Shown here: positions 1-50,705 of the stretch, one piece after another
Layout: every line of letters starts with the position of its first letter
How positions within the stretch are numbered: position 1 is the first letter of the stretch
Virus record (IMG/VR): IMGVR_UViG_3300025769_000013
Span: 1 to 50,705 of that record
Length of the DNA: 50,705 nucleotides
Strand: one strand, 5' to 3'
Origin: a virus
Lineage: Duplodnaviria; Caudoviricetes
Position numbers and translations under genes: made by a program
The notes under the pieces: generated by a model
Database searches by the model: none
Told to the model about the DNA's origin: nothing
What the model saw: only the letters and a program-made list of their open reading frames with translations

Positions 1-127
1 CCAGTAGCTCCAGAACTACAGCAGCAGAACCAGGAGGACAGGGGCAGAGGAAACCACAACAGAAGAAGAGGCAACCAAAGGGAACCCCAGAGGAATCCCT
101 TTAGGATTGTGGCGTAGTCAGAAGACC
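1..127. repeat. 127-bp terminal direct repeat (copy at 50579-50705); circular assembly overlap
   Basis: First 127 nt are identical to the last 127 nt; 127 is a standard assembler k-mer size. Confidence 0.93.
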
Positions 128-225
128 TCACGCGTAACTTAATAAATCCCGCACATCACACACGCGTCACATCATTAAAGGTCGGCTTGGAAAACTTCAA
201 TAACTCCAATAAAGTTCCGACCATC

Positions 226-447
226 ATGAACATCCTGGTGGTATGCTCTTTCCCAGTGAAAGATAACCCAGATATCAAAGCAGCTATCAACGACCTCGCT
301 ACCGCACAGGATCGTCTCCGGTCCGCTCAGGTCAGACTCAGTCGATCACTTCCTCAGTCCAAAGCCAAGAAGGTTGCCGGGAACATCGATGGTATCCGGA
401 AGTTCGCCAACACTATTCAATTGGAGGTACAGAACTATGGCGGGTAG
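226..447 (+). CDS. hypothetical protein
   Basis: ATG 226, 73 aa, overlaps start of next gene. Confidence 0.6.
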   Translation: MNILVVCSFPVKDNPDIKAAINDLATAQDRLRSAQVRLSRSLPQSKAKKVAGNIDGIRKFANTIQLEVQNYGG

Positions 448-973
448 GCCTTACTCTAAGAAGGATCTTGAAATCCTGAAGAAGATGTATCTTGAGGATG
501 GTGAAACTGTTGTTGCGTGTGCTGAAGCCCTCGGGAGGGGTCAAGGAGGCGTTAGGAATAAGATTAAGCTCCTACGATGGAATCAGGTAAGAAAGGACGC
601 GGAAGGGGCCAAAGAATGCGTTATAGCGGGTACTGATTTAGTGACCAAAGGCGTCGATCAAAAGGGCAACGCCCTCGCTGAACAACACATCCAGGATACC
701 AGTCGGAGGGCGGCTGCGGCTGCCACAACAGGGTTCGACTACTTCGAACAAGAGGCAAAAAAGAGGAACTCCAAAGGGGAGCTGACTGGTGACCTGGATG
801 CCATGGATTCGGCTCTTAAGATCGCCGACCGAGCATCGAATATCGCACGTAAGAATTTAGGCCTGGACGGACCTGGAGCGAAGTCTGGTGGCAATACCTT
901 CAACGTCTACTTCAGTGAAGGAGTGGAGATCAAGAAGGCCCAACCTGAGCCCCAGGATGCGACTGATGTGTGA
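437..973 (+). CDS. probable terminase small subunit (N-terminal HTH)
   Basis: GGAGG RBS at 423-427; HTH-like KMYLEDGETVVACAEALGRGQGGVRNKI; helical middle; ARKNLGLD..NTFNVYF tail typical of TerS. Confidence 0.6.
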   Translation: MAGRPYSKKDLEILKKMYLEDGETVVACAEALGRGQGGVRNKIKLLRWNQVRKDAEGAKECVIAGTDLVTKGVDQKGNALAEQHIQDTSRRAAAAATTGFDYFEQEAKKRNSKGELTGDLDAMDSALKIADRASNIARKNLGLDGPGAKSGGNTFNVYFSEGVEIKKAQPEPQDATDV

Positions 974-1043
974 ACGCTTGCTACAGGAAGCGTGTACAAA
1001 TGTGCTTCAATCCCTGTATTCATGCGGGATGAGGGCCGATACA

Positions 1044-1092
1044 CCCCCACCGCCCCCCCGGGGTAGGCCCCCCACCCGCCGGATCGACCCCC
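1044..1092. other. C-tract cluster (G-quadruplex potential on - strand); candidate packaging/terminus signal
   Basis: Runs C5, C7, C6, C3, C5 in 50 nt of non-coding DNA directly after the terS-like gene. Confidence 0.45.
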
Positions 1093-1163
1093 ACCACATT
1101 CACCGCATCCCCCTCACAATGGACACCTGCTAATTTTCGAGTAACCTATAACATATATTAAAA

Positions 1164-1472
1164 ATGAACATAACAAAACTAGAATGGCGGACAGTGTCCG
1201 TGGACGAGAGCAAGAAGGATCGTATCCGTATTGAGACGCGTAGTGCGTCGGTACCTGGGGGAGCGTTGGTGCATGTGATGAGCGAGCGTAGGGATTCCCG
1301 GAACCACAATTTGCTTGTGAACGAGAGTGTGGCATTTGTGTCGGAAGTGGGTGAAGCGACCCCGACCCCAGTAAAGACCGATGCACCGAAGTCTCCAGAG
1401 GTACCAGCGAAGGCACCTATTAAGAAGGCAGGGAAGAAGTCCTCAACGAAGGTGGAGTCACCAGACGCGTAG
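1164..1472 (+). CDS. hypothetical protein with Lys/Pro-rich C-terminus
   Basis: 102-aa ORF with A-rich leader. Confidence 0.7.
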   Translation: MNITKLEWRTVSVDESKKDRIRIETRSASVPGGALVHVMSERRDSRNHNLLVNESVAFVSEVGEATPTPVKTDAPKSPEVPAKAPIKKAGKKSSTKVESPDA

Positions 1473-1574
1473 TGAATTGGGGTAGAAGGAAGCAATTCAA
1501 GGAGGCAATTTTTTATCCTGTGGTGTAATAGCCTTGGGTTGAAATCGGAAAAGAGAAACTGACATTATGGTTTG

Positions 1575-1611
1575 GCCTGCTCCTGGTGGGGACTGGGGGC
1601 AGGCATTTTCT
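1575..1611 (+). terminator. intrinsic terminator-like hairpin
   Basis: GCCTGCTCCTGGT-gggg-ACTGGGGGCAGGC followed by ATTTTCT. Confidence 0.5.
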
Positions 1612-1632
1612 GGAAGAAAGGTTTAAGGAACA

Positions 1633-2532
1633 ATGAAGAGTGCAAGTGAATGGATATCGGAGATGAGGGGAACTATTTCCGATTTGGAAACAGATGAGTT
1701 GGAGGCGTTTGTGACGCAGATCCAGGAGGATGCGATGGGTGAGGATGTAAACTCGTGGCGAAAGCGTACTTGGGAGGCGGAGAGGGACCGAGATCATAAG
1801 GTTGCTGGGTTGAATGATAAGTTTAAGAAGACTAGGGAGGAGGCATCGGCTAAGGTTACTGAGTTAAACGAAAAATTATCCTATCTTCATGGTGAGTTGG
1901 ATCAGGTGAACGCTCGATGTGACTGCGAGTTAAGAAAAGCCGCCAAGAAGCGAAAGGAGTTATGCGTGCATTTGGAGAAAGCTCGGGGTGATCGGGACCA
2001 GGCACGATTTGACTGGAAGGCTGCGGAGAAGCGGGAGAAGGAACTACAGGAAAAGGTAAATCGCTTAAATGATGTACTCACGAAAGTGAAGAAGGATGCG
2101 GAGGATCGGGCTTGGGAGTTAGGCACACAGGATCAGCGAATCAAGACCTTGGAGAGAGATCGTGACCACGCGGAGAAGAAGGCAATAGAGATTGCGGAAG
2201 AAGCGACAGTGTTGAATAAAGCGAATGCGGGTTTCAGGCATAAGCTGGAGGTTGGGGAGAGGAAGCAGGAGATTCTAAGGGGTCGTATTGCAGAATTTTC
2301 CTGTGCATTAGAGGAGGCGAACGAGGACATTGCTGCCCGGAATAAGGAGTTATCGAAAGCCCATGAGGGTGAGTATATTCTTCAGGAGAAGATTAGTGAA
2401 TTAGAGAGTGATTTGGAGCACCAGGAAAAGATCATACCGTCCCTGACAAAACAGGTGAATACCCTGCAAGAGGAGAAGACTCAAGTGGAAGTGAATCTCG
2501 TCCATGCGATGGAGTTACTGAAAGGACTGTGA
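1633..2532 (+). CDS. long coiled-coil hypothetical protein
   Basis: AAGGA RBS; 299 aa of E/K/R/L heptads. Confidence 0.8.
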   Translation: MKSASEWISEMRGTISDLETDELEAFVTQIQEDAMGEDVNSWRKRTWEAERDRDHKVAGLNDKFKKTREEASAKVTELNEKLSYLHGELDQVNARCDCELRKAAKKRKELCVHLEKARGDRDQARFDWKAAEKREKELQEKVNRLNDVLTKVKKDAEDRAWELGTQDQRIKTLERDRDHAEKKAIEIAEEATVLNKANAGFRHKLEVGERKQEILRGRIAEFSCALEEANEDIAARNKELSKAHEGEYILQEKISELESDLEHQEKIIPSLTKQVNTLQEEKTQVEVNLVHAMELLKGL

Positions 2533-2533
2533 G

Positions 2534-2863
2534 ATGAGTGTGTTTAGTAAAGATGACGGGGGTCAGATGTATGGAGGTGGAATTACTGACATTCCTCCCC
2601 CTATTGAGCGGGGATTCATCGAGGAGCATACTGGTGGTTTTAAGGTAGCAGATCGGTGTATTTACAATGGGGTTTTGCCAATTGGAGGATCAGTGGTGGT
2701 AATTGGTTGGGATCGAGAGTTATTCCGAGCGGCGTTTGATGATGGGAAGTTATCCGGGGATATTGAATATCGCAATGGTTTGGTGCCTGTGGTCGAGGAA
2801 GGCTCGAAGTATTTCCAATGTTTTTGGGTGGCTCCACATCAATTAGAGAGGCGAAAAGTGTGA
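2534..2863 (+). CDS. hypothetical protein
   Basis: Tightly coupled 109-aa ORF. Confidence 0.7.
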   Translation: MSVFSKDDGGQMYGGGITDIPPPIERGFIEEHTGGFKVADRCIYNGVLPIGGSVVVIGWDRELFRAAFDDGKLSGDIEYRNGLVPVVEEGSKYFQCFWVAPHQLERRKV

Positions 2864-3201
2864 TGGAGAAGGTATTGATGAATGAGAAGATTCCAGAAGA
2901 GTCTCCCCGGAGGTTTGATTTGGGGGAGAAGGTGGTGATATCTGGTTGTTTGCGGCGTGGCTTGCGGTATGAAGACCGTGGATATTACCGTAGAACACGT
3001 TTAAAGGAATGGAAGTGGCGGGAGATCCCTGATCAAGTAGGGATAGTGATTGGGGAGCGGACTCTTCGAAATGGCATATCGGACTGGCAGGGTTCTGAAA
3101 TTGGTTATGATTTTTGTATTGAGAGTACTTTTCGTGCGTTGCTGGTGGTGACGGACATGAATCGTAATCCATTTTACGTATTACCGGAGGATGTGGCGTG
3201 A
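2863..3201 (+). CDS. hypothetical protein
   Basis: TGATG stop/start overlap at 2861-2865. Confidence 0.7.
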   Translation: MEKVLMNEKIPEESPRRFDLGEKVVISGCLRRGLRYEDRGYYRRTRLKEWKWREIPDQVGIVIGERTLRNGISDWQGSEIGYDFCIESTFRALLVVTDMNRNPFYVLPEDVA

Positions 3202-3440
3202 ACCAGATTGGAAGACAAGTGAGGATTCGCAGGTATCGTCGGAAAGAAGAGATTGTGATGTATCCCTGGAGGGCGTCCCAGCGGATGGATAGTGTGAGGA
3301 TTAGTTCTGAGGCGATAGAGGCGGGGTCACCGAAAGATGGGGATATGGTGGCGTTTCGCAGTGGAGACCCGGATTCGAGGTGGTTGGTGGAGCACCGTGA
3401 TTTTGTGGATAATTGGGAGGAAGTGAAGGGGGAATTTTGA
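3198..3440 (+). CDS. hypothetical protein (GDM..WLV..F phage family)
   Basis: GGAGG RBS, GTGA overlap; GSPKDGDMVA..DSRWLVEHRDFVDNWE. Confidence 0.7.
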   Translation: MNQIGRQVRIRRYRRKEEIVMYPWRASQRMDSVRISSEAIEAGSPKDGDMVAFRSGDPDSRWLVEHRDFVDNWEEVKGEF

Positions 3441-3791
3441 GTGATGGGTTTAAGTTTTGCAGAGAAGATACAATTGGCGGATGCGGAGCGTGATCGGATG
3501 CTGGAGTATGAGGTATCGGAGGAGCTTATTGCTTCGATGGTGGATTTCGAGGAAGCGTTGGTGGTTGCCCAGCGGGAGTTTTGGTGGGAGCAATTGATGG
3601 TGATGCAGTGGGCGGAGGCTACAGATGCCCAGAAGGTTGCGATTCGTGGTTATTTGAAGGCGGGGTACTATATTGAGGCCCAGCGATCTGACGGGGACAT
3701 TATTTGTTATCACCGAGGTGATGAGAATGGGGTGTCCTGGCATTATCGGATTTTGGAGAACGGGGATCTGGAGCCCTGGTGTAAGGAATGA
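3441..3791 (+). CDS. hypothetical protein
   Basis: Coupled ORF in operon. Confidence 0.7.
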   Translation: MMGLSFAEKIQLADAERDRMLEYEVSEELIASMVDFEEALVVAQREFWWEQLMVMQWAEATDAQKVAIRGYLKAGYYIEAQRSDGDIICYHRGDENGVSWHYRILENGDLEPWCKE

Positions 3792-4009
3792 GCAGGACAC
3801 ACCACCATTGCAAGAGGTATTGGCGTGGGCAGAAGGCACGTTTGAACCATAATCGTGGTTGGGTGAGACGAGAACCGAAGGAGTGGCGGAAGGCGTTTAA
3901 ACATCGCCCCAGGAGAGCGGCAACGAGGGCGGCTTTGCATATAGCGATGACCCGACCGGAGGAGGCGATCTTCCCTTTAGACAAGAAACCGTGGATTTAT
4001 TATTGGTGA
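3788..4009 (+). CDS. small basic hypothetical protein
   Basis: ATGA overlap; Arg/Trp rich, ends KPWIYYW. Confidence 0.65.
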   Translation: MSRTHHHCKRYWRGQKARLNHNRGWVRREPKEWRKAFKHRPRRAATRAALHIAMTRPEEAIFPLDKKPWIYYW

Positions 4010-4206
4010 TGAAAATAGAGGTAAAAGACTTAGAGGTTCGGAAGACGGTTATGCCTGACAACCGATGGGGTGAGATGGAAATTGTCGTGAAGCATTTGCC
4101 GAGTGGGGTTTCGGTATTAATTCCAACAAGGGGGTCGCATGTGAAGGCGGAACTATTGGCGGTAACTTTGATCGAATTGGCTTTAGAGGAAGGGGTTACC
4201 CGGTGA
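4009..4206 (+). CDS. hypothetical protein
   Basis: TGATG overlap; IVVKHLPSGVSV motif. Confidence 0.6.
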   Translation: MKIEVKDLEVRKTVMPDNRWGEMEIVVKHLPSGVSVLIPTRGSHVKAELLAVTLIELALEEGVTR

Positions 4207-4514
4207 CCACCCCATCGCTAAGTTCAATTCTGGAGACCATCAGTGACAGGTATGGTGTGCCGGGTGATGTAATCCAGGGCAGGAGTCGCCCGGAGATAGT
4301 AGTGGAGGCTCGTCATGCGTTTTGTTATTTAGCGACGATGCGTGGTTATACGCAGGAGGGGATTGGTGCGTTTATTAATCGTGACCATACGACGATCAGC
4401 ATGGCAATTCGCAGTTTCCGTGACCGGATCGATTGTGATGTGAAGGCTCGCGGGGTGTTTGCGAGAGCAGAGGAAGGATTAAAGGAGGTAGAAGCATTGG
4501 TTGTTTCAGCATAG
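4203..4514 (+). CDS. stand-alone DnaA domain IV (DNA-binding HTH) homolog
   Basis: GRSR..VVEARH..CYL...GIGAFINRDHTTI matches the DnaA C-terminal signature (R.R....ARQ..MYL....IG..FGRDHTTV). Confidence 0.85.
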   Translation: MTTPSLSSILETISDRYGVPGDVIQGRSRPEIVVEARHAFCYLATMRGYTQEGIGAFINRDHTTISMAIRSFRDRIDCDVKARGVFARAEEGLKEVEALVVSA

Positions 4515-4574
4515 GTGAGGCGACCCCGTTGCTGGTTTATGCGTATGACGAGGAGTAAACACACAGAAAGAACT

Positions 4575-5600
4575 ATGAAAACACTATGGAAAAACCCACT
4601 AGAGGAAATGAACCCCCTTACACGAGAGGAGTTCAGTGACCTACCAGATGAGGTCGTAAACGGCATCTACAAGGATGATGATAGACTGGTATTTGAAGGC
4701 AAGGTAGGAAGAAAGTGGATACTCATAAATAAACATGGGGAACCAATACAACAAGGGCTTGTTCCTGATAAACCCTGGCAATCTAAGTGCAACTCTCTCG
4801 CCACCTACCTAACCGAGTGGCGGAAGCAAAGGGCTAAGGTAGAGGAGGTTAGGCATGATACTGGACTACCTAGTTTACTAGAGTGTGCCGAGTTGACTAC
4901 ATTTAGGGATTACCAGGAGAAGCCTGAAGTTAACTACACTGAAGCAGACCCACATAAGTACAATAAACTACTCTACGCGGAGGACGCAAAGCACAGTGAC
5001 ACCCCTTGGCAATGGTGGGAGTTATGTTGTCCAAAACAAGGCTGGGTAGGGGCGGTTGCCAATATGTTTTTTTACAAACAACTGCGATGTCGCAGAAAAC
5101 CAGACGCACCAAAGCGATTCATCGACTTCCAGATGGATCTCACGGACTGCACGGAGGAGCAGTTCAGGCAGGTGCAGAAATGGCTTTTTGAGCAAGGCTA
5201 TAGCTGGATTCAAGACGGAGAAGAATATATTTCAAAAACGCCACCATTTACTAAGATAAGAACACATAAAGATGGAGATATTGTGCGGGGCTGTCCTAGC
5301 TATACTTACACTGATTGCCCTACTCTCACCCTAGAAGAACTTGGCATCCAGTTTGAGCAGGAAGACCCACACAAGCACAACAAGGAGCCAAACCCAGACG
5401 AACTACTGCGGGATAACGCTCTGGAACGCTTCCAGAAGAAGGCATACGAGAAGTTCAATGACGGGATGAAGGAATATAACACAGATGGGGAAAACCCATT
5501 AATAAAACGAGTTACATTTTCTGACATTGAGGAAGAAGTTATTGATTTGTGGATGTACGTACAGGCGATGAAGGAGAAATTAAACCAACTGAACACATAG
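4575..5600 (+). CDS. mosaic hypothetical protein; C-terminal MazG/dUTPase-like helical motif
   Basis: ATG 4575; C-terminal KFNDGMKEY..DIEEEVIDLWMY; internal repeat DPHKYNK/DPHKHNK. Confidence 0.6.
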   Translation: MKTLWKNPLEEMNPLTREEFSDLPDEVVNGIYKDDDRLVFEGKVGRKWILINKHGEPIQQGLVPDKPWQSKCNSLATYLTEWRKQRAKVEEVRHDTGLPSLLECAELTTFRDYQEKPEVNYTEADPHKYNKLLYAEDAKHSDTPWQWWELCCPKQGWVGAVANMFFYKQLRCRRKPDAPKRFIDFQMDLTDCTEEQFRQVQKWLFEQGYSWIQDGEEYISKTPPFTKIRTHKDGDIVRGCPSYTYTDCPTLTLEELGIQFEQEDPHKHNKEPNPDELLRDNALERFQKKAYEKFNDGMKEYNTDGENPLIKRVTFSDIEEEVIDLWMYVQAMKEKLNQLNT

Positions 5601-5609
5601 AAACCAACC

Positions 5610-5807
5610 ATGAAAGTTACACTAGACATACCAACAAGAGACTGGAACGCATTTAAACAGCAAGTCCAACTATGCAAAGAGATGGAGAAAAAACTAGATC
5701 CATTTAATGAAGAGAGTAAACAAGATCACCTGCATGTTATATGGAGTATTAAAGCCGCTGCATATCGGGTTATTGACGCTGAAGTAAAGGAGAAACAGAG
5801 CACATGA
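5610..5807 (+). CDS. hypothetical protein
   Basis: 65-aa ORF in operon. Confidence 0.65.
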   Translation: MKVTLDIPTRDWNAFKQQVQLCKEMEKKLDPFNEESKQDHLHVIWSIKAAAYRVIDAEVKEKQST

Positions 5808-6115
5808 ACCCACACAACGCAAACTACCACAAGAAGATTAAAAAACTTGAGAACACCATCCAGCAACTTGAGGGTAGAATCAGGATACTCACCGCAGGGA
5901 AGCAACCAGACCCCTCCATCGATGAGCAGATTGCAGAAATTGCAGAGATCCACGGCACAACCGATATTGAACTAAACTATTCGCTAGAACGCAAAGAATG
6001 GCAACTCCTCATCACTTGGTTTGATAAAGAAACCAATGTGCAAGTAACGGAAGAGGTCGCACCAACACTAGACGAGGTACTGGAGAACGCCAAGACACTC
6101 ACGAGAGGATCCTAA
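5804..6115 (+). CDS. hypothetical protein
   Basis: AGGAG RBS, ATGA overlap. Confidence 0.7.
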   Translation: MNPHNANYHKKIKKLENTIQQLEGRIRILTAGKQPDPSIDEQIAEIAEIHGTTDIELNYSLERKEWQLLITWFDKETNVQVTEEVAPTLDEVLENAKTLTRGS

Positions 6116-6150
6116 GAATCCAAAATGTACATCAGGGGCAGGGTCACATC

Positions 6151-6480
6151 TTATTCTAATTTTTTTAAGATCCACTCTGTCAGTTTCTTGCCCTCGGACT
6201 GGGCAGACTTCACGAATTGGTTTTTCTTCTCCATTGGCACCCTCAGGTGGATGTGAGCATCCTTTGGAGGATCTTTGGCCCCACAGAACTCATCCAGTAG
6301 CTTCCCCTCGTGGACGGACCTCCTAAGTGCTCTCCTGGCGGGGAGTTTATTCCAGGATGGATGGAACTGGATCTCGTCGTCAGGTCCATAGGTTTTGCCA
6401 TTGCGATCCTCCAGGTGGACACCTTGGTCGGTTTTGACCAGGATCCACTTGGGGCCGATGATTTGGGTCTCTTTGTTCAT
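6151..6480 (-). CDS. hypothetical protein with C-terminal ribbon-helix-helix
   Basis: DAHIHLRVPMEKKNQFVKSAQSEGKKLTEWI fits the RHH beta-alpha-alpha pattern. Confidence 0.7.
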   Translation of the reverse strand: MNKETQIIGPKWILVKTDQGVHLEDRNGKTYGPDDEIQFHPSWNKLPARRALRRSVHEGKLLDEFCGAKDPPKDAHIHLRVPMEKKNQFVKSAQSEGKKLTEWILKKLE

Positions 6481-6485
6481 GGTGG

Positions 6486-6782
6486 TTAGCTTCTGAGGAT
6501 TGGGGCCATTGAGAAGGATCCAAACGGGAGGCAGTACTCGCCCCAGTCATCATCCAACTGGATTCTTCTCCGGTGGGTTTCGTTATGGTACTGGAGAGTT
6601 ACAAATTTGGCACTCCGCTTGAGTACCTTGAATTTGAAGACACAGTCAGAGTCGCAGGCAGAGGTGCAGGTGTACTTATGTCCGACCTTGAACCTGGTAA
6701 TTGTTTCCTGGTCAACCAGTGCAGCTTGACGCACTTGTGGAGAGACGGCCAGGCGGGAGGGGAATTGGATGATGTTACTCAT
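6486..6782 (-). CDS. hypothetical protein
   Basis: FKVGHKYTCTSACDSDC..VLKRSAKFVT..PFGSFSMAP, small beta-rich phage protein. Confidence 0.75.
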   Translation of the reverse strand: MSNIIQFPSRLAVSPQVRQAALVDQETITRFKVGHKYTCTSACDSDCVFKFKVLKRSAKFVTLQYHNETHRRRIQLDDDWGEYCLPFGSFSMAPILRS

Positions 6783-7018
6783 GCTTCCACCGCCCTTTCC
6801 AGTTCCTCTTCGCTATCTACCTCATGGGGCCAATTGAAGTAGTCGGTGTCTGGGAGGAGTTCGACATCCACTCCATCCTCAATGGTCACTGGGACGAAGT
6901 TGACATTGGTAGAATCCTCCACTGCGTACCAGGTGCCATATTCGGTCTCCAGGGTGAACACAGTGCAGGGAGTGTTATGGCTCCCGTAGAAGCCGGTGAT
7001 GGTTTTGGTGTTAGTCAT
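6779..7018 (-). CDS. acidic hypothetical protein
   Basis: ATGA overlap with next gene. Confidence 0.7.
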   Translation of the reverse strand: MTNTKTITGFYGSHNTPCTVFTLETEYGTWYAVEDSTNVNFVPVTIEDGVDVELLPDTDYFNWPHEVDSEEELERAVEA

Positions 7019-7037
7019 GGTATCTGCGTGGTTTGGA

Positions 7038-7280
7038 TTAAATTCCTAAGGCTTGCCTGATTTTGGTCACCAGGCTTGATCTGGTTCGTGCGGTGATGAC
7101 CGGAAGTCCAGAGCTCTGGCTTGGGTCAAATGCCCATGTCCGGTCAGCAGTGATGTACTTGCTGTTGTCACAGAGAAAGTAGCCGACGTAATCTCCATTG
7201 AAGTGGACCACTGAATGGGCCAGCTCCTTGTCGGTCTCACGCTTGTGAGTTATCGAGAATTTTTCAGGCAATATGGTCAT
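7038..7280 (-). CDS. hypothetical protein
   Basis: 80-aa ORF in minus cluster. Confidence 0.65.
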   Translation of the reverse strand: MTILPEKFSITHKRETDKELAHSVVHFNGDYVGYFLCDNSKYITADRTWAFDPSQSSGLPVITARTRSSLVTKIRQALGI

Positions 7281-7285
7281 GATGA

Positions 7286-7492
7286 TTAATGGTTGGCAGG
7301 TAAGTCACCTGGTTCTAGTTGAGGATATAGATCAGCCAGGCTCTCAATCGGCTCACCTTTGACACATGCAGACTTCGCCTTCTCTGCTGTGGCTTTATCC
7401 CAGTGATTGTCAGCAGCATTGTTCCAGACTCCATCTATGTATTCATGGACTCTGTAGTCGCCAAATTTTTCGTTCTTTTAAGTGGTTCCCAT
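7286..7492 (-). pseudogene. small gene with in-frame TAA at codon 5
   Basis: ATG GGA ACC ACT TAA then 63 open codons (KNEKFGDYRVHEYIDGVWNNAAD...PANH*) filling the gap between neighbours. Confidence 0.45.
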
Positions 7493-7505
7493 CCCACCCA
7501 GGTGA

Positions 7506-8114
7506 TTAGAGACTGGATTCAACCTTCTCGATTAGGGTGAAGAGTTCCTCATCTTCGGGAGCCTGGAAGGTGGTGTCACTGAGCTCCTGGTGAACATTCG
7601 AGCGAACAGGTGCTCCGAATGACAGGCAGTTCCTAATGACTGCCTTGATCAACTGAGTCCGCTCTTGGTTGGTATCGATTTTTCCCTGGTCGAGACTAAT
7701 AGGGAAGTCACCAGCGGAGACTACGTAGTCCCCGAACTTCTTGCCCAGACGTTTGGCGTTTTCGAGGTCATACTCGACAGGGTGTCCCTGTACGTGGGTG
7801 GATACTACAGCTTCCTGGCGACCTGCTGCAGTAGGATCAAAGGAGAGCAGGTTGTATTTCTCGTCTGAGACTAAAGGGAATATTTCAAACTTGTTAAGGT
7901 ACTTTGTACCATTTTTGTCAGAGGCATACCCAAGGGTGCCATTGACAACGTGCCATCCTGAAAACCCAGGTGCGGATTCAATGCTCGCAATTTCTGCATT
8001 ATAGGATCCGGAGTGGTTTACGCTCCACGATTTATGGAGATTGCGTTGAGCTGGGCTAACCCATTTAAGGGCATCAGCAATTAGGGAGAAGGTGCGAATG
8101 TAGGTGAGGTGCAT
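7506..8114 (-). CDS. hypothetical protein
   Basis: 202-aa ORF, first gene of minus cluster. Confidence 0.75.
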   Translation of the reverse strand: MHLTYIRTFSLIADALKWVSPAQRNLHKSWSVNHSGSYNAEIASIESAPGFSGWHVVNGTLGYASDKNGTKYLNKFEIFPLVSDEKYNLLSFDPTAAGRQEAVVSTHVQGHPVEYDLENAKRLGKKFGDYVVSAGDFPISLDQGKIDTNQERTQLIKAVIRNCLSFGAPVRSNVHQELSDTTFQAPEDEELFTLIEKVESSL

Positions 8115-8177
8115 TTTCTGTCAGTATTTGTAGACTTCCTGGAACTGCCAGGGCAGGCGTTGAATCATTCAACAGCA

Positions 8178-8229
8178 TCCATCTTTGGTATTATTTTCAA
8201 TCTGTCAACACAAACTGAAAACTTTTTTT
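8178..8229 (-). promoter_or_regulatory. sigma70-like promoter for the minus-strand gene cluster
   Basis: TTGACA (8208-8203 on -) with upstream A-tract; -10 box only weakly matched. Confidence 0.55.
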
Positions 8230-8274
8230 CGATCAGAACCAGTCATAGGTGCTAGTATAAGGTTTTCATAGATT

Positions 8275-8333
8275 TCCTGTCTGGGTGCGGTTTAATCCTC
8301 AATAATTGCTCATTGGGTATGTCCCAGACAGGA
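8275..8333 (+). ncRNA. candidate hairpin antisense RNA (11-bp clamp, 37-nt loop)
   Basis: TCCTGTCTGGG (8275-8285) / CCCAGACAGGA (8323-8333); loop 13-mer complementary to start of gene 48119-48409. Confidence 0.5.
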
Positions 8334-8336
8334 TAT

Positions 8337-8411
8337 GGTAGGGAGGGCGTTGGTTCCCAGATGAGACTCATAACCTCATCCACACTGGTTCGATTCCAGT
8401 CCCTGCTCCCA
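8337..8411 (+). tRNA. atypical tRNA with CAU anticodon (Met/Ile2-like)
   Basis: Acceptor GGTAGGG/CCCTGCT, D arm GGG-cgttggtt-CCC, anticodon arm GATGAG-a-CTCATAA-c-CTCATC, T arm ACTGG-TTCGATT-CCAGT, encoded CCA. Confidence 0.8.
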
Positions 8412-8429
8412 ATTTTTTCGTATAAACAC

Positions 8430-9092
8430 ATGAGTGAACTGACAGGTGAAGAGTTAAATCAAATCAGAAGACGTAATTTCGGGGAGTATGTGGTGAGTAC
8501 TCCAGGATTAGGCCCCTTCGATGCATTTCGGATGGTAGATGGTGTAGACCAGAACCCGGATATTGCGGACTGGGTGAAGGACATGTTTACCAGCAAGCAG
8601 TTGGGTTTCTTTACTGAAAAGACTCCAGCCAGCGTGGGTAAATATTGGCTCAAGACTAGTGGACCGCCTGTCCTTATGCAGCAAGGCGATTGGTTTGTGA
8701 AGGTCTGCGATGATCCGCTGACCATCAATCGATATCCAGACGCAATTTTCCAAATCATGTTCGGGGCGAAGGAAGTCCTGGCCCCAAATGGAGTGGAAGA
8801 GCCGATGACCCGGGTAATTGAACTCTACTCTCCTTCTGCGGAGGCAGCAACCCTATCTGGAGAGATCGCAGCCTACATGGAAACCTCCTACAAGGACTGG
8901 ATGTCCAAAGCCTACTACCACTACATGGAGATCATCAAGGATATGCTAATCCGTGGTCCAATTCTGGACCGAATTAAGCCCATCCAGGAGTACACGGACA
9001 AACTGGAGGCGAAAGGTGGTCAGATCACTAAGGCAAAATATTTCAAACTTCTGAAGCGGGGCATGCAGATGCTCAATCCAGACGTAAATTGA
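8430..9092 (+). CDS. hypothetical protein upstream of TerL
   Basis: ATG 8430 just after tRNA; LMQQGDWFVK..YPDAIF motif. Confidence 0.75.
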   Translation: MSELTGEELNQIRRRNFGEYVVSTPGLGPFDAFRMVDGVDQNPDIADWVKDMFTSKQLGFFTEKTPASVGKYWLKTSGPPVLMQQGDWFVKVCDDPLTINRYPDAIFQIMFGAKEVLAPNGVEEPMTRVIELYSPSAEAATLSGEIAAYMETSYKDWMSKAYYHYMEIIKDMLIRGPILDRIKPIQEYTDKLEAKGGQITKAKYFKLLKRGMQMLNPDVN

Positions 9093-11815
9093 TGGAGCGG
9101 CACGGGTATGCATTTCCTGATGAATGGGATGACCTTCGGATAGAACTATGGTGTCTGGCGAATGCTGAAGATACGCATCTACACTTGAAACACTGTATGA
9201 TGCTTCTCTGGCCTCACCTTTACCAAGGGGAAATTGCTCCAGGTGTACCGAGGTGGAGAGAGGATTTGGAATTGATGACATGGGCGTGGTCTAATTACCG
9301 GACGATGACAGTGATCGGACACGCCAGTGCTGGAAAATGCTTAAAAGTTAATACAGAAGTATTAATGTTTAATGGCGAAAAGAAAAAAGTGCAAGACATA
9401 AAACGAGGAGATTTGCTAATGGGTGATGATTCTACTCCTCGTAAAGTCCAAGGGGTCTGCACTGGTCGAGAGGAAATGTTTAAGATCATTCCCAGCAAAG
9501 GCGATCCCTGGGTTTGCAATCGCAGTCACATTCTCTCTCTCAAAGCATCCTACGTCCCAAAAAAGAACACAGACTTTGAAAAGGGAGATGTTCGTGATGT
9601 GCCTCTGGAAGAGTTTTTGACTTACGGCGAGACTAAGCGACGAGTCTGGAAGCAATATCGGGTCGGAGTGGATTTTCCTAAGCAGAAAGAGCCGCTTTTG
9701 ATCGATCCATATATCCTTGGGGTATGGATTGGTGACGGCACAAAGGGAGAGCTAGAAATCACAAAACCAAAAGGCAAGGTAGTTGATGAGTGGATTAACT
9801 ATTGGTCATCTCGTGGACTATCAGTTTCAGAATACCAAGTAAAAGACCGTTGCAAAAGATGGAGAGCAGTTAACAAAGAAAGGCACGGTGACTATCGTCA
9901 ATTTATTCGAGGACTTGCGACGACTGGTCAAAAGATAATCCCGCAAGAATACCTCCTGGCATCCAGAGAAAGACGCTTAAGATTACTAGCTGGATTGATA
10001 GACACTGATGGGTATGTAGACAAGAATGCTTATGCCATCACCACAAAATGGAAGGGACTTGCTGATCAAATTCTATTTTTGGCAAGATCTTTAGGTTTTG
10101 GGGCAAACCTCACTGAGACTACTGGGAAAATTAAATCACTGGGCTTTGAAGGGACTTACTGGAATGTTCATATTTCCGGTGAGGTGCAAAATATACCTAC
10201 TCTTGCTAAAAAAGCGGAGGGGAAAATATCAAGAGATCCATTACTCCAGGAGATCCGAGCGGAATCATTAGGCGAAGGTACTTACTATGGGTTTGAGATC
10301 GATGGAAATCGGAGGTTCCTACTTGGAGACTTCACCGTCACTCACAATACCCATACGCTGGCCCATATCGCTTACACGCACTACCTTTCTGATGCTGCCA
10401 ACACGATTATTACGCTGACCTCCACTCACCTACCAGGTCTCAAAAAGAGGTTATGGTCAGATATCGTATCCGCTCATAAAACCTCAGTCTTGGGGGAGCT
10501 CATGCATGTAAAGACGTATGACATGACGATGCGTCCAATGGATAATCCAAAAGAGGACAAATATGTCATTGAGGGAATTGCAGTAGACCGTGGCGAAGAG
10601 GCGGTAACCCGGATCCAGGGCAATCACTCCAGGGACCATCGATATGTGATTATTGATGAGGCGGAAGGTACGCACCAGGCGATCTTTGATGCAGCATCCA
10701 ACTTGATGACAGATAACGACTTTCGTTGGGCAATGTTGGCGAACCCCGAGAATGAAAATGGAGAGTTTGGGACCTGGTGTGAACCGACACGCGGTTGGAA
10801 CTCCATTGATGCAGAGCAGGATCTCTACTGGGAGACTGCTAGAGGTGGTGTGTGTGTTCGATTGGACGGGTTAAAATCGGCAAACTTTCGGAATCCTCCA
10901 CCAGAGGGAAAGAAACCATACTTTCCATTCCTGATTGATCAAAATTACGTGGATAGAATCAAAACATCCTACGGTTTTGAATCACCCCGGTGGTGGATTT
11001 TCGTGCGTGGTTGGTTTCCTCCAGCCGGATCAATGGGGACGATCTTTTCTCGGAACATCCTGGCTCAAGCAGTGGAGCCGATTTTCTACAACTACCCACC
11101 TACGCCATGTGCTGCATTGGACCCTGCTTTCGAGGGTGATGATGAATGTATGCTCCAATTTGGAGAGTACGGGGAGGCGAATGGATCCAGGTTTGCGTTC
11201 AATTTTAAGGAAGAGCAGGCAGTAAAGGCGAAAGTTCGGCCCGGAGGTGAACCATTGGACTACGTCATTGCTCATGAAGTTATGAACCAATGTGACGCCA
11301 GGGGTGTAAAGCCGGAAAACTTCATCATGGACACTACTGGTGCTGGCCGGGGCGTTTATGCGATCCTTCGCAAGGAGTGGGGGAAAGTCGAAAAGTGCGA
11401 TTTTTGGGGAAAACCGAGTGATCGACGCCTTCGGGCATTTGATGACATGACCTGTGGGGACCAGTTTGATCGATTTGTTACGGAGCTTTGGTTTTCTTGC
11501 CGAATATTCATGGAATCTGGTTTGATTGGTGGAGTCACAATGGATTTCAAGAAGTTGCGGGAGCAATTATCCGCCCGGAGGTTCGAGATTAAGTCCAAAA
11601 AGGAATCTATCGAGACCAAGAAGGATATGAAAAAACGGTTAGGCTACTCGCCTGACCATGCGGACGCATTTGTACTATTTACTGAGCTCCTGAAGCGTAA
11701 AGGAGCAGTCACCGGTGAGGAAAAACTCCCTGAAAACGAGGATGAATCACAGTGGGACCGAGCTAGGGCCTACAGCGATGTAGCAGAGGAGAGTTTTGCA
11801 CATGGATTTGCATAA
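9092..11815 (+). CDS. terL: terminase large subunit with intein
   Basis: Walker A GHASAGK|T after splicing, Walker B VIIDEA, LANP, nuclease ALDPAFEGDD, MDTTGAG, SPDHADA. Confidence 0.93.
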   Translation: MERHGYAFPDEWDDLRIELWCLANAEDTHLHLKHCMMLLWPHLYQGEIAPGVPRWREDLELMTWAWSNYRTMTVIGHASAGKCLKVNTEVLMFNGEKKKVQDIKRGDLLMGDDSTPRKVQGVCTGREEMFKIIPSKGDPWVCNRSHILSLKASYVPKKNTDFEKGDVRDVPLEEFLTYGETKRRVWKQYRVGVDFPKQKEPLLIDPYILGVWIGDGTKGELEITKPKGKVVDEWINYWSSRGLSVSEYQVKDRCKRWRAVNKERHGDYRQFIRGLATTGQKIIPQEYLLASRERRLRLLAGLIDTDGYVDKNAYAITTKWKGLADQILFLARSLGFGANLTETTGKIKSLGFEGTYWNVHISGEVQNIPTLAKKAEGKISRDPLLQEIRAESLGEGTYYGFEIDGNRRFLLGDFTVTHNTHTLAHIAYTHYLSDAANTIITLTSTHLPGLKKRLWSDIVSAHKTSVLGELMHVKTYDMTMRPMDNPKEDKYVIEGIAVDRGEEAVTRIQGNHSRDHRYVIIDEAEGTHQAIFDAASNLMTDNDFRWAMLANPENENGEFGTWCEPTRGWNSIDAEQDLYWETARGGVCVRLDGLKSANFRNPPPEGKKPYFPFLIDQNYVDRIKTSYGFESPRWWIFVRGWFPPAGSMGTIFSRNILAQAVEPIFYNYPPTPCAALDPAFEGDDECMLQFGEYGEANGSRFAFNFKEEQAVKAKVRPGGEPLDYVIAHEVMNQCDARGVKPENFIMDTTGAGRGVYAILRKEWGKVEKCDFWGKPSDRRLRAFDDMTCGDQFDRFVTELWFSCRIFMESGLIGGVTMDFKKLREQLSARRFEIKSKKESIETKKDMKKRLGYSPDHADAFVLFTELLKRKGAVTGEEKLPENEDESQWDRARAYSDVAEESFAHGFA
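9338..10348 (+). mobile_element. intein with LAGLIDADG homing endonuclease (337 aa)
   Basis: Begins CLKVNTEV, block B WVCNRSHIL, DPYILGVWIGDG and LLAGLIDTDG motifs, ends FTVTHN followed by Thr. Confidence 0.95.
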
Positions 11816-12050
11816 AATCAGATGGTTGCGGACTACGCACTTGATTCCCCCGGGTGGATGGAAATTCAAGGACCCAGACAGTCAGCTACCTATCACCGCA
11901 CCGACTTTCGAGGCACTCAAGGAACGAGTCATCACCCACCGGACTTACCTGGGGAATGACACCAGCAATTACCCGGATGAGATTGAGCATCAAATTTGTT
12001 CAGAGATTCCTGAGTCCTGGTGGCAGGACAAACCGAGAACTGTATCATGA
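11802..12050 (+). CDS. hypothetical head-module protein
   Basis: PPGGWKF..HR...IEHQIC; overlaps terL end and portal start. Confidence 0.75.
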   Translation: MDLHKIRWLRTTHLIPPGGWKFKDPDSQLPITAPTFEALKERVITHRTYLGNDTSNYPDEIEHQICSEIPESWWQDKPRTVS

Positions 12051-14200
12051 ACGACCTGAGTGAAATTACGAACGAACGGAGAGTAGGAACAGTAGTTTCT
12101 GCAAATACTCTCTACCAGAAACTAAAGAAAAAGGGTGATGAGCGGGAACGTGGATTTGCCTCCATCGAAAACCAGATCAATGGTGGACGCCCCTATGATC
12201 CTCAAAAGCTGGCGGAGCAGGGGCAATCCTGGCGAGCAAACTTCAATTTTGGAGATGCTGCCAGTGCGTTAGAGCAGGCCCAGGTCTCCTACTGGAGGTT
12301 GCTGCACGATACATCCAACCTTCTGAATGTGGAAATCCACGGAGACCATCAACATAAGGATCGATGGTCTCAAACCTTGGTGCATAATTTTAACCGATTC
12401 ATTGAAGACTGGGGTGATGAGTATGTTCTGAACTATCTCCAATTTTCACGAAACCATTTAATGTATGGAGTTGGTCCTGTCATTTTCCCAGATAAAGACT
12501 CAGCCCGATGGGAACCTATAAGAACAAATGGTGTCCTCGTCCCTGAACGAGCAAAATCTGCATCCAGTAAGCAGGAAATCGTCTGCATCCGCCAGGAAAT
12601 GCAAGTGTCTGAACTCTGGGAGAAGATTCGGACCGATAAAGCAAAGGGGCATAACACAACCCGTGGCTGGAAGGTAAAAGAGATCCGGGATGTTTTGTAT
12701 CACACTCTGAGAAACGGACAGAAGGCATCCAGTGAGGATGACCTAATAAAGATGGAGGATAGTATCCGAAATCGGAGCACTGAGGTCTCTGAGGAGCATG
12801 GTGCTATCAATATGGTCTACCTCTATGTAAAAGAGTGGGACGGAAAAGTCAGCAAGATGATGTTCTGCGAGGACAACCCTACTGCAGGTTTCGTTTTTGA
12901 TGATCATGATACCGCATTCCGAAGTGATTCAATCGATGACGATATTAGTTTTGTCTTCTTTGAAGTCGGGAATGGACTTTACCATTCCGTCAGAGGATTT
13001 GGATACAAAAACTACCAAACCAGCATCGCATCGAATCGATTGAAGTGTAAAGTACTGGACCGTTGCACCATCGAAGGTCTCAATTTTCGGGATACCTCCG
13101 AAGGGACTCGGACTATCCTGCCGATTGTGAACATGGGTGCGTACAATATCGTGCCGAGAGATTTGGAGCAATTGCCAAACTATCCGGGCTCGTCATCAAT
13201 TGGAGATGCTCTTGGAATGATCCAGGATACAGTCAATTGGAATAATGCCCGGTACAGGGACCAATCCCAACAGATTGAGCAATCAAATACTGCTACCCAA
13301 GCACGGATCCTGGCTAATCTTCAATCTCAGGTTGAAGTCTCCAACGCGACCCTTTACTTGAAACAATTTGCCCAGAATATCATGGCGAAACAGTTCGAGA
13401 GACTACGCCGGAAAGGGAATACTGATCCGGATGCGGTGCTATTTAAAAAACGGTGTACCGAGGATGGCAAAATGCCAGTGGAAGCTTTCCATACAATTGA
13501 AGTTACTGTTGGTACTGGAGCGGACCCTGGAAAGACCTCTGCAGCACTGCAGGCCGAGATCTCCTTCCAACTTCTTCAACTCCAGGGTAACCGATATGTC
13601 AATCGACGTGCTGCCACGGAGGCGTATATTGAAAGTACCACTGGAGCTTCCTCAGTGAAGCGGTTTATCCTTCCAGAGGATCAGCTTGAGGACAAGGGTG
13701 CAGTCCGCCTTGCCCAGATTGAAAATACCAGCCTGGGTGACGGCGTACCTATTGAAGTGACCGAGCGTGATGACCACGTCATGCATATCATGACCCACAT
13801 GGAGCCACTAAAAGGAATTGTGGGAACCGCTCAAACGATTGAAGAGGGGCAAATTGGTATGCCAGCAAATGCAGGCATGCCTACGCAACCATCACTCTCC
13901 CAGGAGCAAATGATAGCTCTGGAGACTACCCTGCCCCACATCGCCACACACCTCGAGTACCTCAAACTGGATCCATTTCAGGAACAGGACTACCAGCAAT
14001 TGCAGGCGGAGTTTAAACAACTTGCGTCAGTGGCTGAAGGTATGATCCGAAAAATGGAGGAGACGGCACTGGCATTTGCTAATCAACAACAATTTGGAGG
14101 ACCAACGACACTCGATGGTGCCGACATGCAACCCACGCAAACCGATGAAACTATTCCAACGGATTTTTCACCGCAAGGACTCGATTCCTTTGCTCCCTAA
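12047..14200 (+). CDS. portal protein
   Basis: 717 aa directly after TerL; YGVGPV, TATQARI, DDHVMHIMTH motifs as in P22-like portals. Confidence 0.8.
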   Translation: MNDLSEITNERRVGTVVSANTLYQKLKKKGDERERGFASIENQINGGRPYDPQKLAEQGQSWRANFNFGDAASALEQAQVSYWRLLHDTSNLLNVEIHGDHQHKDRWSQTLVHNFNRFIEDWGDEYVLNYLQFSRNHLMYGVGPVIFPDKDSARWEPIRTNGVLVPERAKSASSKQEIVCIRQEMQVSELWEKIRTDKAKGHNTTRGWKVKEIRDVLYHTLRNGQKASSEDDLIKMEDSIRNRSTEVSEEHGAINMVYLYVKEWDGKVSKMMFCEDNPTAGFVFDDHDTAFRSDSIDDDISFVFFEVGNGLYHSVRGFGYKNYQTSIASNRLKCKVLDRCTIEGLNFRDTSEGTRTILPIVNMGAYNIVPRDLEQLPNYPGSSSIGDALGMIQDTVNWNNARYRDQSQQIEQSNTATQARILANLQSQVEVSNATLYLKQFAQNIMAKQFERLRRKGNTDPDAVLFKKRCTEDGKMPVEAFHTIEVTVGTGADPGKTSAALQAEISFQLLQLQGNRYVNRRAATEAYIESTTGASSVKRFILPEDQLEDKGAVRLAQIENTSLGDGVPIEVTERDDHVMHIMTHMEPLKGIVGTAQTIEEGQIGMPANAGMPTQPSLSQEQMIALETTLPHIATHLEYLKLDPFQEQDYQQLQAEFKQLASVAEGMIRKMEETALAFANQQQFGGPTTLDGADMQPTQTDETIPTDFSPQGLDSFAP

Positions 14201-14222
14201 CATTTTACCCAGTCGGAAAGAA

Positions 14223-14459
14223 ATGACCGATACGGAAAGAGAAGAACTTCGTAAGTGGCTGGATCTTCCTGCGACAAAGAAGGCGATGAGTTTTCTTGAG
14301 GCAAAAAGACCTGGAGTTTTCCCTCAGGAAACCCCAGCAGATGTCCGATTGTACCAACTGCAAGGTTGGGAATTGTATCGGAATAATCTGCTGACACTTA
14401 CGCACGTTGAGAAGGATGTAAATCCCATTGAGGAGAGCTTTCAATCACCGGAATTTTAA
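14223..14459 (+). CDS. small hypothetical head protein
   Basis: ATG 14223 between portal and scaffold. Confidence 0.7.
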   Translation: MTDTEREELRKWLDLPATKKAMSFLEAKRPGVFPQETPADVRLYQLQGWELYRNNLLTLTHVEKDVNPIEESFQSPEF

Positions 14460-14478
14460 CATTAACGAAAGTTGAGAC

Positions 14479-15660
14479 ATGGGAGACGAAGAAAAAACTG
14501 AACAGGAGGTCATTCGCGACCTCGAAAACGATGACGCAATGGCTCATTTGGATGATGCCAGAGAGATTTTTGGAGAGGAGGTGAAAGAACATGAAGCGAA
14601 AGTGCAAACCGAAGAGTCGAAAGGCTCAGAAGAAAAAAAGCCCACGCAAGCGGATGAGCTACTAAGTGAGCTGATCAAGCCAAAGGCGGAGGAGAAGTCT
14701 ACGGAATCTAAGGAATCTTCCAAAAAGGAGACCCCTGACGATGACAGTGACTTGACTCCCCCGCCCGACGATTCCCCTCAGAAAGCGAACTGGGATATCA
14801 TGAAGCAACGCAAGAATGACGCCGTTGCCCGTGTGAAAGAATTGGAGGCCCAAATGGAGGCTAAGGCGGATGACGCCACAACAGATTCCCTGAGAGCTCG
14901 TGTGAAGGAATTGGAGGGCGAAAATGATCGATTCTCTACCAGGCTGAAGGAACTGGATTTTAAATCTCATCCTGAATATTTCAATCAGTACGAGAAACCA
15001 ATTCAAGATGCCCAGGATTCTCTAAAGGCGATTGCCGAGGCTGAAGGTATCGACCTAAATGTGGAATCCCTGGCTGCGTTATCAGGTAAGGAGTTCGGGG
15101 ATAAGGTATCTGAGATTATTGAGGACCTGTCTCCCTATCGGGCGAATCAATTCACTCTGCAAGCCCAGTCTTTGGAGAGAACGATTCAGGACCGTGATGC
15201 CGTCGCTGCGGACTCAGATAAGTTTATCCAGGACGCCAATGAAAGGTTCCAAGCACAAACCCGTGCTGTTTTTGATGAAGTGACTAATGGATTCTCTGAG
15301 ACGTTGGTCCCGATGACAGTGCCAGAAGGTGCCGACGATGCAGCAAAGCAGCATGCGGATGCATACAATGCAGACTTGGCAGAGGTTCCAAAAATCGCTG
15401 AACAAATTGCATTTGGTCAAATGGACCACCAACAATTGTCTCAAATCTCCAACGAGGCAGCTCACTATCGTTTTGTCATGACGCGGGTATTGCCTCGACT
15501 CGCTGATAATGCCGGAGCGAAAGTGGCAGCACTGCAAGCCGAATTGGATGCGATCAAGGGTGCAGGTCCAAAATACAGCCCATCAGATACAACTGGAGCA
15601 TCATTGACTATGGATGACATGGATCACGATCAAGCTGCAGAAGCGGCTTTTCGTGCATAA
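14479..15660 (+). CDS. capsid scaffolding protein
   Basis: Acidic, coiled-coil, located between portal and capsid gene. Confidence 0.7.
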   Translation: MGDEEKTEQEVIRDLENDDAMAHLDDAREIFGEEVKEHEAKVQTEESKGSEEKKPTQADELLSELIKPKAEEKSTESKESSKKETPDDDSDLTPPPDDSPQKANWDIMKQRKNDAVARVKELEAQMEAKADDATTDSLRARVKELEGENDRFSTRLKELDFKSHPEYFNQYEKPIQDAQDSLKAIAEAEGIDLNVESLAALSGKEFGDKVSEIIEDLSPYRANQFTLQAQSLERTIQDRDAVAADSDKFIQDANERFQAQTRAVFDEVTNGFSETLVPMTVPEGADDAAKQHADAYNADLAEVPKIAEQIAFGQMDHQQLSQISNEAAHYRFVMTRVLPRLADNAGAKVAALQAELDAIKGAGPKYSPSDTTGASLTMDDMDHDQAAEAAFRA

Positions 15661-15686
15661 CTATAGTAACTCCAGTAACTTGAATA

Positions 15687-15725
15687 ACCCTGTCTTGAGC
15701 TAATCGCTCAGGGCGGGGTATTTTT
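15687..15725 (+). terminator. intrinsic terminator-like hairpin
   Basis: ACCCTGTCTTGAGC-taatc-GCTCAGGGCGGGGT then ATTTTT. Confidence 0.65.
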
Positions 15726-15739
15726 GTGCTTAACTCAAT

Positions 15740-15907
15740 CGCTGGGTAGTGACCAGCGGAACAGTCAGAGAGCTGTTGGGTGACACCCCAGCGACAGGCG
15801 AGCCAAATGGTCCCGATGGCACGAGGACAGTCCAACCACCGGGTTCAACTGTCGCTCACTGCTAAGGGAAAGCCCGGTGAAAATCGAAACTCAAATTTTC
15901 ACCCAAA
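15740..15907 (+). ncRNA. structured 5' leader of capsid gene (pseudoknot plus alternative hairpin)
   Basis: Pairings 15790-15797/15849-15856, 15837-15845/15871-15879 and 15876-15884/15895-15903. Confidence 0.55.
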
Positions 15908-17218
15908 ATGGCAAATTTAGCTAATTATTTCCGCACCCGCCGGAACCAGTATCAAAAGGATACAATTCAACGCCTCTTTAGAGGCAATCCCGTCCGTTCT
16001 CTAGTCAACCACCGCGAATACAATGGTGCTGATGGAGAGAACCCAACTGTGGTCACCCACACTCACGAACTCCCAGAGACGTATCCATTGAATGGTTCCG
16101 CTGGTTCTGACCTTACGGATTTCCGTATGGAGACTATTAAGAGGACCAACCACGATGGCACGAACTACGACGGAGAGGACAGTGGTGACACCGATGATCC
16201 AAATGCATTGCTTGCTGGTGCTCCTGCGAACACTCCAACTTCTCCTGAAGGCACTGCGACACTTGCTGACGTCGGTAACCCAACCCAGTACGAAGTTCGT
16301 CGTGGTCAACTGGAACGTACCTTCGAGATTCGTCAGGTTTCTTTCGAGACTGCTGACATCGCTCTCGACGACATTAAGCGTTCCTGGCAAGCCGCCGAGA
16401 CTGCTGGTGCATGGGGTAAGGCTCTTCGTGAGTTTACCACTGTGGTGTTCTCTGACTGGTATCGTGTTCAGAACATTGGAATGGTCACCAATAAGTATGT
16501 TCCTACTGGAGCGACATCCGGTGTTTCCGTCAGTGATAACTACGACCAGGATTTTAGTCATGCTACCTTGACTGCTGGCACCCCAGCTCAATTAGAGTGG
16601 TGGCACTTGGAGGAATTGTACTGGGATCTTGTGGCTCGTGGAGTTACTGACGAGATCGCAATTGGTACTGCCAATGGTCGCCCAATACTTCCTCTCGTTG
16701 TTTCTCCAAAGGTAAAAAATTACCTCTGGCGTGATGAAACTGCAAATGCCGAGACGTTTAAGTGGCTGCGTCCTGAAAGTCGCATTGCTCAACTGGGACA
16801 TCCTGCCGCAATCAAAGGGTTTTATCCGATTGTGGACGTGTTTCCAATGCGTTGTGCTAATGAGGCTGGTCTGGATGCAGGTACTTACATCTACCCTACA
16901 GAAAACGTAGCAACCTCGTTCGGATTTAAGCACCAGCCCAATGCAGCTTATAAGACGGCGGAAATGGAGATCGCCACGATCCTTCCTGCTGACGTTTATG
17001 AGTGTGTGTACGAGCCCTCCAGCCCCACTGCATTCGATGGCATCAAGTTTGACCCGCAGGACTACACTGGCGAGTTCAACTTCATGAACCAGAAGACCTA
17101 TAAGGGTGACAATGACCGTGGTAACCGTGGTTACTACCTGGCAGACATCCGCATGGGTGCCAAACCCCGCAATCCTGACCTTGGATATTCTATCGCTCAC
17201 GATGTTAGCGGACTCTAA
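15908..17218 (+). CDS. major capsid protein
   Basis: 436 aa after scaffold, biased codon use, followed by strong terminator. Confidence 0.8.
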   Translation: MANLANYFRTRRNQYQKDTIQRLFRGNPVRSLVNHREYNGADGENPTVVTHTHELPETYPLNGSAGSDLTDFRMETIKRTNHDGTNYDGEDSGDTDDPNALLAGAPANTPTSPEGTATLADVGNPTQYEVRRGQLERTFEIRQVSFETADIALDDIKRSWQAAETAGAWGKALREFTTVVFSDWYRVQNIGMVTNKYVPTGATSGVSVSDNYDQDFSHATLTAGTPAQLEWWHLEELYWDLVARGVTDEIAIGTANGRPILPLVVSPKVKNYLWRDETANAETFKWLRPESRIAQLGHPAAIKGFYPIVDVFPMRCANEAGLDAGTYIYPTENVATSFGFKHQPNAAYKTAEMEIATILPADVYECVYEPSSPTAFDGIKFDPQDYTGEFNFMNQKTYKGDNDRGNRGYYLADIRMGAKPRNPDLGYSIAHDVSGL

Positions 17219-17239
17219 TCTTCCTTGAACCTCAAACAA

Positions 17240-17278
17240 GCCTGGAGGGAGTTCATTCTCCCTCCGGGCCTTTCTTTT
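17240..17278 (+). terminator. intrinsic terminator
   Basis: GCCTGGAGGGAG-ttcatt-CTCCCTCCGGGC then CTTTCTTTT. Confidence 0.85.
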
Positions 17279-17285
17279 AAGACCT

Positions 17286-18092
17286 ATGGACAACGTACCT
17301 TACCAAAGAGCAACCTTAAGCCCAGCAGTACCGATTAGGTCTGATTTAACGAAGGCGGAGCTAGAGGCGTCAACAAAGGCAGATATCGTAGAAGTGGACA
17401 CTTCCACCGGGGCGATCACTTTGGATTTTCTTCCAACATCCTGGCCAGATGGGCACCTACTAATTCTTAAACTTAGTGATGTCGCGAATACATTGACCTT
17501 TGATCGGGTCGTTGGGGCAGCAACTGCTACCAAGAATATCCAGATTCCTGACAATGTCGGAACTCCAACTCTAACGGAACTATCTCATAAGGTTGCATTC
17601 CGATGGAAGGAAGGAACAGGGGTTGCAGATAGTTATTGGATTCTGGAATACGGTAATTTTGACTCTCATATTGTGTATGACCGAGCGAACGATATCTGGG
17701 GGTATGGTGGTTCTAGTATAGGCACATACAAGCATGGGATCACTGGTGATGTTATTATTCAGGACGATACTGGGGAAGCTACTTTAACGGTCCAGCATAC
17801 AGGAGTTGGTGGATCAGATGCTGCGGTGCTTCGCCTGATCGCAGACTCTCCGACAGTTGTTTGGAACGACGATGCTGGGGCTACTGACAGAAAACTCCTT
17901 CAAGTAGGATACACAAATGATTCCCTGGCTTTTACATTCTATGATGACTCATCTGTAGCTTATGCGACGCCGCTTGAACTCAAGACCGATGGGAGTCTTG
18001 GTAGTGTTTATTTGAATGCATTGCCGACATCTGATCCAGGGAATCCAGGTCAACTGTATCGTACAGGTGGAGCAGTGATGATCAGTATTTAA
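17286..18092 (+). CDS. virion fibre/decoration protein
   Basis: VDTSTGAITL..P N-terminal motif; C-terminal LPTSDPGNPGQLY typical of fibre proteins. Confidence 0.65.
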   Translation: MDNVPYQRATLSPAVPIRSDLTKAELEASTKADIVEVDTSTGAITLDFLPTSWPDGHLLILKLSDVANTLTFDRVVGAATATKNIQIPDNVGTPTLTELSHKVAFRWKEGTGVADSYWILEYGNFDSHIVYDRANDIWGYGGSSIGTYKHGITGDVIIQDDTGEATLTVQHTGVGGSDAAVLRLIADSPTVVWNDDAGATDRKLLQVGYTNDSLAFTFYDDSSVAYATPLELKTDGSLGSVYLNALPTSDPGNPGQLYRTGGAVMISI

Positions 18093-18106
18093 GGAGAAAT
18101 AAGATT

Positions 18107-18427
18107 ATGAGAAACATTAAACAATTTGCCCTGTTAGAGGGAGCAACTACCGCAGCCGCAGGCAGTGCAGTTAGCGTAGAAAACCAAAAGGGTTGGACAT
18201 TCCTTGTGGTAGCAACCGGAGTAACCACTGGAGCCACTGTGGAAATCCAGGCGAAAGTCAACGGCGAGTGGAAGGCGATCCACGAGGAGGCAGTAACTGC
18301 TACCGGGACATCCGACCCAATTCGTGACGAGCATGGTCACTACGAGTTCCTTCGTGCAGAGATCACCTCCTACACGGACGGCACCTATGACGTTGAGGCA
18401 GCAGGCACGAATCTCAAACAGGTGTAA
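18107..18427 (+). CDS. small beta-sandwich virion protein
   Basis: AAGGAG RBS; ATVEIQAK..GEW..FLRAEIT pattern. Confidence 0.7.
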   Translation: MRNIKQFALLEGATTAAAGSAVSVENQKGWTFLVVATGVTTGATVEIQAKVNGEWKAIHEEAVTATGTSDPIRDEHGHYEFLRAEITSYTDGTYDVEAAGTNLKQV

Positions 18428-21189
18428 TGCCAATCCAACTTCCATCAGCTAAACAGGATCCCTGGGTCTTACCAAATAAGATCCAGCGACCTAACAAGAT
18501 ACAGTTTCTCCCGGCGTACACGCCCCGTCCTCAATTCTATGCAATGGACGGCACGAATCATCTCACATCCACTTTTGATCCTTCAACCATCGGGACGGGG
18601 GATATTACGGTGTCCTGTTGGGTACGTATTCCTTCTCAACCTTCAGGCACTGATTACGTATGGATACTCGGTAACGACAATCTCGATGACTCGTTAGCTT
18701 TACGCATTCGATCATCTAAGCTTGAGGCGTTCGGTAGAGTAGGGACGACAGGAGAGGTAGAGGTTGCGGCTGCGAATCCGATGTTAAATGACTTTTGGCA
18801 TCATGTGGTAGTGACCAGGACAGGTACGACTATTGAGCTTTTTGTAAACGGCACTAGCAATAACTCAGCTACCAATGCGGAAGCTGCTGCTGATCTTAGC
18901 GATGGCGAAACTTGGTTTGGGTATCATGCAGGTGTAGCGAATTTCACAGGCGACATTGCCAACATTGAGATCCGCTCAGGCATTGCTACCGACTCCGAGA
19001 TTTACAATAATTTCCGCAGTAACACAGCTTACACTACTGGCACTGCACAAACGGTAGAGATTACCAATAATGGAGCAACGGCTTCCAATAGCCCTATTCC
19101 GTTAGCGTGGGGGAATCAGCATAGTTTTTATTTCGATGGAGCAAACGACGATATTGATCTAGGTTCTATTTCCTCCCTTAACTCAGCTTCTCAGTTTTCC
19201 ATAAGTATGTGGTTCAGGGGGAGTGAAGATAACTCTATTGGTAATATGTTTGGTGCATGGGGAGCTATCGCCAATAATAACATTGGTTTATCCCCAAACT
19301 ATGACCTGGATATTTTTTACTTTGTTGTTCGGTCTGGTTCTGCTGCTGCTTCACTTCAGGTTAATAGCATGTCCACCTATGCTCCGGCGGATGAGTGGAA
19401 TCATGTCCTTGCCGTTTTTGATAACGGAGATCGCTATGTTTATATTAATGGGGTTCTACGTGCAAGCGACACAGGGGTAGCTCCAGCAACCACCTCGGCT
19501 TCTTGTGGTGATAATGTTTCCATCGGGCAACGTGAAAACGCTTATTACGAAGGCTTTATTGATGAGTTTCGTTATTATGCCGATACTGCATTAGATGCTG
19601 ACGATGCGACTACACTATATAATGCAGACACCCCAATAGACTCTACTCTATCTCCATCTTACTACCTCCACGAAGGTTCAGGTGCTGACTGGTCGGGTAA
19701 TAATGTCTTAGCTACTCTCCAGTCTGGTGCAGTTCCTTCCAGTGATGTTCCTGTACTTACAATTCCTGATTGGGTAAGCGAACACAGTTTAGACCTTAAT
19801 GGATCTTCACAGTATGGCGTTGCCGATGACCATGATGACTTAACATTCAACACAGGAGGCACAGATGATGCCTTTAGTGGAGGTTGTTGGGTCAAAATGG
19901 ACGATGCGACGAACTTCGTCATTTTTGATAAGACAGTTGAGTACACATTTTATGTAGACAGTTCTGACAAGCTTGCACTCGTACTAGCAACTGACGCTTC
20001 TAATTATCTTTACACACGCACGACATCAACAGTCACTTCTCACGAAGGCTCATGGGTGTATCTTTCCTTCGCTTATGATGGCTCCGAGACGCATGGCGGA
20101 ATTACTTTGTATGTAAATGGAGTCTCACAATCGACGGAAGATCAAGGCTCAGGCACGTACACGGGCATGACCAATACATCAGCTACGTTGAGACTAGGTT
20201 ATGACGGCACAAACTACGCAGATGGTCACGCGTCTAACGTATCAATTTGGACTGCGGAAGTCGATGCGGATGCTATGACAAAGCTTGCAATTGAACCAAT
20301 TGATATAATGTCGGCGGATGGCGACTATGACTACCAGGGCAATGTTGAAGCGTTCTTGCCGCTTGAAACAGGGTTCGGGCCATTCGTGATTGACTACTCT
20401 GGTAATGGTCATCACGCAACTGCCCCTAGTGGTGCATTACCTACTTGGACAACGGATATACCTCCTGATACACGTTCCATTGATCTTGATGGTGTTGATG
20501 ATATTGTTGTCGTTTCCGATAATGATGTTTTCTCCTTTGGTGATGGCGTAAGTGATTCTGCGTTCTCGGTTGTTATTATCTGTAAGATGGATGATGATGA
20601 TCGTTTTCGAGCTATAAATAAATCTGGAGCGTCTAATCGAGAGTGGGCGATAGGTACTAATTCATCGGGTCAACCATACTTTCAGTTATGGTCAGGTGGG
20701 GGTAGTACGGTACAGTTAAATGTTACACATAATGGCGGAGGGTTTTCATCAGACCAAGGCTTATGGGTTATGTATGCTGGGACTTATGACGGGAGTGGTA
20801 ATGTTTCAGGTCTTTATATGTATCGTAATGGTGTTGATGTTTCTGACACTCGTCTCAGCATAGGAGGTAGTTACGTTGCTATGTCTAATACCGCTCAAGA
20901 CGTGCAAATTGGAAAAGGTTACGGGAATATAGTCGGGCATGGAAAGATATTCACTGCTGGTATTTGGAATAATGTACTAACAGCCGCCGAGCTTGTTGAA
21001 CTATGGAACGGCGGTAATCCTATTCGCTTTAACGAGGACTCTGGTAACTACACATCTTCCTCTGACCTTATTGAAGAATGGCCTATGAACGAAGGTGGCG
21101 GTAATACTGCGGCAGGTGTAAACGGTTACGATGCAACCTTAACTCCGACTGGTGAACCTCTTTGGACATTGGATGTCCCTAACGCATAA
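18427..21189 (+). CDS. multi-LamG/concanavalin-A-like fibre or adhesin
   Basis: Four repeats of T/FS..CW...WHHVV/WNHV..T/YD....LYVNG....IG. Confidence 0.85.
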   Translation: MPIQLPSAKQDPWVLPNKIQRPNKIQFLPAYTPRPQFYAMDGTNHLTSTFDPSTIGTGDITVSCWVRIPSQPSGTDYVWILGNDNLDDSLALRIRSSKLEAFGRVGTTGEVEVAAANPMLNDFWHHVVVTRTGTTIELFVNGTSNNSATNAEAAADLSDGETWFGYHAGVANFTGDIANIEIRSGIATDSEIYNNFRSNTAYTTGTAQTVEITNNGATASNSPIPLAWGNQHSFYFDGANDDIDLGSISSLNSASQFSISMWFRGSEDNSIGNMFGAWGAIANNNIGLSPNYDLDIFYFVVRSGSAAASLQVNSMSTYAPADEWNHVLAVFDNGDRYVYINGVLRASDTGVAPATTSASCGDNVSIGQRENAYYEGFIDEFRYYADTALDADDATTLYNADTPIDSTLSPSYYLHEGSGADWSGNNVLATLQSGAVPSSDVPVLTIPDWVSEHSLDLNGSSQYGVADDHDDLTFNTGGTDDAFSGGCWVKMDDATNFVIFDKTVEYTFYVDSSDKLALVLATDASNYLYTRTTSTVTSHEGSWVYLSFAYDGSETHGGITLYVNGVSQSTEDQGSGTYTGMTNTSATLRLGYDGTNYADGHASNVSIWTAEVDADAMTKLAIEPIDIMSADGDYDYQGNVEAFLPLETGFGPFVIDYSGNGHHATAPSGALPTWTTDIPPDTRSIDLDGVDDIVVVSDNDVFSFGDGVSDSAFSVVIICKMDDDDRFRAINKSGASNREWAIGTNSSGQPYFQLWSGGGSTVQLNVTHNGGGFSSDQGLWVMYAGTYDGSGNVSGLYMYRNGVDVSDTRLSIGGSYVAMSNTAQDVQIGKGYGNIVGHGKIFTAGIWNNVLTAAELVELWNGGNPIRFNEDSGNYTSSSDLIEEWPMNEGGGNTAAGVNGYDATLTPTGEPLWTLDVPNA

Positions 21190-21461
21190 TGGATAACGGA
21201 CGCAAATACACCACCCTTACCCAAGCACAACTCGACGCTATTGATGACGACGAGCTTGCTTCTTTAGTGGGTAATCAGAATCGAGGCAATATTTCTTGGT
21301 TCGGTGACGGCCAAGCCCCTTACGTGGTGAAGTGGGAGGACAGTAAGCCAACATTTCTTTGGGGATCTAAGTCAGGGGAGGATATGTCCCATACCCAGAT
21401 CAAGGCAGCCGCACAAGATCCTGAACATGAACTTTACAGGGAACCGATAGATTTACAGTAA
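21189..21461 (+). CDS. hypothetical protein (possible fibre partner)
   Basis: TAATG coupling; VVKWEDSKPTFL..SHTQI. Confidence 0.7.
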   Translation: MDNGRKYTTLTQAQLDAIDDDELASLVGNQNRGNISWFGDGQAPYVVKWEDSKPTFLWGSKSGEDMSHTQIKAAAQDPEHELYREPIDLQ

Positions 21462-21808
21462 TGGAAGTCGATGCAAATTTAGTGTTCGCAGGAGTTAGTG
21501 CATGTGCCGTTATTGGTGGTGCAGTCATGGCTTATGGCGAATTAAAAACAAAAGTAGTTGGATTGACGCAACGAGCGGATTCATCGCAGAAATCAAGGGA
21601 GAAAATGTTTGAACGAATAGGCGAACTAGAACAAGAAACTGTGTTGCAAAAGAACCAGATTGTAGACTTGCGAGGCAATAGCGATAAACTGTTTCAGTTG
21701 CATGAAAAGCAAGCCGAGATAAGCCAAAGGTTAGCAACCACAATGGAAGCATTATCTACAGACGTTCACTACATTCGTGACTACGTGAAGGCTCAGAGAG
21801 GACAGTGA
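21461..21808 (+). CDS. holin-like membrane protein
   Basis: One N-terminal TM segment plus coiled coil. Confidence 0.5.
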   Translation: MEVDANLVFAGVSACAVIGGAVMAYGELKTKVVGLTQRADSSQKSREKMFERIGELEQETVLQKNQIVDLRGNSDKLFQLHEKQAEISQRLATTMEALSTDVHYIRDYVKAQRGQ

Positions 21809-21835
21809 TTAAGAATCCAATGGAAGGAACAACCG

Positions 21836-22525
21836 ATGGCACAATTTCTTAACGACCCAGCCCGAATTGGCATCCTGAACTCCAAATTCTCGGTCACCAC
21901 CGAGCCTTTATTGTTTCAATATGCAGGGACACCTGTGCCTAAGGAACTGGTCTCTGACTACCTCCAGAAATGGAGTCAACCAGGGGCATATGAAGCCTTC
22001 CGAAACAAACTTCCCGCAGACGTACAGATTTGGTTAGTGCCTCCAGGGAAAATGACCGATGGCCCAAGCATGCCTGGATATGTGGCGTGTGCGGGGATCA
22101 TGGCGATCCTCGCATGGTTGACATCTCTTTTTGGCTATTACGCCCCAGATGCCGCTGGTTTGATCGGTGGATTTCTGGGTGCATTGGTTCGTGCGTACAT
22201 GAAACCAGAGGATTTCTATTTAGCAGGCATGCTTCATGATGATCTCCGAGTTAAATTATCCACAGGAAACGCCACCACTGACGGTTTCCTGCGAGATGCG
22301 GTGACCGCAGAGGCAGCATGGGTGGTCAGATCTTATATCGTCTACCTGGGAGTCCGTGCCGGAACTCTTTTTGGCTACAAAACCAAAGTGAAAGAGGAAC
22401 TCAAAAAAGAGGCACTCAAGAGGTATGCCAGGATTCGAGGAGTAGAAGAGTCAGATCTCTGGTTCGATGATGAACACTCCGAAATTCGCTACACTATAAA
22501 AGATCCAATCCAATCAATATTATGA
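21836..22525 (+). CDS. DUF1353-like protein with hydrophobic insertion
   Basis: VPPGKMTDGPSMP..AGMLHDDL..TDGFLRDA..VYLGVRAG; ~40-aa two-helix hydrophobic insert. Confidence 0.65.
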   Translation: MAQFLNDPARIGILNSKFSVTTEPLLFQYAGTPVPKELVSDYLQKWSQPGAYEAFRNKLPADVQIWLVPPGKMTDGPSMPGYVACAGIMAILAWLTSLFGYYAPDAAGLIGGFLGALVRAYMKPEDFYLAGMLHDDLRVKLSTGNATTDGFLRDAVTAEAAWVVRSYIVYLGVRAGTLFGYKTKVKEELKKEALKRYARIRGVEESDLWFDDEHSEIRYTIKDPIQSIL

Positions 22526-22815
22526 AAAAGCTAATTCTGTTTCCACTATTGTTTCAAGGCTGCGTGATGAATACCATCGACCAGGCAGTTGATTCTATCC
22601 CTAGGCATGAGTTTGGGGAATTTTCCTACAATCGTGCAGGTAATGCCAGTTCTGGTAGTGTGACCGCAAAAGGAGCAAGATTTGAAAATGGGCAACATAT
22701 TATCGATTCCCTTGATGTTCAGCATACTAATCGCTTTCTTGGTAATCTCTCAGTATCTTTCAAAGATCTGAAGCGACCAGCAGGCGTAGGAGCAACCAGT
22801 ACAACCGGGAACTAA
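22522..22815 (+). CDS. lipoprotein
   Basis: MKKLILFPLLFQGC signal with lipobox-like Cys. Confidence 0.7.
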   Translation: MKKLILFPLLFQGCVMNTIDQAVDSIPRHEFGEFSYNRAGNASSGSVTAKGARFENGQHIIDSLDVQHTNRFLGNLSVSFKDLKRPAGVGATSTTGN

Positions 22816-22817
22816 TC

Positions 22818-23714
22818 ATGCTACGCAGATTTGGAGATGTTAAGACCGAACTCGCCAGTGTTGCTGCTGAGACCGGATTCACTGTGGATGATACCCGACT
22901 GAAAAGCCTGGTCGGTCTCGCCCAGGAACGTCTCCTGATGGAAGGCAATTGGCCCCACATTCTGGAGCGACGAATGTCAGTCCAGGTGCATGACGGGATC
23001 CTCGTTCTTCCAGATGAATTTGAAACAATTTACAGTGTCTGTCGATCTGACGTTGGATCTCTGAAGATCACGGACTCCTGGTTCACTCTACTACCTCAGA
23101 ACCAGATTCCAGGTAATTACCCCACTCTTACCTGTGAAGATCGTGGAGAGACGGCGGTGTATCGTCACCCTCAGGGAATGACGATAAAGGCATACTCCGA
23201 AGAGTCCTCCGCGATCACAATTTATGCAGACCACGAATCGGTGAGCATCACGCCGACCTCCCGTGATGCGGAACCGACCCCAACTGCGAAAAAATACTAC
23301 GACATTCAGCGGGTAGAACGTGCTGCAGCAGGAAAGCCATTTGAACTCGTTTATGAGGACGAGGATGGGGTTGAATACTTCGGCGGTAGATTCTCCGGTT
23401 ATTGGCCATCTGCATCACTCAGGGCGTATCAGGTCGGTGCCAGTGACTTTGACGAGGTGGTCAATGTGGTGGCCCGGAGACGGATTATCCCGATCACGGA
23501 TGACACCACTCCGATGATCATTACAAATGTCCCAGCTCTTCGATTGATGCTCATGGCACTCACTAAAGAGAATGCAGGAATGATCGACGAAGCTGATGCT
23601 CTCTTGGCTCGGTCTGTCGCGGCTCTTAAGAGTGAGAACGAGAGATATCATCCACATAACCAACAACCCCGAATTGATATTGTCTCTGGATTTGGAGACA
23701 TTCAGCATTTGTAA
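22818..23714 (+). CDS. head-tail adaptor / tail tubular protein A-like
   Basis: LAQERLL...W..LPDEFE pattern, helical C-terminus, position before nozzle. Confidence 0.6.
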   Translation: MLRRFGDVKTELASVAAETGFTVDDTRLKSLVGLAQERLLMEGNWPHILERRMSVQVHDGILVLPDEFETIYSVCRSDVGSLKITDSWFTLLPQNQIPGNYPTLTCEDRGETAVYRHPQGMTIKAYSEESSAITIYADHESVSITPTSRDAEPTPTAKKYYDIQRVERAAAGKPFELVYEDEDGVEYFGGRFSGYWPSASLRAYQVGASDFDEVVNVVARRRIIPITDDTTPMIITNVPALRLMLMALTKENAGMIDEADALLARSVAALKSENERYHPHNQQPRIDIVSGFGDIQHL

Positions 23715-26164
23715 TGGCGGTAGCACGGAGAGATTGGATTACAGATCGATTCGCACTGGCAGTCGGAGGTCACAATAGTGGCGATGACGCAGAGTTCATC
23801 GACCCGACCCAGTATGCCGATTCCAAGAACATCACAAATCGTGGTGGCCGGGTGCGTAGTCGTCCACGTTGGGTGAAGAAGGCAGACCTTCCTACCGATC
23901 CCGAGAATGAACTCTACTTCCAGGGGATCACCCACTTCAAATCCCAGGACCAAATCATTCTGAGGGCAAATGGTAGACTCTACAGGCTGGACGAGGCAAC
24001 TGGAGCATCCGTGGATCCACCTTGTGTATTTAATGAGGTCTACAAGCCCAATGTGACCGTCTGGGAGGTTCCTACCGCCCAAGTGGATACAATTACGGTA
24101 ACTGGGTCATCGGGATCAATTACAGTCAATATTGTGGCGACTGTAGAAGGTACTGTTATTGATGAGTCAGTGACAGTGGCGTGGAACACTAATTTGGATA
24201 CGACTTGCACTGATATCGAAACTGCGATCAATGGTGCGGTTTCAGGAATTGAAGATATTGCAGATGCTGTGTCTACTGGAGGAGGAACAGGCGAGATTGT
24301 TCTGACATCGGAAGTCGCTGGGCGAGGGTTTATCACGACTGTATCAAACACTCTTACCGCGACAGTAGAGACCACGACTCCGAACTACCATTTCTATCTA
24401 CCAAATGAAGCAATCCCTCAGGGTGACACTGCTGGACGTCCAGGTTCTCCTGTTTCTGCGGTTGCTCAAGTGGATACCATCACCATTTCTGACGGGACTA
24501 ATTCCCCAGGTGTAAACACGATTGATGTCTATATTGATGGAAACCAGATTACAGCAGGTGCCGTGGATTGGGTGACTAGTCATGCAACAACCGCAACAAA
24601 TTTAGCAACCGCAATCAATGGGGATCCAACCCTAAGCGGAATCGTGACTGCAGACGCATCAGCGGGTGATGGCACATTGACCCTCACTGGAGATTTGAAA
24701 GGCGACAAGTTCTCAGCCTACACCATCAATGGTGGAGATGTCGAATCGAGCATCACAACGACCACCGCACGATCTTTTCCCGAAAACTCAATTTACTACG
24801 ACTGGGATATTCCCGGACTCTTCATTTACAATGGAAGTAGTTGGGTAGACTTTACCGAAGCACTCACCATTGACATCCCCTTGGATGCAAATCCATTGAG
24901 GGAGAAAACCTGGTTTGAAGACGTTGCTGGGACACTGGTGATTCAGGATGGCCAGAAGCAACCAATCCAGTATGATGGCAGTACATGGGATAACCTCACC
25001 ACGGTGCCTGTAGGGACCGCTATGCGATTTGCCAATGGTCGCCTTCACCTTGTGTCCTCTGGGCAACGCAAGACCCTCCAGGTCGGGGATATCCTCCAGA
25101 ACGGCGATGCCAGTACCGCATTAAAATTTACCGAAACGGGTTATCTTCTCGGAGGTGGCTCTTTCGCATTCCCTGATGAAGTGACTGCACTGCATGAGAT
25201 TCCGATCATGGATACAGCTTCTGGCCAGGGGTCAATGGTCATTGGTACAAGTCGGAACACATATTCTCTACGCACCGAAATTACAGACCGTGACCTCTGG
25301 TCTACTGTTGACGGTTTCCTGAGACCGATACTCCCAGGGATTGGAGTAGCAGGTCCGGAATCGTTCGCGACAGTCAATAACGACCTCTATTTCCGGTCAA
25401 CCAATGGTCTGCGATCACTGAGAATGGCAGTGGGTGAACAGCAGTCTCCCGGTTACGGTGGGCTCCACCAGGAAATCCCAGAGAGATTCTATGCGTGGGG
25501 ATTACAACATAATTCTTCAGTACATGCTGGAGATCGATTTATTACCTTGGTCAATCCAAGGGTCCAGAATCACCAGTGGTTGTACGAAGGTGCCGTATCC
25601 ATCAACTTTGAATCGATCAACCGACTGGGTCAGAAGTCAGGAATGTCATTTGATGGGTTCTGGGACTTGCCCGATGACCACTATTTTTATCAAATCTTCG
25701 ATGTGGATGGCATTGCTTACTCCGTAGTAAGCACTCCGACTGGAGATGAACTCTGGGAACTCCAGAAAGATGAAGGCACGTTTGATGGAGAGACTGGACT
25801 AGAGCAGATTCTGGTCACTCGTGAAATGAATGCTGGAGATCCTATGGGATTGAAAACTTTGGGGCGTTTGGATGCTTGGCTTTCCCAAATCCAGGAGAAT
25901 CTGTCACTGGTTTTTGAATATCGTCTCGGCGGAGAACAAGATTGGCGGACCTGGCACACCCTTGCAGTCACCTACTCTGGTAACCAGGATTATCTATCCC
26001 GGTACACCCTACCGACACCTCCAGGAGATAAAATTTCCGGCTACAGCTTCCAGTTTCGTGTAACATGGACGGGACGCTGTAAGATCGACTACCTGCAAGC
26101 CTATTTGAAACCACTGGCAGAGAGCGTCTTTGCCGAACAACTCACTCCAATCACTCTACCGTAA
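23714..26164 (+). CDS. tail nozzle / DNA stabilisation protein (beta-propeller) with inserted repeats
   Basis: NITNRGGRVRSRP, IGVAGPESFATVNNDLYFRSTNGLRSL, TREM..GDP..KT motifs of P22 gp10/T7 gp12-like proteins. Confidence 0.7.
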   Translation: MAVARRDWITDRFALAVGGHNSGDDAEFIDPTQYADSKNITNRGGRVRSRPRWVKKADLPTDPENELYFQGITHFKSQDQIILRANGRLYRLDEATGASVDPPCVFNEVYKPNVTVWEVPTAQVDTITVTGSSGSITVNIVATVEGTVIDESVTVAWNTNLDTTCTDIETAINGAVSGIEDIADAVSTGGGTGEIVLTSEVAGRGFITTVSNTLTATVETTTPNYHFYLPNEAIPQGDTAGRPGSPVSAVAQVDTITISDGTNSPGVNTIDVYIDGNQITAGAVDWVTSHATTATNLATAINGDPTLSGIVTADASAGDGTLTLTGDLKGDKFSAYTINGGDVESSITTTTARSFPENSIYYDWDIPGLFIYNGSSWVDFTEALTIDIPLDANPLREKTWFEDVAGTLVIQDGQKQPIQYDGSTWDNLTTVPVGTAMRFANGRLHLVSSGQRKTLQVGDILQNGDASTALKFTETGYLLGGGSFAFPDEVTALHEIPIMDTASGQGSMVIGTSRNTYSLRTEITDRDLWSTVDGFLRPILPGIGVAGPESFATVNNDLYFRSTNGLRSLRMAVGEQQSPGYGGLHQEIPERFYAWGLQHNSSVHAGDRFITLVNPRVQNHQWLYEGAVSINFESINRLGQKSGMSFDGFWDLPDDHYFYQIFDVDGIAYSVVSTPTGDELWELQKDEGTFDGETGLEQILVTREMNAGDPMGLKTLGRLDAWLSQIQENLSLVFEYRLGGEQDWRTWHTLAVTYSGNQDYLSRYTLPTPPGDKISGYSFQFRVTWTGRCKIDYLQAYLKPLAESVFAEQLTPITLP

Positions 26165-26165
26165 A

Positions 26166-26966
26166 ATGCCCAAGTACGCACTCACACAAAAAGGGACACC
26201 ATCCAGCGATCCAGCACCTACTGCATTGGATGCGTTGCTTACTCAGATCCGCACTTACACGGAGATCGATACCAATTCCGATGACCCAGATAGTGATACT
26301 GTAAGAAGTATCCTGGTCCAGCCTACGGCACCGACTGGAGCAAGTGCGAATGACCTCTGGGTGAAGACACACTCTATTTCAGGAAGACCACTGGGCCTTT
26401 ATACTTACACGGGGACGGAATGGAGAATATTTAGTCAAACGGATTCTGGAACGACAAATAATCGACCAAGTGATGCCGTTGCAGGTGAAGTCTACTGGGA
26501 TACAGATATTAACGTCATGCTAGTGTACACAGGATCGGCGTGGGTTACTCAGGATGGATCTCCAGGAGACATGAAGTATGTGTACATCGATTCTGGCACA
26601 TACGCAGGGTTTGCTACAGGTAAAGCTCGTGCGGAGACCCTGAATCCAGGATGGGAGTATGCGACTGATGCAGAGGGGGCGGTACTGGTTGGTACAGTAA
26701 GTGGAGATTCCGATTCTGATTATCTCACTGCTGGTAATACCTTCGGGTCTCGTGACCATACATTAACAGAAGCAGAGATGCCTGCCCACACTCATGATTT
26801 TGCAATTGATGGAAATAATGGATCTGCGGATGGAACTGTCATTAAATCCTCATCTACTACTCTAAATCCTCATACAAAAACAACCGACTCTACCGGAAGC
26901 GGAGATGCTCACGAAAATCGACAACCATCCTACACCGCATTCTTGATGCGAAAGTTGGGATACTAA
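26166..26966 (+). CDS. tail fibre / collar-domain protein
   Basis: QPTAPT..DLW, RP..AVAGEVYWDTD, HTLTEAEMPAHTH...AHENRQP. Confidence 0.75.
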   Translation: MPKYALTQKGTPSSDPAPTALDALLTQIRTYTEIDTNSDDPDSDTVRSILVQPTAPTGASANDLWVKTHSISGRPLGLYTYTGTEWRIFSQTDSGTTNNRPSDAVAGEVYWDTDINVMLVYTGSAWVTQDGSPGDMKYVYIDSGTYAGFATGKARAETLNPGWEYATDAEGAVLVGTVSGDSDSDYLTAGNTFGSRDHTLTEAEMPAHTHDFAIDGNNGSADGTVIKSSSTTLNPHTKTTDSTGSGDAHENRQPSYTAFLMRKLGY

Positions 26967-26980
26967 GGAGAGACTGACCA

Positions 26981-27757
26981 ATGGGATTATTTAGTAAACC
27001 AAAAGTACAATACGCTGGAGAAGTCGATGTAGGCAACAGCATGGGCGAGACCTTCTCGCTCAACAATCGATATTTCCAGGATGCCCAGAACTACACCAGT
27101 CGGGTAAATGAGGCAGCACAACAGCAAGCCATAGATCTACTAGAGCAGGCGATGCCTGGAATCTCGAAAGTCCGTGGCCGATTGATGCAGCAACTCAATG
27201 AGGACCTAAACACAAAAGGTCTGCCAAAGGAGGTGGAAGAAAACCTTGCCCGGAAAGCTGCAGAAATGGGAGTGACCCGTGGTACAGGCAATAGCGACTT
27301 TTCCAAATTCTCCGCTCTTCGTGACCTGGGGATTGAACACACAAAGATGGTCGAGTTCCGTAGACGTATGGCGATGTCCAGCATGCAACAACTCTTCCAG
27401 GCTACACCGAAGATCAACCCAATGTCTCCAGCCTCTATGCTCCTGACCCCAGGGACGACTCTACAGGTCCAAGGCCAAAACCTAGACCGCAGACAAGCCT
27501 TCCTTAACGCAAAGGCTCAAGCTGAAGCCCAACATAAAGCAGGAATCATGAACGCAATTGCAGGTGTGGCTGGATTCGCCCTCGGTGGCCCACTCGGGGG
27601 AATGCTCGGCAAGGGTCTAAAGTCGGGAGTTGGTAAGATATTTGGAGGCGGCGGAGGAACACCATCTGTCTCTCCCTCAGTCGGTCAAGGCACGGTAATG
27701 GCTCCCCCATCAGGCGGATGGAACCAAACTTTAGAGAACACCCTTTACGGACCTTAA
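26981..27757 (+). CDS. DNA ejection/pilot protein
   Basis: AAGGAG RBS; helical Q-rich with Gly-zipper GFALGGPLGGMLG. Confidence 0.6.
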   Translation: MGLFSKPKVQYAGEVDVGNSMGETFSLNNRYFQDAQNYTSRVNEAAQQQAIDLLEQAMPGISKVRGRLMQQLNEDLNTKGLPKEVEENLARKAAEMGVTRGTGNSDFSKFSALRDLGIEHTKMVEFRRRMAMSSMQQLFQATPKINPMSPASMLLTPGTTLQVQGQNLDRRQAFLNAKAQAEAQHKAGIMNAIAGVAGFALGGPLGGMLGKGLKSGVGKIFGGGGGTPSVSPSVGQGTVMAPPSGGWNQTLENTLYGP

Positions 27758-27759
27758 TC

Positions 27760-29103
27760 ATGGCAGTTTACGCACAAGCACCAGACGCACAACCCAACCC
27801 GGTTGGCACATTCATTAATGCCTTCTCGACTGGGCGTAACCTATTCCAGCAGAAGCAACGTCAAGAGATGGAGATGCAACGTCTTCAGAGAGCGGAGGAA
27901 CGTGCAGTTCGACAAGAGGAAAGGCAGGCAAAGCTTTGGAGTATGCAGATGAACTCGAAAGAGTTGGAGGTCGAGGCATTGGGGCGTCAGGCTGAAGATG
28001 ATATCGCTCGGAGAGATCGTGCCAGTGGAGATTTACCAAGGGCTTTGCAGCAGTTTGAATTGATTGGATCACAGATAGATGCAATGGAGGCGGCGAATGA
28101 AGAGGATGTCCCTGGATATCGGAGTAAGATTGCGACCATGTATGCAAAGCTTGAAGCAATCAAAGGTCGATACAGTCATGTCCAGGGAGATGCTCGGTGG
28201 GCAACTCAATTTGATGATGCCTACTATCAGGTAACCAATAAGCTTTCTCAGAAAGCAGCACCGTTGGAGGCAGTTCTTCCTGGTGCATTCAATAAGTTCC
28301 GAGAAGAGTTTGCATCACTAAAGGGAATTACTGACCTGAATGAGTATGCAGCAAGAGCAGGTGATATTGAAAAACGGTACGCTTACTTTGCTTCAGATCC
28401 CGTCCGTGGCCAGATGTTTGAGTCGATGGTGGATAAAATGGATGAGAATATCAAATCCATGAGAGAGAACCAATTCAAAGCACAGAAAGAGCAGCAAGAG
28501 CTCGAAGGGCTCAAACACTCAAATCAAAAAAAGGAGTTAGAAGTTGAATCTGCGAAGAAGCAGAAGGTTACTGATAAGAACAATGCAGTTAAAAACCAAC
28601 AGAGGTTACTGCAAGAGCGAGATAAGATTAGGCGTTTACGGAATGATATCCAGAATGCTGATTTTGGTGTAGGCGGAACAGGTACTATTATAGAGGCACT
28701 TAAGACAGCTAAAAGGCTCGGCGGAAGAAGTGCTGGTGCATCAATTGCAGACGAAATTGTTTCCGGTGAGTGGTTAAAGAATGTATCTGCTCTAAAGGGT
28801 GCTTTGTCTGATAAAGAAGGTGCAAGACTCGCAATTGCTGGGTTAAAGAGAACTGATGATAAGGCAGTCTGGTTAAGGAAGCTGAATAACCTCATAGCTG
28901 CATTGGATACTGATCGAGCTTTACTAAGTGAACAGGGGATGTGGTATATCGACGAAAAAGGGAAACCTTTTTCATTATCTGAGGGCACTGAGCAGGAAGA
29001 GATCGGCGATAGTGATGTCAATGATCTGCTCGGAGGTGGAGAATATACACCGCCAGAGGAAGAGCCTGATTTCAGTATTTTTGAAGACCCAGAGGGAAAT
29101 TAA
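27760..29103 (+). CDS. internal virion/ejection protein
   Basis: Coiled-coil; LKGALSDKEGARL motif seen in ejection proteins. Confidence 0.6.
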   Translation: MAVYAQAPDAQPNPVGTFINAFSTGRNLFQQKQRQEMEMQRLQRAEERAVRQEERQAKLWSMQMNSKELEVEALGRQAEDDIARRDRASGDLPRALQQFELIGSQIDAMEAANEEDVPGYRSKIATMYAKLEAIKGRYSHVQGDARWATQFDDAYYQVTNKLSQKAAPLEAVLPGAFNKFREEFASLKGITDLNEYAARAGDIEKRYAYFASDPVRGQMFESMVDKMDENIKSMRENQFKAQKEQQELEGLKHSNQKKELEVESAKKQKVTDKNNAVKNQQRLLQERDKIRRLRNDIQNADFGVGGTGTIIEALKTAKRLGGRSAGASIADEIVSGEWLKNVSALKGALSDKEGARLAIAGLKRTDDKAVWLRKLNNLIAALDTDRALLSEQGMWYIDEKGKPFSLSEGTEQEEIGDSDVNDLLGGGEYTPPEEEPDFSIFEDPEGN

Positions 29104-29107
29104 AGCA

Positions 29108-32100
29108 ATGGGATACACAGACACAGAGAAGCAGGAGATTCTAGCAGGGGTTCCTGAGGATGTGAAAAACCGTGCAAGGCAAGGTGATCGTGATGCAATC
29201 GATTTGATTAAAGGGAAAATTTCGGAATGGAAGTCAGTGACGGAATTACCACAGACACAGACTCAAGCTCCAAAAACTCTATCAGATCGATCTCGTGTTA
29301 TTGATCTGGCCAATCAGGATAACTTTAACTGGGATGAGATCTCTGGTCTAATCGATTCTGGTAAGCTTACGGATGAAGTGGTGGAGTTTTTCGCCAGTGA
29401 AGGGTATGGATTGGAGCAGTCCCTTACTGGTGGTCGGATTATCAATATTGGAAAGAAGGGTAACTATATTTCCAGCCCACAAGGGCGGATGCTCAGTAAG
29501 CTGGGAGAGAGTATTTCTTCTGTTGTTACAATACCCTGGCGTGGCCTTGGAGATAATGATCCAACATCCATGTCTAAGGATGATTTCTACAGGTATCTAT
29601 TAAAGCAACCCAAAGATGATTGGGCTCGGACAGGAGTTGAGAAATTAATCCGGAAGCAACTTCAAGAACGGCAACAAGAGGAACAGAAGGCATATGCACT
29701 TCATGGAGAAGATGCGAATGTCGATATGCACGGAAAAGCCGGAGCTTTAAGCCAAAAGAACGAAATCCCAGCACCAACTCCACAGGATTGGTTCCCAGAA
29801 AAGTTTCTGAAATCAGAAGATGGATCATATTCTGCAAACAAGAGTGAATTAAAACGATACAAATCTGTAATCCTGGAGAATGATCCATATGCGGCATCGC
29901 AGGTGGAACAATTGACCGGACGGGCAGTTGCTGACTTTTATTATGCCAAGAAGGAGGAAGACTCCCAGATGCTCGAACGATTAAATCAGCTTCAAGCAGA
30001 AGGAAGGACGCATCTTCATGACCCTGAGGTTTATGATTGGTTTGTCCGCAGGGGTATGGAGAAGACTCAGGACATCACCTTGGGCCAAGCGATTGACGCT
30101 GGTTGGGATATATTAGGACAAGTTTGGCAAGGGTTGGTTGGCTCGGAAGATGGTTCTGGGATTATCAAGGAATTCGGAGATACAGTATTCAAAGACGATG
30201 CTGCTGAGTATCAAGAGTTTGATGAACTGGTTGGAGAGTCATTCCGGGCATTGGGTTCTGACTACCAACTCCTGAGTGAAAATGCAGGCGGATACTTCTT
30301 GGATCTTATTGAAAAGGCGGATGACAAGGATAGTCCTGAAGCTCAGGAGTTGTATCGAAAAGCGAAATCTGAGCGAAATCGTAAGTTCCAGCTCAGGGCA
30401 TTATCAAACCAAGCAGTTTACGCAAGGGCATCCCAGTCATTGGCATTGAGTCAGGGGAAGAATCCCCAGCAGATGCAGAAGAATATTCTAACTGGTACAT
30501 TTACTTTTGATCCGATGAACTTCGTTCCTATGGGAGGTGTATCAAAAAAAGGTGCAGAGGCGACTCTTAGGGCTGGAGTGAATACACTAAATGATGGTGC
30601 ATTGAAGACTGCGAAGATTGCTGCTGACGAAGCATCGAAAGCTATTTCAGATGCACAAAAGGTGTTGATCGATGCAAAGAAAGCGGGGGATGGTGCTGCG
30701 ATCCAATCTGCCAAAAAGACTTATGATGACGCTTTGAAGCAATACGATAATGCTGAGAAGGCGTTAAAGGAGGCATCGACTAAGGTTGATAATATCTACC
30801 AGGAGTTATTGGAAGCAGGCATGCCAAAACTTTCGGGAAAAGCACTGGAGATGATGGGAGCCGCCGGAGAGTGGATCATGAAGAAAGGCGATGAGGCTTT
30901 AGATAATATCGCAGTTAAGATCGCCCCAGGCATGGCAGATGACACAAGACGATTGCTTGAAGGCGGAGTAAAAGTCGGTGTTGCTGCTACGTTAGGAGGG
31001 GCAAGTCTCGGAACTGTAGGTGCAGTCGTCGGAGGCGTATTGTTAGGAAGTCCAGTAGCAAGAGCACTTGCAAGAGATATGCGGTTAATGGGATCACATA
31101 TTGCACTTGGAGCAAGACTTCAGCCTCTACACCGAGCATTGCAAGCGACCACTGATGCAGGAGGAAATGTAATTTCTCCTGCTTCCTTTGGAACAAGAGT
31201 AGCGGCAAGAGGGTACGAGGCGGCATTTCCCTTTGTAGATCCAGTCGCCAGACTCGGAAGTCGAGTTGTTAAAGGAGTTGCCTCCGTGCAAACGGCGGAG
31301 GCGATGGCAATCCAGTCCGCTATCGGTTATTTGGGATCAGGAGGCACTTGGCAAGGTGCAGTGACTGGAGCGACAATGGGTTTTGGCATGGCAGGGTCTT
31401 TTGGTGCTGCTGGAGCACTTACGCCTTTTGGAAGTCAGAAACAGGTCAATCAATTGGCAGCAACGAATGCTAGGCATTACCGTGATATGTTAAAAGGCAC
31501 TCCTACTGGCGACGAGTTTGCAAAGCTACCATTTGAGGATCAGAAAGCAATAGCATGGGCTATGGGCGGTTTCACAGATACCGCACTCAAGATTATCAAT
31601 GACCCAAATGCACCTGCTGGAGCGTATAACCCAGCAAGGAATGAGATCAACATCAATACAGGGCGAAGAGAGTGGACTAAGGAGTTTGCCAGAAATGTAG
31701 CGAAACATGAACACTCTCATTACATCGCAAGGCATGTTGGTGTCCGTGAGAAAATCCTGAAGACTTTGTTGGCGGATGACTTCTCTCTCCAGTCAGGAAT
31801 CTTTGCTAAGAAGGGGAAAGATGGTAAAGCACTGTATAAGCTAGACCGTGATACTATCCGGGAGATCATGCGTAAAAATACGCAAGGTAAGTCTGTCGAT
31901 GAGGTAATGCAGGAACTTGGATTGTCCAGGGAAGCTGTTGAGTCACTTGGTCAGGTGTTGACTGTCGGTGATCGTCGTAGAAATGACGTTTACATTGAAA
32001 CCACTGATGACTTTAAGGACATCACCAATACATATTTGTCAAAACTGGCGGCATCCAACCCCTTTGCCGCCATTGATTTAATCAACAAAGGTGAGAGGTA

Positions 32101-35100
32101 TGTACAGGAGTACATTGCTGAAGAGATTTTTGCAGAACAGGGGGCAGCAGAAATTGCTAACTACACTCCAGCTTATGCGAAAAGCTTTCGACGAGCTGCA
32201 TGGAGAAAAGATTTGGATGCAGCTCTAAGCAACCCCAGGTTCTCAGGCAGGAAAGCAAGTGTGCTGGGGAGAATTGGTGCATTATTTGGATCTGACCAAA
32301 AGATCAACTCTTCTATATTGGGTGCATTTGACTCCATTCCTGAGTTTAAGGAAATATTTGACGGATACAATCACTCCAGGTCAATGAACCGTGACATGCA
32401 ATTGGCCGAATCCAATGCAGACGGGTTAGCACCTTCGGAGATACTTGATCCAAGAGACTGGGATGCGTCAGTCAGCACTCCATCCACTGAGTCCTTGAAG
32501 GCATGGGTCGCCAACGGGATGCTGGATGTAGATCCAAAGACTGGAGTCCCTAAAGGTATTGAAGTTCAGGCAGATGGAAGCTGGAGAGTCCGAGATCCAA
32601 ACCTTATTCGTCAATCTGCGAAAAATGCCGATAAGGCAGCAAAGGAGTTTGGTAGTGAGATAAAGGATTGGCTCGAAGATAACACGCAGCCTCCGAAGTC
32701 TGCCCAAGAGATTAAAGACTCTATCGACAGTCAGGCTCCCCCTCGATCTCAGGCTGAAAAGGATGCTCTGGATGAAGTGAAGAAGAAGATTGATGGAGGG
32801 GTGAAGCAGGATATCGAGAAGGAGATCCGGGTTCAAAAGTCTCAGTCCGTCCAGGCAACCAAGGACTACCTTGATGATGTTAGTCAAATTATCGACGACA
32901 ACATGGCCGATGATGATGTCGTTGCTCCACGGACTACCATTGATGGCCGAACTATTATTGCAGGCAGATACCTTCCTGAAGACCTACTGACACACCTTGA
33001 AAAGTCTGGGAGGTTTAACCCTCATCAATTACAGAACCTCCGCAATTTGAACCAGTATTTGAAGGATGGACTACATGCCACTCCGATTACGGTGATGTAC
33101 CAATCCACGATGCGAGCTGGGAAAGCAAAGCCTATTGCTGCTGCGGAAAAGACTGTCTATGTAACTGGGTTTGAGGTTACTCAGCAAGGAAACTTTATTT
33201 ACCGCATTTGGAACATTGACAAAATCATGACCAATGGGGCTAAGAAGATGAACTCCAAGATTGGTAAACAGCTTTACAATGGTGATATTGGGCAGTTCAA
33301 TCAGGATGTCTACACTTACTTCAATAACTACGCAAAAGGACTTCCTGGAGCTACTGGATTGAGTGCGACCAAGCGAGATTTCATCCGCAAAGCCATTGGT
33401 CTTGCTGACCCTAACACATCCTCTAACTCTGGAAGGACTCCAAACCCATACGCTTGGAATGTCCAGCCGTTAAAAGACGCAAAGGATACAGCGTTAAACT
33501 CCTATAGACTTGATCGCACAAATTGGATTGACCTTGGGAACCCAAGGATGAAGAAACCGCTGGATGCTCCATTGACATCAAGGGAAGGACCAAATCCAGG
33601 TAGTTACCAGCGGATCAGGGAGAATTACCACCCTGGCGACATAGACTACCTTGACGCAGTGGAGTCTGGTGACATGGAGACTGCTCAGAAGATGGTGGAT
33701 GAGGCTGCGAAGAAGGCGGGATGGACTGTATTGGCATGGCATGGCACTACGCAGGGAGCGTTAAAAGGAAACAAGTTTGATCCCAGTAAACAGCAAAGAG
33801 GCTTCATTACTTCCGCAGGGTATTTCACAACAGATAAGCGAGCGGCAGCAGGGTACGCAACCTCTGGAGGGGCGGGACATTACCCAAAAGGCAGCAAAGA
33901 AAGGAAGGCTCTCGAAGGAGGGGAAAGGCCGTACGACCCTTCACTATATAGAGTTTACTTAAAAGGCGACTGGTGGAAGGGTGATATTGATACAGATGCT
34001 CTAGTTGAGGCAGTGAACACTGTAAACAACAAAGGTATTGCCGATGAGTTTGATTTAGAGTGGACCTCGACATGGGATGATAAGGAAGGGTATGCCAGTC
34101 GTACTGACAGTTACCCAGACGTAGTCTTTGATACTCCAGAGGAATGGTTAAGGGACTTTGTCGAGAAAGGTGAGTTTGATTCGTACGTAGGAAACGATAC
34201 GGATGCTATTGGTTCTGAGTCACCTATTGCATTTGTCTTTTCTAATTGGGAAGTTGGTAAAGAATATCTGAATATAACAAAAAAAGATGGAGTTACTTAC
34301 TTTGATAAGGAAACAACCGAAGTTGATGCGTTTTCCGATAATGCAACTACTTATGTCCCCACGAATCCCAACCAGATCAAATCCGCCGACCCCGTGACTT
34401 ATGATGATGCTGGTAGCGTCATTCCGTTGAGTGAGCGATTCAACCCCAAGAGCGACGATATCCGCTATCACCCAGGCACTGACTCCGACTACCTAAAAGC
34501 AGTGGAGTCTGGAGACACTGAGACTGCTCAGAAGATGGTAGACGAGGCTGCGAAGGCTGCGGGGTATAAAGTTGTTTACCATGGGACGACCAAAAAGGGA
34601 TATACCAATATATGGAAGTCAGGAAAACTGAAACCAGATGCAGAACCAGCAGTTTATGTCACCACCGATTCAGAAGGTGGTGGTTATGGAGATGGCACTG
34701 TTCTCCGAATTGGAATTAAAGAAGGTCGATTGGAAATCGATGATGAATTCCCAGGCGGAAGAGAAGATTATCGTGTGGAGGTGGGTTACCAGGGAGAGAT
34801 TCAAATCAAATCCGCCGACCCCGTCACCTACGATGATGCTGGTAACGTCATCCCGCTCTCCGAGCGATTCAACCCGAAGAGTGACGATATTCGCTTCTTC
34901 CCTGGACTCGATGACGAATCCACCAAACGTGCAGGCTTCAACTTCACTGCAGTCTCCGATCGTATTCCTGTCATCCGTGACCTCTACGCGAAGAAAGACT
35001 GGGAAGGACTCAGGGAGATCAATCGATCACTTATCTCCCACGCCCTGGCTGACATCCCCAGAAGTAAACTCAAAGTAACCACAGAGGATATCCATGGTGT

Positions 35101-37933
35101 CTGGATGGGCGAAACTGAGCCCACCATCCGCGTGGAAGTGGAAGCTGCAGATGACGCCACTCTTGATCAGGCTCGTCGCCGCATCAACGCCCTGGGTGCC
35201 ATCTTCGATCAGGATGAGGTCCACGAATTTCAGAGGGCGAGCATGGGTGACAATGATCAATTTGGGGTAACTCCAGGGGCAGTAGATCAATTCCAACCCT
35301 TCGCCCGTATCTTTGTAGAGGATCCATCCAATCCAGGAAGAAAACTTGACTGGAGCGAACTGGAACCTTATCGTGCTCAAACTGATCTTCTAGGAGCCTC
35401 ATTTGATGGAAACGAAATTTTTGTTTACGGAGTTGATGGTAACGAGAAGGTATTTCTCCAAAATGTAAAAAAACTTGAGCAACTGATCCAAAATGGGAAC
35501 CTTAGCCGAATTCAAAAAACTTCTGAATACGGAGCAATCCGTCTTAGGAGGGCCAGCAGGGATATGGGTAGACCCGAAACCCGAGGATACCAAGAAAGTG
35601 CATTTTCGGATGGTCCAGTATCCCAAGAAGGACAACCAGGCGATAAAGGACTCCGCTCCGACCTCGCCCTCCGAGTCTTAAAGTTTACAGGGGGACGCAT
35701 CCTCTCACCCAAAGACGCCAAGCGATCCCTCTTCGTAGGGAAAGATCTCACTCCCGAGCAGGTCGAGCTCCAGATCAAGATCGCTGACCACTACGAACAG
35801 GCTCCAGTCAATGACATGGACCGCCCGATTGTGCAACGTGCTTACCGAGCTCTCCAGAAAGAACTCGTGGATCAATATAAGGCAATCGTCGAAGGGATGG
35901 AGATCATTGGAGTCCCCTGGAGACGCAAAAAGGACGGAGAGTGGATTGAGGGTGATATCTACCCAAGTTCCAAGGAAGCAGTCCGAGATATCCGCCAGAA
36001 CAATCGGATGGAATACCTCCTAACCGACCCCGATGCATTTGGACCCCAGGGAGAAGACTTCTCAGGACACCCACTCCTGGAAGACTCTGGAATTGAAGTC
36101 ATGCTCCAGGATGCGGAAACCGGAGAGCTCCGGCCCTACTCCGCCAATTACAACGATATTCTCCGAGTCGTCCATGACGTCATCGCTCACGGACTTTATA
36201 CTGACCAATTTGGCCCTATCGGAGAAGAGGGAGCCTACCGCACTCACGCCGTTGTCACTCAGGATCCATTTGCCATTTGGACATTGGCTAACGAGACACG
36301 GAATCAAAACTCCTGGGTCAACTACGGTCCCCAGGTACGTGGCAAAGATGGCCAGCTTATCAAGAAAGGTGAACCCGGGTTCCGGTCGATCCCTGAACGC
36401 GAATTTGCTGAACAGAAAGCCATTCTCCTTCCAGTCGATGACCTCCTGACCGGAGTCCCTGAAATCGATCAGAAAGTTGAATCCCTCAGGGCAATGCTTA
36501 CTCCAGAGGAAGCAATGGGCAGTTTGGCTGAATCAAGTCAGGTCCGATACTACCCTGGCACTGATGATGATGCTATTAGGACTTCAAGTAAGAATATTCT
36601 TACGAATCAATCCTCAAAAGGAACAGTAAATGAAATTGGAGAGGCAGCTACAATCTTCAAGGAGTCCTTCATTGAGCAATTTGGTGAAGTAATGACTGCA
36701 AAAGATATGGGGGATGATCAAATAAAGTGGCTGGCAGATCAATTAGTGCAGGAAGCTTTAGTAGAATTCGATAAAGTTGATAATGCAGTAGATTGGTACA
36801 CAACTGCTGTAGAAGGTATGCTTAAGAAAGCTGAAACTTTGTTTCCAGAAATCTCTGATCGTGGAATTGATTATCATACATTCCTAGCTGCAGTTGCGAT
36901 CACATCCCAGAATCTTGCGGTACGCGACAACCTTGCATATGCAGTCGGTCAGTACGAGTACCGCAAGAAGAATGGTGTCTTTAATTACAAGGAAGATGTT
37001 GGAAGTAAGGCTGAAGCGATTCGTGGAAATTTAAAACTTTTCGATAGACTTATCAAAGAGCTAGGAGAAGAGGATTATATTCAATTTACCCAGAGAGATT
37101 TCACAATAAAAGAGTTATCAAGCGACCTATCAGAAGTCTTGGGCAAGAAAGTAAATATAGCAGGCTATCAATCAGACTCAGTAAAAGGATCTGCGGCATT
37201 CGGTCCAAAGATTGGCCAGGGATTTCTCCAGAATCTCTTGGGCAACTATGACCCTGTAACTGTAGATCTCTGGTTGCGAAGAACATTTGGTCGCTTAACT
37301 GGCGATGCCATTCGGAAAGAATTAACTGTCCAGGATATTGGAAGGTTAGTCTTTGCGTTTAAAAATAGAAGTAATCGAGGTAAGTTTAAATTACCGGAAG
37401 ACATCAATCTGCCAGATTACCTGAAAGGACTTCGACTTGAGGGCTCAGTCACTAAAAGAGGTTCTCAGCATAAGATCACTGGATCCGCATTTAGTCGTCT
37501 ATTTAACCCCAAAACAAAAGAAGGTGCTGCAAGACAAGAAGAACTTCGCCAATTAGGAAAAGTATTAAATTCTGCATGGGAAAGCACGTATAAACGGGAG
37601 GTTCCAAAGCTTGGAAAAGAAGAAGTAGGCAAACGAAAGCCATATTGGGCTTATATTGGAAGCACCTTGAACGGGAAATTTAAACCAGTTGACGCCCCAT
37701 CAAACTTGGAACGAAAGGTTATTACACAAGCGTTTGAGATTGTTCGGAAGCGTCTCAAAGAGGAACATGATCTTGACTTCACTAACGCAGATCTTCAAGC
37801 TCTCCTTTGGTATCCAGAAAAGGATATATGGGGTCACCTCACTGGCGAAAGTGCCGACTCCTTAAAGGAAGACTATTCAACTGCAATGGAGGCAATTCTC
37901 AATGAGCGAAACAGAGCCACAGGAACTGAATGA
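29108..37933 (+). CDS. giant injected polyvalent protein (~2941 aa): ejection core, zincin peptidase, two ADP-ribosyltransferase-like domains, further effector domains
   Basis: HEHSH + EEIFAE; WHGT..YFT / YHGT..YVT with QIKSAD ends; HDVIAH domain; C-terminal GPKIG..FL.NL..VTVDLW..LQALLW. Confidence 0.85.
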   Translation: MGYTDTEKQEILAGVPEDVKNRARQGDRDAIDLIKGKISEWKSVTELPQTQTQAPKTLSDRSRVIDLANQDNFNWDEISGLIDSGKLTDEVVEFFASEGYGLEQSLTGGRIINIGKKGNYISSPQGRMLSKLGESISSVVTIPWRGLGDNDPTSMSKDDFYRYLLKQPKDDWARTGVEKLIRKQLQERQQEEQKAYALHGEDANVDMHGKAGALSQKNEIPAPTPQDWFPEKFLKSEDGSYSANKSELKRYKSVILENDPYAASQVEQLTGRAVADFYYAKKEEDSQMLERLNQLQAEGRTHLHDPEVYDWFVRRGMEKTQDITLGQAIDAGWDILGQVWQGLVGSEDGSGIIKEFGDTVFKDDAAEYQEFDELVGESFRALGSDYQLLSENAGGYFLDLIEKADDKDSPEAQELYRKAKSERNRKFQLRALSNQAVYARASQSLALSQGKNPQQMQKNILTGTFTFDPMNFVPMGGVSKKGAEATLRAGVNTLNDGALKTAKIAADEASKAISDAQKVLIDAKKAGDGAAIQSAKKTYDDALKQYDNAEKALKEASTKVDNIYQELLEAGMPKLSGKALEMMGAAGEWIMKKGDEALDNIAVKIAPGMADDTRRLLEGGVKVGVAATLGGASLGTVGAVVGGVLLGSPVARALARDMRLMGSHIALGARLQPLHRALQATTDAGGNVISPASFGTRVAARGYEAAFPFVDPVARLGSRVVKGVASVQTAEAMAIQSAIGYLGSGGTWQGAVTGATMGFGMAGSFGAAGALTPFGSQKQVNQLAATNARHYRDMLKGTPTGDEFAKLPFEDQKAIAWAMGGFTDTALKIINDPNAPAGAYNPARNEININTGRREWTKEFARNVAKHEHSHYIARHVGVREKILKTLLADDFSLQSGIFAKKGKDGKALYKLDRDTIREIMRKNTQGKSVDEVMQELGLSREAVESLGQVLTVGDRRRNDVYIETTDDFKDITNTYLSKLAASNPFAAIDLINKGERYVQEYIAEEIFAEQGAAEIANYTPAYAKSFRRAAWRKDLDAALSNPRFSGRKASVLGRIGALFGSDQKINSSILGAFDSIPEFKEIFDGYNHSRSMNRDMQLAESNADGLAPSEILDPRDWDASVSTPSTESLKAWVANGMLDVDPKTGVPKGIEVQADGSWRVRDPNLIRQSAKNADKAAKEFGSEIKDWLEDNTQPPKSAQEIKDSIDSQAPPRSQAEKDALDEVKKKIDGGVKQDIEKEIRVQKSQSVQATKDYLDDVSQIIDDNMADDDVVAPRTTIDGRTIIAGRYLPEDLLTHLEKSGRFNPHQLQNLRNLNQYLKDGLHATPITVMYQSTMRAGKAKPIAAAEKTVYVTGFEVTQQGNFIYRIWNIDKIMTNGAKKMNSKIGKQLYNGDIGQFNQDVYTYFNNYAKGLPGATGLSATKRDFIRKAIGLADPNTSSNSGRTPNPYAWNVQPLKDAKDTALNSYRLDRTNWIDLGNPRMKKPLDAPLTSREGPNPGSYQRIRENYHPGDIDYLDAVESGDMETAQKMVDEAAKKAGWTVLAWHGTTQGALKGNKFDPSKQQRGFITSAGYFTTDKRAAAGYATSGGAGHYPKGSKERKALEGGERPYDPSLYRVYLKGDWWKGDIDTDALVEAVNTVNNKGIADEFDLEWTSTWDDKEGYASRTDSYPDVVFDTPEEWLRDFVEKGEFDSYVGNDTDAIGSESPIAFVFSNWEVGKEYLNITKKDGVTYFDKETTEVDAFSDNATTYVPTNPNQIKSADPVTYDDAGSVIPLSERFNPKSDDIRYHPGTDSDYLKAVESGDTETAQKMVDEAAKAAGYKVVYHGTTKKGYTNIWKSGKLKPDAEPAVYVTTDSEGGGYGDGTVLRIGIKEGRLEIDDEFPGGREDYRVEVGYQGEIQIKSADPVTYDDAGNVIPLSERFNPKSDDIRFFPGLDDESTKRAGFNFTAVSDRIPVIRDLYAKKDWEGLREINRSLISHALADIPRSKLKVTTEDIHGVWMGETEPTIRVEVEAADDATLDQARRRINALGAIFDQDEVHEFQRASMGDNDQFGVTPGAVDQFQPFARIFVEDPSNPGRKLDWSELEPYRAQTDLLGASFDGNEIFVYGVDGNEKVFLQNVKKLEQLIQNGNLSRIQKTSEYGAIRLRRASRDMGRPETRGYQESAFSDGPVSQEGQPGDKGLRSDLALRVLKFTGGRILSPKDAKRSLFVGKDLTPEQVELQIKIADHYEQAPVNDMDRPIVQRAYRALQKELVDQYKAIVEGMEIIGVPWRRKKDGEWIEGDIYPSSKEAVRDIRQNNRMEYLLTDPDAFGPQGEDFSGHPLLEDSGIEVMLQDAETGELRPYSANYNDILRVVHDVIAHGLYTDQFGPIGEEGAYRTHAVVTQDPFAIWTLANETRNQNSWVNYGPQVRGKDGQLIKKGEPGFRSIPEREFAEQKAILLPVDDLLTGVPEIDQKVESLRAMLTPEEAMGSLAESSQVRYYPGTDDDAIRTSSKNILTNQSSKGTVNEIGEAATIFKESFIEQFGEVMTAKDMGDDQIKWLADQLVQEALVEFDKVDNAVDWYTTAVEGMLKKAETLFPEISDRGIDYHTFLAAVAITSQNLAVRDNLAYAVGQYEYRKKNGVFNYKEDVGSKAEAIRGNLKLFDRLIKELGEEDYIQFTQRDFTIKELSSDLSEVLGKKVNIAGYQSDSVKGSAAFGPKIGQGFLQNLLGNYDPVTVDLWLRRTFGRLTGDAIRKELTVQDIGRLVFAFKNRSNRGKFKLPEDINLPDYLKGLRLEGSVTKRGSQHKITGSAFSRLFNPKTKEGAARQEELRQLGKVLNSAWESTYKREVPKLGKEEVGKRKPYWAYIGSTLNGKFKPVDAPSNLERKVITQAFEIVRKRLKEEHDLDFTNADLQALLWYPEKDIWGHLTGESADSLKEDYSTAMEAILNERNRATGTE
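33644..34564 (+). repeat. intragenic repeat A (33644-33721 and 34487-34564)
   Basis: DYL.AVESGD.ETAQKMVDEAAK.AG; 12 mismatches in 78 nt by manual count. Confidence 0.9.
34373..34906 (+). repeat. intragenic repeat B (34373-34477 and 34802-34906)
   Basis: QIKSADPVTYDDAG.VIPLSERFNPKSDDIR..PG twice, mostly synonymous differences. Confidence 0.9.
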
Positions 37934-38048
37934 AGTACTGCTTGAAATGACTGATGAGCAGTTAGGTCAATTTGCATCCAAGATTAAAGAGAAACTCGCA
38001 AAGGACCGCGAAAATAATCAGGAATCAAAAAAGATTCCTAAGTACTAA
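37902..38048 (+). CDS. 48-aa protein overlapping the end of the giant gene
   Basis: GGAGG at 37888-37892, ATG 37902, MSETEPQELNEVLLEMTDEQLGQFASKIKEKL... Confidence 0.55.
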   Translation: MSETEPQELNEVLLEMTDEQLGQFASKIKEKLAKDRENNQESKKIPKY

Positions 38049-38078
38049 AAAGCCCCGACTCGGAGTGAGTCGAGGCCA
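38047..38078 (-). terminator. terminator between convergent genes
   Basis: On -: GGCCTCGACTC-actcc-GAGTCGGGGC-TTTTT. Confidence 0.7.
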
Positions 38079-38107
38079 TTACGTCTAACTAGACGTCTAA
38101 ATCATGT

Positions 38108-38428
38108 CTAAGCTATGACCTGTACCTGGTAGACGTTCACCTTCCCGGATTCGGACTTACCACGCACATTCACGTACCGGATTGAATCATCCTCCCCCAT
38201 CAAGGAGAACCATTTCCCGATCAATAGGTTAGAGTGAGTGATGCCTACCTTGAACTGCTGACAAGTATCCCGGAACTGTGCAGCGGTCCCTTCCCAGTAA
38301 CGAACGCCAGGATACTGCTCATGGAACTCTGAGCAGAAGGATTTGAGAGCCGCAAAGAACCCGAGGTTTGGAAGGAACCCTGGAAGTTCATCCTGGTGCA
38401 GTCGTGGAGGTTCTGGCTTGGTGACCAA
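38108..38428 (-). CDS. winged-helix-like hypothetical protein or gene remnant
   Basis: YWEGTAAQF..IGKWF pattern; frame is open back to the recombinase stop. Confidence 0.5.
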   Translation of the reverse strand: MVTKPEPPRLHQDELPGFLPNLGFFAALKSFCSEFHEQYPGVRYWEGTAAQFRDTCQQFKVGITHSNLLIGKWFSLMGEDDSIRYVNVRGKSESGKVNVYQVQVIA

Positions 38429-38491
38429 TTGCTGCTCAAGGAGCTTCTGGAGTTCTGCTTGTTCCGGAAGCGGAATTGGTAGAGTGAAAGT

Positions 38492-39133
38492 TTACGCCGC
38501 CTGTTTGAGGACACGGGCAACGGTGGTGCCGTGCCAGGTGCCACCCTTTGGAGAAGGTACACCCTCGCCATTAAGGATCTCAGCAATCCCACGAATGGAG
38601 ACCTTCTCTTCACGGAGTCCAACAATCTTGGAAATGGTTTCCTGGTCATCGTAGGGTTTCTGACCACCACAGCGACCAGTCTGGGCCTTTACGTGAGCAC
38701 GGGCAGAAGCCAGACGGGCAACAAGCTGACTTTTCTGGAACTCTGCCACTGCTCCGAGGACCTGGCGGATCAGGGTGCGGGTGGAGTCCCCTTCGATGTT
38801 GGTGAGTTCCACACCACTGGTGTCAAATACGGGAATGCCAGCATCTCTGAATTGGGCAAGGATGACCTCCCCTACCAGTAAATCCCGTGCGATACGGTCA
38901 CTGGACTCCACCAGGATGGTGACGCCTTCCTCCACGCTCGCAATAAGGTCAGAGAGACCCTGGCGAGAAAATCCATCAGTGGTTCCACTTACACCTTCAT
39001 CACTGAAGGTCTTAACAATCTTGTATCCATTCGCTTTTGCGAAGGCACGAATGTTTTCTTCCTGACGGGTTAATCCGTTCCCATCGATCTGCCCGATGGA
39101 GGAAACTCTTAAATAGGAAAATGCGATTTTCAT
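38492..39133 (-). CDS. serine recombinase (resolvase/invertase family)
   Basis: YLRVSS..Q, DEGVSG...RQGL, VESSDRIAR, C-terminal HTH with GTWHGTTVARVL. Confidence 0.93.
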   Translation of the reverse strand: MKIAFSYLRVSSIGQIDGNGLTRQEENIRAFAKANGYKIVKTFSDEGVSGTTDGFSRQGLSDLIASVEEGVTILVESSDRIARDLLVGEVILAQFRDAGIPVFDTSGVELTNIEGDSTRTLIRQVLGAVAEFQKSQLVARLASARAHVKAQTGRCGGQKPYDDQETISKIVGLREEKVSIRGIAEILNGEGVPSPKGGTWHGTTVARVLKQAA

Positions 39134-39163
39134 GTACACGATAATCAGTAAGTTATGTGTACA
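39133..39163. promoter_or_regulatory. inverted repeat at serine recombinase start (operator/res-like)
   Basis: TGTACAC(g)ATAA-tcagtaag-TTATGTGTACA. Confidence 0.55.
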
Positions 39164-39183
39164 GATCAACCTAAAAAACAGCA

Positions 39184-39463
39184 TTGGGTTACTTTTTGGA
39201 GTAACCCGACCCTACTTATCCCTTTGATAGAAATGGATATCTTTGGTTTCCGGAGCCGAAAATCTGGGTTCGAGTCCCGGCGGGAGCACCAAGTCACTAA
39301 TAGAGCGGGAAACCGCTTAAATAAAGGGATCAAGAAGGAGATAGTTGACGAATCGGGTTACTTTCAACAGGGTCAAGAGAGTCAAAAAGTACAAGAAAAA
39401 GTAACCCAAAAAGTAACCCAAGGGCATTTTTTGAGGGTTGGGTTACTTAATTTAGTAACCCAA
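39184..39463. repeat. seven AGTAACCCRA integrase arm-type sites
   Basis: Copies at 39184(-), 39200(+), 39353(-), 39400(+), 39412(+), 39438(-), 39454(+). Confidence 0.85.
39243..39291 (+). other. attP core: 3' part of tRNA-Arg(CCG)
   Basis: Anticodon arm TTGGT-TTCCGGA-GCCGA, T arm CTGGG-TTCGAGT-CCCGG, CGGGAGC-A-CCA; 5' acceptor strand absent; next to integrase. Confidence 0.88.
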
Positions 39464-39468
39464 ATTCT

Positions 39469-40518
39469 ATGACCAAAAAAATAAAAATTTACAGACTCCT
39501 TGATCGCTCGAAACAAAAACTTGGCAAGAAATGTTTCGGAGTTCGGGTCAAAGTGGATGGGGCAAAGCCATTCGCCAAATTCTTTTACACACAACTAGAA
39601 AGAGAAACGTGGGTTGATGAATGGAAGATTGAACGCGAAGAAGGCGTCTTTGAAGTTGTATCAAGCAAAGGCAATACAACCACACAAAGTCGTTCGCTCC
39701 ACTGGGCTATTGATGAGTATTTGTCCTATGGAGAGAAAAAAGGCTGGAGGAGTCACACGATTCGCACCAGAAAGCATCGTTTGGGGGAATTAGGAAAGTT
39801 CTTTGGCGATGTAGGGATGAAGACCATTGAGCGGAAAGATGTCATCAAATTCATTGAGAAGTCAGCAGCCACCAATGTTCTCCGTAAGGCCTGGTGCAGT
39901 GACACAGTCTCCTTCTTTAATTGGTGTGGAAATGAAGACCAGGGGCGGACTTGGTTACCACCATACAAGTTTTCCAAGCTTCAATGGACCCGACTCGCCG
40001 AGGATGAGACTGGAGTTGGGATACTATATCCTGATGAAGCCGAGGATATACTAAATGGCATTTTACCAAAATACCGTGCAGGGATGGCGTTGGCTCTATT
40101 TGCCGGAATTCGCCCAATGGGGGAACTGGATCGTTTACGCTGGGATGATATTCACTTTCGCAGGCAACGTATCATTATTGAAGGGAAAGTATCAAAGACT
40201 CGGAGACGCCGGGTCCTATCAGACCTTCCTGAAAATCTATGGTCTTGGCTTGAAGCCTATAAAAAAGAAAAGGGTCCAGTGATCCATAGTTATTCCGGTT
40301 TCACCCAGGCCCGATACCGGGCTTGTAAGCGTCTCGGTATTAAATATCCACCAGATGGAGCCCGACACTCCTTTGCGAGTTATGGATACTGGCGTGGTGA
40401 AGAATGGTGCCGGAGGACGATGGGGCATACTGCGACCTCCGATGTCTTTCACCGGGTCTACGTGGATGCAGGTCCTAGTCAGGCTGAGTCAGAGGAATAC
40501 TTTGGTATTCTGCCTTAG
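39469..40518 (+). CDS. int: tyrosine integrase
   Basis: LFAGIRP..EL..L.WDDI, SKT, DGARHSFASY, MGH, HRVY. Confidence 0.93.
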   Translation: MTKKIKIYRLLDRSKQKLGKKCFGVRVKVDGAKPFAKFFYTQLERETWVDEWKIEREEGVFEVVSSKGNTTTQSRSLHWAIDEYLSYGEKKGWRSHTIRTRKHRLGELGKFFGDVGMKTIERKDVIKFIEKSAATNVLRKAWCSDTVSFFNWCGNEDQGRTWLPPYKFSKLQWTRLAEDETGVGILYPDEAEDILNGILPKYRAGMALALFAGIRPMGELDRLRWDDIHFRRQRIIIEGKVSKTRRRRVLSDLPENLWSWLEAYKKEKGPVIHSYSGFTQARYRACKRLGIKYPPDGARHSFASYGYWRGEEWCRRTMGHTATSDVFHRVYVDAGPSQAESEEYFGILP

Positions 40519-40885
40519 GTTCAAACTCTGGGCATCCATTAAGCACTCCCGCTCTACCTGCCTCCTGCCCAGTAAGTAACCTCTGCAAATTTGCCATTCC
40601 ACGCCAAGCAACACGAGTCGCCTCCTGGATCTCTCGATCCTTGTTGGTGGCAATCTGGGATTCTGCAGCACCGATCAAGTGACGCATCAGAGCGTCTGGT
40701 TCGTCAGTGCTCTTTTCCATCGCCCAGTGCAGAGGTTGCCCAGGACTGTGCTGCTGGTTCCCTTGGTAGGATAGGTTTGCTACCGCCGCAATTGCATGGG
40801 GGAAGTACTTAATAAAACCTGAGTAGATGGGAAATTCTTTACGTTTGTCCGCGTCTTCAGGTAGGGCTGGTGGTAGTGCGTTCAT
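40475..40885 (-). CDS. dATP/dGTP diphosphohydrolase-like (DUF5664) protein
   Basis: YFPHAIAAVA..S..GN.QH....LHW...DALMRHL..VAWR. Confidence 0.75.
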   Translation of the reverse strand: MNALPPALPEDADKRKEFPIYSGFIKYFPHAIAAVANLSYQGNQQHSPGQPLHWAMEKSTDEPDALMRHLIGAAESQIATNKDREIQEATRVAWRGMANLQRLLTGQEAGRAGVLNGCPEFEPKAEYQSIPLTQPD

Positions 40886-41052
40886 AGCATCCTCGCGTTT
40901 GCGACCAGTCGTTTAGCTTCTGGTGTGTTTCCAGGAATAACGAATTTCAATTGCTTCTGTGCTGTATGCACTTGTTCTTTCGTGAGTCCAAGCCTTCGAA
41001 GGATTTCTTCAGGTGGCTTGCCGTTGTTGGTTCTACTTTTGTTCTTTCTCAT
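40882..41052 (-). CDS. 56-aa hypothetical protein
   Basis: ATGA overlaps on both sides; MRKNKSRTNNGKPPEEILRRLGL... Confidence 0.6.
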   Translation of the reverse strand: MRKNKSRTNNGKPPEEILRRLGLTKEQVHTAQKQLKFVIPGNTPEAKRLVANARML

Positions 41053-41321
41053 TTTAGTTTCTTGGTTTGGATATTCAGGTACAGCGAGTCGAGCTTACTG
41101 TGGTTCCTGTAATAGGAAACATTCAGGCAACGAGAGGTAATCTCATATACTCCTGGTTTCACTCCCTGGAGAGCGAGAGAGACAGTGTCTAGTCCTACAT
41201 TGATTGTGTCACCTTTGTTGAGTGACATGAATAGTTGACCCTGTTCTGAATCCACTCGAAGACACTCAGTGGTCTCAGTGCCAGGGAACTCGATGTTGAT
41301 CTGGATGTTGTGGTATCTCAT
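41049..41321 (-). CDS. hypothetical protein
   Basis: 90-aa ORF in operon. Confidence 0.65.
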   Translation of the reverse strand: MRYHNIQINIEFPGTETTECLRVDSEQGQLFMSLNKGDTINVGLDTVSLALQGVKPGVYEITSRCLNVSYYRNHSKLDSLYLNIQTKKLK

Positions 41322-41452
41322 GCCTTATTTCGGATGTACGCTGGTCCAAACGCCAGTCTTGAGGTTAACGGTGATGTATCGATATCCACGTCTAACTGGA
41401 TGGCAGTGAGACTTCCTTCTGGGTTTTGGGATTCTAGGACGAGAGGATGCTT

Positions 41453-43270
41453 TCATTTCTTTTTCTCTGGTGCTGGTGGTTGTTTACAAAGGTTCCAACA
41501 GACGCCCTTCTGGGCATGCTGGATGTAAATATGATTGGAAAGCTCGCCATCGACGTTCCGCATCCCTGCTTTGTTTCTACGCTTGCAGAGATCGAGTCGG
41601 AAGGTCCGTGGTTGGTCGTCTGGAGCTCGGACCTGACTCAGGTTGATCATCTCCCTACATGCATTCGGAATAATACTTGTGCCAAACCCTTGATAGGCCA
41701 GATCGGTGCCAGTGAGGGCATCCATCTTCCGGGAGTCTTTGACTGGTTTCCCTGTATGCTGGACTAGACCGATGATGGTGCCTGTATCCTTGGCAATAGG
41801 TAGGATCATTCTGGAAAGCCACTCGGTCATGTATTCCTGGTCAGAAAGATCACCACCGACATAATGCATTAGAGGATCGATCCAAAGAATGTCAGGCTCG
41901 TGTCGATCAATGGTGTACTCCAGAAGCTTGCCGAGATCCATCCCCACATGTTTCAGCACATTTCGAAAGATCAGCTTCTCCTGGAGCATTTCAATCTCAG
42001 GTCCACTCAATCCAATCCCCTCGGCTACACCTTGGAATTGTTCCGCTAAATCTCCATCATCATTTTCGTGTTGGATAATATAACTCTTGAGTGGATGGAT
42101 AGGCTTGATTCCAAAGAAGTCGCGGCCCAGACCCCAATCCATTACTGCCTGCATCAGTAAGGTGGACTTCCCTACCCCAGTAGGCCCCACGAATCCAAAA
42201 ACAGCACCTTTACAGAGCCAGCGGTTCCCAATGACATTATTAGGGTCATTTTGAACATCATACTTGATCAGGAAATCCGGCCCAAACTCTGGAGACTCTT
42301 CAGAAAGATCATTAAGTAGATCCCACTCATCATAATCACGGGGACCGAGTCCAAGGGCTAAAAGTTTTTGTTCCTGGTCTCCACGATTACATCCAGGCAA
42401 TCTGGAGAACCGGGAAGGGTTCTTGTTCTGCTCATCAATGACAAATCCATCCGGGAGTGCATCCCAGAGTTTCTGTCGGCGTTTATGGTACTGCTGTAGG
42501 TTGGCAGCACCAACATGGACCCAAGCGTGGATAGATTTTCCTCCAGAATCTATCAAGGCATGAACGGGAAGTTTGCTGGCTCTGATGATTTTTTCCTGCT
42601 CTTCTTTAGTCCCTTCATCTGACTCGATCAAAGTGTACCGATAATTTGTGACGTCATTATTGCCACCATGAGTCCCCCGCTCAATTGGGTTGATCCGAAT
42701 ATAGGTTCCGTGGGCGTTTCCCCCGAAGTAAGATTTTGGGTGCTGGTCTCCGTTTCGGATTCCCTCAAGCCAATGATCAACAGGGTAAATATTGGTACCT
42801 GCCCCTTTAGGTACTTCCTGGCCATCAATCAGTTCAGTGCATTCGATGGATACGATATCGCCTGGTTCAAAACAATAGGTTAGGAACCGTTCCGTGTCGT
42901 CAGGATATTCATCAGTATCGGGAATTGGTTTACGTAGTTTTCTGCGACCAACCAGACGAGATGTGCTTTCTGACCGAGCCTCCGCCTTACCCAATTCAGA
43001 ACGAAGGATTGTATTCGCCCGGTCAACCTCAGGTTTACAGGAGTTATGAAAACAGGTGATGGTTGGAGGTCTGCCATCGGCTAGGTGGACCATGGTATCT
43101 TTATCACTATTCTTTCCAGTGTGCAGATGTTGCCCTGGACATTTGCAGTATCCTGTCGTACCGCCGTCTTCCCATTCAATATGGCCGAGGACGTCCTGTG
43201 CAATCTGTCGATAGTCTACCGGGGTCGCCGATGGTTTTTCGGTTCCTTGTGCTGTTGCTGTTATGATCAT
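41453..43270 (-). CDS. primase-helicase (Zn finger, AEP-type primase, RepA/AAA_25 helicase)
   Basis: CPG..H..CFHNSC; LIESD, DSGGKSIHAW, SRLPG; GPTGVGKS, WIDP, VQHTGK. Confidence 0.88.
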   Translation of the reverse strand: MIITATAQGTEKPSATPVDYRQIAQDVLGHIEWEDGGTTGYCKCPGQHLHTGKNSDKDTMVHLADGRPPTITCFHNSCKPEVDRANTILRSELGKAEARSESTSRLVGRRKLRKPIPDTDEYPDDTERFLTYCFEPGDIVSIECTELIDGQEVPKGAGTNIYPVDHWLEGIRNGDQHPKSYFGGNAHGTYIRINPIERGTHGGNNDVTNYRYTLIESDEGTKEEQEKIIRASKLPVHALIDSGGKSIHAWVHVGAANLQQYHKRRQKLWDALPDGFVIDEQNKNPSRFSRLPGCNRGDQEQKLLALGLGPRDYDEWDLLNDLSEESPEFGPDFLIKYDVQNDPNNVIGNRWLCKGAVFGFVGPTGVGKSTLLMQAVMDWGLGRDFFGIKPIHPLKSYIIQHENDDGDLAEQFQGVAEGIGLSGPEIEMLQEKLIFRNVLKHVGMDLGKLLEYTIDRHEPDILWIDPLMHYVGGDLSDQEYMTEWLSRMILPIAKDTGTIIGLVQHTGKPVKDSRKMDALTGTDLAYQGFGTSIIPNACREMINLSQVRAPDDQPRTFRLDLCKRRNKAGMRNVDGELSNHIYIQHAQKGVCWNLCKQPPAPEKKK

Positions 43271-44760
43271 TTCTTCCCTAATCTCGTATCAATAAAAGCC
43301 GATGCCTCAGTAAAAGTAGCCATTCCGGGGTCAGGGTATTTGAACCTCTCCAACATCCTTACTTGTTTTGGGCTCGCCATTCCTTCTCGGCGGCGGGTAA
43401 AAAGTAGATCCAGGATTTTGCTGACATGACCTCGGTTGGAGATCCCGATGTCATCCATTCCGAACTTTTCCAAAGTCGCAATCTGGTTGGCGGTAGGTGG
43501 CTCCATCTCCCACATTGTTTCTGGTTCGTAGGTCGCCAAGTCTGGAAGGTTCAGTTTGAGGCAGAAGTCCAGAGCATCCACGGTCCTGGCACTTCGTCTA
43601 CGTTGAGCCTTGATTTCAGCTTCCAATGCTTCCATCCGCTCTTCCTCGGCCAAACTTTCAGCATCCAGGAGGTCTACCTCTTCTTCTTCCTGGAATTGAT
43701 TATTGATGAACTCCGCCTCTTCAGGTTTCGAAGCTACCAGTCTGGCCGGAGTGATAATTTTCAGCTTGTCGGTCAAGTAGAGTGGGTCCAGCAGAAGCAG
43801 GTTCTCTTTCCCTTCTGCAATCCTGGTGCCACGTCCCACCATTTGCTGGTATAGACTCAGGCTTTTGGTCGGTCTCAGGATGTACACACAATCGGTTGCC
43901 GGGTGATCCCATCCAGTAGTAAGAAGACTGGCGTTGCAGATGACTTGGGCTTCACCCTGCTCGTATTCATCCAGTGCAGTTCGATCCACTCCATCCACAT
44001 GCACTGCGTAGAGCCCTGCACGTTGGCAGGCATCCCGGAATTTTTTTGAAATTTCAATAAGTGGAAGGAAGCAGACGGTTTTGCGGTCACTGGCATGCTT
44101 CGCCAATAGATGTGCTGCTTCTTCCAAGTGGGGTTCAATCGCTTCGCCAAGGTCTTCTTCCCGGTAGTCTCCATTTTTCGTGCGGACTCCAGTTAGATCA
44201 ATCGGTACTGGTACAGACTTGATCGTTATTCTGGATAGGTACCCTTCCCGGATCAGACGAACCATCCCTACCTCGAACGATATCTTCTCGAAGAAGTCGC
44301 CCAATTGTTTGCGGTCTTTCCTCCAGGGCGTGGCAGTCAACCCAAGTACTTTTGCAGATTTGAAATAATTGAGGACCTTCTGGCACTGGTCGCCCAGACA
44401 ATTTCGGTGGGCCTCGTCTACAATCACCAGAGAGAAGTGTTTAGGATCCCATTTCCAGAGTCGCCTTACCATCGATTGAGTGGTGCCAACCACAGTGGAA
44501 CTGTCTGGATGGGCGTGGTTTTCGCCCTGCTCGACTGACACCTTGCGTCCGGTGTACTGATGGAACTTGTCTGCGTTCTGTTCCACCAATTTTGTAGCAT
44601 CGGCCAGGAATAGTGTATTTCCTTTGGCTACATTCATCAGCTCAGATGCAAGGATTGTCTTTCCAGCCCCTGTCCCGGCGACTCCGAGAACACGTTCATG
44701 CTCCCGGAAGTCGCGGATCACGGACTGAATTGCTTCAGTCTGGTAAGGGCGGAGTTGCAT
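43267..44760 (-). CDS. superfamily 2 DEAH helicase
   Basis: LRPYQ, TGAGKT, DEAH, TATP, QMVGRGTR. Confidence 0.93.
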   Translation of the reverse strand: MQLRPYQTEAIQSVIRDFREHERVLGVAGTGAGKTILASELMNVAKGNTLFLADATKLVEQNADKFHQYTGRKVSVEQGENHAHPDSSTVVGTTQSMVRRLWKWDPKHFSLVIVDEAHRNCLGDQCQKVLNYFKSAKVLGLTATPWRKDRKQLGDFFEKISFEVGMVRLIREGYLSRITIKSVPVPIDLTGVRTKNGDYREEDLGEAIEPHLEEAAHLLAKHASDRKTVCFLPLIEISKKFRDACQRAGLYAVHVDGVDRTALDEYEQGEAQVICNASLLTTGWDHPATDCVYILRPTKSLSLYQQMVGRGTRIAEGKENLLLLDPLYLTDKLKIITPARLVASKPEEAEFINNQFQEEEEVDLLDAESLAEEERMEALEAEIKAQRRRSARTVDALDFCLKLNLPDLATYEPETMWEMEPPTANQIATLEKFGMDDIGISNRGHVSKILDLLFTRRREGMASPKQVRMLERFKYPDPGMATFTEASAFIDTRLGKK

Positions 44761-45266
44761 CAGAAGGGAACGTCTGAATCTTCATCGTCGTCAGTGTCCT
44801 GAGCACCTTCTGGAGTCTTAGGAACTTCCATCGTATCCTCCTGCTTTGGAGCTGCATGAGTCTTTGTGGTTCCCTGGGTGGTACCATCTTTGGTCTTATA
44901 GTAACCAATCCGGTTGACCTTCTTCAGGTCACCTTCGTCATTGGTGTAAGTCTCAATTTTGAGATGGGCTTCACACCGTTGACCGATGAGAGCATCCGTG
45001 TCGATATCGAATTGCTCACCTTTTTTAAGAGGTCCATGAAATGCAGTATGAACCTGCTCCCATTTCCAGTCCATTGAATCCAAAAGCACAATGGCGTCAG
45101 AGACTTTTCGAGTCGTCTTTTCGACTTGAAACTCCAGTACTGCCATCTTGTTCCCAGATGATTTTGCGGTCTTCTGGGTGACTCCCAGAAAAACCAGTTT
45201 GTAATCTCCTTCGGGCAATGGCTCAAAGGATTTTTGTTCGCCTGTGGCGGTTTTTGTGAACTTCAT
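44760..45266 (-). CDS. DUF669-type single-stranded DNA-binding protein
   Basis: FEPLPEGDY..AKSSGN.M; acidic tail DDDEDSDVPF. Confidence 0.85.
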   Translation of the reverse strand: MKFTKTATGEQKSFEPLPEGDYKLVFLGVTQKTAKSSGNKMAVLEFQVEKTTRKVSDAIVLLDSMDWKWEQVHTAFHGPLKKGEQFDIDTDALIGQRCEAHLKIETYTNDEGDLKKVNRIGYYKTKDGTTQGTTKTHAAPKQEDTMEVPKTPEGAQDTDDDEDSDVPF

Positions 45267-45296
45267 AATAATGAGTTTTAGGGTTAGATTATTGAT

Positions 45297-46382
45297 TTAA
45301 GCGGCGGATTCGTCTGGGCCTGCCTCCAGTTTCGATGTAAGGAACGAGATGACCTTTGCCGCTTGTGGCTTAGTTAGTTTGGACCATGTTCCTGCGGGAC
45401 CTTCCAGTTTGTAGAATTTCCAGAGTTGCTTCATGTGGGTCGCCTTGAAGTCCAGGTCCTTTGTGCATTTTTTCCACAAGGATTTGATGTTTTCCTGCTG
45501 GACTGGAGTCGCATTGTCGGACTCGTCAGTTTCCGTCAGAGGATCCACTACTGTCTCTTCTTCAGGCTCACTATCTTGGACCTTATCTTCTACCTTATCT
45601 TGGACCTCTGGTTCTGGTCCAAGCTGAATTTGGGGCTTTGTGCTGGGTGCCGTGTATTCGAAATTGAATGCAGGTGCCAGTGATGACCATTCCGCTGGAA
45701 CTTCAGCCGGAAGGTTGTAACGGTTTTTCGCATCCCATGCCGCATTGTGCTCCAGGTATATTACACGTTCCTTGCCACCTACAGCAACCTTGCCCTTATC
45801 ACCATCGGTGAGGGTAGATTTATAGGTCATGAAGCCGAGAAGGTCCGCCCATTCTTTCACAATTGGACTAATCTTCTTTTCAGCATTCAGTTCGAATCGG
45901 TCATAGGATCCTACTTGACCGGGGTCTTCGTGCTTTTTGGTTACACTATGACCGATCAGGATGACATGGATGCCACGTTCCACGATGCGATCCAGCAAGT
46001 CCAGAAGTTGGGTAAATGCTTCAGCAAGGTGGGTGTACCCTTTGCCGTAACCGAAGTCCTCAATGGACTGCTTATTGGCATTGCTACAAATGTACTGACT
46101 GATCGATTCCTGAACAGAGTCAATGGAGTCAATCACCAAAGAGCGATATGGGAAGTCTGTCGCTTTTGCGATCTCTTCCAAATAGTTCTTGGTAATGAGT
46201 CCCCAATGCTCTTCAGGACTGTATTCGATACGATCCACTTCCAGATTCTTCGTGCCTTTTTCGAGGTCGAGGAACAATGGACTTGGAGCCCAAGTCGCCA
46301 GCGTTGATTTTCCCACTCCTTCAGGACCGTAGATGACGGCCCGGACGGGTGAGGAGATGATTCCTTTTGATATTTTGAACAT
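45297..46382 (-). CDS. Sak4-like (AAA_24) ssDNA annealing ATPase
   Basis: IYGPEGVGKST, VIDSID, IEDFGYGKGY, EWAD, AKNR. Confidence 0.9.
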   Translation of the reverse strand: MFKISKGIISSPVRAVIYGPEGVGKSTLATWAPSPLFLDLEKGTKNLEVDRIEYSPEEHWGLITKNYLEEIAKATDFPYRSLVIDSIDSVQESISQYICSNANKQSIEDFGYGKGYTHLAEAFTQLLDLLDRIVERGIHVILIGHSVTKKHEDPGQVGSYDRFELNAEKKISPIVKEWADLLGFMTYKSTLTDGDKGKVAVGGKERVIYLEHNAAWDAKNRYNLPAEVPAEWSSLAPAFNFEYTAPSTKPQIQLGPEPEVQDKVEDKVQDSEPEEETVVDPLTETDESDNATPVQQENIKSLWKKCTKDLDFKATHMKQLWKFYKLEGPAGTWSKLTKPQAAKVISFLTSKLEAGPDESAA

Positions 46383-46405
46383 AGTTTTGTTTGAGTGAAA
46401 GTGAT

Positions 46406-46509
46406 GCTTGTCCGCCCCAGTTTAGATAGATACGGATTGATAGAGAATATTAACTGGAACCATGACTCTCCTTTGAGCCAATGAGGGTTAATATGTGGGA
46501 CGGACAGGC
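46406..46509 (-). ncRNA. candidate structured intergenic RNA
   Basis: Clamp GCCTGTCCGTCCCA/TGGGGCGGACAAGC (one mismatch), inner ATATTAAC/GTTAATAT. Confidence 0.5.
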
Positions 46510-46517
46510 GAAATGGG

Positions 46518-46997
46518 TTATGCTGCCTTGGCTTTAGACTTTGGAAGCGGGGCGATACTGTCCGCGTTCTGTTTAGTGGTGCCGTAGTTCGCAACACACT
46601 GGTTGACCAGATGCTCAATCTGTGAAGCTGGAGTGCCTGGAGGCAGTCCGGCCTTGATGATATCTTTCACACCACCAGTACTGATAGAGCAGGCGGCACG
46701 AAAGGTCTCGGCACTGCAGCCATACTCCTTTTTGAGGTGCTGGGAGAGCTCCACGAGCTTTGTGAACTTACGGACTGGGTTGCCGGGTTTGACGAACCAT
46801 CCGGCCACCTCCACACCTTCGAACATTTGCTTCTTCGCATAGTCCTTAAAGGCTTTCATGGTTTTGGTGTGACGCTCGAAGCTATCCAGGATGTATGGGA
46901 TCAATTCCTGTGGGACGTCCCCCGGTTCGATTTCTTTGCCCAAAAGGGCGTTGGCACACTTACGTGCCTGTTTCTGTTCTTCTGTTAATGAACTCAT
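46518..46997 (-). CDS. protein resembling the C-terminal part of DUF2800
   Basis: GVEVAGWFVKPGNPVRKF; no PD-(D/E)XK nuclease portion visible. Confidence 0.55.
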   Translation of the reverse strand: MSSLTEEQKQARKCANALLGKEIEPGDVPQELIPYILDSFERHTKTMKAFKDYAKKQMFEGVEVAGWFVKPGNPVRKFTKLVELSQHLKKEYGCSAETFRAACSISTGGVKDIIKAGLPPGTPASQIEHLVNQCVANYGTTKQNADSIAPLPKSKAKAA

Positions 46998-47253
46998 TGC
47001 CGATTTCCATTAGTTGGGTTGCGATTTTATCCACCGCATCACACTGAAGATCGCGGAGGGTTGAATAAGGGATCCCGGTCAAACGACTGAGTTCCCTAAG
47101 TGAAAAGGTTCTTCCTGGGTGTACATTTGCTGCCCACTTGGAGAGGCGAATAAGACGTGTCTCCACTGGTCCTTCATCAAAAGGTTCCGGTAGCATCGTC
47201 TGCACCATCGGGTGAGACCTCTGGGATGCCTTTCTCTGAAGTCGGGTGTTCAT
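46960..47253 (-). CDS. HTH DNA-binding protein
   Basis: FSLRELSRLTGIPYSTLRDL. Confidence 0.7.
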   Translation of the reverse strand: MNTRLQRKASQRSHPMVQTMLPEPFDEGPVETRLIRLSKWAANVHPGRTFSLRELSRLTGIPYSTLRDLQCDAVDKIATQLMEIGNEFINRRTETGT

Positions 47254-47468
47254 GCGTCGAGCACCTCCGCATTGTTCCAAGGTTGCTTCCGGGCAAGGAG
47301 GACCATGTCACTCCTCAGGAAGCGGACGGTCTTCTGTTTATTCCTGCCTACAGTCGGCAGGTAATACCTTTGGATAAATCCAGCGTCCGCCCAATTACGG
47401 ACTGTATTCTTAGCGACTTGGAAATGGTCTGCCACTTGTTGTGGCGTCACATAGATGGAGTCCTTCAT
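47250..47468 (-). CDS. excisionase/MerR-like HTH protein
   Basis: VTPQQVADHFQVAKNTVRNWADAG...VRF. Confidence 0.8.
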   Translation of the reverse strand: MKDSIYVTPQQVADHFQVAKNTVRNWADAGFIQRYYLPTVGRNKQKTVRFLRSDMVLLARKQPWNNAEVLDA

Positions 47469-47935
47469 GTCATGGTCCCTTCCGTCTTGTACCACCGTGG
47501 TGGTTGGGTTGGTTTGAGTTGCACTATCTTGACCCGGATGCCGGGTTGGTCGCCCCAGGCTTTTTCCACCAGTAGTTGGCAGATTTGGTTGTCGTCCTCC
47601 CAAAACCCCAGGTCTGTCATGCAGTCCTCCAGTGTCTTGGGAAAGTTGGTGCAGTCAGGCTTGGTGATTTTCCAGAACCACCCGGTTGCTTTGTTCTTTT
47701 TGGTCTCGGACTTCCGCCATGGATAGACGTAGGCGATCTGAAGCTGGAGAGGTCCGGTCAGTGGACTTTCTGGAGCGTACTCAGAAAGCAGACTCCAGAA
47801 CATTTGCTGGATCCGCTTCCCTTCGCTCGACTTCATCTTACCGACGAATTGCTTCCCAGTCTTACGGTTTTTTAGGACCCGAAGGGCGGACTGGTGGGTG
47901 CCAGTCGGCGGATTTACTTTGAGAGTGAACTCCAT
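47465..47935 (-). CDS. rusA: RusA-like Holliday junction resolvase
   Basis: TKPDCTNFPKTLEDCM....WEDDNQI. Confidence 0.88.
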   Translation of the reverse strand: MEFTLKVNPPTGTHQSALRVLKNRKTGKQFVGKMKSSEGKRIQQMFWSLLSEYAPESPLTGPLQLQIAYVYPWRKSETKKNKATGWFWKITKPDCTNFPKTLEDCMTDLGFWEDDNQICQLLVEKAWGDQPGIRVKIVQLKPTQPPRWYKTEGTMT

Positions 47936-47953
47936 GATTTTTCTGAAATTGAA

Positions 47954-48039
47954 TGGCACCGGGAGCAGCGTGGGCTGCGGGGCTTTATTGCTTTGGAGAG
48001 ACAAAGATGATAAGAAAACTCTCCGTTACTCCCGGTGCC
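47954..48039 (-). ncRNA. candidate small RNA with long acceptor-like stem and 3' CCA
   Basis: GGCACCGGGAGTAACG/CGCTGCTCCCGGTGCC-A stem; inner GGAGAG/CTCTCC hairpin. Confidence 0.6.
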
Positions 48040-48118
48040 TGCCATGTCACTATACCTGCACGGTGGCTAAATTGTGTATATACGTTAAGGTGGACTGCCT
48101 GATCTTTGATGCAGGGAT

Positions 48119-48409
48119 CTAAAAGTTCAGGTGACTGAGTTTGCGGGTGGAGGTGGTTTCGATCTTTTCGAGAAGTTCATCACCTTCGCCTTCGTGGATC
48201 TTGGCACCTTCGAGAAGGGCCTGGGCGTCTTTCTTGGCCTGACGGCGAGCTGAGACGAACGTCTTAGGCACTACCGTCACCACACCATTCTCGGTGCGGA
48301 TGTGCTTCGGACGATGACGTCTGACGCGGTCCTGGTAGACCGCTTTGTTTCCCGCCAGTAGACGGGTCTGTAATTCTCTCCGTTGCCGGAGACGATTGGA
48401 TTTGCTCAT
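48119..48409 (-). CDS. Arg-rich basic early protein
   Basis: MSKSNRLRQRRELQTRLLAGN N-terminus. Confidence 0.7.
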   Translation of the reverse strand: MSKSNRLRQRRELQTRLLAGNKAVYQDRVRRHRPKHIRTENGVVTVVPKTFVSARRQAKKDAQALLEGAKIHEGEGDELLEKIETTSTRKLSHLNF

Positions 48410-48428
48410 TGGGTTATTGGGTTTGGGT

Positions 48429-48527
48429 TTACTTCAAAAGTTCTTGCAGAATGACGATAACGATGGTCAGGAATGGGGTCGCAATCGCTAGGGTCACTGT
48501 GGCGTGAAAGTAGATTGGGTCTTTCAT
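48429..48527 (-). CDS. 32-aa membrane peptide
   Basis: MKDPIYFHATVTLAIATPFLTIVIVILQELLK; ATGA overlap with upstream gene. Confidence 0.55.
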   Translation of the reverse strand: MKDPIYFHATVTLAIATPFLTIVIVILQELLK

Positions 48528-48664
48528 CGTTTGCGGCTCCATCTATCTGCGGCTTGATCTGATCTCCAGCTACGGCCTTTACCGTAGAGGTGACGTTGGA
48601 TCTCCGCTACACGTTCCTGGTAGTCCAGGAGCTCGTTGATCTTCTTTTGCTCTTCCTGGGTCAT
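48524..48664 (-). CDS. hypothetical protein
   Basis: AGGAG RBS, ATGA overlap. Confidence 0.6.
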   Translation of the reverse strand: MTQEEQKKINELLDYQERVAEIQRHLYGKGRSWRSDQAADRWSRKR

Positions 48665-49107
48665 GACTGAGTCTCCTGAGCGAAGTGAGCTTTGAAGTGG
48701 GGCAGTGCTTCCTGGCATTTCCTTACACCGTAGGTCCTACCAATAGTGTCTTTGAGGAGTTGGCGAAATGACTGAATCTCTAAAGGGACATTTGATTCTA
48801 ATTCGCCCTCCACTTCTTTTGGGACTTCAGTACCTTGGAGTTGTATCCAGTATTGCCCATTGGATCCTTTGGGCTTTCCAATAATGAAATCTCCTTTTGC
48901 CGCTATGTCGGCAAGCATCGCCTTAATCTTTGGGCGACTCAACTGCCTGCTCTTCAGGTCGGCAGGGATTAAGCTTTTCATCCCCCATGCTGAGGTCTTG
49001 AAAAACAACTCATCAGGATGTTGTTCTTTTAGATTCGCATAGACCTTCCCCAGGTCTGCTTTGAATGTCATTAGTTCCTGATTAGTATATATTCCCTGTT
49101 CACTCAT
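48661..49107 (-). CDS. hypothetical protein
   Basis: 148-aa ORF, second gene of early operon. Confidence 0.75.
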   Translation of the reverse strand: MSEQGIYTNQELMTFKADLGKVYANLKEQHPDELFFKTSAWGMKSLIPADLKSRQLSRPKIKAMLADIAAKGDFIIGKPKGSNGQYWIQLQGTEVPKEVEGELESNVPLEIQSFRQLLKDTIGRTYGVRKCQEALPHFKAHFAQETQS

Positions 49108-49108
49108 A

Positions 49109-49321
49109 TTACTTTCCTAACTTGCTGCTCTTTCTTGGTTTCCGGTTTTTTGCCTTCTCTCTACGATCAAGACTGGAAGTTACTAGTTCCTGCATAAATT
49201 GAGATCTGGAGATGCCCAAATCAAAACAAAGGTCATTCAGTTTTGTTATCGTCTCAGGTTTAAATGTCACTGATATGGAACGAGACTGAGTGAACGGATC
49301 TTTTAATATTTTCCTTGGCAT
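49109..49321 (-). CDS. ribbon-helix-helix (CopG/Arc-like) regulator, Cro position
   Basis: SISVTFKPETITKLNDLCFDLGISRSQFMQELV. Confidence 0.85.
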   Translation of the reverse strand: MPRKILKDPFTQSRSISVTFKPETITKLNDLCFDLGISRSQFMQELVTSSLDRREKAKNRKPRKSSKLGK

Positions 49322-49500
49322 GTTTAAAAAGCTGGCAAGTTAGCTTTCTAACATCAAGCACTTTTTTAGAAAAATGAAAAATGGTTCATTTTGCAGCTTG
49401 CATTCCGCATGAATACAGTGCATATTGGAGTGCCCTGTTCGATAATCCCCTACTCAAAATGAGGCGTCTTGACTCCTTTTTCGTAACAGGAAACCTAGTT

Positions 49501-50088
49501 ATGACCGAAGAATTAAAAAATAAATCAGGCAGTAGAAATACTTCCGTAAGTCTTGAGAATGAAGTTTTTGATTGGCTCGATACCCAGGGTGAGAAGTATG
49601 GGATCAATCGATCCAAACTCATAAATGATATTATCAGAGAGAGGATTCGTCGCCGACCATCGGGTTTGAATCATGATATTGAGTGGATACTTGATAACAA
49701 AGTTAACTACCACAAGTTGGCATTTGGAACCGACTGTAAGTTTCATTACAAGTTAGAAGACTGCCCGGAGTATGGTGATTTCTCCACTGCATATTCGATC
49801 ACCCTGGATGATGAACCTCCACTTGCGTATGTTCTCGCAGCAGAAGACACCAGGGAGACCCTGAAGGATCTATTCGCTGACTCCGTAATGTTCTACATGG
49901 AGAAGGTTACACCAATAATCCTGGTGATCCCCTATCGAATGGATCCAAGTCATAAGATTTGGGAGTTACTCAGTAAGCATGAGGGAATCATTGTCACCAC
50001 CCCAGAGGACCTGGTTGATCATATTGAAGTAATTATGTCTGGATTGCCAGAGGATTGGAACCACCCCCGCGTCCCCCTGGATCTCTAA
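49501..50088 (+). CDS. ribbon-helix-helix regulator with extra C-terminal domain, repressor position
   Basis: NTSVSLENEVFDWLDTQGEKYGINRSKLINDII; divergent from 49109-49321. Confidence 0.8.
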   Translation: MTEELKNKSGSRNTSVSLENEVFDWLDTQGEKYGINRSKLINDIIRERIRRRPSGLNHDIEWILDNKVNYHKLAFGTDCKFHYKLEDCPEYGDFSTAYSITLDDEPPLAYVLAAEDTRETLKDLFADSVMFYMEKVTPIILVIPYRMDPSHKIWELLSKHEGIIVTTPEDLVDHIEVIMSGLPEDWNHPRVPLDL

Positions 50089-50578
50089 GGGTCTCATCTA
50101 CGCCTGATCGAGTGCATGAAATGCCCAGATGACCTGTGTGCAGGTCATGCGGTCATGCACCCGCGATCGCCCATACATGCGAGGGTTTCTAAATTTCGAA
50201 AGGGGCTCAGTTCCTTCGCACACCATGCCTATACATCATCCATGACGCCCCTGGATGAGTGCATAGTACGGTCATAGTCCGAATGCGTGCGAGATCATGT
50301 ATGCCTACATGCATGCGTATATATGATGCACACCCCATCATCCCCAGGATCACCATGCATCAGGTACATAGGCAGATGATGATCGCGTCATGCATCCCCG
50401 CCCCTTTCCTTCGAGAGAACTACGTTCTCTCTCGAAAAGGAAGCAAGAAGCGGACAAATCCACCAGCCTAACGGCGTGGATTGTCCTACAAAGGGAAGGA
50501 AAGGAAGTTTCTTGATCGGGTTTTGATCCATTTCCAAAATAGAAATAGTTCGAGTCCCAGAACCCCAGTAGTCGAAGA

Positions 50579-50705
50579 CCAGTAGCTCCAGAACTACAGC
50601 AGCAGAACCAGGAGGACAGGGGCAGAGGAAACCACAACAGAAGAAGAGGCAACCAAAGGGAACCCCAGAGGAATCCCTTTAGGATTGTGGCGTAGTCAGA
50701 AGACC
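50579..50705. repeat. second copy of 127-bp terminal repeat
   Basis: Identical to 1-127. Confidence 0.93.

Follow-up and report, generated by a model that had tools for sequence, protein, structure and literature searches.

The hairpin at positions 8275–8333 of the freshwater phage genome analysed here is most likely an ordinary, unusually clamped pre-tRNA leader lying beside a decaying phage tRNA-Met gene. According to this interpretation, which has about an even chance of being correct, the hairpin would be the structured 5′ leader of the transcript that carries a tRNA-like element and the late operon, would be removed by RNase P with a local role or none, and would share a 13-nucleotide word with the start of a distant gene by coincidence. 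The interpretation is carried by the anatomy of the locus, its synteny with related phages, its operon context and the statistics of the match. A regulatory RNA at the hairpin is possible, and the evidence that bears on it is weighed below together with two readings of the locus as a DNA site.

The hairpin, the tRNA-like element and their operon

The virus record that makes up the window (the whole stretch of DNA analysed) is complete, with a length of 50705 bp and a terminal repeat of 127 bp. It belongs to a temperate phage, in which a tyrosine integrase (39469–40518) and a serine recombinase (38492–39184) are encoded. The hairpin and the tRNA-like element stand at the head of a rightward packaging and structural operon that begins with terS, an intein-containing terL and the portal (Table 1), the portal-like gene at 12020–14200 being assigned by position and length only and having no Pfam or PHROG match. 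The terL intein (residues 84–420) is absent in all the related terL found (L002–L008), in which the equivalents of residues 83 and 421 join seamlessly. On the other strand, a leftward block runs from 49321 to 40475, with a repressor-like gene first and also comprising the gene called p96, RusA, an exonuclease-like gene, Sak4, SSB, a helicase and a primase. Elsewhere in the window, 28928–37933 is a single ORF of 3001 aa with internal direct repeats (for example 33656/34499, 33677/34520 and, at 20 nt, 34376/34805). The hairpin itself is found within a divergent intergenic region of 315 bp (8115–8429) between the leftward gene 7506–8114 and the rightward operon, and a promoter of the + strand must therefore fall in this interval, bounded by the gene starts at 8114 and 8430. 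The same region contains a perfect 15-bp palindrome, GTTGAATCATTCAAC, at 8159–8173, which is operator-like.

Table 1. Coordinates of the features discussed, in window positions.
Feature	Position	Strand	Basis
GGTG..TATAAG block, putative promoter −10 region (inferred only)	8248..8262	+	resembles GGTGTATAAC of L003
Sigma-70-like match (9/12) for leftward gene 7506–8114; consensus match only	8254..8283	−	−35 hexamer in hairpin 5′ arm
Hairpin 5′ arm, TCCTGTCTGGG	8275..8285	+	sequence; inverted-repeat scan
37-nt loop	8286..8322	+	MFE fold
13-mer TTGCTCATTGGGT, copy 1	8306..8318	+	exact match
Hairpin 3′ arm, CCCAGACAGGA	8323..8333	+	sequence; inverted-repeat scan
Marginal tRNA-Met(CAT)-like gene, 75 nt	8337..8411	+	ARAGORN -ps; Rfam sub-threshold
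T6 run right after CCA-A, conserved in L003-type relative	8413..8418	+	sequence, alignment
First gene of the operon, terS position, no family match	8430..9092	+	47–60% identical homologues before terL in relatives
Large terminase with intein (Hint + LAGLIDADG)	9089..11815	+	Pfam/PHROG, comparison with relatives
p96, proposed target, 96-aa basic protein, early leftward operon	48119..48409	−	ORF list
13-mer, copy 2; minus strand reads ACCCA-ATG-AGCAA	48402..48414	+	exact match

The preliminary description of the locus had reported a perfect 11-bp clamp around a 37-nt loop that ends 3 nt before the tRNA, and all three points are borne out by the sequence, the three bases between the stem and position 8337 (8334–8336) being TAT. 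The hairpin folds at −23.7 kcal/mol with a z-score of −4.5, and none of 200 shuffled sequences was equally stable. It is not unique in the genome, ranking 150th among 33766 windows of 59 nt on both strands, and another perfect inverted repeat, likewise of 11 bp and with 39 nt between its arms, occurs at 45896–45956 within the Sak4-like gene. In the minimum free energy structure, an inner helix of 6 bp pairs 8298–8303 with 8312–8317 and leaves the apical loop 8304–8311 (AAUUGCUC) open. Searches of Rfam returned only a sub-threshold tRNA and a chance lncRNA match between 7800 and 8800 at E ≤ 10, and nothing relevant over the whole window at E ≤ 1, where neither an sRNA family nor the C4 antisense RNA family was matched. 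Additionally, no intrinsic terminator or 3′ stem with a U tail was called in 7900–8600; the 3′ end of the proposed small RNA would come from RNase P and not from a terminator.

The hairpin had also been described as lying beside a tRNA. A tRNA-like element is indeed present at 8337–8411, where ARAGORN under relaxed settings (-ps) draws a full cloverleaf of 75 nt for tRNA-Met(cat); its standing as a tRNA gene is below threshold, since ARAGORN at default settings calls no tRNA in the window and the score with the Rfam tRNA model (RF00005) is 22.4 bits, below the gathering score of 29, with E = 0.061 when 1 kb is searched; the element is not listed in the whole-window search at E ≤ 1. Several parts are well formed: a 7-bp acceptor stem, two of whose pairs are G-U, a fully paired T arm (ACTGG/CCAGT, 5 bp, loop TTCGATT), a 7-nt anticodon loop (CTCATAA) with U33 and a CAT anticodon, and a CCA encoded at 8409–8411. 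Others are defective: the D stem is weak, with Watson-Crick pairs at two of its four positions, and so falls short of a canonical D arm, U8 is absent in the alignment to the tRNA of the related locus L003, and A31 faces C39 as a mismatch. Since the acceptor stem, the T arm and the encoded CCA are kept, a cut by RNase P at 8336/8337 seems plausible.

The proposed course of events at the locus follows from this arrangement. Rightward transcription probably starts just after the GGTG..TATAAG block, so that the primary transcript would begin with the hairpin or close to it. As with any pre-tRNA, cleavage by RNase P would be expected between U8336 and G8337 and would free the leader. The role of the leader would be local at most, possibly in the protection of the 5′ end or in the shaping of processing, or it may have none. 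The promoter is a point against this reading, as a sigma-70 scan did not confirm it: no + strand promoter was found at the locus, and two weak promoter-like sites were seen on the − strand only. The host may use other signals, since few genes have a Shine-Dalgarno sequence. Furthermore, plain leaders do not usually have a stem that reaches to −4 relative to the cleavage site, given the contacts that RNase P makes with leaders.

Related loci and natural variation

Related loci in all the collections searched fall into two lineages. A search with the portal gave seven loci, a portal alignment retrieved the same seven, and an alignment of terS used against metagenome contigs gave seven loci of the same two lineages, while the terS protein had no match among viral contigs, and portal and terL alignments had none among genome contigs. 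Searches with a pattern for the 3′ half of the tRNA found no match, those with a pattern for the junction found the L003 contig only, and those with p202 found no relatives; a blastn comparison with deposited phages returned a single 99-nt helicase-like match. Among sequencing runs, 11 of DNA and none of RNA were found for the phage, and contigs of four of the metagenome runs (X5, X8, X9 and X10) are identical to the window over 7700–9000, with no variants, indels or joints.

Four of the loci (L003, L010, L011 and L012) represent one lineage, with terS 60% identical and identical intergenic sequence. In this L003-type lineage, ARAGORN calls a tRNA-Met at the equivalent position, which scores 60.9 bits with Rfam (L003 only), and the flank common to the window and the L003-type loci reads CCAATTTTTT..ATGAGTGAACTGAC. 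The window element and the L003 tRNA agree in 42 of 76 aligned columns. Because the position and the 3′ flank are shared with this bona fide tRNA, the tRNA-like element of the window is the orthologue of a real tRNA gene, and it looks partly degraded. The leader behaves differently. The L003-type leader of 45 nt has a folding energy of −6.6 kcal/mol (z = 0.39) and folds no better than its shuffles, so the long clamp is not conserved at the locus. The two leaders share only TTCCTG, after the GGTG..TATAA block, and the word ATTGCT. The block of L003, the 14-mer GGTGTATAACTTCC, occurs twice in that contig (7250–7263 and 13622–13635) and also in L002 (4804–4817); its repetition in L003 is a hint that it may be a phage promoter motif and that the leader would start there. 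Judged by the distance from the portal, the second copy lies near the equivalent of the intergenic region 15661–15907 of the window, before the gene 15908–17218. A comparison of the L003 leader with its own contigs gave no antisense match of at least 13 nt elsewhere, the promoter-like 14-mer being the sole repeat.

Loci of the other type (L004/L007) have no tRNA at this site. In L008 (1222–1323, the same as in L014), which belongs to another lineage, a tRNA-like element of 102 nt lies between terS and terL and scores 33.4 bits with the Rfam tRNA model, ARAGORN making no call, so that the position of tRNA-like elements relative to the terminase genes varies within this phage group. ARAGORN also calls a tRNA-Ser(gga) on the minus strand of L002 (3539–3619) and L003 (12357–12437), just after the L003-type portal and opposite to the structural genes; no equivalent was called in the window.

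A tRNA-like element in a temperate phage with both a tyrosine integrase and a serine recombinase raises the idea of an attP remnant, that is, a duplicate of the 3′ portion of a host tRNA gene, with the hairpin as an adjoining recombination site. It is highly improbable here. Between the integrase and the element lie 31 kb, and a separate cluster of AGTAACCCAA repeats (39355–39463) immediately precedes the integrase. The element itself is no 3′ fragment: it forms a full cloverleaf, 5′ half included, and is syntenic with a complete tRNA in the relative. The idea was disfavoured on two of these grounds, the integrase not being adjacent and the element being full-length.

The inverted repeat could also act as DNA, either as an operator for the divergent promoters or as part of a terminase recognition site upstream of terS, with no function as RNA. 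This is quite unlikely. The repeat sits in the divergent control region and immediately upstream of the terminase genes, but the hairpin arm does not recur beyond chance (13 genome matches at up to two mismatches against 16.6 expected), a count on which the arm as a repeated operator was rejected, and nothing is conserved in the relatives. The leftward gene's only promoter-like match has its −35 hexamer in the 5′ arm, and the nearby palindrome GTTGAATCATTCAAC makes the region rich in symmetric sites; against this, the half-sites of the hairpin are 48 bp apart, centre to centre, a spacing that is atypical for a dimeric regulator. No pac or cos site can be read from the ends of the genome, as the 127-bp terminal repeat lies at arbitrary coordinates.

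The 13-nucleotide match to the start of p96

The recurrence of loop positions 8306–8318 at 48402–48414, over the start of the minus-strand gene 48119–48409, had been noted before and holds exactly. The window contains two copies of TTGCTCATTGGGT, both on the + strand, and no third copy even with one mismatch allowed; the identity extends by no base on either side. Two other readings of the word were rejected: as a member of a family of sites it has 22 matches at up to three mismatches against 17.4 expected, and a small minus-strand ORF at the copy near the hairpin reads M-S-N-Y-stop. At the distant copy, positions 48407–48409 are the ATG of p96, and this is its only usable start, as the frame is closed by a TAA two codons before it and the candidates that follow, GTG codons, come only about 43 codons further on. 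The protein has no Pfam or PHROG family and no informative look-alike in the Atlas (nothing at 0.9 or above). Its single homologue is P0002, with 61% identity over residues 13–96, and searches with p96 alone or aligned with P0002 found no further homologues. p96 is a real-looking gene with one homologue, and membership of the leftward replication block makes its classification as an early gene a reasonable one.

It has been proposed that the leader hairpin, freed by RNase P, acts as an antisense RNA in trans, its loop pairing with ACCCA-AUG-AGCAA of the p96 mRNA and blocking initiation. As a whole this is unlikely, and the same doubt attaches to its corollary that transcription of the late operon would thereby shut off an early gene. 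In its favour are the exact complementarity of 13 nt across the only usable start and the low probability of such an event for this particular loop. When the loop was dinucleotide-shuffled 20000 times, 682 shuffles (3.4%) gave any 13-mer genome match and 21 (0.1%) a 13-mer antisense to the start codon of a called gene, so the earlier estimate of a few percent, lower at a start codon, was about right for this loop. The second figure also counts against the leader interpretation, as does the setting of the 13-mer. The word lies on the presumably transcribed strand and within the loop of the structure that is locally the most stable, and its 5′ half is predicted to be exposed in the open apical loop opposite an unstructured target site.

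The genome as a whole gives a different measure. It holds 71 pairs of maximal repeats of at least 13 nt (37 direct and 34 inverted), where 30 shuffles gave 19.3 direct (sd 5.0) and 20.9 inverted (sd 5.2), and under the leader interpretation the identity with 48402–48414 would be a coincidence and one of these 71. Two loci genome-wide have a 13-mer antisense over a called start codon; the other is a 14-mer within a gene, aimed at a doubtful ORF, which leaves the hairpin loop as the sole such match located in non-coding DNA. When all non-coding DNA was shuffled (29 segments, 2608 nt), at least one antisense-to-start match appeared in 152 of 3000 shuffles, a family-wise level that is not small and that speaks against an antisense function. 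The gene calls behind these counts are crude, being greedy longest ORFs with five replaced by hand, for 68 genes in total. The outcome is ambiguous: a fair chance figure lies between 0.001 and 0.05, depending on how the pair was picked, and would be larger if near-misses also counted. A single perfect 13-mer identity, taken by itself, is weak evidence in a genome of 50 kb.

Composition bears on the match as well. Half of the target word, ACCCAA, is part of a motif that occurs in the genome more often than expected for other reasons, with seven copies of TAACCCAA against 1.5 expected and 21 of AACCCAA against 9.2 expected; directly upstream of the p96 ATG there are three AACCCAA copies, one of which is also a copy of TAACCCAA. 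Repeats of the AGTAACCCAA/TAACCCAA type are located at 39355–39463, where the AGTAACCCAA type clusters in direct and inverted orientation just upstream of the tyrosine integrase, and also at 39184–39191 and 48409–48429, and TAACCCA-ATG is found in front of the serine recombinase gene as well as of p96. The repeats near the integrase, the serine recombinase and p96 are possibly recombinase or regulator sites.

Regarding the energetics, the pairing appears feasible. The 13-mer duplex amounts to −20.9 kcal/mol, and the opening costs are 4.13 kcal/mol for the whole 13-mer, 0.23 for the apical loop 8304–8311 and 0.4–0.8 for the target site, which leaves a favourable net of about −16 kcal/mol. On the other hand, hybridisation energy alone fails to single out the pair of loop and p96, whose value is unexceptional. 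When the loop was compared with 68 start regions by duplexfold, p96 came second at −24.0 kcal/mol, after a doubtful ORF at −28.5; 1000 shuffled loops had a mean best match of −25.0 (sd 2.6), and 98 of them reached −28.5, in a control that ignores accessibility, the opening energies having been computed by hand. A control with other non-coding 37-mers was excluded, being contaminated by the terminal repeat.

The wider context of the antisense proposal is divided in the same way. The module of acceptor stem, T arm and CCA is intact, the 11-bp clamp could stabilise a freed fragment, and the candidate target, for which a homologue exists, lies beside RusA in an early replication and recombination block, downstream of the repressor-like gene. 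However, the only tRNA-bearing relative lacks the hairpin, p96 is absent from the four related virus records searched (the L011 record not among them), the match lacks even a one-base extension, and the locus has no intrinsic terminator, other sRNA module or Rfam sRNA family. A more specific version is likewise unlikely, namely that the 5′ leader of a decaying tRNA has been co-opted so that late-operon transcription and the RNase P of the host give rise to a clamped hairpin of 60–70 nt, whose apical loop would seed pairing over the p96 AUG and silence the gene late in infection, the tRNA-like element serving mainly as a processing signal.

Known systems and biological meaning

The T4 tRNA gene cluster encodes small stable RNAs of unknown function. 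These are phage non-tRNA RNAs that are co-transcribed and co-processed with tRNAs, and their likeness to the hairpin is one of general background rather than of compared sequence or structure. The most ordinary counterpart is the 5′ leader of a pre-tRNA, which, as outlined in the source cited, is removed by RNase P (PMC4919922). The hairpin resembles it as a non-coding stretch directly 5′ of a CCA-ended cloverleaf, with a cut expected at −1/+1; it differs from the leader of the related phage in its 11-bp clamp ending at −4 and its far greater structure, and the tRNA here is below family thresholds.

In its logic, the closest known system is the C4 antisense RNA of phages P1 and P7, which gives the antisense proposal a precedent. 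C4 is described as trimmed by RNase P, with loops that occlude the ribosome-binding site of a phage mRNA (PMC5320573). If the antisense function holds, both would be phage RNAs cut from a longer transcript by the RNase P of the host, with a loop that pairs at a translation start. Unlike the hairpin, C4 as described there is an RNase P substrate that keeps the part 3′ of the cut, whereas the regulator here would be the 5′ part; additionally, C4 uses two short loops (a′ and b′) in that account, and the present locus is without an Rfam sRNA match and is known from its sequence alone. A second comparison is offered by 3′ETS-leuZ, the 3′ external transcribed spacer of glyW-cysT-leuZ, presented in the source cited as a regulatory RNA derived from tRNA maturation (PMC8383071). 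The likeness, again on condition that the antisense function holds, is that of a by-product of tRNA-precursor processing that base-pairs in trans; as presented there, 3′ETS-leuZ differs in being bacterial, in coming from the 3′ side and in sponging sRNAs rather than blocking the start of an mRNA.

In two phage lineages the terminase operon is headed by a tRNA-Met gene, and in one of them this gene is visibly decaying. Were the antisense proposal correct, it would reveal a new way in which phages make sRNAs, whereby the discarded 5′ leader of a pre-tRNA becomes the regulator and a degenerate tRNA serves as the handle for RNase P. It would also represent an early–late switch acting on translation, and a new form of phage riboregulation that depends on RNase P.

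Follow-up and report, generated by a model that had tools for sequence, protein, structure and literature searches.

A private junction motif at the borders of exchangeable modules in a giant polyvalent phage protein

The 50,705-bp stretch of DNA analysed here (the window), a complete virus record with direct terminal repeats, encodes a very large phage protein in which several domains of effector type, unrelated to one another, are joined. At least six modules can be separated within its 3001 amino acids (aa). A constant N-terminal part of ~1,500 residues is followed by a string of exchangeable modules that makes up the last 1,431 residues, and alignment with relatives indicates that copies of a short motif, [YF][HFY]PG, mark real borders between these modules. 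Sequence comparison further identifies this motif as the lineage-specific form of a widespread junction signal, of which each giant protein appears to carry its own private version. We interpret the protein as a polyvalent protein with exchangeable modules and tentatively propose that the junction would be read at the protein level by a zincin-like peptidase of the same polypeptide and the modules would be released; cleavage at the motif is plausible.

The open reading frame (ORF; 28928..37933, + strand) comprises 3001 codons and is open from a GTG at 28928, from which all aa positions are counted. A database copy (P0002, 2941 aa, 100% identical) starts at Met61, which places the giant polyvalent protein gene at 29108..37933 (+), where the block of structural and tail genes ends. 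Judging by this gene position and by analogy with gp47 of the Stx phage phi24B, the protein is probably virion-borne and ejected with the DNA. Phi24B gp47 is polyvalent, has 2811 aa and carries a metallopeptidase domain; it was found in virions by proteomics, is absent from the cryo-EM map and was proposed to be an ejection protein (bioRxiv 10.64898/2026.04.10.717836). Its likeness to the window protein is one of size and of metallopeptidase domain. Besides phi24B, cyanophages with genes annotated 'large polyvalent protein' are further phages that encode such a protein. In total, 650 giant homologs were found, and Pfam family PF18760 is present in most among the matches listed.

The motif occurs exactly four times in the protein, each time on the + strand, and accounts for four of its 12 PG dipeptides. 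Junction 1 (N-Y-H-P-G, aa 1566-1570, 33623..33637; YHPG at aa 1567, 33626-33637) ends the constant N-terminal part, junction 2 (RYHPG, 34463-34477; YHPG at aa 1847, 34466-34477) ends block 1, junction 3 (RFFPG, 34892-34906; FFPG at aa 1990, 34895-34906) ends block 2 and junction 4 (RYYPG, 36545-36559; YYPG at aa 2541, 36548-36559) ends block 3b. The residues that follow are DIDYLD, TDSD, LDDE and TDDD, respectively, and the window form can be written as [N/R]-[Y/F]-[H/F/Y]-P-G followed by acidic residues. All four motifs and their acidic neighbours were re-found where an earlier note on this DNA had placed them. Residue shuffling (20,000 shuffles) yielded a mean of 0.059 motifs and a maximum of two, which was reached in 0.19% of cases, and no shuffle contained four or more. 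Motifs 2 and 3 cannot be counted as separate occurrences, as each terminates a repeated 35-residue tail (QIKSADPVTYDDAG.VIPLSERFNPKSDDIR) that corresponds to a 94-nt direct repeat with 85% identity. Junctions 1 and 4 have no such tail ahead of them, and the five residues are all they share with these two junctions. That two of the four motif copies belong to a conserved tail of ADP-ribosyltransferase (ART) modules was missed by the earlier note.

As judged from sequence similarity, the tail contains two ART-type modules, a two-part region (3a and 3b) and a DUF7178-like module. Block 1 (33638..34477, +) is a putative ART-PolyVal-like ADP-ribosyltransferase module that matches Pfam PF18760 at E 1.3e-4 with 23.2 bits, which is under the cut-off of 31.2, and aligns at 40% to P0007, which itself scores 71.5 bits. 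It consists of a head helix (DYLDAVESGDMETAQKMVDEAAK), the elements WHGT, YFTTD and QIKSAD, the tail VTYDDAGSVIPLSERFNPKSDDIR and junction 2, with WHGT, YFTTD and KSAD as candidates for the H...Y...D active site of ART-PolyVal domains. Block 2 (34478..34906, +) is short and ART-like, repeats the head and tail of block 1 (the head repeat spans 77 nt at 86% identity) and ends in junction 3. It shows a weak Pfam match to Tpt1/KptA (E 0.028) and none to PF18760, it does not align significantly to the Pfam-positive ART of P0010, and a search for related loci with block 2 alone retrieved none. Block 3a (aa 1994-2275, 34907..35752, +) is a rare module of unknown function, covered by 6 of 119 homologs and lacking matches in Pfam and among PDB sequences. 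Block 3b (aa 2276-2540, 35753..36559, +), also of unknown function, is widespread (34 covering HSPs), matches PHROG 3170 (E 6.3e-7) and has tblastn matches that include the 433-aa Rizal gp102. The AT-rich block 4 (aa 2545-3001, 36560..37930, +) represents a widespread module of ~430 aa (35 covering HSPs) with copies at varied positions in other giant proteins and a weak Pfam match to DUF7178 (E 0.042). Searches of PDB sequences with block 3 and block 4 segments singly returned nothing significant, the best match being the YbeY-like 1oz9 (E 0.67, block 3b), and block 3b as well as the peptidase region fell into unnamed clusters only in the ESM Atlas. The division of the tail into four blocks proposed in the earlier note holds in that the motif lies at the borders, but its third block comprises at least two modules, 3a and 3b, with no such motif between them. 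An AF2 model of aa 1525-2030 based on a seven-row alignment (pLDDT 39.3) was too poor for placing domain borders, with the ART head helices (pLDDT 63-71) as its sole moderately confident parts.

Alignments with relatives break at the motif. The closest relative, P0004 (encoded by the giant ORF at loci L002 and L003), shares 61% identity with the window protein across aa 61-1571 and 83% in the final 90 aa before junction 1; its homology stops at RENY[HY]PG, gives way to unrelated sequence and restarts at [QD][VI]RY[YS]PG, with block 4 being 55% identical. P0003, conversely, shares block 3 at 76% identity vs 25% for the N-terminus, and its homology stops at SRHHPG|VDD, where an ART follows. The alignment check proposed in the earlier note, which asked whether domain gain or loss falls at the motif, gives breaks coinciding with it in both proteins and supports a tail built of cassettes that relatives switch exactly at this point. 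Across the homologs, 60 HSPs start in aa 1570-1579 (junction 1) and 89 end in aa 1990-1999 (junction 3), and a motif is kept at aligned positions in P0003, P0004, P0005, P0019, P0171 and P0172, with other modules around it. In P0172 and P0171, the copies of block 3b are flanked by VQFSPG/RQFSPG and HFRPDAN/QLRPDAKDD, respectively. P0008 shows no clear motif at the border between blocks 3 and 4. Base composition shifts between the blocks as previously described, block 3 having a GC content of 0.514 with more C (0.267) than G (0.247) and block 4 a GC content of 0.411, and the constant N-terminal part has a GC content of 0.465 and a GC3 of 0.426.

The common form of the signal in these proteins is ...IPLSERFNxxxxDIR[YF]S, located where ART modules end, and its general form appears to be a basic residue, an aromatic residue, any residue and then Pro or a small/aliphatic residue. 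Each giant protein uses its own flavour of this signal at all its junctions, e.g. FSPG, RPDA, RFQPAD or RFALD. Around 155 ART tails, similarity in the ART body columns is about 0.07-0.1 both within and between proteins, whereas in the junction columns (+8 to +25) it reaches 0.3-0.6 within a protein vs 0.08-0.2 between proteins. The flavour patterns were picked after seeing the data, and a site was counted if a cluster of breakpoints in homology lay at most 12 aa away. On this basis, 78 of the 105 private sites in 22 proteins coincide with breakpoints vs 18.2 expected; the remaining 27 lie away from such clusters, and in P0041 and P0046 none of four and one of six sites, respectively, are at breakpoints. 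Furthermore, 15 of 33 proteins have a [YF]xP[small] motif no more than 60 aa ahead of block 4, vs 3.6 expected. Literature searches retrieved no relevant paper on an IPLSERF/DIR[YF]S-type junction signal and, among the listings on polyvalent proteins, no title on a junction motif. The recognition of the motif as the local form of a wider signal, with a flavour that is apparently private to each giant protein, is new here; the wider signal had escaped the earlier note.

The conservation of the junction signal is at the protein level only. The four motifs in the window are written with different synonymous codons, and third-codon positions under residues identical between the window and L003 agree at 14/31 sites in the ART tail and 35/75 before junction 1, which is close to saturation. 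The suggestion in the earlier note that the motif serves as a homology handle is not supported at the DNA level.

Upstream of the tail, the protein contains a zincin-like metallopeptidase domain (aa 840-1120, 31445..32287, +), and the HEHSH (31706-31720) and EEIFAE (32120-32137) elements reported earlier are located as described. HEHSHYIARH begins at aa 927 and places His936 five residues past its second His; together with EEIFAE, at aa 1065, it forms an M48-like HExxHxxxxH...ExFAE signature. Peptidases of family M48 have HExxH and, further downstream, a Glu within an ExxA[DE]-type motif, which EEIFAE fits. HExxH and E.FAE are kept in all five N-terminal homologs, and distant relatives of the peptidase conserve HE..H....H[GE]L and E.FA[ED]. 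In sequence searches, the peptidase segment of the window itself matches no Pfam family at E <= 1 and thus does not reach the gathering score of Peptidase_M48 (PF01435), to which 10 of 21 aligned family members show weak matches (best E 0.0022). PDB sequences yielded nothing significant with the segment alone and an M48 peptidase as best match with the profile (E 0.047). The AF2 model of the domain (pLDDT 80.1) retrieved nothing at E <= 1e-3 with Foldseek, and a VIA structural comparison gave lists headed by zincins, with PprI/IrrE as the best match (Z 6.9, 97 residues, rmsd 3.0) followed by ArdC (Z 5.2), jannalysin (5.2), HtpX (4.4) and BepA (4.3), although VIA Z values under 8 may reflect only a common arrangement. 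The earlier identification of an HExxH metallopeptidase in this protein is supported in that the region is a conserved zincin-like domain, for which the structural match is moderate and not decisive. With the M48/M78 minigluzincins (HtpX, Ste24, BepA; IrrE/PprI, ImmA) it shares HExxHxxxxH, an ExxA[ED] further along the chain and, ahead of both, a hydrophobic segment. In the window protein this segment is Gly/Ala-rich and lies at aa 683-716 (30974..31075, +). This is the sole segment of the protein reaching at least 1.3 on the Kyte-Doolittle scale (19-residue window maximum 1.66) and possibly inserts into membranes. In contrast to these enzymes, the window domain scores under all curated cut-offs, carries a helix-turn-helix-like insert and is located inside a 3,000-residue chain.

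Among 120 giant homologs, 93 contain HExxH (vs 1 in a shuffle), and in 56 of 64 cases it is located upstream of the first ART tail. A search with the peptidase profile retrieved 51 proteins from 1.84 billion, 49 of them new, and about 40 of these 49 have HExxH at the matched region. None of the 49 contains the strict motif or an ART tail, so that a comparison of peptidase and site for co-evolution is limited to close kin. Points that speak against in-cis processing include the absence of HExxH from 18 of 82 proteins with ART tails and the existence of some borders that lack the motif.

We propose that the giant protein is probably carried in the virion and reaches the cell together with the DNA, and that the junction signal would act at the protein level, most likely as a site-specific processing site read by the zincin in the same polypeptide. 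The modules would then be freed as separate effectors after packaging or ejection. A further-reaching version, to which we give less credence, considers giant polyvalent proteins to be true polyproteins with a private 'junction code', in which the in-cis zincin of each lineage has co-evolved with its own short site flanking every cassette, and in which any cassette with the right flanks could be plugged in, delivered through the tail as part of one chain and released in the host. The sites proposed for this code are N/R-Y/F-x-P-G here and FSPG, LRPDA, RFQPAD, RFALD, DIRYS and others elsewhere.

Alternatively, the motif could be an uncleaved connector, i.e. a short turn or helix cap in which Pro-Gly precedes the first helix of the next module, so that the modules fold, unfold and thread the tail channel independently as parts of one chain and the zincin acts on host targets or peptidoglycan. 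We consider this unlikely but worth serious attention. In the low-confidence model of aa 1525-2030, a helix begins at the Pro of junction 1, and N4 vRNAP, ArdC and TraC1 carry such peptidases and are transferred unprocessed (PMC5512222). Likewise, the authors of the phi24B study proposed a cell-wall role for the peptidase, acting on peptidoglycan, and the available part of their preprint reports no processing of gp47 (bioRxiv 10.64898/2026.04.10.717836). The tail-bearing proteins without HExxH also fit an uncleaved chain. A generic linker, however, would not need a private five-residue sequence that recurs at all junctions of one protein, differs between proteins and is flanked by unrelated modules. 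Ordinary linkers drift freely.

That the motif is cut by another protease, either a phage head-maturation protease in the capsid or a host protease after entry, seems improbable to us. In phage T4, gp21 trims internal proteins in the capsid. The private flavours argue for a specific reader, yet no observation connects this reader with the in-cis zincin, and the same 18 proteins without HExxH are compatible with a reader encoded elsewhere. ORF 1633-2532 has a weak PHROG match to a head maturation protease (E 3.5e-5), but its Pfam matches are weak and of coiled-coil type only; its assignment as a prohead protease is not supported, and no further candidate was recognised in the genome. A host protease would leave unexplained why flavours differ between related phage proteins.

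We regard it as quite improbable that the motif is mainly a recombination handle, in which cassettes would be exchanged through short stretches of DNA common to their ends, with the help of a Sak4-like annealase, and the peptide has no role. Breakpoints between relatives do fall exactly on the motif, GC3 drops from 0.554 in block 3b to 0.333 in block 4 across junction 4, and genes for a Sak4-like annealing protein and an SSB are present in the phage; cassette-like recombination has also been raised for one polyvalent system (Iyer et al., PMC5512222). However, the shared DNA amounts to only 12-15 nt with synonymous positions varying among the four copies, third positions are close to saturated relative to L003, and beyond the five residues junctions 1 and 4 are unlike the ART-tail junctions. 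That the motif is functionless in itself, its copies being leftovers of duplicated ART tails plus coincidence, is scarcely probable, since this would account for motifs 2 and 3 but not for motifs 1 and 4 without an ART tail, the shuffles never reached four copies, and the six relatives that hold a motif at aligned positions amid other modules already contradict it.

Returning to in-cis processing, both the action of an in-cis metallopeptidase and delivery with the DNA have been proposed for polyvalent proteins, which occur in phages and conjugative elements (Iyer, Burroughs, Anand, de Souza and Aravind 2017, PMC5512222). Like the window protein, these are giant multidomain proteins that combine ARTs of the ART-PolyVal type with a zincin-like peptidase and with uncharacterised 'LPD'-like modules. 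A difference is that the window peptidase matches no Pfam family at the threshold given above. The text of PMC5512222, searched apart from its supplementary alignments, contained no description of a junction motif or a per-protein flavour.

The arrangement also recalls other modular systems. Polymorphic toxins have delimiters such as VENN of CdiA and PxxxxDPxGL of Rhs, the latter also being an autoproteolysis site, and as in the window protein the point of exchange coincides with a short conserved peptide, ahead of which the N-terminal part is constant and after which the C-terminal cassettes vary. In contrast to these toxins, the window has several tandem delimited cassettes and no immunity gene next to them, is phage-borne and uses a motif that varies by protein. 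MARTX toxins and viral polyproteins carry effectors on one chain together with an in-cis protease that cuts recurring short sites, and their effector content is mosaic. The window protein likewise has recurring short sites between units (four, at module borders), but the proteases of those systems belong to the Cys or Ser type and their sites are demonstrated, whereas the candidate here is a zincin and its cleavage is predicted. Polyvalent proteins rank with the largest proteins of phages and, to our knowledge, with those that are least understood, notably in how ten unrelated enzymes in one chain are deployed. A protein-specific recurring junction signal makes the 2017 idea of zincin processing directly testable, as it names the residues at which new termini would be sought and the Glu in HEHSH on which they would depend. 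It may also serve as a practical rule for dividing giants into functional units for annotation and expression, and it points to a natural plug-in format for the trade in phage effectors.

No small same-strand ORF was found after the stop codon of the giant gene, which leaves no cognate immunity gene directly downstream, and megablast of the tail against GenBank phages gave no match. The next gene (38492-39184, minus strand) encodes a serine recombinase or invertase; a shufflon-like flipping or swapping of the 3' cassettes by this enzyme was rejected because inverted repeats connecting the junctions with the recombinase region were absent. The source phage of the giant protein is temperate.

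The window, 50,705 bp long and carrying direct repeats at its termini, represents a complete virus record. It encodes a terminase-like protein, tail-like proteins, a tyrosine integrase, a serine recombinase, a primase/helicase, SSB and a Sak4-like annealase. Because of this gene content, and because family searches returned no match for most of its structural genes, it appears to be a temperate phage from a little-studied group. The giant-protein ORF (28928..37933, + strand, 3001 codons; residues are numbered from its start) is the last of the structural and tail block, and the database copy of the protein begins at Met61 (nt 29108), immediately 3' of the preceding gene.

The earlier note had placed four [YF][HFY]PG motifs, each followed by acidic residues, in the C-terminal part of this protein, and both statements hold for YHPG at aa 1567 (33626-33637), YHPG at aa 1847 (34466-34477), FFPG at aa 1990 (34895-34906) and YYPG at aa 2541 (36548-36559). 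In 20,000 shuffles of the protein, a mean of 0.059 motifs was obtained and never more than two, compared with the four observed. Motifs 2 and 3 each form the end of a repeated 35-residue tail and are therefore not independent copies. The proposed four-block split is right in that borders lie at the motifs, but block 3 divides further, into 3a and 3b at the least, and no motif marks the border between them. Compositional shifts were likewise recovered, with a C-rich block 3 (C 0.267, GC 0.514; GC3 0.554 in block 3b) and an AT-rich block 4 (GC 0.411, GC3 0.333); GC3 of the constant part, the N-terminal ~1,500 residues, is 0.426.

The tail search yielded 650 giant proteins, of which the 120 listed were used for homolog comparisons, and BLASTP of the giant protein against 119 of these gave 437 HSPs. 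Alignment of homologous giant proteins showed module switches at the motif, and HSP ends concentrate there (60 starts at aa 1570-1579, 52 ends and 48 starts at aa 1840-1859, and 89 ends at aa 1990-1999). The closest relative among the homologs listed, P0004 (the giant ORF of the related IMG/VR loci L002 and L003), matches aa 61-1571 at 61% identity, rising to 83% in the 90 residues that precede junction 1; the match breaks off at RENY[HY]PG, the following 480 residues are unrelated, and homology restarts at [QD][VI]RY[YS]PG and extends through block 4 at 55%. Homolog P0003 is only 25% identical N-terminally but reaches 76% in block 3, where the match terminates at SRHHPG, followed by VDD and an ART in place of block 4. 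Other homologs carry QYHPG (P0005), DIRFSPS (P0020), VQYSPA (P0014) or LRFAP (P0019) at the motif-aligned position. Junction 4 is less sharp, being crossed by eight HSPs; at its position P0006 and P0019 still have a junction of their own type, and the alignment shows no clear junction motif in P0008.

The tail QIKSADPVTYDD.GNVIPLSERFN....DIR[YF] was counted 157 times, across 83 of 121 proteins, and the Pfam ART-PolyVal model stops short of it. Ser is its usual next residue, and only close kin have the PG form. In a column-wise comparison of 155 tails, ART bodies were equally unlike within one protein as between proteins, and similarity over the ~18 junction columns was 0.3-0.6 within a protein versus 0.08-0.2 between proteins. 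Short private words, here termed flavours, recur at junctions with low flank identity: FSPG (four times in P0172), RPDA (four in P0171), RFQPAD (four to five in P0035), RFALD (eight to ten in P0028), FMPG (five in P0046), RFSV (six in P0110) and RF[AS]P (six in P0019). A recurrent word at p < 1e-6 (Poisson test) was found in 41 of 122 proteins, some such words being ART head or tail words. In 22 proteins, using patterns written after inspection of the recurrent-word lists, 78 of 105 flavour sites fell at homology-breakpoint clusters versus 18.2 expected; misses include P0041 (0/4 at breakpoints) and P0046 (1/6 at breakpoints). A [YF]xP[small] motif lies within 60 residues upstream of block 4 in 15 of 33 proteins (3.6 expected), and the flavour there follows the host protein, not the cassette.

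Block 1 is a predicted ART-PolyVal-like ADP-ribosyltransferase, with a Pfam ART-PolyVal score of 23.2 bits, under the cut-off, and 40% alignment identity to homolog P0007, in which the ARTs reach 71.5 bits. Block 2, which is short and ART-like, shares its head (DYL.AVESGD.ETAQKMVDEAAK) and tail with block 1; Pfam gave no match to PF18760. Block 3a is rare (covered by 6 of the 119 homologs compared), and blocks 3b and 4, of unassigned function, are widespread in many positions and in either order among other giant proteins. A copy of block 3b is also present in the 433-aa gp102 of mycobacteriophage Rizal. Mycobacterium phage records make up 199 of 210 tblastn hits to block 3b (35753-36559), and cyanophage records label its homologs variously 'lysin', 'RelA/SpoT' and 'large polyvalent protein'; the one clue to its structure is a YbeY-like match in the region of VHDVIAHG that falls short of significance. 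A block-4 homolog was also found in a 3125-aa giant protein (3277-12654) of the 39-kb record of Limnohabitans phage DC33 (PQ492659.1), whose taxonomy line reads Inoviridae, which looks like a mislabel.

The metallopeptidase motifs claimed upstream of the junctions, HEHSH (31706-31720) and EEIFAE (32120-32137), are present within aa 840-1120. HExxH occurs in 93 of the 120 listed giant homologs versus one in the shuffle, and it precedes the first ART tail in 56 of 64. The set of HExxH, a His five residues further and E.FAE is kept in 5/5 N-terminal homologs and in 24 segments from distant relatives, and ~40 of 49 further peptidase-profile matches have HExxH in the matched region. Pfam and PDB sequence searches with the window's peptidase segment alone returned no significant match; the family profile had an M48 peptidase as its top match among PDB sequences (E 0.047), and weak Peptidase_M48 Pfam matches occur in 10 of 21 family members. 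With a structure model built from a 21-row alignment (pLDDT 80.1, pTM 0.76), Foldseek returned nothing at E <= 1e-3, its weak rows being mostly zincins. VIA-align, at Z values below 8 that are not decisive, placed PprI/IrrE at the top (Z 6.9 and rmsd 3.0 over 97 residues), followed by ArdC, jannalysin and selecase (Z 5.1-5.2) and by SPRTN (6mdx, Z 5.1), with M32 carboxypeptidases (Z 4.6-5.0), HtpX (4.4) and BepA (4.3) lower. The conserved motif set and the zincin-topped structural matches agree with the metallopeptidase proposed earlier, and the region is a predicted zincin-like domain with an M48/M78-like signature, not filed under any curated family. Just upstream lies a Gly/Ala/Val-rich segment (aa 683-716, 30974-31075), the one place in the 3001 residues where the chain is strongly hydrophobic, an order that recalls membrane-anchored M48 peptidases and membrane-entering ejection proteins. 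The model also contains a small helix-turn-helix-like insert (GKSVDEVMQELGLSREAVESLGQ; 31832-31957, ~aa 969-1010). Its structural matches are the DNA-binding domains of resolvase, ParB, KorB and small terminase (Z 4.2-4.7), and family members give weak Pfam GerE and Sigma70_r4 matches. HExxH is absent from 18 of 82 ART-tail-bearing proteins in the listed set. P0018, P0043, P0065 and P0085 are tail-bearing giants without any HExxH, and for P0043 the precomputed annotation instead gives Pfam domains of C39-type cysteine peptidases. An architecture of this kind may work with proteases of different classes.

Since the junctions of one protein all share a five-residue word, which changes from protein to protein and has unrelated modules on either side, the sequences point to a reader whose specificity differs by lineage. 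No enzyme other than the zincin is shared by most of these chains, and we therefore tentatively favour site-specific processing, in which the junction motif would be read and cut by the zincin of the same polypeptide. The evidence for zincin processing is indirect, and against it stand the tail-bearing proteins without HExxH and the known passage of some polyvalent proteins in unprocessed form (PMC5512222). An uncleaved connector, with which such unprocessed travel would fit, is rather unlikely but is the strongest competitor. Cleavage by another protease, a reading that the giants without HExxH would allow, appears improbable. Slightly less probable still is a DNA recombination handle, as suggested in the earlier note: the four junction copies differ at synonymous sites and third positions are near-saturated between the window and L003 (14/31 and 35/75 identical), so the junction is conserved as peptide, not DNA. 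That the motif has no function of its own is very unlikely.

Polymorphic toxins carry VENN or Rhs delimiter motifs and MARTX toxins carry inter-effector sites, and the junctions of the giant proteins resemble both. Unlike in these delimiter systems, each protein has a flavour of its own and no immunity gene follows the giant gene in the window annotation. The polyvalent class and the idea of zincin processing have already been described (PMC5512222), and a virion location is supported for the giant polyvalent protein gp47 of phi24B by a preprint (bioRxiv 10.64898/2026.04.10.717836). A word search of the main text of PMC5512222 found no account of a junction motif, and its supplement may show the ART tail. 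Literature searches with motif strings gave nothing relevant and titles on 'polyvalent protein(s)' no junction motif; we found no prior description of a junction motif.

Elsewhere in the window, the terminase-large-subunit-like ORF (9089-11815) is unusually long (908 aa), with its terminase-family match confined to the first ~420 residues. The structural block also encodes a 920-aa protein (18427-21189) with four concanavalin-A-like lectin/Laminin_G_3 repeats (E 1.9e-55), likely a receptor-binding or decoration protein. Nested inverted repeats at 39173-39463 (39184-39213 with 39434-39463, 80% complementary; 39173-39199 with 39406-39432, 85%) enclose ~200-220 bp in the precise interval that separates the serine recombinase/invertase gene (38492-39184, - strand) from the tyrosine integrase gene (39469-40518, + strand). 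An invertible switch is one possible role; an attachment site and a regulatory site are others.

Follow-up and report, generated by a model that had tools for sequence, protein, structure and literature searches.

The DNA analysed here (hereafter the window, meaning the whole stretch of 50,705 bp) is an IMG/VR record of a complete virus with direct terminal repeats, found in 11 sequencing runs labelled as freshwater metagenome DNA. Its leftward early operon, read on the (-) strand, runs from a ribbon-helix-helix Cro-like gene through a 148-aa ORF and a 96-aa ORF to the structured element that is the subject of this report, and then to the gene for the RusA Holliday-junction resolvase, past which come an HTH_17 gene, a Sak4-like AAA_24 protein, DUF669, an SF2 helicase and an AAA_25 protein. 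The element sits in the 184-nt gap between the 96-aa ORF and RusA (Table 1), on the strand of the operon and of all neighbouring genes; a long early transcript must cross it unless terminated upstream. A first-pass annotation of this locus had placed it inside an early operon, and rightly: (-) genes flank it on both sides, from the Cro-like gene to AAA_25. Further along, 8-9 kb from the element, lie a tyrosine integrase-like gene and a small serine recombinase gene.

The 96-aa ORF has no family match, no relative among viral contigs and no solved structural relative. Its translation is strongly basic and arginine-rich in the N-terminal third and acidic in the C-terminal part, and the arginine-rich N-terminus may resemble N-type RNA-binding motifs such as that of lambda N. 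The ORF was rejected as a known antiterminator, having neither a family nor a solved relative. A Shine-Dalgarno motif accompanies 15 of the 48 crude gene calls of this phage, and RusA is without one. The best phage matches to RusA are from Akkermansia phages (41%), and the Atlas cluster nearest to the helicase also points to Verrucomicrobiota, which as a host phylum is only a lead.

Some other features of the window deserve a brief record. A 908-aa ORF at 9089-11815 (+) contains Hint (Hom_end_hint, 1.7e-15) and LAGLIDADG homing-endonuclease domains, and its 83%-identical homologue in contig L005 has only 588 aa; judged by these domains and lengths, the 908-aa ORF appears to be a virion or packaging gene that carries an intein. 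Positions 28928-37933 (+) are taken up by one 3001-aa ORF, for whose C-terminal part the third lineage described below has a homologue at 55% identity. Between the divergent ribbon-helix-helix genes lies a palindrome, GTTAG-N4-CTAAC (about 49330-49352 (-) in the window), which is kept in the second lineage described below (about 1585-1600 in its contig L007) and is probably an operator of the switch.

Table 1. Positions of the element, its parts and its neighbours in the window, with the other contigs that carry the element.
Feature	Position	Strand	Remarks
Whole element, 86-nt three-way junction (P1, P2, P3)	47954..48039	-	predicted fold; covariance-model matches in homologues
P1 5' strand, GGCACCGGGA	48030..48039	-	extendable by G-C and U.G to 12 bp
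P2 hairpin, GGAGAG/CUCUCC	47995..48024	-	18-nt loop at 48018..48001, 15 pyrimidines
Linker J2/3, AAAGCAAUAAAGCCCC	47979..47994	-	AAAG right after P2 invariant in alignments
P3 hairpin, GCAGC-CCAC-GCUGC	47965..47978	-	abuts P1 3' strand
P1 3' strand, UCCCGGUGCC	47955..47964	-	minimum-free-energy fold
Conserved upstream flank	48040..48118	-	palindrome GTATATAC at 48076-48083; promoter-like site
A/U-rich leader without Shine-Dalgarno motif	47936..47953	-	between P1 and RusA AUG
RusA Holliday-junction resolvase gene	47465..47935	-	Pfam RusA 5.2e-23; PHROG 140 7.3e-29; always directly 3' of the element
96-aa ORF, no recognised family	48119..48409	-	upstream of the element; missing from homologous contigs
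Divergent ribbon-helix-helix pair, right end of window: 235-aa gene	49381..50088	+	
Divergent ribbon-helix-helix pair, right end of window: 70-aa gene	49321..49109	-	
Viral contigs with the element			IMGVR_UViG_3300021364_003113, IMGVR_UViG_3300025769_001248, IMGVR_UViG_3300025889_016841
Metagenome contig with the element			Ga0070746_10000385

Read on the (-) strand from 48039 to 47954, the element is GGCACCGGGAG...CUCCCGGUGCCA. Its predicted fold has an energy of -38.9 kcal/mol, compared with -20.4 +/- 3.2 for 200 shuffles (z -5.85), none of which folded as well, and in a scan of 90-nt windows taken every 10 nt on both strands the locus ranked third in stability among 10,124. Other very stable 90-nt folds (-38 to -45 kcal/mol) were seen at 44646-44735 (-), at 50396-50485 (-), at 15671-15760 (+), which is the gap before a 436-aa ORF, and at 37996-38085 (-), just past the 3001-aa ORF. 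The (+) strand opposite the element folds as well as the element itself (-41.0 kcal/mol, z -4.64), and thus fold energy cannot choose the strand.

The first-pass annotation had described a 16-bp closing stem with one mismatch, an inner GGAGAG/CUCUCC hairpin and an A-rich linker, and all three are there. A repeat search returns inverted-repeat arms of 16 nt at 47955-47970 and 48024-48039 that are 88% complementary, amounting to 14 Watson-Crick pairs, one U.G and one A.C. In the minimum-free-energy fold the closing stem (P1) uses the outer 10 pairs only, and the inner part goes into a separate 5-bp hairpin, GCAGC-CCAC-GCUGC (P3). The inner hairpin (P2) carries the loop UUUUCUUAUCAUCUUUGU and is followed by the A-rich linker, AAAGCAAUAAAG.

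A homologous element was found 5' of RusA in four other contigs, three viral and one metagenomic, whose RusA proteins are 78-79% identical to that of the window. These four contigs carry two near-identical variants, and with the window there are five contigs, three distinct sequences and two lineages. A covariance model built from the window alone finds the homologues with E values of 2.5e-08 and 3.5e-06. Their predicted folds have the same architecture: a P1 of 12 bp, a P2 of GGAGG/CCUCC with a 19-nt loop containing 17 pyrimidines, and a 3' hairpin adjoining P1, which is of unrelated sequence (GGGA-UUGAGU-UCCC) and is longer in one contig (L003). The gene upstream of the element differs, being the 96-aa ORF in the window and the counterpart of the 148-aa ORF in the homologues, which indicates a conserved block that begins at the stop codon and accompanies RusA.

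A third lineage of five contigs has a RusA 76% identical to that of the window but no gap and no element. Here RusA and the stop codon of its upstream gene overlap, and RusA is therefore translationally coupled to that gene. The 47-kb record of this lineage, rated 93% complete, has no match to the element model anywhere, and none of the genes that fill the corresponding slot (about 3.6 kb) resembles the gap of the window. The gap was also rejected as a decayed gene remnant, since tblastn gave no likeness to those slot genes. Between the 148-aa gene and RusA lies a hypervariable slot (48119-48718 in the window, 657-4238 in the third-lineage contig L058), holding one or two small ORFs in the window, the element alone in the second lineage and about 3.6 kb of genes in the third, which is also without the HTH_17 gene after RusA.

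Wider searches added little. More distant relatives, with helicases 50-61% identical, have neither such a RusA nor a model match. Three DNA patterns run over IMG/VR viral contigs returned the same three known contigs each time and one chance match, a giant-virus record (L053) with 15.8 bits and E 1.5. Scans based on RusA covered viral contigs, metagenome contigs (2 loci) and genome contigs (1 distant locus), and gave the second lineage, the third lineage without the element, and distant RusA genes without it. Among relatives of Sak4 (20 loci) and of the helicase (62 loci), searched with models R1 and R2, there was no further match below E 0.087; phage GenBank records gave no DNA match, and none of the four whole related records (G001-G004) matched the model. 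The element is present once per genome, with no second copy in the window. Contigs from four DNA runs covering 47400-48500 were identical phage, second-lineage pieces or other diverged contigs only, and showed no natural variation inside the element. A literature search found no published description of the motif, which is not proof of absence. As far as these searches reach, the element is narrowly distributed and optional among relatives.

The comparison of the two lineages provides evidence that the structure itself is maintained. All 15 comparable pairs of P1 and P2 are kept as standard pairs in every sequence and none is broken, a count to be read with the alignment having been fitted to the structure and with two lineages representing one divergence, in which each compensatory change is a single event. 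Three pairs changed on both sides: two of the 10 pairs of P1 (C-G to U-A and A-U to G-C) and one of P2 (A-U to G-C). RNAalifold independently predicts the same helices. In a simulation that assumed independent substitution at 0.2-0.4 per site, keeping all pairs together with at least three double changes had P <= 5e-05, and 18 of 500 column shuffles reached the observed covariation score. The first-pass annotation had proposed a covariance model from related phages as a check; here homologues were found, with 15/15 pairs kept and 3 compensatory changes.

Conservation at the level of sequence is uneven. Of 171 aligned intergenic columns, 115 (67%) are the same in the window and the second lineage. 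Four-fold degenerate sites are near saturation, the identical ones being 21 of 56 for RusA and 66 of 175 for the helicase (38%). The segment that forms the element is identical at 58 of 80 positions (z 8.0 against shuffles), and the upstream flank, 76-79 nt from the stop codon to P1, at 46 of 74 (z 3.6 against shuffles). The leader from P1 to the AUG is identical at 11 of 17, which is not significant, as 91 of 500 shuffles are as good. Within the P2 loop about 8 of 19 positions differ between lineages, nearly all of them by C/U exchange, and the loop stays pyrimidine-rich while its sequence drifts. The element is thus structured, unusually stable and under purifying selection. Most likely it acts as RNA on the (-) strand, because this is the strand of the operon, because a U.G pair able to extend P1 exists on this strand only, and because nested helices covary and the loop drifts by C/U exchange while remaining a pyrimidine tract.

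The conserved flank contains a sigma-70-like site, TACACA-18-TATAGT (48078..48049, (-)), with 9 nt between the end of its second hexamer and P1. Promoter-like calls in the region are at chance frequency (4 found, 4.2 expected), and the promoter scanner made no call at the homologous place in the second-lineage contig L007. The ATAGTG block lies a constant 9-10 nt from P1 in both lineages, whereas the spacing from palindrome GTATATAC to ATAGTG differs by 4 nt. That constant distance makes a transcription start at P1 possible, as a prediction that includes a promoter call at chance level. The palindrome, like the ATAGTG block, is conserved; it is unique in the window, and it was rejected as a repeated operator.

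On the other side of the element, the RusA AUG follows P1 by 19 nt in the window (counting A47954) and by 18 nt in the homologues. Neither in the window nor in L007 was a terminator-like site called at the element, and AUUCAAUUUC and GCCUCACUUU, the tails that follow P1, make poor U-tracts. An intrinsic terminator was rejected, as the GC-rich stem has no immediate U-tract in the window or in L007. Two coding explanations were also discarded: a sense ORF of 43 aa from 48045, whose ATG is missing in the homologues, and a TTG-started, in-frame extension of RusA from 48004, since the RusA ORF of L007 starts only at ATG.

C4, CI and DicF are RNAs cut out of longer early transcripts. The CI RNA of P4 is grouped with C4 as an embedded phage antisense RNA, and DicF and others are intergenic sRNAs of lambdoid prophages. 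The first-pass annotation had called the element a C4-like RNA, and this interpretation, which includes RNase P processing, is partly supported. What stands is a real structured element of the right shape on the strand of an early operon. C4 of P1/P7 (Rfam C4) is likewise a small structured RNA in a phage early/immunity operon, with three helices, P1-P3, of which the closing stem joins both ends and the other two are hairpin loops, as described in PMC5320573. Three helices with a closing stem appear when the window and both homologue variants are folded, an agreement that is a likeness of shape only.

What does not stand is kinship, the CCA end and the target. Infernal, which the first-pass annotation had suggested running against Rfam, gave no match on the element and none to C4: a cmscan run with all 4,227 families of Rfam over 47000-49500, with E values up to 10 allowed, returned nothing on the element, and its two matches (PhotoRC-I and SNORD26) both lie off it. 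The PhotoRC-I match, at 48700-48740 (+) and antisense to the 148-aa ORF, is below threshold (23 bits, gathering score 45, E 0.0051) and is probably chance. At gathering thresholds Rfam found nothing in the window and a tRNA alone in L007 (11288-11358 (-), 33.2 bits, gathering score 29), where it adjoins the homologue of the integrase-like gene and could be a phage tRNA or what is left of an attachment site. The 3' end GGUGCCA is present in the window as claimed, but CCA is absent from the homologues, which read GUGCCGCCUCA; the 3' CCA determinant of C4, for an RNase P cut at the 5' end of P1, is therefore not kept across lineages. No complementary site in the same operon was found to be common to both lineages. 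The element also has one long pyrimidine-tract loop, its other loop being just 4-6 nt, unlike C4. Similarly, the complement of the P2 loop does read as a ribosome-binding site and start (GGAGAG-N6-AUG) in the window, as had been claimed, whereas the homologues read GGAGGACAGAAAGUAGG.

Other known classes fit less well. A tRNA or tmRNA was rejected (ARAGORN found 0 genes in the window, and no Rfam tRNA or tmRNA matched there), and so was a self-cleaving three-way-junction ribozyme, for which Rfam gave nothing up to E 10; the strands at the junction, UAAC and AAAG..., lack the hammerhead core. The leader of ompA and the early RNase III sites of T7 are simple or internally looped stabilising or processing hairpins. 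Like them, the element is a stable structure in a polycistronic message directly ahead of a ribosome-binding region; unlike them, it is a three-way junction with conserved loop composition. The putL and putR RNAs of HK022 are also cis-encoded, structured, similar in size and placed in an early operon past the first gene or genes. PMC9378689 describes put as a V-shaped RNA of about 70 nt made of two stem-loops, which binds RNA polymerase, suppresses termination and has no closing helix, in contrast to the element, a comparison made by description only. The prophage sRNAs PasA and PasC lie near rusA in E. coli, and PasA is reported to be cut from a longer transcript (bioRxiv 10.64898/2026.05.13.724894). 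They share with the element an intergenic position near a RusA gene and presence in only some related phages. The same preprint gives them a terminator hairpin with poly-U and a range of Escherichia and Shigella only, whereas the element has no U-tract and belongs to a freshwater phage. An Hfq-type sRNA of the Pas family was rejected for the same reason, as the 3' terminator hairpin and poly-U are not found and no U-tract follows P1.

I also scanned the phage for sites that could pair with the P2 loop, using every 40-nt window on both strands (n=20,266; mean -6.8, sd 3.1 kcal/mol). The best site other than the loop itself (-21.4 kcal/mol) is inside the 3001-aa ORF. A site of -18.8 kcal/mol at 48200..48171 is in the 96-aa ORF of the same transcript, which the homologues lack. 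The match at 18093-18114 that had been noticed as the start of a virion gene does fall in the start region of an ORF (18107..18427) and is the best of 49 start regions, at -17.5 kcal/mol. As a target, however, it is unsupported: pairing as strong is seen in 1.5% of random coding windows. Taken together, start regions show no enrichment for pairing with the loop (Mann-Whitney p 0.86). The best sites for the homologue loops fall in other genes, and no site common to the lineages was found in a comparison that covers the early-region side, as the homologous contigs stop short of the virion genes. Target prediction in the phage, another check that had been proposed, thus gave no target that stands out.

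What, then, does the element do? A discrete sRNA acting in trans is possible, though on the doubtful side. It would be a primary transcript starting at P1 or a piece cut from the early transcript, C4-like in logic and not by kinship, and purine-rich (Shine-Dalgarno-like) stretches in phage or host mRNAs would be the pairing partners of its P2 loop. A closing stem with two hairpins is the architecture of C4 (PMC5320573), a -10-like hexamer lies at a constant distance of 9-10 nt before P1 in both lineages, and C/U exchanges in the loop would preserve pairing with G-rich targets. The element is also optional among close relatives, like accessory sRNA genes, and the Pas prophage sRNAs provide a precedent near rusA in E. 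coli (bioRxiv 10.64898/2026.05.13.724894). However, there is no outstanding target in the phage, given that 1.5% of random windows pair as well as the best start region; the homologue loops pair best within other genes, and about 8 of 19 loop positions differ; and no U-tract terminator past P1, conserved CCA or Rfam match was found. Transcriptional punctuation between immediate-early and delayed-early genes, by a factor-dependent or atypical terminator, an attenuator or a put-like cis antitermination RNA, is decidedly unlikely. The position after the first early genes and before the recombination and replication genes, the GC-rich stem of 10-12 bp and the arginine-rich N-terminus of the upstream 96-aa ORF would all suit it, but no terminator-like site was called in either lineage, the U-tracts after P1 are poor, the 96-aa ORF is missing from the homologous contigs, no downstream terminator was identified as a target of antitermination, and put itself is a V-shaped pair of stem-loops without a closing helix (PMC9378689).

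The element could instead matter as DNA, as a site for replication, recombination, protein binding or single-stranded structure, or as the remnant of a mobile element, with no role as RNA. A hairpin in single-stranded DNA would also show compensatory changes in its inverted repeat, both strands fold equally well, the element adjoins the recombination and replication module, and the conserved flank holds a unique 8-bp palindrome. I nevertheless regard this as quite unlikely. The arms lie 53-64 nt apart and the nested P2 also covaries, which is not the pattern of a dimer-binding palindrome; the integrase and serine recombinase genes are 8-9 kb away; and the repeat search found no iterons or direct repeats nearby. 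Iterons and a MITE were both rejected, as none was found in that search, and a MITE is further argued against by the element being single-copy in each genome and absent from the related 47-kb record. A product of the (+) strand, either a cis-antisense RNA across the start of RusA or a small protein, is very improbable. In its favour are the (+) fold at z -4.64, an antisense promoter-like site in L007 (TTTACA-17-CATTAT) inside the first codons of RusA, and antisense ORFs of 74, 61 and 63 aa that span the element. Yet the promoter-like call in L007 is at chance (1 found, 2.2 expected) and the site is degraded in the window to TTTACT-17-GATTTT; the antisense ORFs are identical at only 21 of 43 positions with two gaps, and their starts and ends differ; what similarity there is stems from the part opposite the conserved N-terminus of RusA and decays across the element; and GGAGAG-N6-AUG is not kept in the homologues. 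An antisense small protein was rejected, the ORFs not being conserved as proteins across the element.

The reading I favour, tentatively and without calling it probable, is that the element is an undescribed RNA domain, located on the sense (-) strand immediately 5' of RusA, that folds on its own into a three-way junction and acts in cis as a leader or intercistronic domain. It is preferred because few genes of this phage have a Shine-Dalgarno motif and RusA has none, because the spacing of 18-19 nt to the RusA start is constant, and because RusA is translationally coupled to its upstream gene where the element is missing. In such a role the element would serve as the leader, or as intercistronic punctuation, of the transcript for RusA, recombination and replication. 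Its 5' end could be made by a weak internal promoter, with the -10-like hexamer 9-10 nt before P1, or by a cut in the long transcript. Pairing of the very 5' end in P1 would then protect the downstream mRNA, and the pyrimidine tract, exposed at the edge of the ribosome footprint, might be a landing site for the ribosome (through S1) or for a regulator. The start of RusA would in this way be independent where there is no translational coupling to an upstream gene. Known 5' stabilisers are simple hairpins. The three-way junction of the element and its conserved loop composition suggest specific recognition, which would fit a trans-acting RNA or a protein operator equally well.

A bolder version of the argument is that, in a host with little use of Shine-Dalgarno motifs, the element represents a new class of phage regulatory RNA, whose pyrimidine tract captures a host factor or purine-rich leaders; I consider this unlikely. 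The tract, flanked by a CCUCC-type strand, might capture S1, RNA polymerase, Rho or purine-rich mRNA leaders, and a promoter-proximal RNA of this kind could switch expression from immediate-early genes to recombination and replication genes, as C4 or put do, while being unrelated to both.

Going by sequence models and the literature search, the element is undescribed as a motif and unrelated to Rfam families. With few sequences it is a candidate motif, and not yet a surprising one. Structured RNAs of phage early operons (C4, CI, put, nut) have been described almost exclusively from phages of enteric bacteria, and the element offers an unrelated candidate example from an uncultured freshwater phage with few Shine-Dalgarno genes. 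If it controls the RusA, recombination and replication block, it would be a compact and testable case of RNA-based timing or mRNA protection.
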